A program made the translations under genes and the position numbers. A model generated the notes under the pieces. That model had not been told where the DNA came from and did not search any database. It saw nothing but the letters and a program-made list of their open reading frames with translations. DNA of 32,280 nucleotides. It comes from Catajapyx aquilonaris. Its lineage: Eukaryota. Every line of letters starts with the position of its first letter. Position 1 is the first letter of the stretch. This document shows, piece by piece, positions 1 through 32,280 of this stretch. The stretch spans positions 1 to 32,280 of the forward strand of contig JYFJ02004410.1 in assembly GCA_000934665.2 (NCBI GenBank). Direction: 5' to 3'.

Positions 1-72
1 AGTACAAGGTTGGAAATAAAGGGGACTCCAGACAAGATGGCTGACCGAGTTGGACGTGTTTCACTAGGGGGG
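1..72 (-). CDS. Probable further (23rd) exon of the apolipophorin-like gene, truncated by window edge
   Basis: The preceding exon ends with a phase-1 donor (ACC A|gtgagt at 194/193). Two candidate AG acceptors (exon ends 63 or 72) both give the same open frame ...KHVQLGQPSCLESPLFPTLY up to position 1. The acceptor choice is uncertain. Confidence 0.4.
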
Positions 73-193
73 CTAAGTAAAAGACTCGAATAAAACAGAA
101 GCACATGCCAAGTTCACTGAACTATAAGCACTCATAGGAACTCTATCCAACTCTATTTCAGTACTTAAAATCCTCCCTCATGCAGCAACTCAC

Positions 194-3100
194 TGGTGCT
201 CTTGTCCTTGCAGATGAGCTCAGTTTCGTCGCAATCGGCATCCCAGCAAAGTGAACGGAAGTAACGCTTCTCCTTGTCAGTGTACTTGACATCAAGCAGA
301 CCCTTGAAGGGCTTGTAGTTTGGCTGCATGTCAAGGCTGACGTCCAGGTGGAAGCTGTGTCCCTCTTCTCCATCCTTCTTCTTCTCCAGCTTGGAAAAGT
401 CTGCAACCAAACGGCCAGTGCCCGTCTTATCCTCATGCTGAAACTGGATGGTGCCTTCGTATTTGTAGTTGTTGCGGTCCTGAACCTTGGTGTAGTCCAA
501 CCTGAGCAGAAAAATAATATTGTATATGTGATACTCATCCACCATGATCTGGCAAATTTGACAGATACTCTGGGCACTTACTTGTTGTAAATGACGACCT
601 TCCCAGCATTCTTGATATCCACCTCAATCTGCTTCCTATTTCCCTGCTTGGCACGTGTAATGCGCAGGTTCCACTGGTTGATATCAAAAGCAGGTCCGTT
701 GACAGTGCCCTGCACTGTGAATTCATCTACATTCTTGTAAGCAACAGAGGCTTGAACATCAAGAGCCTTCTCATTGCGCTTGTAGTGAAGATCAAGGCTG
801 TATTCAGAGTCAGATCGCTTATTCAGGGTGCTGTCCAAATGGAGAGTGTTACGAGGAGTAGAGGCATCGAGGACCACTGAAGAGTGGCGAGCATCATGCT
901 CCATCTTGTGGCTGTAAGTGTATTTGCGGTCGCCCACCTGCAGGTCAGCCTTGGTATCAACCAGGCCTTCAGAGTGCTGTAGAAATGGAATCAGATATTT
1001 AACTGCATGAAATGGTAGTAAGCATGTTATGTCACACGACGTTATGTCATTATACTGGGCTAGAACTGTCGGATAATTTATTATAAGATGTCACATGAAT
1101 GGAAAAAAACAGGATGGGCATTTTTGTTCGCCAATAATGTTATTCTGTTATTAAAGCAACTTGGAATTCACTTTCTTCCAACTTGAATAACATACATCAG
1201 CAGATATCAAGTAGTGCTCTAAATCACCCTTCTTCTTTATTTATCAAAGCATTCCATGCTTGTAATACTTACACCGTGCAGCACATCTAACGAGATGGAC
1301 TGGTAGTTCTGGATGGGAGTTGTGACAGTGGTGTGCATCTTGAACCGCTTGTCACCAGTCTTCTCAGCTACAGTCTCTATGTGAATCTCCTTGCCTGCAT
1401 CGTACACCAAGGTAGCACCACCAACAAGCTTGGGAACCTGCTCATTGTACTTTCCATTGATGGCCAAGCTCCTGGTTGGCTGCTCCTCAATTTTCAGTTC
1501 GACCTTGGCGTCCACATTGTTAGGTTCCAATTTCATAGTGATATGACGAGCGAAAATGTCCTTGTGGTTCACTTGCAACTCCTCATCCAGCACAAACTGT
1601 GTAAAGAAGAGAATCATGGCATAGATTTCAGAATTCTCTCAAGAGAGGCATGCATTTACACCATACAAATAAGAGAGACTCAGTTCTGCAAGACATACTG
1701 CACTCTTAATCATAATTATGTTACGGAAAGTAGCACAAAACCGAAATGAGAAAACCTAATCGAACTGATCTTAATATTGAGCACTTACATTAAAATGCTG
1801 CTCCTCAACATAGTCATGCACAACAGCGACACGATGCTTGAAGTGCCTCCAGCGTCCCTCAGGAAGAGTCAGTTCGGCAGTGATGTCAACATCCTTCTTC
1901 TTGTCCAGGTCCACCTTCCCGTTCAGGTTCAGGTTAGCCTGCTTGTCACCACGCTTCACCACTGACTCAATGCTAAACTCCTTGCCATGTTCTGTTCCAA
2001 CCACTCCCAGCTCAAGGGGTTCTGGGATCATGCCACCAGACAGCTTCACCTGCAGGAATGAATATTATTACAAACATATTCACACACCTATTGACATTTC
2101 ATTTAGTGATGTGTTATATGAAAATCCTTGCAACTAACCTTAAAAGTGCACTTGTTAGAGTTGGGGGCAGGCTCGTCGTGACTCAATTCAGAATGGATAT
2201 TCAGGTCCTTCCCTGCTGCGTTGTAAACAAGATCAGTGACGGAGTTGAAGGTTCGCTTGCCAGCACTTGGGGTTCCATGAAGCTTGGAGTTGAGATCCAC
2301 GGTGTATTCCTTGGAGTTGGAGGACACATACTTGGCCTTAAGCATAACGTCCTTCACAGCTGGGGTGTCAGTGACGCGAGCATCACCAGACAGTTTCACA
2401 GTTTTGCCAGAAGGCAGTACAATCTCAAGGCTTCCGGAATGGAGAGCATTCAGAGGAGTGTCGCCAATGTTGCCCTTCACGTTCACGCCCAGAGTTGTGT
2501 CAATCAGCTGGATCTGACTCCTGAAAGAGCAGAATGGGAGTTATACTTTTTCCCTTCTCAGTCAACCTGCACTTGTTAAAAGCAGAAAAATAACCACACT
2601 CACTTTGAGTCGATGGTATGATGATTCTCAGTGTGGACAGTCTGGCTGGTGATGTGAAGTCGCTGGGATGGATCCCTCTCAGCGTCCCACTTGAAGTCCA
2701 ATTCAAGGTTATGGTTATCCCCTTGAGTCACGTGGGTGATTGAGCTTGTGATCTTGCGGTTAAGCTTAGGGAAGTACACAACCAAGTTGTCGCTGAATTG
2801 CCCTCCCTGAAGAGAAGTTGTGCCATCCACCTTCAGGTAGTCCTTGACCTCCAGCTGAACATGGGCATTTCCATTCTTATCATCCTGCAGCACTCCAGCC
2901 ACATCTCCCACAAGGTAGGTCACGCCCTCAAATTCGAACTTGATCTGACCCTTCACTTCACCAGGCTGTGCAGAGGAGGCCACAAAGAAACTGCATGGGA
3001 AGAAAATACAGAGGTCGCAATTAGATGAATTGTTAGACGAATTAGATGAATTAGATGTACCTGGAAAAGTGAAACTGTCAAAAGCAATTCTGCTTTTTCA

Positions 3101-6100
3101 TGATTTCCAATGATTAATTATTTATAGGGAAGTGTTACAGATTTCTGAGCCCAAATCTGCTTATTTTTAGGCAGTTACTTTGAAGCATCTACTTGCAGAG
3201 GTTCATAAATATTATATGACCTTAATGCAAAAATATTGCTTACAACTTCAGAATTCAGAACGAACTGTAATAACCTCTAAAAATAATGTACTCACGTAAC
3301 AGGATGGTTGAGCTGGCTACACTTGAACTCTGCGGTGAGTTCCTGCTTGAATTGGTCTCCCTTATGCAGCCAGGTGAGGAAAGCAGTCATCTCATGCCTG
3401 TTCCCAGGCGTAGAGTCGACCAGGGCATAGTATCGCACCTTCTCCTGCGACTGGGTCTCCCGGGTGCTCTTCAGAACAACTGTACGTCCGGGGTACTCCA
3501 GAGTGCTGTCCATGGTGTAGTCATTGCGGTTCTTTCCCCCCTTGGCCACATTGATGGAATAGGCCACCTTCTTCCCCTGACCATAGTTCAGATACCAGTC
3601 GTGCTGCAAGTGATCGTCCTTCACCTCGGTATTTCCCTCCACATTCACGTCCACGTCATGGGTGGGAGCATGGATCTTGATCTTGTGGTGCACTTCAAAG
3701 TCATGTGCAGATGCAACACGGTACTGGGCCTCGAGTGAGACCAGGTGAGGATGGCCAGAGTGAGTCACTTCCGCTTCATAGAGAATGTCGTGTCTCTGCA
3801 AACATAAAGCAAGAATTATATTTCAAAATGGGCCCACATTTTATGCCTAACTTTACTAGAGTGGTCTATTCTCTAGTGTGTTTTATTTACAGAGAAATCC
3901 CTGAACGTGCACACAGTTTACCTCTACAAGCTGAAATTTTTCCCACACAATTTGTAATCTGTGGCATCATTCAAATGCCTCAATGGAATATCTTACAATT
4001 ATTGAAAACTATCAGCTGCATCTGCAGTTACCAATTCAAACATAAAATTATCCTACAATCAGCACAAATAAAATGTAACTTACAGGGCTTCCATGTCCAA
4101 TCTTTTGAATGAAGCGAGCATTAGTGTTGTGATCAGGATACTGGGATGACTGGAAGTCAATGGTGATCTTGTCGGTGTGGGAGTCACCTTCCGGTGTACC
4201 AATGTACTTTCCATTGAAGGAGGCGGTGTGGTCTTGCTTGCCATACTTGGTCTGCATCTGCAATGCGTAGCTCTCTGGTCCTTCCTTGGCTGCAAAGCCG
4301 TTCAAAAAGAACTTTCCGGCAAAGCTGTCCAGCTGGAAGTTGTTAATCGACAGCTTCAGGAATGGATTCTGGTCCACCTGCACTGAGCCTAGAAAGAACA
4401 CACGACTTTTAAAAAGGAGCCACTCCCATCCACCACTTACTCTTATGGATAATGATTGATTATGTCCATCCTTCGTTTCAGTAAAATCTGCTTACCCTTC
4501 AGGGTTACGAAATGATCTTTGACAGCGGGACCAGTCTTCAGGTTCACATCCAGCTTCTGGTCCTTGACATAGGTGACACGCCCACTTAAAACTTCTAGTA
4601 TTTTCTCATTAGGGCCTGAGTATTCAATACTTGGGGTGAAAACAGTCTTCTTGTTCTGCTGCTTGACGTCCAGGTTGATCTTGCCATAGTACTTCTTGCC
4701 ATCCTCACTGGCCCATCCCTGCACACCCAAGGTTGTATCCGAGTTGATGAAGTTAACTGTTAGGAATAAAAATTGCATATGAAAATCTATAAGAAAAGCA
4801 AAGTGTGCAATAGGTGGTAGATGCAAAGCAGTGCTCAATATTGCATTGGCCACTACAAACAATTTCCAATTAACTTTGTGTCATGAACTGTACACTGTAA
4901 CATTTTAAGTTGATAAGGCAAGACCCTACAACAAATGTGGAGTAAAGTTATTGAACATCACATATGGCAATATTTTCATTAACATGCAGACTTAAGCTGC
5001 AAGCAATATGGTCATATAAATTGAGTGCGAATAAAATATTGCAGGGAAATAAATGTACTAACCCTTAAGAGTCTTCTTGGGAGCCTTCAGTTCAAAGATA
5101 GCCTGCTGATGTGGCTGCTCACTGTAGTCGAACTTGGCTGAAACCATCTTCTCTTCCATGGCTCCAGGAGTCTCAAAGATGAAGTTGAACTCCTTATTCT
5201 TAGGATCTGTAGAGAATGACCATTAAAACACTGCATCCAATTAAAAAGTGAAAACAAATATGCTCACCATCCAGATTGCATGAGAGCCGAAGGTGATATC
5301 CTTCCATGCTGGGACAGTCCTTCTCAGTGGAAATACTGACGTGAGCAGGTCCATTGAGAGGGAAGTCAGGGAAGGCGCGGTCATGGGGGGGAATGGAATA
5401 CGAGCCGCAGACCTTCAAGCCAAGGAAGGCCCTGCTGCACTCCTCACCCTTGTAACTGGCAAAGAATAAAGATGTGCCTTAGAATTAAATCTCACAAGTC
5501 ATGCCGACATATGCAACCATATCATTCAGAATCAAAAGAACTATTCTTCATGCTACAATAAAGTGCACTCTCTTTCAACGTCTCTTCTACAGGATTGCAT
5601 TGAAAAATTCACCTGATTGCAAAAATCCTGTTCTTAATCCTAAAAAATTGCAAAATCAATCTTGCAACTCACTCAGTGGAAGGATCATGAGTGACGGCCT
5701 TCTTGATCTCGTTTTCACCAATATGTTCCACAAAGAAAACATCAGAGTTAAATTCCAGGACATCAACCTTCTGGTTGGGCAGGCCCATCTTAATGTCCAC
5801 TCCCTTTCCTCCAAGAGACTTGATGGTGACAGATCCTCCGCTAGCAGCATGGAGAGTCAGAGTGGAGTGCAGGCCAGACTCGAACTGAGGCAGTTCAACT
5901 CCGAGGCTGAATGCAATCTCGGTGCTAAGGCTAGGCAGCACCTCCAAGTGAAGGTCAGTTGACTTAGGATGCTCATAAATCTGCTTGAAATCCACCTTGC
6001 TGTCCACCTTGATGCCCAGCATGGCCGATCCGATAACATCCAGAACCAGAGGAATACCAGCAATGGTTGGAGTGCAGAGCTCAGCATCAGCAAACGTGGC

Positions 6101-9100
6101 AGCAATGCTCTTGTCAATCTGCTTGTTCTTGGCGGCCTCAATGTACTTGTCAAAATCACCACTATTCACCCAGCTGTCATGTGACTCAGGATCAAAATCA
6201 GAAGAGCGCAGTCCACCCCAAAACTCCTCAGTGCCATATCGGCGGAAGTAGACATCAACAGTGGGTTCATTGCGAAGCTCCTTCTCCACATTAATCTTGT
6301 CGCTCAAGGCCTCTATTTCCTGCTCAGAAACAGAAGGTGGAGGAAGAGCACGCCTGTGGCGATGACGACGCCCACCCTGGCCATCATTCAGCATCTCGTA
6401 GCGGTCACCATTGCGAAGGAAGCCGTTGGGACCCATGGCACTTTCAGCAGCATGCTCAAGACCTTCCAAAAGGATTCCGACCTACAGAAGAAGTAACGAA
6501 GACGTTAAATTGACATTTCCAGCCAAAATGAACAAAAAGTAGATTCATTAACTGATTGAGATTGTCAAGTGTCATTTATGCAACAAAACTGATGCCTCAC
6601 CTCAAGAGCATTGATGGAACGTCCAAATGCATGAATGGTTCCATTGAAGGACAGGAATCTGGGGACGAAGCTCTTGGTGGAGTAGACAATTTCAGCCTGA
6701 GCGCCAAATCCACGGCTCTTCCTGTACTCAAACTCATGCTCCTCAAAATAGGCAGAGAACTTGAGGGGGTCAAATGGATAGTGGTCCTTCAGGTCAACAT
6801 CGTCCAGGATTTCCTTCAGATGGGCCTTGGTTGGGCAATCACTGTCATGGATTGACTTCACATGTGACGAGATGTATGACAGTACTGGATAGGAAAAGAA
6901 GCAAAGTGATTAAGTTGTCAGAGAGAACCATAATAACTAATGACAAGTACTGGATTGCAATTGGTGAAAAACTACTGTTCAATTCTGATAAAGAGTTACT
7001 TCATCGGTTCAGACTAGTATAACAGTCCAACACACCTTGATTAACTTTGTCAGTGTTCAGAACACGCTGGACCACCTGGGCATCCCTCCTCTCAGGGCAC
7101 CTCATCAGCAGCCTGTAGGCCATGATCCTATCCTCAGCCTCCTCCGTGGCATCCTCCAAAACTTGCTGTGCGCTCCTCTTAACCTGCAAATCAAAGGTGA
7201 GTTTCAGCTAATGATTCTAAACCAAATCCTAGCAGGCTTGCTCTGAGCACTGTGTACTAACATCCTTGTTGCATGCATCACGGCGGGCAGCATCAAATGC
7301 AGCAAATCGAACTCTCCAGGGAAGGTCGTGCCTCTGAATGCACCGGCTGACTGCGGAAGCAGCTGGCTCAGTCAGATGGTGGATGTTTCCAAGGGCCTTG
7401 AGGGCATCAATGACATCATCTTCTTCAGAGTGAGTACGGGTAACACACTCATGAGGCAGTTTGCCTGCGAAGAAGTTCACAAGGGTGACGTACTCCTTCT
7501 CCTCAGCGCATTTCTCATTCTCATGGCAGAAGTGGTGGATCACACTGCTGGCAGCCAGGAAAGCCTCCTTGGATTGATCTTTATCCAGGATTTCCTGCAA
7601 AATCATGGGACATATTTACACATTGCATGCTTCATCTTCACCATTTTCCATAATTAAGTGGAAAATGAGTTCCTATCTTATCACAACAAGAGAAGGACCA
7701 AAATTGCAAGATATTACACCAATTTCATTGCAAAATCAACAAGGCCTTCCTTTCCTTACCCTAACATTGATCACCTCAATGAACATGACAAACAATACAA
7801 AACCCACCTTGACTTGGGCAAGGGTGTTGACATCAGGGTGTTGCATGTGCGTCAAGACATGGTAATAGTAGGGCTTATGAGACTCATGGCCTTCCTTGAT
7901 GATTTCACCAGCATAGTTGACAGTTTCAGTAGTCCCAGCTGATGCCAGGGCATGGAAGAACAGGTGACTGTAACACAGAACAAATCACATTATATTCCAC
8001 ATTCTCCACATTTGAAGACTGACTCAAAATCAGCAAATTGCTCTGAGGAAAATGAATATTATATAATATGGAAATCATCATAAGCATTATACCTCACATT
8101 TTTCCTACAACAAAAATACATCACAGACTAAATTAACACTTACTCAGTGTCATCAGACTGTGGGCAAAGGCCACCCTGCAAAATCTGGGTGCGGAGATTC
8201 TGCAGCTGCTCCTTGGAAAGGGTGCGGAACTCATGAACCAGTTTGGAGAAAAGACCAGCGGCCTTGGCCTCCACATTTGACTTAACATTTCCACAGAGCT
8301 GCTGGATGATGGAGCGGGAGGTACCAATTTCACCACTGTGATCCTTTCCAGAGTGATCCAGATGGATGTTGGACAGAACACTGGCTTGACCTGCGAGATG
8401 TGCATCATCACTCTATGTTCTCACCCAGAAAGATGCTTAAAACGAGACTTTTGGTAGGCTACAGTACCGTAGGCCCTGTTGTCCACAGGCTGCTTTCCAG
8501 TGAAACGCAGAGAAGTGTGCACATCCACTGAAGCACCAGCATCCTTGTGGGAGAAGGGCTTGAGATTGTAGGTCTCTTCACACTGCACCTGACTGACGAA
8601 TCCATCACGAAGATCCTGCTTGCAGGTCTGGTGAGCCTTGAACACTGGAACGCTCTGGTATTTCTGCGAAATAAATCAAAGCAAATGTTGAAGTGCATCA
8701 TAACACTAACCTGTCTTAGAAATTTTTTGTGGCATATTCATTCAGTCTGATTTTATATGGCCACTTCATTCTCACCAGGGCACAAGGCTCTAAGTTCCTG
8801 TTATCCTGATTTCGCATTGTAAACGCTTAATTTCATTGTTTCATGTTGGTTTTACTTGTAAGATTTCGGACTCTGATGTCATTAAGACTGTTAGCGAAAT
8901 GAAAAAAACAGGAGACATTTCCCTAAAATCATTTATGAAACATTTACAAGGACAAATTGATACTGACACAATATTTGACATGAAGCTTGTCATTTGGCAA
9001 TGGTTCATATGCTGCATAGAAGATAAGTGCACATTATGCAAGTGCAGTTTTAGAAGCAGATGTAACCTTTGGCACTGCAGTTGCGTCTTCCCTTGAAAGG

Positions 9101-12100
9101 GTCAAATGGAGGTCATTTTAAATAACTTTCCACTGATGACACACTCCGAGAGGAGACACATCAATTAGAAGGGTATGCCAGTGATAGCCAGAGGTGGGAC
9201 CTTTCAAGTGGCAGCTAAATGACCTTACCGAATAGCCAGTGAAGCGGACAGACTCAGCCACGTGGCGGATATCCTCACGGTCACTGCACGTGTTGAGCTC
9301 ACGAGTCTTCTTCACCTTGACATCTGAGCCAGATGCCTCAACATGGTAGGTAGTTGGGCAGCGTCCAGAAACATCAACCTGGAAAACAATATAAATATTC
9401 ATTCACCTTTCCAAGCATGAGCTACATGGCATATGAACAACCTAAATCCTCCATTCTATATCAATATCATACCTATAGAACCATAAGTGCATGAATAAGC
9501 ATTTTTCTTACCTCAACCTGGGAGTACTCTCCGGTGACCAGAGCAGGCAGAGTGTTCTGCAGAGAAGAAGCAATACCCCTAAGGATGTTGGCACTGGAGG
9601 CAGACAGCTGTGGTGGGACACAGAAGGTCTCGATGACTCCGTCCTGGAATCCAACCCGGACAAAGGCACCCTCCAGATCACCAGGGGGGATTGCCTTCCC
9701 ACTGGGAGACTTGATGGATGTGCCACTCAGGTAGATGGCCAGGTCACATTCTGACCTTGGGGTCAGAGTCACTTTACCCTTCAGCTGCACAGTGCTGGAG
9801 TCAGTGGAGGTACCCTTGAGGTTGATGACAGTTTGGGCCTCCCAATCATATTGAAAGCCAGATTTTGTTGACACGTGGAACTTGGGATTGGGTACTGCAA
9901 ACAAAATGTAAGGTTTTTGGCATGTTTATATGACACTATGCACTAGAGACTAGGCAGAGGCGATGATGAGAGCATTGCTTTGTTGGCAGTGATCACACAC
10001 TCTTATTTAATCAATTTCATGGGAGCAATTTCAGTGCAGTGACCCTCCCTTGATTGGTGACTACTCATGCACTCACTCTGCATGAAAATAGCTTCAATAA
10101 GACTTACTATTTCTGCACACAATGTTGCACTCAGGTTGGTCCTGAACAGGAGCTGAAAAACACAAAAGCCATATTTATATAACTAAATTACATGTGCATA
10201 TCTTAACATTTATTTGTTGGGTGTTAGGCTTTTTGCCACAAGCAACTTCTGCCTTAGATCTATGTGCCATCCAAAATGATGCAGCCATAACGTACCCTAA
10301 TTAAACAACGAGTTTAATTACTACAATATGTTCTTAACATTTTTGATCAAACGTATCCTGATGCTATGCAACTATGACAATACAGTGGTGAAGTCGGTGG
10401 AGGAACAAACAGGAGACTATTACTTTATTTTGTAGACAACAAAGGATCATCTTCAAAGCAATGAGGGCATAATGAGGTCTAGAATTTGCCTGGCAATAGT
10501 AATGCTATTTTTAAATTAAGTCTTGAAATTTATAGTACATGGCAGTAAGCTTATAATATTTTTGAAAATGAAAAAAATAGCAGACTGTGATATTGGTCAT
10601 TATTCTTCAACTTTTCGTTATTATCACCGCGATGTCGAAATTCCTTCAAAAAGTCACATTTCGCTAATCTGGTACGCACAAAAAACCGCTTCCGATAATT
10701 CGAGTCGCAAGTCTGAGCAGTGTCTGCAATTCGCAGTCGAAAGGTCAAGGTCACAAGAGATGACCCGCCTCCCGGACCCTGCCCAGGGTCAGGACCCATC
10801 CCACGATAAGAATTTCACACCACGATACGAGGAATTGGCTCAAAGGTCGTTTGGACATCTTTTGCATCTCCAGGAGCAATGATGCTGACCAACAGGGTCA
10901 GAGGTCATCGCCGTGTTGGTAACCGGCAAATGATCGTCGGTATTTGAACATGGAAAATACCCTGCAGGAACGAATAGTGGGCCAAGTGACCAAATGATCG
11001 TCTTCCTGACACAGGACCTACCAACCCCTACACCATATATGAATGTTATGTGACGCAAGTGGTAGAACCATGGAGGATGGTCCATTGGCTCATAGTCAAG
11101 CGGATGCTGTGATTTTATCTGGAGGTCACCCTTCGCGCCCTCTCAACTAGTTATCTCCGGGGCCATTTGACCCTGACCTTGCCCAAGACGTGGAAGACTT
11201 GTCGACGCCACCAAACTAATTATTCAAATCTAACCATGCACTTTGGACCACTCACTCTGTTCCTGGAACCCCCTTATTGACTGGGGGTCACCAAGTGCTT
11301 GATAGGACTGATGTACTGCCAAGTTCAAGTCTATAGCCACCAAATGTCACGAAATATTTCTAAATTTTTATAAAGTTATTGCCACATACCGCAGACAATA
11401 ATTCGATATTATTATATTTTTTCTTCTTCTCTGACGCAACGAGTTTTTTTTCTGCCCATTAGAAAATCCAGCTATAGATGTTCAACTGTAATAGTCTTTC
11501 GCTCTAACTGCACCCGTAATAATAACATTCCTGTCTGATAGTGTAATGGGCACATCCATGACAGAGTGACATCTCTTCACACGCCATATCCTGCCTTCAG
11601 TGTATTTGTCTTTCCCATTACTCAATACTTTGTAATGTCTGATAAATCCAAGCATTTACTTATCACAGTTAGCGTGGGAATGCAATTTAACCCATCGGGT
11701 TTTTGATAATATTTCACGGTTCATTTTAAACTTCCGAAACAAATAATGAGTGCGTGTCACCACACCGGCGGCAGAATGTGTGACAATGTCGTTGACATGT
11801 CGCACGGTGAGTTAATATAGTACATCGAAAATGCAGCAAATGATTCAATACGCGATTATTTAAATGTTAAAAAGTTGCAGCAATCAAGTTACGCCGATTT
11901 TTCCATTTTTGGGAAACTCGTCGCATCCTTTCACATTTCTTTAATTACGGTAATTCAGGTAAAATCTGCAAGTTGAATTTTTCTACACAGGATTTCCTGG
12001 TGTCTCAGAGAGTACGTACAGCCTTCATGATCAGTTCAAATGCAAACGGCAAGTTACTCTCTATAATGAGTACAGCAACATCTGATGCAGACATCAGTTC

Positions 12101-12792
12101 CGCACAATTAAGATTAGGATATCCAAGCGTACAAGCAGGTAGATAGTACCGGTACTTCTATTCTCTCCCTACACTGCCTATGAAAGCAACAATAAACTGC
12201 AAACTAAGCAGAAGTGTCATTTAATTATTTAATTATCCGGTAGGCTACATATATTATATCTTTAATAATTGTGTGAGAGGATGGAGGCATACCCAAGTAC
12301 GAGTAAATATGACACTAAAAACCTTGGTTGGAATTTTCATCCCACTGCTATAGTTACTACTAACTTATCAGTACCAATGTACTGCACTGCTACTGCTAAG
12401 TTAGCAGTTACTACGAAAATTTCGCCCCTTAAAAGGCATTAAAGTCCTAAAAATTTACATTTTAATCTCACATTTCCGTATAAAATAAAAAAGGAAAGAA
12501 ACACCTCGGACTGGTTTCGAAACAATATTTAGTCGAGAAAATAATTTACGTGTAATAATGTGACATTCTGCATGGAAATCGTATTAGAACCCGGAGTTCC
12601 AACTACATTATTGTTTAAACCTAAAAGTGATGTCTACTCCTTTTCTTATAATGACGACACATTGTTCCTGGCAACAGACAAGTTTCCCAATAATCATTTC
12701 CCCAATTGCAACTATTGGTCCAACTCACCAGTGTCTCCGAGATGAAGGCCCAGGGCCAGAAGAAGGCAGAGAAGGTAACACGGCCTCGCCAT
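194..12792 (-). CDS. apolpp: Large lipid transfer protein, apolipophorin-II/I precursor-like (Vitellogenin_N/LLT domain followed by long beta-sheet region); 3' part runs off the left edge
   Basis: Phase-consistent GT-AG exons (minus): 12729-12792, 10108-10152, 9512-9894, 9229-9378, 8468-8663, 8144-8390, 7808-7967, 7262-7594, 7036-7183, 6601-6884, 5673-6481, 5268-5455, 5063-5206, 4496-4756, 4084-4388, 3296-3795, 2604-2990, 2139-2520, 1789-2049, 1273-1596, 582-976, 194-501 (6274 nt, about 2091 codons). Signal peptide MARPCYLLCLLLALGLHLGDTA. LLTP motifs: EVDVSGRCPTTY, LFFHALASAGT, ALKALGNI, RIMAYRLLMRCP, IVYSTKSFVPR...NALEVGILLEGLE, PTIAGIPLVL. Furin-type RHRR at about aa 714. No vWD domain by aa 2090, which favours apolipophorin over a shorter vitellogenin or carrier protein. 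Confidence 0.8.
3019..3057 (+). repeat. Short degenerate tandem repeat (aattagatg)n in intron
   Basis: aattagatg aattgttagacg aattagatg aattagatg seen directly. Confidence 0.6.
10535..11389. mobile_element. Degenerate foldback/MITE-like insertion in intron 1 of apolipophorin-like gene
   Basis: Imperfect inverted repeat 10535-10567 versus 11357-11389 (25/33 matches by hand), plus an internal inverted pair aaggtcaaggtca (10741-10753) / tgaccctgacctt (11168-11180). No coding capacity recognised. Boundaries are approximate. Confidence 0.4.
12729..12792 (-). CDS. First coding exon (signal peptide) of apolipophorin-like gene; missed by ORF track
   Basis: ACC ATG GCG (good Kozak context) encodes MARPCYLLCLLLALGLHLGDT. 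The strong donor G|gtgagt is phase 1 and matches the 45-nt exon 10108-10152 (APVQDQPECNIVCRN). Confidence 0.85.
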
Positions 12793-12841
12793 GGTTTGAC
12801 AGAAGGCCGAGGAACCACCGCGTGCGTGCACCTGGACGGCC

Positions 12842-12923
12842 CTTATATTGCCGAGGAAGGCCNNNACGACTCATCTCTGAGTGGCCCCTGGGTTTGGTGG
12901 GGGGCAAACCCTCGGGGCGGGGC
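12842..12923 (-). promoter_or_regulatory. Core promoter of apolipophorin-like gene: TATA box and GC box
   Basis: TATAAG on the minus strand (plus cttata 12842-12847), 50 bp upstream of the ATG. GGGGCGGGGC (Sp/KLF box) at 12914-12923. An nnn ambiguity lies at 12863-12865. Confidence 0.6.
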
Positions 12924-15900
12924 ATGTCTCTCTCGGACTTTGATGGTCATCATCTCCGCATCAACATCATCTTTTCTGACACTGCACTATTCCCATCGTG
13001 ACCCCGCCCATTATGCCATGCCTGAATCATCGGAATGGCTTTCTCAGTATTAATCGGGGAGGGGGGCTATATGTACTGCGCAATGGCAGGATGTAATTGC
13101 GATGAAGTACTTTCTACCTGTCCGTGTGTCAGGTGTTAACATGCCTAATATCGTAGTATGACGGAATTCAAAATTCGAATCTCGCGGTTGCTAGTTATCA
13201 ATACCGGCATGCTATTGGATGATTATCGAATGCCAATGGATAATGCGCACTTGATGACGTCATTTTGTGCCCTATTGGAAATTGTTTTTTTTTACGTGTT
13301 GTTATGATATATTTCTGTGGATTTATGTTATTGGAACATTAATGACGCAAATGCTAACGGCATTGGATAATATTGCGTTCAAATTCCAATTATGATTTGA
13401 TTAAAAATATTTCCCACTTTTTTTTTCGTGTCCCCATAATTCAGCGAGGGTCACTACTATAAAGGTTTTCCGGCACTGCCAGTCACGAAAATAACCTTCG
13501 ACCTCTGGAAACAACCAATCTTATCAGGGCATCCTACTTTCTTGCCTCTCCCAGGAATTCCTCCTCCAAGAATAACAGCATAGCAATTTTACATCTTATC
13601 AGCGATATTTGATGTTTAGGCATTTTTCCAGCATTTTTCTTGTTGAAATACGACGTCAGTACTTGTGGCTTTACAGATCCAGAACAAAATTATTTAAATT
13701 GTCAGCACTGTTGAGCAGCCACATTTCCTTAAAATGTGTCGTCACAGGGCAAAACCTGAAGGGATCTACAAGTACTTTCACAAAAATCTCTGGGTCCTCT
13801 GAAGAAAAATATCTATGTGTAGCTTACTAAAATGGTGAATTAATTCGCCCCCCCCCCCACCCATCTTTCACTTTCTTAAGCAGTACCCATAATACCAGAA
13901 TTGGCTCACCGAAAAGTCCACATTGCCACGTGACTCAACAAGAGCTGCTATCTAAGTATGATACACAAAATATTGTGTGTTTATGCCTAATTAGTTCATG
14001 ATTATTATGGTGATCATTTGCTCACTGATGGTATGCTTTCGACTGAGGGTTTATCCTGGTCTTACTTCAATAATAATTGTTGGCAGCACTCCACCCCCTG
14101 CAGGTGTAGACATTGATGCTTCCATTACCTAACCCCAGCTGTAATTATATTGCCATCCTTTACATATTTTCAATGTTAACTTCTTTAGTGAACAGGCTGG
14201 CGCCTTCTTGATAACTAATAACAACAAGAATTGAGTGGTGCACCTGCATATTTCCCATCCAACTAGTGAGTCAGTTAAGGAAGATATCAATTGCATGCAT
14301 ATACCGTACAGTAACTGAACTTGTAGACCGACAAAAATGGAACCGATAAATGCTCACATCAAAGTCACAGTCAGGTTACAAATTCCAGTTTCACAAGTTA
14401 TGATGAATCAATCTACAGTATATGATAAGTATATTTTGCTTGGTCAGCAACATGTAAATAAGAGAAATACACCAAACTGCTTCATGACTATTGGTTTCTC
14501 TTACCCAGTGAGTAAGTGCACACAATGAGCACTAACTATAAGTGATTACAGGGAACTTGACTAATAATAACAGTTCCATCTGAAACAAACACCAGTGGTT
14601 CAGAGGTGGTCAATTACTTGACTACTTATACCTCCAAAAACTGAATTTTATTAGGTACTTGTTTCCAATGGACATTTTTTTCACAATAATTTACACTCTT
14701 TCACACATACAATCTACAAGGAAAGGATCTGTACACTCTCTACAACAGGAGTTAGAGACGCGCACCAACATCACTGCAATATTATCTCCATCACTCCACC
14801 TAACTAATAATACTTGTGCAACATAGGAGTCGGCTTGGAGAGGCTCCAGTATCTAATTTTTTTTCACCTTCTTGGAGTGACATCCAAGAAACTTGATGGA
14901 CCATGTAGTATACAGAGTGGCGGTCATGAAACAGGATATGGGAATAAGCCACCTGCCTTGAACTTCCTAGATGACCTACGAACACTGCTCTGGGTCGACC
15001 CTGGCCTTCGGACGGAGGACAAGATAAGCTAGAGGAGCCTTTGACCAACACAATTTGGATATCAATCAATACACAGCATATTCTAGACTTCTCCCCTCCC
15101 AATTTTTCCTCACTCAAACAAAACGGCATTCAAATGTCACAGTGACTGACATGGTTTTAATTCTTGCAATCATATTGGTTGCTAGGAGTGTGATTACACA
15201 ATAACGTAGAAAACAGTTCAGAAAATGCCTTCTGGTATGTTCCTAAAATCCAATTTGCAATAAGGGATCCCTTCTAGGATTGTTTATTTATTCTGTGAAC
15301 TGCCACAATATTTAGTGAAAGTTGTTCCTAATAATGATAGATGAAAATGTGACACTAATTAAAATCCTCCTCATTCTGCATTTCAAATACTGCACTTGCA
15401 TTTGAAATATACAGATTTGCAATTTTCCTAATTCAAATCACCACAACAGGTTCTAGAAAGGTCATTTTAATTTTCTCAGCAGCGGTTCGTGATTTCAGAT
15501 ATTTCGAGTTACTCACTGCTCACTAAAAAGTGACACTAATGAAACTGACACCTTCACAATATTTATTACACGTGTTAAAGCCCCTTCCAAAGAGCAATGC
15601 ACTGCAAAACCATCAGTATGCAGTGTGAAAACATTCTTTTCATTACTTCCCTTTTTAGTAAACAATTTACATCTCTAAAAATCAGTTATCATTCAGCTTG
15701 CCATTAAATCAAAAATTAATTGATGGATCCTAGTGCCTCCTGCAGTGATTTGATGCAGAAAAAATTGCACATTTGTGCACCTCAAATACAGATTTTCACA
15801 ATACCAGAATCCACAGGACATACCTGGGTTCAATATTTTCATCTAAGATTTATATGAAAAGCCGCCTCTAAAAATTATGGCAGCTCATGGCAACAGTGAT

Positions 15901-18900
15901 TCTGGAAAGTATCATTTGTCCAAAGGACTGCTGTCCACTGAGAAACAGTGAACCTAGTATATAGTTTAACAAAAAATGTCAGTTATACAGTATTGAATTC
16001 ACAGACAACTGGATATGCTCATTTGTTGGAACAATTCCCAAGTGGAAAATAAAATTCTCAGGAAGCAGAGTGCCAAATCTAAAATTATTCTGAGAGATCA
16101 ATTTGTACCAAAGAACCTCGACCTCTCGCACACACTCATCCCGACCTCGCAATGTCATATGAAATCACAGTAGTGCACTAGCCAAGCCGATAAAAATTTG
16201 AAATCTTTCTGGCACATTCAAAGACCCAAAAAGAAAAAAGAAACAAATATAGCTTGCAAGTGCTGTGCTAAAGGCCAGGTCACCCTGTCAATTCGATGTC
16301 ACAAGAGCCTCTCAGCTAGACAAATGCACACCTCCCCTTCATAATGGCAGCTTGGGGTGTAAACACAAATAATTAAATCAACTGGGAGATGAGGACAGAG
16401 TGAGTCGGGGCTCTGGGGGTCATCGGGGCGGGGGTCACTGGTTCTATGCTATGTGACGCAAGCTACTGAATCTGGGTGAGGGGAGAAATGTGGCAATGCA
16501 CTGCATCCAGTACATCTGAACTGAGTGAAAATGATTGCCTTACTGATGGACCAGGATATGGTAACAAGTGATTGTTTGCTGCCTACTTTTCACCTTGTTT
16601 TTCTTGGCATATTTACTTCATTAAAAAAAACAGATTCTAAAAATTTTTGGCACTATTTTCTTCAAATTTGCTAACATCATTTCACACGGTATTCATTATT
16701 TGTGTGCATGAGTGTGGGGTCAACCTTCGTCCAGTGTCAGCCACAACTGCCTCTGTAGCTTGGAACCACTCTTGCACATTGCATGACCACTCGAAGAATG
16801 TCAAATAAATAGTGTGAAAATAACATGTCATCTGTTAGGTCGCAGTAGGTATATCTCAGGATGCACAAACAAGTGCCACAAACACAAAACTAGAGCTGCA
16901 CAAAAAAGTAAAGGTGCATTAAAACTACTTAGTTCACTACAAACAAAACAACAAGGACAGGATGAAAATCCTGTCAAAGACACAACCTCAAACAGGGATG
17001 AGAAAGCAACAACAACAAAAAATCTTCGAAGATCATAAATGACTAAAATACGAAGGGCTAAAAAAGCACCACAAAGCAACCCTGAGGAGTCACGCACCAA
17101 ACACAAACAAAGACTACGGTCCCCTCCCGAGAGCTCTGCATGCTAAAATACCCATTCTCTCTCTCCCATTCATTCTCTCCAACTAGGACTGGCAAAGTAT
17201 TTGTACTTGTGTGTATATGAACGTGTATATGTATCTTAATATGTTTGTGCCATTAACCAAGTAGTGGTTGGAACTTGAAAATGAAACTTGTCATCTGCTG
17301 AAAGCTTTGCCAGAGCACACTCACTCTTGAAAAAGCAGACGTATCCCCCCACACACAAAAAAAAATACAAATTTTAGAAAAACCAGCAAACTGAACTAAA
17401 CTGCACTGGTGTGCACTCAGGGAGCACTTGTCACAATTGCAAGAACAAAAAATTAAAGTTACACAACAATAATACATAATTGTTGTCGATTTTTCAATGA
17501 TACTCTCGTCAGCTTCTTCTTTGCAGTGTGCATGGGTGTATTACATGTGATTATGATCCCTCCATTTATACTTTTTTTTTCTTTTTTATTTGGGGTTTTA
17601 CTTTTGTAGTCTGGAGGGCCTTGTCATTCTTCCCCCTCCAAGGCTCCACACATATAAAAAAATAAATAGTTAAAAATCGGTGAGCAAATGTGACTGTGGA
17701 ACGAGCACAGACTGTGCCTACAAGGATAAGTTTTCTTCCTTTTTTTGTATTAGTTACTACTGGGTGTAAAGTGGGAGAGAAGGAGACACTCTCTCATACA
17801 GGATCTGCATGTAAACCATCACATTCTTAATGCTGCCAACTACTGTCCATTTCATGGGGGAATAATATTATTTAAAGCAGGGAGTTAATTCATCACACAT
17901 CCCAAGATCCATCTTAACGGAACCTTACGGGATATAAATGAAGGTGCAGAGAAGATTGAAATCCAATTACCCAGAATTCATCAAAATATATTAACTTTCC
18001 ATCTTTATCATTATGTCTACCGTGTCTTCATAGAATGAAAAAGTAAAATCACAATTATGAATTTCAACCCCAACTTGCATGGGAATCACAATCACAAATT
18101 GCCTGCATCATTTTCAAAAGCAAGCCAAAGTTCACGTTTTTATTGGCATTCGGTTATATTTCACACTCATGCTCTGCACCTCCACATAAATTTCTCCCGT
18201 TGGGCTCATCTCAATACCACATGTTCCAAATTCACATCAGATATCCAAAGAGTAACCTGACATACACATTAATACCATCTGAGACTTCTTGCTTATTTGG
18301 TAACGCGAGATGACCTTGTCAAGTCCTACAGCAATCTCTCCCCACTCCTGCATTTGTCACACTTGAACACTGTGGCATACATATGCACATGTGTCAGGCT
18401 CCTACTCCTAATAATTTGGTGCATAACGTTAGCCAACATCCTTTTCATTGTATGCGCCTACTCACATTCCTTGAAGTAATACCATAAAATACCTGCAGGA
18501 ACAAGCTACTCCACAGGTAATAATTTTGGGTGCTCTTATTCAAAATGGTACCCAATTTCCAAGAGAAACCTACATGCCATTAGTGAATGGTATGAGGATG
18601 TCAATATTATGTGGTTCACTGTCCTGGACTTAGTCTGTATTATAGTATCTCATCATAAAAATCATAAATAAATATTAGGAAACAATCAAATTAATCAGCA
18701 AATCAGTTTCCATATTTAAACTTTGAGCAGCACTTTTTCTATGTCAATAAAAAAGCATCAGCATGAGTAGAACTAATAAAGCTTCACATAAATATCCACT
18801 CTTATTATTTACTGTACATGACAAATATCACAACAGATGCCACAGTCTAACTGATGCCAAGATGCCATTGGAAGAAGGAAAATCTCCAAATAGCAATTTC

Positions 18901-19011
18901 CCCCCAACTGTACCGGGTCCACATACCACAGTATGTTATGATAAATCAGATCATTTCCTAAATAATCAAATTTCATCATAATATCATGTTAGTTCGAGTT
19001 AGAGTTAGTTA

Positions 19012-19175
19012 GAGAACACTAGTAGCCTAGGGGCCTGTTGCACCAAGCACGGTATATGATAAGCCCACGGTTCTTTTGGAAAATCCATACAAATTTGTAT
19101 GGATTTTCCGAAAGAACCGCGGGTTAATCATATACCGCGCTCGGTGCAACAAGCCCATAGGCTACTAGTGTTCTC
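19012..19175. repeat. 164-bp near-perfect palindrome (MITE-like hairpin)
   Basis: gagaacactagtagccta...ggaaaatccatacaaa|tttgtatggattttcc...taggctactagtgttctc. Arms are 82 bp with about 8 mismatches and no spacer; centre at 19093/19094. Confidence 0.92.
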
Positions 19176-20835
19176 CATGGCATTTGTCTGCTACCCAAGG
19201 AACAGAAAAATTAGTACTAACCCAAATGGGTACAAAAGCTATTCACTTGTGGACAGCAAAGCCATTGTATGTCAGACTACATTTGGAACCTGGTTTGCAC
19301 AATCATACAGTGTGTCTCATAATTTCCTTTGGTAAGAGTAATTAGCACAGGACAAGTTTCAGTTGGTAGCCCACCATCCCCTTGACAAAATAATCTTTGG
19401 AGTGCAAAACACTGTGCAATTCGTTGAGCACATCGTCAGCTACCAACTGCTCTGGAACCTACCAGTTAATTGTCTTTGTGCTAAAAACTAGCCATACATG
19501 CACTATCAGACACCATGTACATATGGAGCACTTCCACACAATGCCAAAAATTTCCTTTGCATGTCACTAAAAGCAAACAAGAGTTGTGCTCACAATAACC
19601 ATACTACAAAATATCACACTGTTCCACCAGCCCTAGTAACAGGAGCAAGGAGAGGGCTGGCCATCGTGTAGAAAAAAAAAAACACTCTTCCCATCTCATT
19701 ATCTCAGTACCAAATTCATGAAAAGTGAGAGTCTGGAACAAGTCATGATCACACACTTCATTACGAAATTATGTAATGATGAATAATCATGAACAGTGAT
19801 TTTAGCTGTAACCAACATCATCATGCAGTGCTGACAAAAGGCTGGCAATACTTAGACTTTACTAGATACAAGGTGGTGCCAAAGAGCATTTCCTCTGAGA
19901 CTTTAAATTCTTGCGAATTTCTACAACAAAATTACCATAGTTGATTTAGGTGATTTATGCTTCATTACAAAAATAATATGCATGACAGGAAACTCATGTA
20001 GTGGAGATGTTGGGGAGAAGAGTTCACACCCTTGGCACCACCCTGCATGTGAGCAGCTGAAGGAAAGAATCGATACACAATTAGCCCAACACTTGCCGAC
20101 ATTTCTTTAGGATGGAAGTGATGCAAGGAAGGCACTGTTCCACTTGCTGGGTGGTTTTGTGACTTGAGCACCTTATGTCACCACTGCACAATTGTATCCC
20201 ATCACAGCTGAAACACCTGTACTGTAGATAAAAATTGCATGTGTTCATGTGTCTCAGTAATAAAGTACTAATCATGATTGCCAATCCAATCCTTGCAACT
20301 AAAAACATGAACTGTGGACTGAAACATTTCAGTTACCAAAATGTGACGCACATCTTTCACTTTAGTTCCATGCAAACATACTGTAGGCAAATAAAATAAC
20401 TGGATCTTGTGAAATGTACTCATCGCTAGTCTCAGAAGTAGCTCCCAACTTTAACAACTCTTGCACATCAAAGACATATCCACCTTACTTCCCTCTGGCT
20501 TGTACTCCCACTTTAGAAATACTTGCCCTAGACATAACAACGCTACGCATTATTGCTAACCCCAGGAATGGCAAGACCACAAGCCATGAGCAGCACATGG
20601 CTCAACCTAAAAAATATTACTGGGGATACAGGGCAGATTTAACAGGGAAGGAAATAAAAATATAATGTCTGGTGCCCAGACCCTAAAATCTTTGGTATAT
20701 CTACCCAGCGCAAAAGGGGAAATAAAACCAGGCACACGCTGTAAAGCCTCTTAGTGACAAAAACCTACATACACCTTATGTACAATTGAGAGAAGGATGG
20801 TGTAATGGACAGTAGTGTACAACTGCGTTTTTGTT

Positions 20836-21288
20836 TCAATCAAACACAATAGAGCAGGAGGACGAGTAGCTGCTCCCGACGCTGAACTGAAATGGCACCT
20901 CTAGCGCCAGGCACAACTTGGTCCCTTCATCCCTGACCCCAGTGTCAACACTGCCCTCATCTTGCACACTCACCCTAACCTCTTCACTGGTAACTTCCTG
21001 GCCTGAGGTGGCCACTACACGACGGAAAACAGCAACCCCATGGACTGCAGCTGATGGGAATAGCAGTGGGGCCATGCGCTTCTTCGAGTGCATCACAACG
21101 GGCAGGGGGAGCTGCTGGGGTTGGTGGGGAGAGTGAGGAGAGGAGGAAAGGTGGGGTTGGGATCGGGAGTAAGGGTGATGGAGGTGGTGGTGGTGGTGGT
21201 GGTTGTAGTGATAGTGACTGTGGGAATAAGGAGAACGCTGGGGATGGAAACGGTACTCCAGTGTCAACAACATTAATTCGTCACAGCG
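20836..21288 (-). CDS. Candidate stop-codon readthrough extension of ANKRD13C (150 codons, His/Pro/Ser-rich)
   Basis: TTA TGA CGC TGT GAC GAA TTA ATG...: the 145-aa ORF 20836-21273 in the ORF track is exactly in frame with the ANKRD13C UGA (21289-21291), with no intervening stop. The stop context is UGA-C. Confidence 0.45.
   Translation of the reverse strand, partial: RCDELMLLTLEYRFHPQRSPYSHSHYHYNHHHHHHLHHPYSRSQPHLSSSPHSPHQPQQLPLPVVMHSKKRMAPLLFPSAAVHGVAVFRRVVATSGQEVTSEEVRVSVQDEGSVDTGVRDEGTKLCLALEVPFQFSVGSSYSSSCSIVFD
21183..21203 (+). repeat. (GGT)n microsatellite (poly-His codons CAC on minus strand)
   Basis: ggtggtggtggtggtggtggt seen directly. Confidence 0.85.
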
Positions 21289-24200
21289 TCATAAGTCAGG
21301 AAACCTAGAAGATAACGACAGCCTCATTAATACTCTCTCTTCCAGTTGAAATGCAAGAGAGTGTAATGCTTTTCTTCATGGCAATTTTCATTTGAAGTAC
21401 CCGTTATGGAAACACCCCAACTCCAGGCGCAGAGCATTGGAGTTGGGATGTGTCCATAATGGGTGCTTCATTTAGAATCAGCATCCATGCATCTGAATCC
21501 AACAAGCCCCCCGGTACAATTTCAAACACAGGTACTTTGGTGGCCAATGTCATTCGTTTGTTTTCTACTAACCAGGGCAGGTGTTTAAAATTGGCAAATC
21601 CTAATTGTTTTATATTCAAAATGCATTTTTTAAATGCATAATATAAACTGGAATCCAACATAGTACTTATTTCATAACACATTTATTGCAAGAATCTGCA
21701 CGTAATCCCTGTTCGGAAAATGTGGAAACCCCACCAGCTGCACTAATCTGGTGCACTTCTCTAAACAAGCCTGGAGGTGATTCTGTGTGGAGAAACTAAT
21801 TTGGGAGTAGTGCAGCCCTAGTATTTAACTACTTAAAGCAGACTGTTGAATGGCCTGAGTTCATACTCAAGTGTTGACTCTGAATATGCCCATATTTAAT
21901 TTTATATGCGCAAATGTTTTCCTCTTGAATTAGTTTCCATCATCCCATAATAAATAAGATAACTAATAAGTTCCCAACGAGTGGTACATCATGATGAAAC
22001 TGGTACTGTGCGGGAGAGAAATCAGATCATATCCATATGTCTGATTTCATTGATACGGATGTGAACTGATGACAGTTTTGTGAGGTATAGCCTGTGTTTG
22101 TGCAACCAATTAAACCAATTACAGATGAATGAACTTGGCTGTTGCCAGATAAATAAATTCTGGCATGTTTACCAGTAAATAACCACAGCTTTTAGGTAAT
22201 TTAATTGCCCATGGAACCAGAATACAAAAATATCATAACAAAGTCACTTTGAAAATGTGATAACGTTTCCTAAAAAATGGAAGCATAAACATTACCGGTG
22301 CGGATTCTCCTGATAGTCTTCTGGGATTTCAAAGAGATGTGCTGAGAGATCGTTCCGGAAGCAGAACTCCTGGAATGTGATCTTAGCTGTGACAGTGGGC
22401 AGGATGGGTATGTCGATCTTTACAGGGAATCCGGGTGGCAGCTTCATCTGTACAAACTCCCGCAGCTTCTTGAAATGTTTGAATGGGGCGATCACTTCCA
22501 AGACATTCAGCAAGGTGTCCACTGATAAGGGGAAATCCTGGCTCTACAAAGAGAGGAAAAGAAATTAATGTTGTAGATAAAAAATTCCAAACTGTGCAGT
22601 ATTCCCAATTTTGTTATTCTTGCTAAAACCATCAACACATTCTTCTTCACAGTTACTTTTCTTGTGCATAGCGTCATCACATATTTACCACCCCCCCCCC
22701 CCCCTTCTCCTTGCATTGAATAACTCGCACATCTATCAATTCAGTATTAAAATGAAATTACTTATCTGAAATTCAGATAAGGGGCACTTACCATGGCAAC
22801 AGTGGCCTTGAATGCCTTGGAGCTCTCTTTACATATGAGCGGTCTCCCTAGACATGGCCAGCACCCTGCCTCTGCCTTGATGTACTCTTCCCATGTGACC
22901 TTCGAGGTTGCAGGTGGAGAAAGGCTTTGCCTCCTGAGCGTCTGTGCCATCTCCCCATTTAGGTCAAAACTGGTAGATGACCCCTTGGTGAGGCTCTCCA
23001 TCATGGCTTTGTTCTTCTGAAGGTCTTCCTCAGTCAAGTGTTCCCTCCTCTTTCGGCTCTCAAGAACAATCCCATTAAGAACATAAAACTCAGCAGGAAA
23101 CGAGCCTACCATCTCCTTTCGATCCTCTCTAAAGAACCACCCAGTCTGTGCGCGAGTAAAGGTGATGGATTTTGTAGACATCTGCGCAGCCACTATGTCA
23201 GTGCTCATCAGTAGGTCAACCTCATCCTCCACCTCCACCTCAGTTTCTTCATAGCGCACCCTTTGGAACACTCTCTGGCGGTTGTCAAGCACCACCAGGT
23301 TTTGACTGGGCTTGGCATCCCCCTTGAAGAGGAAGCTGATGTCCCCACGCTCCCACCGCATGTCGTTGAAGTCCACTAAGGTTGTGTCCAGGCGAATGGA
23401 GCTGCCCTGCTTGTAGATCTTGCAGATGTCAGATGGGAGTATGCGAGACACCAGAGGCACTGAGCAAAGAAAAAAATCAATTATGCTAAGTCCTTCAATA
23501 TCCTAAATTTAATTTTCAGTGTCACATTCCACTTCTCCCATTCACTACAATAGTTAGCAGTGAATAAACTCATCATCTGGGGAAGGCGCAGTGGCCGAGA
23601 TGATAACGTCTCGGCTTGCTGAGCGGAAGGTCCCGGGTTCGATCCCCACCCGGGATTTCCCTTCCACCTGCGTCAGTGGGTCTCTGACCGCGCCTAAGAA
23701 GGAGTCTTGGCAACCTAGCCTTCTGGGGGACTGCGCATGACCCATTTCTGACATTGCACTTGCATCTGTGTCCCCTCCTCAAAAATCCCTATCCTTACAC
23801 CATGTCCTTTCATCCTTGCACTGGAGTCAGAAGAAAAATTAGAAAATTGCAGGAAAATGGTGGTATTCCACGCCCCTATAAGGGCCTACGGCCCTATCAC
23901 GGGCTAACGTAATAAATAAATAAATAAATAAACTCATTATCTCACCTCATGATAAGTGCATACTTGAGAGAAACTGCTTTCGGGTAAGTATTCTTTTGTG
24001 ACAATTGCATCCCACTTGTGTCCTCCCATTATCTAAGCTACGTCAGGCAGCTGTTGCACTCACAATTATTTTCTTACACAATACTCATCAACTCTCTTCT
24101 AAAGTATCCCTTATTATGTCACCTTGTTACTCCAGCAGCATTCCTGTCCAATAGAAATTGCTGAACCACTTTTAAAGATACAACCACGAGAAGCAAGCTA

Positions 24201-26051
24201 AGCTGACTCCTTCAGCATTTCAAGGTCTGTGTATATTCTCATTGAGTCATCAACTTCAAGTGACCAACTCAGCAAAAATGTTCAAGCACCTGGGACGGTC
24301 AAGTAACACCAAGCTAGCTAACAGCTCTCCTCATATGCCAAAATTGAAACATTTTCTTCAGAAGACCTTTTGAAAGGAAACTCAATATCCATCTGTATTA
24401 GCCATATGGGTCATCAAACAACATTACATCTACGTGGAAAAAAACAGCTTTCACATTAAGAGTCAAAATACCATGATTCAAGCGAGTTGCACTTCCTAAG
24501 TCCGAACAAAATATGCAAAACATGGCTTTCAGTTATAATAATCTACATGTGCAGTTGAGTTACATGTGTAACATTTCAAAAAACCACTAGATCAGCCCCC
24601 CTGCATCAAGTGTAATCAGATTATTTCTAAAGCTCATTTATTAAATGGCCTGAACATTAGGCATAATTTATTACTAATCCAAAAACAAGACTCACCCCAA
24701 CTGTGAAAGTCCCACTTGAGCTCAAGACAAAAATCACCAATCTGCTTCAGGGCACGCACCAAATCAGGACGTCTCCGATCCATTTGCTCCCTGGACTGTT
24801 GCCTCAGTTTTCTCAACAGTGCTAATACTGAAACAAATAAAAACATGAGCAACAAAGTGGCGAAAAGTTACACTCCATCCAGCAGCAAAACTCACTTGTC
24901 TGTCGGTCCCCGTAGCTGATGGCTTCCGCCAGCGGACTCCATCCAGCCATATTCTTCACCTTCACTGGGGCATTGTGAGCAAGTAGGAGATAGATGCATT
25001 CTGGAATAATACACATCATTTGAAAACTTTGCAGGCCTACATTAAGAATACACTGGAAGCAGAACTCACCCCGATGTCCAAGCATCACTGCTAGATGAAG
25101 AGGTGTGTTGCCTGTAGATATAAGTTACATTCCATTAGTACAAATGTTGAGTGGCATGTTTCTGACAATATTATTTATCTACCAGAATGATTGTAAATCT
25201 CAAACGATCACTTCAGGCGATGGTATAATCATATTTTTCCCATTTAGAAGAATGTATCTGTGCAAATTTTCTCCCTTCCCCTTGGAAAACAGCTCTATTT
25301 TGAAGGCAGTATAGAAAAAAACTAGTATTTTCCACAACTCTCCAGCCCTTGTTCCAATATCAACCAGTTCACTACTGGCAAGAGAATCTCCACTTGTTCA
25401 GCAAACCAACAGTTCCCCCAGTAAGCCATATTATGAGTCTAGTTCCCCCAATATCCCTTCATGCTCTTCTCATGCCACATTAACACTGCTGACTATTTGT
25501 ACGGTCAAATATGCTAACGTAGCTGCATAATGAGCCTCTTAAAAGCAGGAATACGAGCCAGCAGGTGTGCAGGTGTTTAACCAGCGGAATGATGAAAAGA
25601 CTCGAAATAGAGCCTACATCGCCCAAGTTGGTGTTTGATAGAATTTACCTTAAGCATGGCAGAACATTATTTCCTGCTCAAGCGGCTCATTCGTACCTAC
25701 TCAAAATACGGCCAGGCTAGGGCTTGAGTTATGTCTGGCAACCTTTGCTTGTAGTAGCAATGTCCAGTGCAATCCTGGATAACTGTAAAATGTACGCTTA
25801 ATGCTGTGCTCCAATTTCGTGAGCACAATCCGCTGGTTCTTTGGCCAGGCCCTGTGCATTCTGCACCCACTCTCTCTGGACAATTCTTTCCCTTCGTTCT
25901 ATTCCGCCAGTCCGCCCTACGTTTTTCCCTCACCATGCTTGTCCTTTGCCGAGATGTCGTGCGTCCTGAGCAGCGCCGAGAGCCTCCTCACGTCCCCAAG
26001 GAACACGCACTGGTGCAGGGGAAAGCAGCAGCCCTCCGCCACATCCGCCAT
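21289..26051 (-). CDS. ANKRD13C: Ankyrin repeat domain-containing protein 13C (ankyrin repeats + GPCR-chaperone domain), 442 aa
   Basis: Exons (minus): 25934-26051, 25070-25111, 24896-25000, 24696-24827, 22792-23459, 22296-22543, 21289-21304 (1329 nt including stop, phases consistent). Protein: FPLHQCVFLGDVRRLSALLRTHDISAKDKHGNTPLHLAVMLGHRECIYLLLAHNAPVKVKN..GWSPLAEAISYGDRQ...WDFHSWVPLVSRILPSD...KLPPGFPVKIDIPILPTVTAKITFQEF...RFPDL*. This matches ANKRD13C as I recall it, including the C-terminal RFPDL and absence of UIMs. Confidence 0.95.
23579..23926 (+). mobile_element. tRNA-derived SINE in ANKRD13C intron 4 (antisense to host gene)
   Basis: Pol III A box TGGCCGAGATG (23592-23602), B box GGTTCGATCCC (23636-23646), 3' hairpin AGGGCC-TAC-GGCCCT (23881-23895) and a (TAAA)n tail. 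The 16-bp target-site duplication is aataaactcatcatct (23563-23578) / aataaactcattatct (23927-23942). Confidence 0.9.
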
Positions 26052-26427
26052 CTTTCATGGCACCCTACCCACCCCTCCGCTCCCCTCCCTCCACCCTCCT
26101 TCCGATTATATTTATTCCCTTCCCCCCTCTTTTCAGGCCCGAGCAGCAGGGGGCGACACCTACGCGGATTGAAGATGGAAGGACAGGCCCTGTTCCCACC
26201 GCTGACCCGACACTGGACGCCTGCTGTCCCGGACACCCACCGAAAATCATTCATGTTCCGAAAATCATGTTCGAAACAGAACGATCATGTTTTATTGGGC
26301 GCCATTTTTAAATCTTCAAGATCGCATCGATACTATCCCGCCGTATCGATATTATCGTTCTCGAACCTCTGCATGGTTAGTTGCTTCGGGATTGTTGAAC
26401 CTACTGAGCGCGCTCGCTGGCCAAAAG
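26052..26427. promoter_or_regulatory. Bidirectional housekeeping promoter shared by ANKRD13C and MRPS34
   Basis: Divergent ATGs with 376 bp between them, CpG-rich. DRE TATCGATA at 26344-26351 and CATCGATA at 26325-26332. YY1-like CGCCATTTT at 26300-26308. Confidence 0.75.
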
Positions 26428-27041
26428 ATGCCGATCAAGTACATTGGGAAGACGACCAACTTCAGGGGCAACACCCTGTGGGAGATTGTGTGCAACCTGC
26501 GTGATTTTGGGGTAGGAAGAGTGGTGGTACGGAGCGTGTTTGAGCGATACCCGGAGCCCACGTACTTCCGGATACTCAAGGCAGAGCCGGACATGGATGA
26601 GAAGAATCCGGGTGGACGCTTGTTGGTCCAAAAGGTCTTCAGGGGACGGCCATTCCCTCAGGAGTATGACATCAGCAAAATTGCGTACAAGCCAGACTAC
26701 AGGCTGCTCCACAAGCATGAGGAAGAAGCGTACTGCAGATACACGCCTCCAAAGGTAAAGTATAACTGCAAGTGTCTCCAAACATTCTACTGAACCGACT
26801 TTGTTTGCAGGACGTGCAGGAGCGGATCCTTCCAAGGCACATGCCCCTCCCTCCTGTCCTGAAGGAGCTGGTTGTAGAAGAGAGGAAGCAGAGGGGGGTG
26901 AAGGAGGAGCCCATGGTCACCATGTCGTATCTGAATACCTGGTACAACAACTACCGCATAGCCAAGGATGGGGAGAAGCCAAACGCATCTGACTTTGGGA
27001 AGAAGCTCCTGTACATTGAGTTTCCTCAAAAGCAATCGTAA
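26428..27041 (+). CDS. MRPS34: Mitochondrial 28S ribosomal protein S34 (mS34), 185 aa
   Basis: Exons 26428-26754 and 26811-27041 with a 56-nt GT-AG intron. MPIKYIGKTTNFRGNTLWEIVCNLRDFGVGRVVVRSVFERYPEPTYFRIL...VFRGR...YKPDYRLL...MPLPPVLKEL is the arthropod mS34 signature. Confidence 0.93.
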
Positions 27042-27055
27042 TCTTGTATTTCATT

Positions 27056-27061
27056 AATAAA
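27056..27061 (+). terminator. Polyadenylation signal of MRPS34
   Basis: AATAAA 15 nt after the stop codon, followed by a GT/T-rich tract (gttttgactttggtattgg). Confidence 0.7.
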
Positions 27062-27068
27062 CAATTAG

Positions 27069-27163
27069 TCACAGTTTTGACTTTGGTATTGGATCATCCA
27101 AGTCTAGGCGCCAGTTGCGCTGTACGTTTTCATCTCCCTCCAGCTCTGCCAGATGGGACGGGT
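27069..27163 (-). CDS. TYSND1: Terminal coding exon of TYSND1 carrying PTS1 (SKL); missed by ORF track
   Basis: ttttcag|AC CCG TCC CAT CTG GCA GAG CTG...AAG TCA AAA CTG TGA. Its phase matches the donor GGA G|gtatgc at 30229. Confidence 0.88.
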
Positions 27164-30100
27164 CTGAAAATTGATAACGAGCATGAGTTGGGTAGTTATT
27201 CTCTAAAATATCCATAACCCCTTGACCCCCAGCACCTAGAATCTTGGCGCTGAGAACTCGACCGCCAGGTACCAGCTATACCTCCATTGCCTAGGTTCTT
27301 TTCGCTTCCATTCCACTTGCAAATAAGGGGAAGGTATTGTACAAATAATAATAGCTATACTTGGTCTACACAATGCATGTTTTGGAAACAATTTTACTCG
27401 CATAGAACCCTGTATATTAATTTCCAAAGAGATCACCGCACAGTATACCCGTTATATTTCCGCCTAGATTCCTGCCTAGATTTTCTCTCCTGTTCAACTT
27501 ACAAGTACTCTGACACTCTGACAGTAAGGGCAAGATACTTTACAAATAGTAACAGCTTTACTTACCCGTTCATGCAAAACACAACGTATGTATTGGAAAC
27601 AATTTTCCTTGGCTAAAAGTCCGTAAATTAATTACCAAAAAGATCGCGTAAAATATGAAAATCCAAGTACTACCAGGCAACTGTTAGGTTGATTTAATTA
27701 TGAGATACGTTAAAATATACGGAATAACGATCTTGAGAACCATGCCAGAAGGCTGTTGAAATCGTTGTACTTTCCAAGGAATAAACTACTTTTCTGCGGC
27801 TTGCCTGTCACTTCGGATTACTCCCAAATTTACTAGTTTCTCGGAAAGTACGACGATTTCAGGAAACCTATTTAGCACCCTTCTCAAAATCGTTAATCCG
27901 TAGGCTATGTTTTAACGTATTACATAATTAAATCGGCCTAACAGTTGGCCGGCAGTACTCGAATTTTGAGATTTTACAGCGATATTTTTGGAAATTAATT
28001 CTGGGACTTCTATGGGAGGGAAATTGTTTCAACACATTCATAACGTTTTCCCTGAACGGGTAAGTAGAGCTGTTATTATTTGTAAAATATCTTGTTCGTA
28101 TCTTCAGCGCACGAGTAAGTGGAAAACTGGGCGGTGGCGGGTATAGCTGGTACAGTACCTGGCGGTCGAGTTCTCAGCACCTAGATTCTAGCTGGTTGGG
28201 GCTCAAGGGGTTAAAATACAGTTAAACACTCCATAAACCTACAAAATACTGTCTTAAAATATTCCCTAAAATTACACAACCAGCAGGCCATTAACATGTG
28301 AGAAGGGTGTGTACAAAGGCTGAGAAATCTTGGCAACCAACAACACACATGTTTCTTGATCAGTGATAATGCTGGTTAAAAATCTACATTTTGCAGTGTT
28401 TTTGCCTAGCTTGATGCATATTTAGTCATTTTCAAGCATTGATAATATATTTACGCCCTTGCAAGTGAGATGTCAGAATATTTCCGAGAAGTGACTTAAG
28501 CAGGAATTAGTTTAGGCTGGTGTAATTTTGAGGGAAATTTTTTAAAGCAGCAAAATTACTACTTGAAGGGCACTTGATTCATGTTCCAATTTGGCAACAA
28601 ATTTTTGATGATATTTTTTCCATCGTGGGTTCAGACTTCAAAACATGGCAGATATTGGAAACCCGGCTTAAGAGATGTAGCATTTGGTGAACATACCAAG
28701 AGTTATCTCAAATCTGGGGGCCTTAATCTCAGCATACAAGGTTATGTGAGGCAACTGTTGAGTTTTTAAATTCATTGCTAAAATAAGGTCAAGCATATTC
28801 AAGAGATGTTGCATCTTAAAGCCAGGATTTGTCACTGCCCTGATTTGTAATGACAAACCCAACAATATATTGTGGCTTTCCAAAGTTAAACTTTGGTTGT
28901 AGTGAACACAGTGTCATAAAATGTTCCTCATAAAGTAATTGTACTTTTTTAAACATGCACACTACAATATCTGTCTGTCAGAAAAAATTGGTTCCTAAGA
29001 ATCCAGCTGGGAATTTTCTACACACATTACTCAACTTCTTTCAATGATGCAGTGGAAAAGCAGGCAATAATTAAAACATGTTTCCATCTCCTATGCAACA
29101 ATTTCAGTCTACTTGGTTTCCCCAAAACAAAATACTGCAAGCAGACGGGCATGACAGACTTGGGGCCACAAATGTGTCGATCAAATGAGCAGTTTCAAAG
29201 CTCTTTAAACATTTTAAAACCTGCTCTTTTGGTTGCCAATTGAGAGACACATTTCCAGATTAGACGGTTCTGGCAGTTTGTCGACAGTAGCATGAGCAGG
29301 CTCTTTAGGCATGCACCAAGGAGGAGTAGAGAATAAATTGTTACTCATTTTTGTGCATAAAGAGGACAAAACCAATTGTCATTCATAAAATAATGCTGGC
29401 ACAATATAGATCTGCCATTTATTTTGCAGTCACATCTACAAGTGGTGTGAAAAATTCCAGATGCAAGCTTGATACACCTTGCTTGGCTGTGCCCTATCAG
29501 TCTGACTATTTGCACCCTTCTGATTTTTTTATGGCACTTGCAGGCATGTAACTGCAAGGCGCATACCAGATTCATATTGTGCCTACAACATTCACCAGTA
29601 AATTTTGATTGGGTTTGTCTTTTGGATGCACAAAAATGCATTTCCCTGTTTTATCCAGTCTCATGTCAGAAGGGGCACAGCTGCTGTGCAATTTTCACTT
29701 CACCTACAACTGCACATTGCATGAGTCTGTGATTCATGACAACTCTCGAATGAACTCCATCTACCTTCTCCACCATCAACTGTTATTTCCTGCCAGTGTG
29801 ATGCTGGAGATGGGAGAATTAATTTTTTTCAGACGTGTCAGTACTTTCAGAATTTTCAGACCAGCGGACAAAAAGAAAACATTGCCCACCCATCTTAGAT
29901 CCATTCAAGTAGATTGTATTGCTGATGTACCAGTAAAAATGAAGAGGGCTAGTATAACAGAGCTTCGGCACAAAATATGCAAATAATTTTGGAACAAAAT
30001 TCAAGTACAAAAAATGATTCAACCTGCCACACTCTCCCCTTCAACATGCTTCACCACATGTAATACCAGAATTGGAACTCTGCTGTGATCATCATCAGTC

Positions 30101-31958
30101 GTATATGTAAAACTCCTAAGTTCTGTGGTTGATTGATTGATTAGCTAACCAGGCAGCCTGATCCCTAATTCAGTGCTCTTAATGCTGAGCAACACTTCTT
30201 AAAGTCATGACACTAGCATGCAGCATACCTCCAGTGGTCATGTACCGCTGAAGTGGTCCTGCCACACGAGCTGCAGGAATGGCAAGGTTGATCCTGGGGA
30301 AGACAACTCCAGTCCGTGAATCATTTGCAGTGCAGACAGGTATGCCTATCAGTTCCCCCCATTTGTTGACTACAGCTCCTCCTGATGTGCCACCCTGGAC
30401 ACAGCCAGAGGTCGAGAACAGGTCTTTCGATGGAATTCCACACACCACACCCAGCGAAGCTGTCGCACCCATGCAGAATGACTCATCAAAGAGGGAGAAG
30501 CCCATAGTGTATAATTCATCACCTGCAAGATAAACGCATGAGCCTAGAACTACAGCACTAGGAAACACTGACCTCTCTGTAGTGGGGCAGTCGAGAGTGA
30601 AAGAGGACTAGCCCCTTTGATTGGTGGACATTGAAGCACAGCCACATCAAAAGCTCTCCCTTCACTCGAACGGAACACTATCTCTGCTTCTACAGGCCAG
30701 TTTTGGTACCTTACTGAGACAGCCTGAAAATTGATGACTTGTATGCATGAAACATGAACTAGAAACTAGATGGTGTGATACATAAAAAGGGAATATATCC
30801 ATCTGATAACATTATTCCAGATTCTGAGATTTTTTTTGTTACCTTCAAAAAGTCATTTTGTTCCTTAGCAATGGGGAGAAGAGGATGAGTGGAGAGTGGA
30901 GAGTGGTACAATTCAATAATAAAAGCTTATGCATTTCTCTGCGAAAGAGTCAGCCCAAGATAAGTTCGCATGATTTTCTTGGTCTTTCCACCCCCATGCA
31001 TGTGGTGAAATATGGAGAAGACTGGCTTTTCTGCTTCACACATGCATCTGTAAAAATGACAAATATTAACAATGTGCAATCCATTCTCACCTGCCCATTG
31101 GCAGATTCCCTCAGCACATGTGCACAGGTGACCACCACGGAACCCTCAACCTTTGTCCCTTCAGCAGATGGCCACACAACACCAGATCCCCAAGACCTCC
31201 CGCACCTCACCATAACCAGACCTTCGGCCACCTTGTCCAACAGCTCATGTTCTGTCCCATGTATCTCCTGCACTTTCAACTTTTGTAATTTCTCTGGCAA
31301 ATTGCTATACGTAGCCCAGCAACTCAGGATCTCTTGCAATAAGGCCACGAGTGAAGCTCCAATAGTGAACCCAACCCATTCCCCCCGCCTCCAACACACT
31401 GGTGCCAAAACCATCCCAACTGCAGTTTCACCTCCTGGTCGTACTATTGGGGCACCTTCACAACCAGGAGCAGCACTGGCATCACACAGTAAGAAGATGT
31501 TTTTTGGACCACCAGCATTGCTAACAATTCCCCTACTGAGGCTGCCCATGAATATTCGAGGGGCTACATGGCCAAATGGGGTTGAGTCGATGTAGATAGT
31601 TGAGCCACGCAATGGTCGTTCACACTGCTTAAGCACAGTCACAATGAAGAGGTGCATGTTCTTCATGAGGAAGTTGTGGTGGATGCGTGGGCTTGTGGTG
31701 ACTAGAAGAACTATTGGGAAGAACAGCCGTGCATGTGGCAATTCCTGCATTGAAAAAGGTTTATGAGAAGCTCAAATATGAGCCATCCAATGTCACTGCA
31801 CAACACAAACCTCTGGATCATCCAAAGTCCATCCAGCTGAGGCCCTCAACAAGTTGTTCGCTGTTTGCTGCAAGTGGTGGCTGCAGAACACACCAACAAT
31901 TCTTCCATCTAACACGGGCGATCTCTCTTCTGACATGCCATGGTAGTTGTTTCCTGGC
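27069..31958 (-). CDS. TYSND1: Peroxisomal leader peptide-processing serine protease (trypsin domain containing 1); 5' end uncertain or possibly beyond the window
   Basis: Exons (minus): about 31811-31958 (acceptor uncertain), 31091-31744, 30573-30723, 30229-30522, 27069-27163. Degenerate first protease domain STPFG...SLSRGIVSN...LCDASAAPGCEG. Second domain WGSGVV, VVTCAHVL (His), AFDVAVL (Asp), GGTSGGAVV (Ser), PRINLAIP. The C-terminus ...VQRNWRLDLDDPIPKSKL* carries a PTS1. Confidence 0.9.
27218..28210. mobile_element. Non-autonomous piggyBac-type foldback MITE (~993 bp) in last intron of TYSND1
   Basis: TIRs CCCCTTGA..CC..C..CTAGAATCT.GG.GCTGAGAACTCGACCGCCAGGTAC at both ends, flanked by ATAA (left) and TTAA (right). 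Internal arms are also inverted (about 27530-27790 versus 27830-28095). No transposase ORF. Confidence 0.85.
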
Positions 31959-32280
31959 CTTTGCAAATAATAATGTTATTAGCAAGATAATTAAGCACTG
32001 CACAGAAAGAGAAAGGAAAGAAGAGAGGGGTGGAAGGATGCATGTTAACAAGCTACAAAAGTCACACTAACATAAAATGTGCATACACTTCTGTCGGGTG
32101 ATTCACCTTTTTAGTCCGGGTGCTAAGGGGTTGAACTTTGCATTTTGTGACAAAAGTATGAAACTCGGTACACTTGTCCTTTCGACACTTCTGATCATAT
32201 CTGGACGTGGAGCCACGATGACCCACCCCGGTGGTGGTCCATTTCGCAGGGTTTCCATAACTACCAGATGCAGCATCCTT

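Follow-up and report, generated by a model that had tools for sequence, protein, structure and literature searches.

ANKRD13C and the frame beyond its stop codon

The window, by which we mean the whole 32,280-nucleotide stretch of Catajapyx aquilonaris DNA that was analysed, carries on its minus strand a gene whose exons match the Pfam family ANKRD13_C (E 8.7e-26 and 6.4e-38) as well as ankyrin repeats. In exon-by-exon tblastn comparisons, the main exon shares 72-77% identity with arthropod ANKRD13C (77% being the best identity to any ANKRD13C), and the penultimate exon shares 75-84%. With its ankyrin repeats, its ANKRD13 C-terminal domain and a protein end that reads RFPDL, the gene has the features of an ANKRD13C orthologue, and the identity proposed by the first-pass annotation is borne out. 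The following features bear on the question of what happens at the end of this gene.

22296..22543, minus strand: penultimate coding exon (exon 6) of ANKRD13C, matching Pfam ANKRD13_C at E 8.7e-26
21289..21304, minus strand: coding portion (16 nt) of the last exon, G TTT CCT GAC TTA TGA, encoding (R)FPDL-stop, from the sequence
21288..21291, minus strand: first stop and its context, TGA at 21291-21289 followed by C at 21288, from the sequence
20839..21288, minus strand: 150-codon second open reading frame in frame 0, the frame of the ANKRD13C stop (stop-to-stop 20836..21288)
20836..20838, minus strand: second stop, TGA followed by A, from the sequence
21079..21228, minus strand: codons 21-70 of the second frame, His/Pro/Ser/Gln-rich and C-rich with low complexity (C 50%, G 8%), by composition
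20839..21078, minus strand: codons 71-150, unremarkable in composition, with codon usage that is coding-like only in frame 0, by log-likelihood
21217..21238, minus strand: candidate alternative 3' splice site, ...cgttctccttattcccacag/T, with its AG at 21219-21218, predicted from sequence only

Read directly, exon 6 ends ...CAC CG/gtaatg (the slash marks the junction), with 22296 as its final base and the donor GT at 22295-22294, and its terminal CG forms bases 1-2 of an Arg codon. The acceptor of the last exon is ...cgttatcttctag/G, in which ttctag directly precedes position 21304. Both of these sites bear out the proposed splice into a terminal coding piece of only 16 nucleotides. Among the 120 ANKRD13C homologues listed, the last residues are RFPDL in 78, RFPEL in 5 and RFPDI in 4, and so the annotated stop has the conserved, canonical location. 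Roughly 20 of these 120 proteins have ends other than the RFPD/EL type.

The stop at this position is UGA with C at +4, a combination that is enriched among the readthrough candidates of flies and mosquitoes (PMC5100048 and PMC13278127). Beyond +4 the context deviates from the extended motifs described in PMC13278127, with G at +5 and U at +9, and the +5 and +9 biases reported for the top-tier fly genes are unmatched here. The second stop is followed by A, and A at +4 has been linked to efficient termination (PMC13278127). After the first TGA, frame 1 stays open for 4 codons, frame 2 for 1 codon and frame 0 for 150. These counts agree with the earlier description of a UGA-C stop, a 150-codon extension and two other frames that close within 5 codons. 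Its caveat about C-rich composition and a further open frame of about 100 codons was equally well placed: one more minus-strand frame (20984..21280) runs for 98 codons, and on the plus strand three frames remain open over 70-104 codons across the C-rich core.

Open-frame length by itself exceeds chance expectation only modestly and is weak evidence. Dinucleotide shuffling of the 450 nucleotides kept frame 0 open in 182 of 20,000 trials, and shuffling within four local blocks did so in 115 of 20,000. Because 0.6-0.9% of composition-matched shuffles stay open, some frames of this kind are to be expected by chance in any genome. We must therefore weigh the view that the frame is accidental, a G+C-rich, low-complexity stretch of 3' UTR that happens to contain no frame-0 stop and yields no useful translation. 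These shuffles fit that view, as does a survey of frame-0 length behind the ANKRD13C stop across 11 lineages, in which the excess was not significant (shuffle and Fisher tests, p 0.06 including the window and 0.10 excluding it). We nevertheless consider such an accident rather unlikely, since the UGA-C context and the precedents for coding tails in this gene argue against it, as does the codon usage described below.

A block of elevated G+C content (0.50-0.63) starts at the first stop and finishes at the second, with flanks of 0.35-0.47, and this coincidence counts in favour of readthrough. No stable RNA structure was found downstream of the stop (z -0.66). This would fit an accidental frame, although it is weak counter-evidence because only about 10% of readthrough candidates have such a structure (PMC5100048). 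On the minus strand, the first AATAAA or ATTAAA lies at 18144, 3147 nt past the stop, and the poly(A) signal has no bearing on the tail either way. The UGA is not explained by selenocysteine, to judge from a search of 17500-21500 in which no SECIS family of Rfam appeared at E up to 5. The element was also absent from six other loci searched in the same way (L025, L026, L028, L002, L007 and L011, with only 425 nt of flank available for L028).

Coding signal in the distal tail and its possible sources

To examine the tail beyond its length, we used a codon model trained on 2738 codons from the window's own exons, under which true exons score from -0.01 to 0.53. By this measure the first 70 codons carry no coding signal. 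Codons 21-70, whose His run is encoded by a period-3 tandem repeat (21174-21203), give z values of 0.2 to 0.6 with all training exons and of -2.8 to 1.5 with subsets of them, and several frames are open here on both strands. This low-complexity segment is what an accidental open frame would look like.

Codons 71-150 are different. Their log-likelihood is 0.296 in frame 0, as compared with -0.13 and -0.25 when they are read in the two alternative frames, and the frame-0 score was reached by none of the stop-free dinucleotide shuffles in sets of 1000, 400 and 500 (z 3.0-3.1). All 50 of the window's non-coding open frames with 60 or more codons likewise fall below it (z -1.87 to 2.23). The signal persists under models trained solely on vitellogenin exons (z 2.5) or solely on the ANKRD13C and protease exons (z 2.8), and lower scores were obtained for the antisense frames (z 0.5 and 1.9). 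Frames 1 and 2 contain stops throughout this region, which, like the codon usage, speaks against an accident of composition. Codons 71-150 look like real coding sequence, with usage akin to that of the window's exons. The codon test lends support to this distal part of the earlier proposal that a 150-residue tail may be translated, its exon-like usage being specific to frame 0. No such signal is seen in the His/Pro/Ser-rich stretch formed by codons 1-70.

A coding signal behind a stop codon might be reached by splicing rather than by readthrough. If exon 6 were joined at 21218/21217 instead of 21305/21304, the FPDL-TGA would be skipped and frame 0 would be entered at codon 24. The predicted product, ...R-HYHYNHHHHHH..., would carry a 127-residue tail and would need no readthrough. 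The candidate acceptor falls on an in-frame AGT, the only one of nine in-frame AGN codons to lie behind a pyrimidine-rich tract (0.75), and the coding signal is confined to the region downstream of it. Alternative C-termini are, moreover, frequent for ANKRD13C in insects, as the roughly 20 divergent ends among the listed proteins indicate. In Hymenoptera an alternative last exon with the tail ...YGAYLTMMMVLHTASC replaces or hides the RFPDL end with a lineage-specific sequence, and on an ant-like contig (L001) this tail is a separate exon within the last intron. No such exon was found in the window, and the alternative tails of hymenopterans, hemipterans and mosquitoes have no counterpart within 19000-22400. 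Splicing would give no reason for the 23 codons between the stop and the candidate acceptor to be open, as they are, and the excess of open frame 0 in flies and mosquitoes has been ascribed to readthrough instead of splicing (PMC5100048). We regard alternative splicing as an improbable source of the tail.

Still less probable, in our estimation, is some other coding role, present or recent, for codons 71-150, as a downstream open reading frame, an unannotated exon or a decayed remnant whose frame matches that of ANKRD13C by coincidence. The confinement of the signal to these codons would suit such an origin, as would ATG triplets at codons 66 and 72 and a donor-like GGTGAGT at 20974-20968. However, that donor-like motif occurs 10 times on the minus strand of the window, and the codon signal does not drop past it (z 2.45 before and 1.73 after). 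This origin would also demand a one-in-three coincidence of frame together with an open link back to the stop, and no homologue of any kind came out of the searches described below.

Relatives of the tail and of the stop

An exhaustive HMMER search of 1.84 billion protein representatives returned no credible relative of the 150-residue sequence. Its sole matches, proteins of 5384 and 678 residues (P0121 and P0122), are bacterial and were rejected as repeat-inflated, each consisting of 5-12 near-identical Ig/PKD-like repeats that individually match the tail at about 29 bits and 29-34% identity. A search of the Protein Atlas with the tail gave no usable match, and a single-sequence AlphaFold model of its last 85 residues was uninformative (mean pLDDT 37). 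This want of relatives and of a predicted fold is again what a frame kept open by accident would show.

In an annelid-like lineage sampled by metagenomics (loci L025, L026 and L028, proteins P0124-P0126), ANKRD13C has a tail of 47-57 codons behind RFPDL-UGA. Between L025 and L026, the third codon position accounts for 18 of the 20 differences in the tail, with a dN/dS of 0.029 in the tail and 0.025 in the upstream coding sequence. Insertions and deletions are in frame, the tails share a common end, and the alignment decays past the second stop. Judged by this substitution pattern, six annelid-like sequences carry a post-UGA tail that is under purifying selection. Over 44 residues, the nearest named proteins to this lineage are those of annelids and a nemertean, which places it probably outside Pancrustacea.

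These annelid-like genes resemble the Catajapyx gene in having RFPDL-UGA at the equivalent position with an in-frame tail behind it, and differ from it in the shorter tails with conserved ends, in the absence of an intron before FPDL and in the lack of detectable similarity between the tails themselves. We rejected homology of the tails, since a profile of the six annelid-like sequences ranks ours 647th among 2688 decoy frames. Pairwise comparisons gave BLASTP E values of 0.024 and 0.22 and Smith-Waterman z values of 3.2 and 2.0. A common hydrophobic motif just past the stop, suggested by the window, the ant locus and L025, was likewise set aside, as pairwise tests were unsupportive (z 0.1 for the window against L002). 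Three further loci with UAG-G stops (L014, L015 and L005) have similar tails (z 11), with differences spread 15/15/18 over the codon positions. They were not accepted as coding evidence because a conserved UTR element would be indistinguishable from coding sequence.

Within arthropods, a quick gene tree of ANKRD13C places the animal inside Pancrustacea (SH-aLRT 98), outside the winged insects and Malacostraca. At least 5-6% of fly and mosquito stop codons are estimated to be read through, and an abundance of readthrough has been inferred for Pancrustacea (PMC5100048). The earlier appeal to pancrustacean readthrough is thus supported, the placement by our tree and the abundance by that study. 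The Catajapyx gene shares with the pancrustacean readthrough candidates the UGA-C, a long G+C-rich second open reading frame, a segment that is disordered and of low complexity, and a host within Pancrustacea. The evidence for those fly and mosquito candidates comes from ribosome profiling or from coding signatures across several species, whereas the case made here rests on a codon test in a single genome.

A possible precedent in the same gene family exists in Drosophila melanogaster. We take CG5742 to be the fly ANKRD13-family gene, an assignment that is only indirectly supported. A table of PMC1929063 labels CG5742 'Ankyrin repeat', and CG5742-RA is recorded as a readthrough candidate with TGA-C and 42 codons in row 533 of supplement file 2 of PMC5100048 (Jungreis et al. 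2011 and 2016). According to that listing, its TGA-C is that of the gene studied here and its tail is 42 codons long versus 150. In the same supplement, the mosquito orthologue of CG5742 is AGAP009954, which is listed as non-readthrough, and the fly and mosquito stops are marked as not orthologous. Arithmetic on a link in that supplement divides the 90-nt prologue of AGAP009954 into 74 nt and 16 nt of the last exon, so that its terminal coding piece would equal in length the 16-nt piece of the Catajapyx gene. CG5742 is absent from the main text of PMC13278127. Our literature searches found nothing relevant on ANKRD13C readthrough, and none that links CG5742 to ANKRD13 or deals with AGAP009954.

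Vertebrates offer a more distant comparison. AQP4, MDH1, OPRL1 and other vertebrate genes undergo readthrough at UGA-CUAG and acquire short tails. The likeness extends to the UGA, the C at +4 and an extension that alters the protein end, although the vertebrate context is CUAG versus CGC here and the vertebrate tails are short.

A possible longer form of ANKRD13C and what it might mean

We find it plausible, at about even prospects, that a longer form of ANKRD13C is made by readthrough of the UGA-C. The main frame most likely terminates at this leaky stop, and some ribosomes, a minority, would incorporate an amino acid at the UGA and read on through 150 codons to the UGA-A. The product would be a second protein form, about 151 residues longer, in which the conserved RFPDL would no longer be a free C-terminus. 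RFPDL would be followed first by some 20 residues of mixed type, then by a disordered spacer of roughly 50 residues rich in His, Pro, Ser and Gln, and finally by a tail of 80 residues that seems to be constrained at the protein level. The stop, its context, the open frame and the coding-like usage over codons 71-150 are observed directly, whereas the occurrence and frequency of readthrough, like any function of the tail, are inferred. Masking of RFPDL by the tail, or the provision of a new interaction surface, would be guesses at such a function. The earlier suggestions of metal binding, condensates and a basic SKKR patch are guesses of the same kind.

By itself, the Catajapyx locus is still a candidate. 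Taken with the other lineages, one stop appears to be read through in unrelated animals with unrelated tails, in CG5742 of the fly, in the six annelid-like sequences and possibly in this animal. Unrelated tails behind one stop suggest that what is selected is the covering of the C-terminus, or readthrough as such, and not any particular tail. We tentatively raise the possibility, which we would not call likely, that ANKRD13C is a recurrent and perhaps ancient readthrough gene of protostomes. On such a reading, RFPDL-COOH would be a functional C-terminal signal that is hidden by lineage-specific tails, in a fraction of the molecules each time, in flies, in the non-insect pancrustacean studied here and in the annelid-like group.

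Conserved readthrough outside Pancrustacea is thought to be rare, and the annelid-like genes would, if this reading is true, provide a case of it. An ER-associated chaperone would then exist with two C-terminal states produced from one mRNA. For the Catajapyx gene, if the extension is real, any annotation would lack about one quarter of the protein's length, and the best-conserved feature of ANKRD13C, its free RFPDL end, could be switched at the ribosome.

The end of ANKRD13C and the frame behind its stop

The minus strand of the window carries an orthologue of ANKRD13C that begins with an ATG at 26051, its exons having been placed by tblastn with three arthropod proteins as queries. Pfam recognizes ankyrin repeats and the ANKRD13 C-terminal domain in its product. 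The 3' end of the gene was read from the sequence as follows.

22296, minus strand: last base of the penultimate coding exon (exon 6), which ends ...CAC CG before gtaatg
21304, minus strand: start of the last exon, after ...cgttatcttctag, with the coding part G TTT CCT GAC TTA TGA
21291-21289, minus strand: first stop, TGA, with C as the next base
20839-21288, minus strand: second ORF of 150 codons in the frame of the ANKRD13C stop, closing at TGA-A (20838-20836)

Given these exon ends, the protein terminates in RFPDL; among the 120 homologues listed, 78 share this end and 9 more have RFPEL or RFPDI, and by sequence comparison the annotated stop sits at the canonical place. The first-pass annotation had described this splice, the RFPDL-TGA-C end and the 150-codon frame, and every detail is confirmed. 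As it had also stated, the other two minus-strand frames close soon after the TGA (after 4 and 1 codons), and the further open frame of which it had warned is present, with 98 codons (20984..21280) across the C-rich part.

The bases behind the stop, CGCUGU, do not agree with the biases to A at +5 and G at +9 described for top-tier fly readthrough genes (PMC13278127, section 7). No stable RNA structure was found after the window stop (z -0.66); according to PMC5100048, such structure is present in only about 10% of published readthrough candidates. Selenocysteine at this UGA is unlikely, since no SECIS-type match was found in 17500-21500 of the window.

Coding signal and other origins of the tail

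By length alone, the 150-codon open frame is at most modestly more than chance. Dinucleotide shuffling of the 450 nt left frame 0, the frame of the ANKRD13C stop, open in 182 of 20,000 trials; with the shuffling done in four local blocks, this happened in 115 of 20,000. Codons 21-70, counted from the start of the second ORF, are 50% C and 8% G, with a period-3 repeat that encodes a His run, and stops are scarce there whatever the frame.

The second half of the tail is coding-like, unlike the first. A codon log-likelihood model was trained on 2738 codons from the window's own exons, with the non-coding trinucleotides of the window as background. The training exons came from ANKRD13C and two neighbours on the same strand.

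158-9925, minus strand: large vitellogenin-like lipid-transfer gene with many exons, downstream of ANKRD13C
30179-31771, minus strand: two long open frames with Pfam Trypsin_2 (E 5.6e-07), a domain of trypsin-like peptidases

The former has a Pfam Vit_open_b-sht match (E 2e-26) on exon 5669-6481, and the latter probably form a gene of their own upstream of ANKRD13C. Codons 71-150 scored 0.296 in frame 0 versus -0.13 and -0.25 in the other frames, where true exons of the window span -0.01 to 0.53. This value was matched by none of 1000, 400 and 500 stop-free dinucleotide shuffles of the same codons (z 3.0-3.1), and z was 2.5 with vitellogenin-only training and 2.8 with ANKRD13C-plus-peptidase-only training. 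For calibration, the window's non-coding open frames of 60 or more codons, 50 in all, gave z from -1.87 to 2.23, none of them reaching 3. Both halves of codons 71-150 add to the signal (z 2.45 and 1.73), whereas it is absent from codons 1-23 (z 0.7) and 24-70 (z 0.2); plus-strand frames across the second-ORF DNA are lower (z 0.5 and 1.9). Furthermore, a block of 0.50-0.63 G+C spans first stop to second stop, with flanks of 0.35-0.47. We consider a chance open frame behind the ANKRD13C stop somewhat unlikely.

The tail might also be reached by splicing. AGT codon 24 (21219-21217), one of nine in-frame AGN codons, stands behind a strong pyrimidine tract (...cgttctccttattcccacag, then T), and exon 6 spliced to an acceptor there would drop FPDL-TGA with the frame kept. 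Alternative ANKRD13C ends are frequent in insects. The hymenopteran alternative tail, found in an ant-like contig (L001), differs in having its own exon inside the last intron; it is an alternative last exon, not readthrough, and no counterpart of it was found in 19000-22400 of the window. For the window tail, we judge an alternative 3' splice site improbable, yet a serious rival to readthrough. L001 is 97% identical to a Solenopsis protein, with its exon-6 match at 1011-1259, and its alternative C-terminus (...YGAYLTMMMVLHTASC) lies in a small exon about 400-450 nt 3' of that match and 5' of the FPDL exon. Two mosquito isoforms (P0094 and P0103) are annotated with the end ...RFLIYFIDFLIYDLSISDT, not ...RFPDL; this end may arise by splicing within or after the 16-nt piece.

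Another coding origin, such as an independent downstream ORF, would be permitted by ATGs at codons 66 and 72, and a donor-like GGTGAGT lies at 20974. However, there are 10 GGTGAGT-like motifs on the minus strand of the window and the codon signal runs on beyond 20974; we hold such an origin to be very improbable.

No credible relative of the tail emerged when 1.84 billion representatives were searched exhaustively with HMMER, and an Atlas search with the tail gave no match. Two HMMER matches were rejected: both are proteins of bacteria that carry many near-identical Ig/PKD-like repeats, and their E-values were inflated because weak repeat matches were summed. Folding the last 85 residues from the single sequence gave an unconfident model (mean pLDDT 37).

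Host lineage and published precedent

The top ANKRD13C identities of the window, 72-77%, are to polyneopteran insects and malacostracans. A quick tree of 39 rows, built by maximum likelihood with SH-aLRT as the sole branch support, places the window within Pancrustacea (98) and outside both the winged-insect clade (99) and the malacostracan clade (100). PMC5100048 describes readthrough as 'abundant' in insects and in the single crustacean examined, not in a centipede, and puts the number of stops that are read through at 600 or more (5%) in A. gambiae and 900 or more (6%) in D. melanogaster. The candidates of these two species have TGA as the stop in 61-76% and C after the stop in 49-63%, each range covering ancient and clade-specific sets (PMC5100048).

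In the literature searched, no paper tied ANKRD13C by name to readthrough. The fly gene CG5742 is presumably a member of the ANKRD13 family. Supplement file 2 of PMC5100048 counts D. melanogaster CG5742-RA among its candidates for readthrough, with TGA-C and a 42-codon second ORF (row 533), an entry taken over from a 2011 candidate list; the file marks the mosquito orthologue AGAP009954-RA as non-readthrough and the fly and mosquito stops as not orthologous. CG5742 is annotated 'Ankyrin repeat' in a table of PMC1929063. By arithmetic on the supplement link of PMC5100048, the 90 nt preceding the AGAP009954 second ORF comprise 74 nt of one exon and 16 nt of the last exon, a piece like the 16-nt terminal piece of the window ANKRD13C. 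These two likenesses indirectly support CG5742 as an ANKRD13-family gene.

The readthrough proposed in the first-pass annotation is partly supported. It is favoured by a UGA followed by C, the exclusive frame, coding-like usage in codons 71-150, a G+C block matching the ORF, a host within Pancrustacea and two gene-level precedents; against it stand the signal-free, low-complexity first 70 codons and the failure to find a relative of the tail. We see an evenly balanced case that the ANKRD13C stop would be read through into the 150-codon tail.

The same stop in other animals, and neighbouring elements

Metagenome contigs scanned with an ANKRD13C alignment yielded 28 loci, and the end of the reading frame was placed in 14. 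At these ends and that of the window, the stop is TGA in 8, TAG in 5 and TAA in 2, and frame 0 behind it is open for at least 37 codons at 10 of the 15. Per-locus shuffles pooled over 11 lineages gave no significant frame-0 excess (Fisher p 0.06 with the window, 0.10 without). One group stands out clearly, with annelid-like tails in several loci and proteins.

L025:2139-2297: annelid-like ANKRD13C tail
L026:3407-3565: annelid-like ANKRD13C tail
L028:3136-3303: annelid-like ANKRD13C tail
P0124, P0125 and P0126: homologous proteins with annelid-like tails

At the three loci, RFPDL-TGA is followed by 47-50 codons; across loci and proteins the tails have 47-57 codons, and two motifs and the second stop are conserved. 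The L025 and L026 tails differ at 20 places, 18 of which are third codon positions, with 17.5 synonymous versus 2.5 non-synonymous changes, and dN/dS is 0.029 in the tail and 0.025 in the 33 codons upstream. The L028 tail has in-frame indels (dN/dS about 0.22) with both tail ends kept. Past the second stop of these loci, the alignment falls to 30-52 identical of 99-112 aligned bases. An L025 query with TGA as W found four predicted proteins with the TGA called as Trp, of which one is L025 itself and the others are three additional species-level sequences with the same two motifs and linkers of variable length. No SECIS-type match was found in the three loci. The annelid-like tail bears a coding signature of the readthrough type at this same ANKRD13C stop. 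For the 44 residues before that stop, the nearest named proteins, from Paralvinella, Capitella and Lineus, belong to two annelids (80% and 73%) and one nemertean (75%), and the lineage with this signature is probably outside Pancrustacea.

Should readthrough of ANKRD13C occur in several lineages, its tails would be lineage-specific. The window tail was compared with that of L025 (BLASTP E 0.024; 7 of 500 shuffles as similar), and against a profile of six annelid-like tails it ranked 647th among 2688 decoy frames; its assignment to the annelid-like tails was rejected because this rank does not support the weak pairwise similarity. A common motif right behind the stop was likewise rejected (window versus ant locus, z 0.1). 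Three divergent ANKRD13C loci have a TAG-G stop and a conserved stretch just behind it.

L014:3593-3712: conserved post-stop stretch
L015:636-746: conserved post-stop stretch
L005:3265-3456: conserved post-stop stretch

The stretch reaches a protein-level z of 11 between L014 and L015, and differences among the three loci are even over codon positions (15/15/18), which fits a UTR element or a coding tail alike.

Two further kinds of element lie near ANKRD13C in the window.

19045-19140 and 21394-21468: two inverted repeats that form hairpins
26206-26793, plus strand: 195-codon open frame of ordinary composition, adjoining the ANKRD13C start on the opposite strand

The inverted repeats, one of which sits within the last ANKRD13C intron, both have matches on either strand to several unrelated microRNA models, far below gathering scores, and look like small palindromic repeat elements. 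The 195-codon frame may be a divergently transcribed gene.
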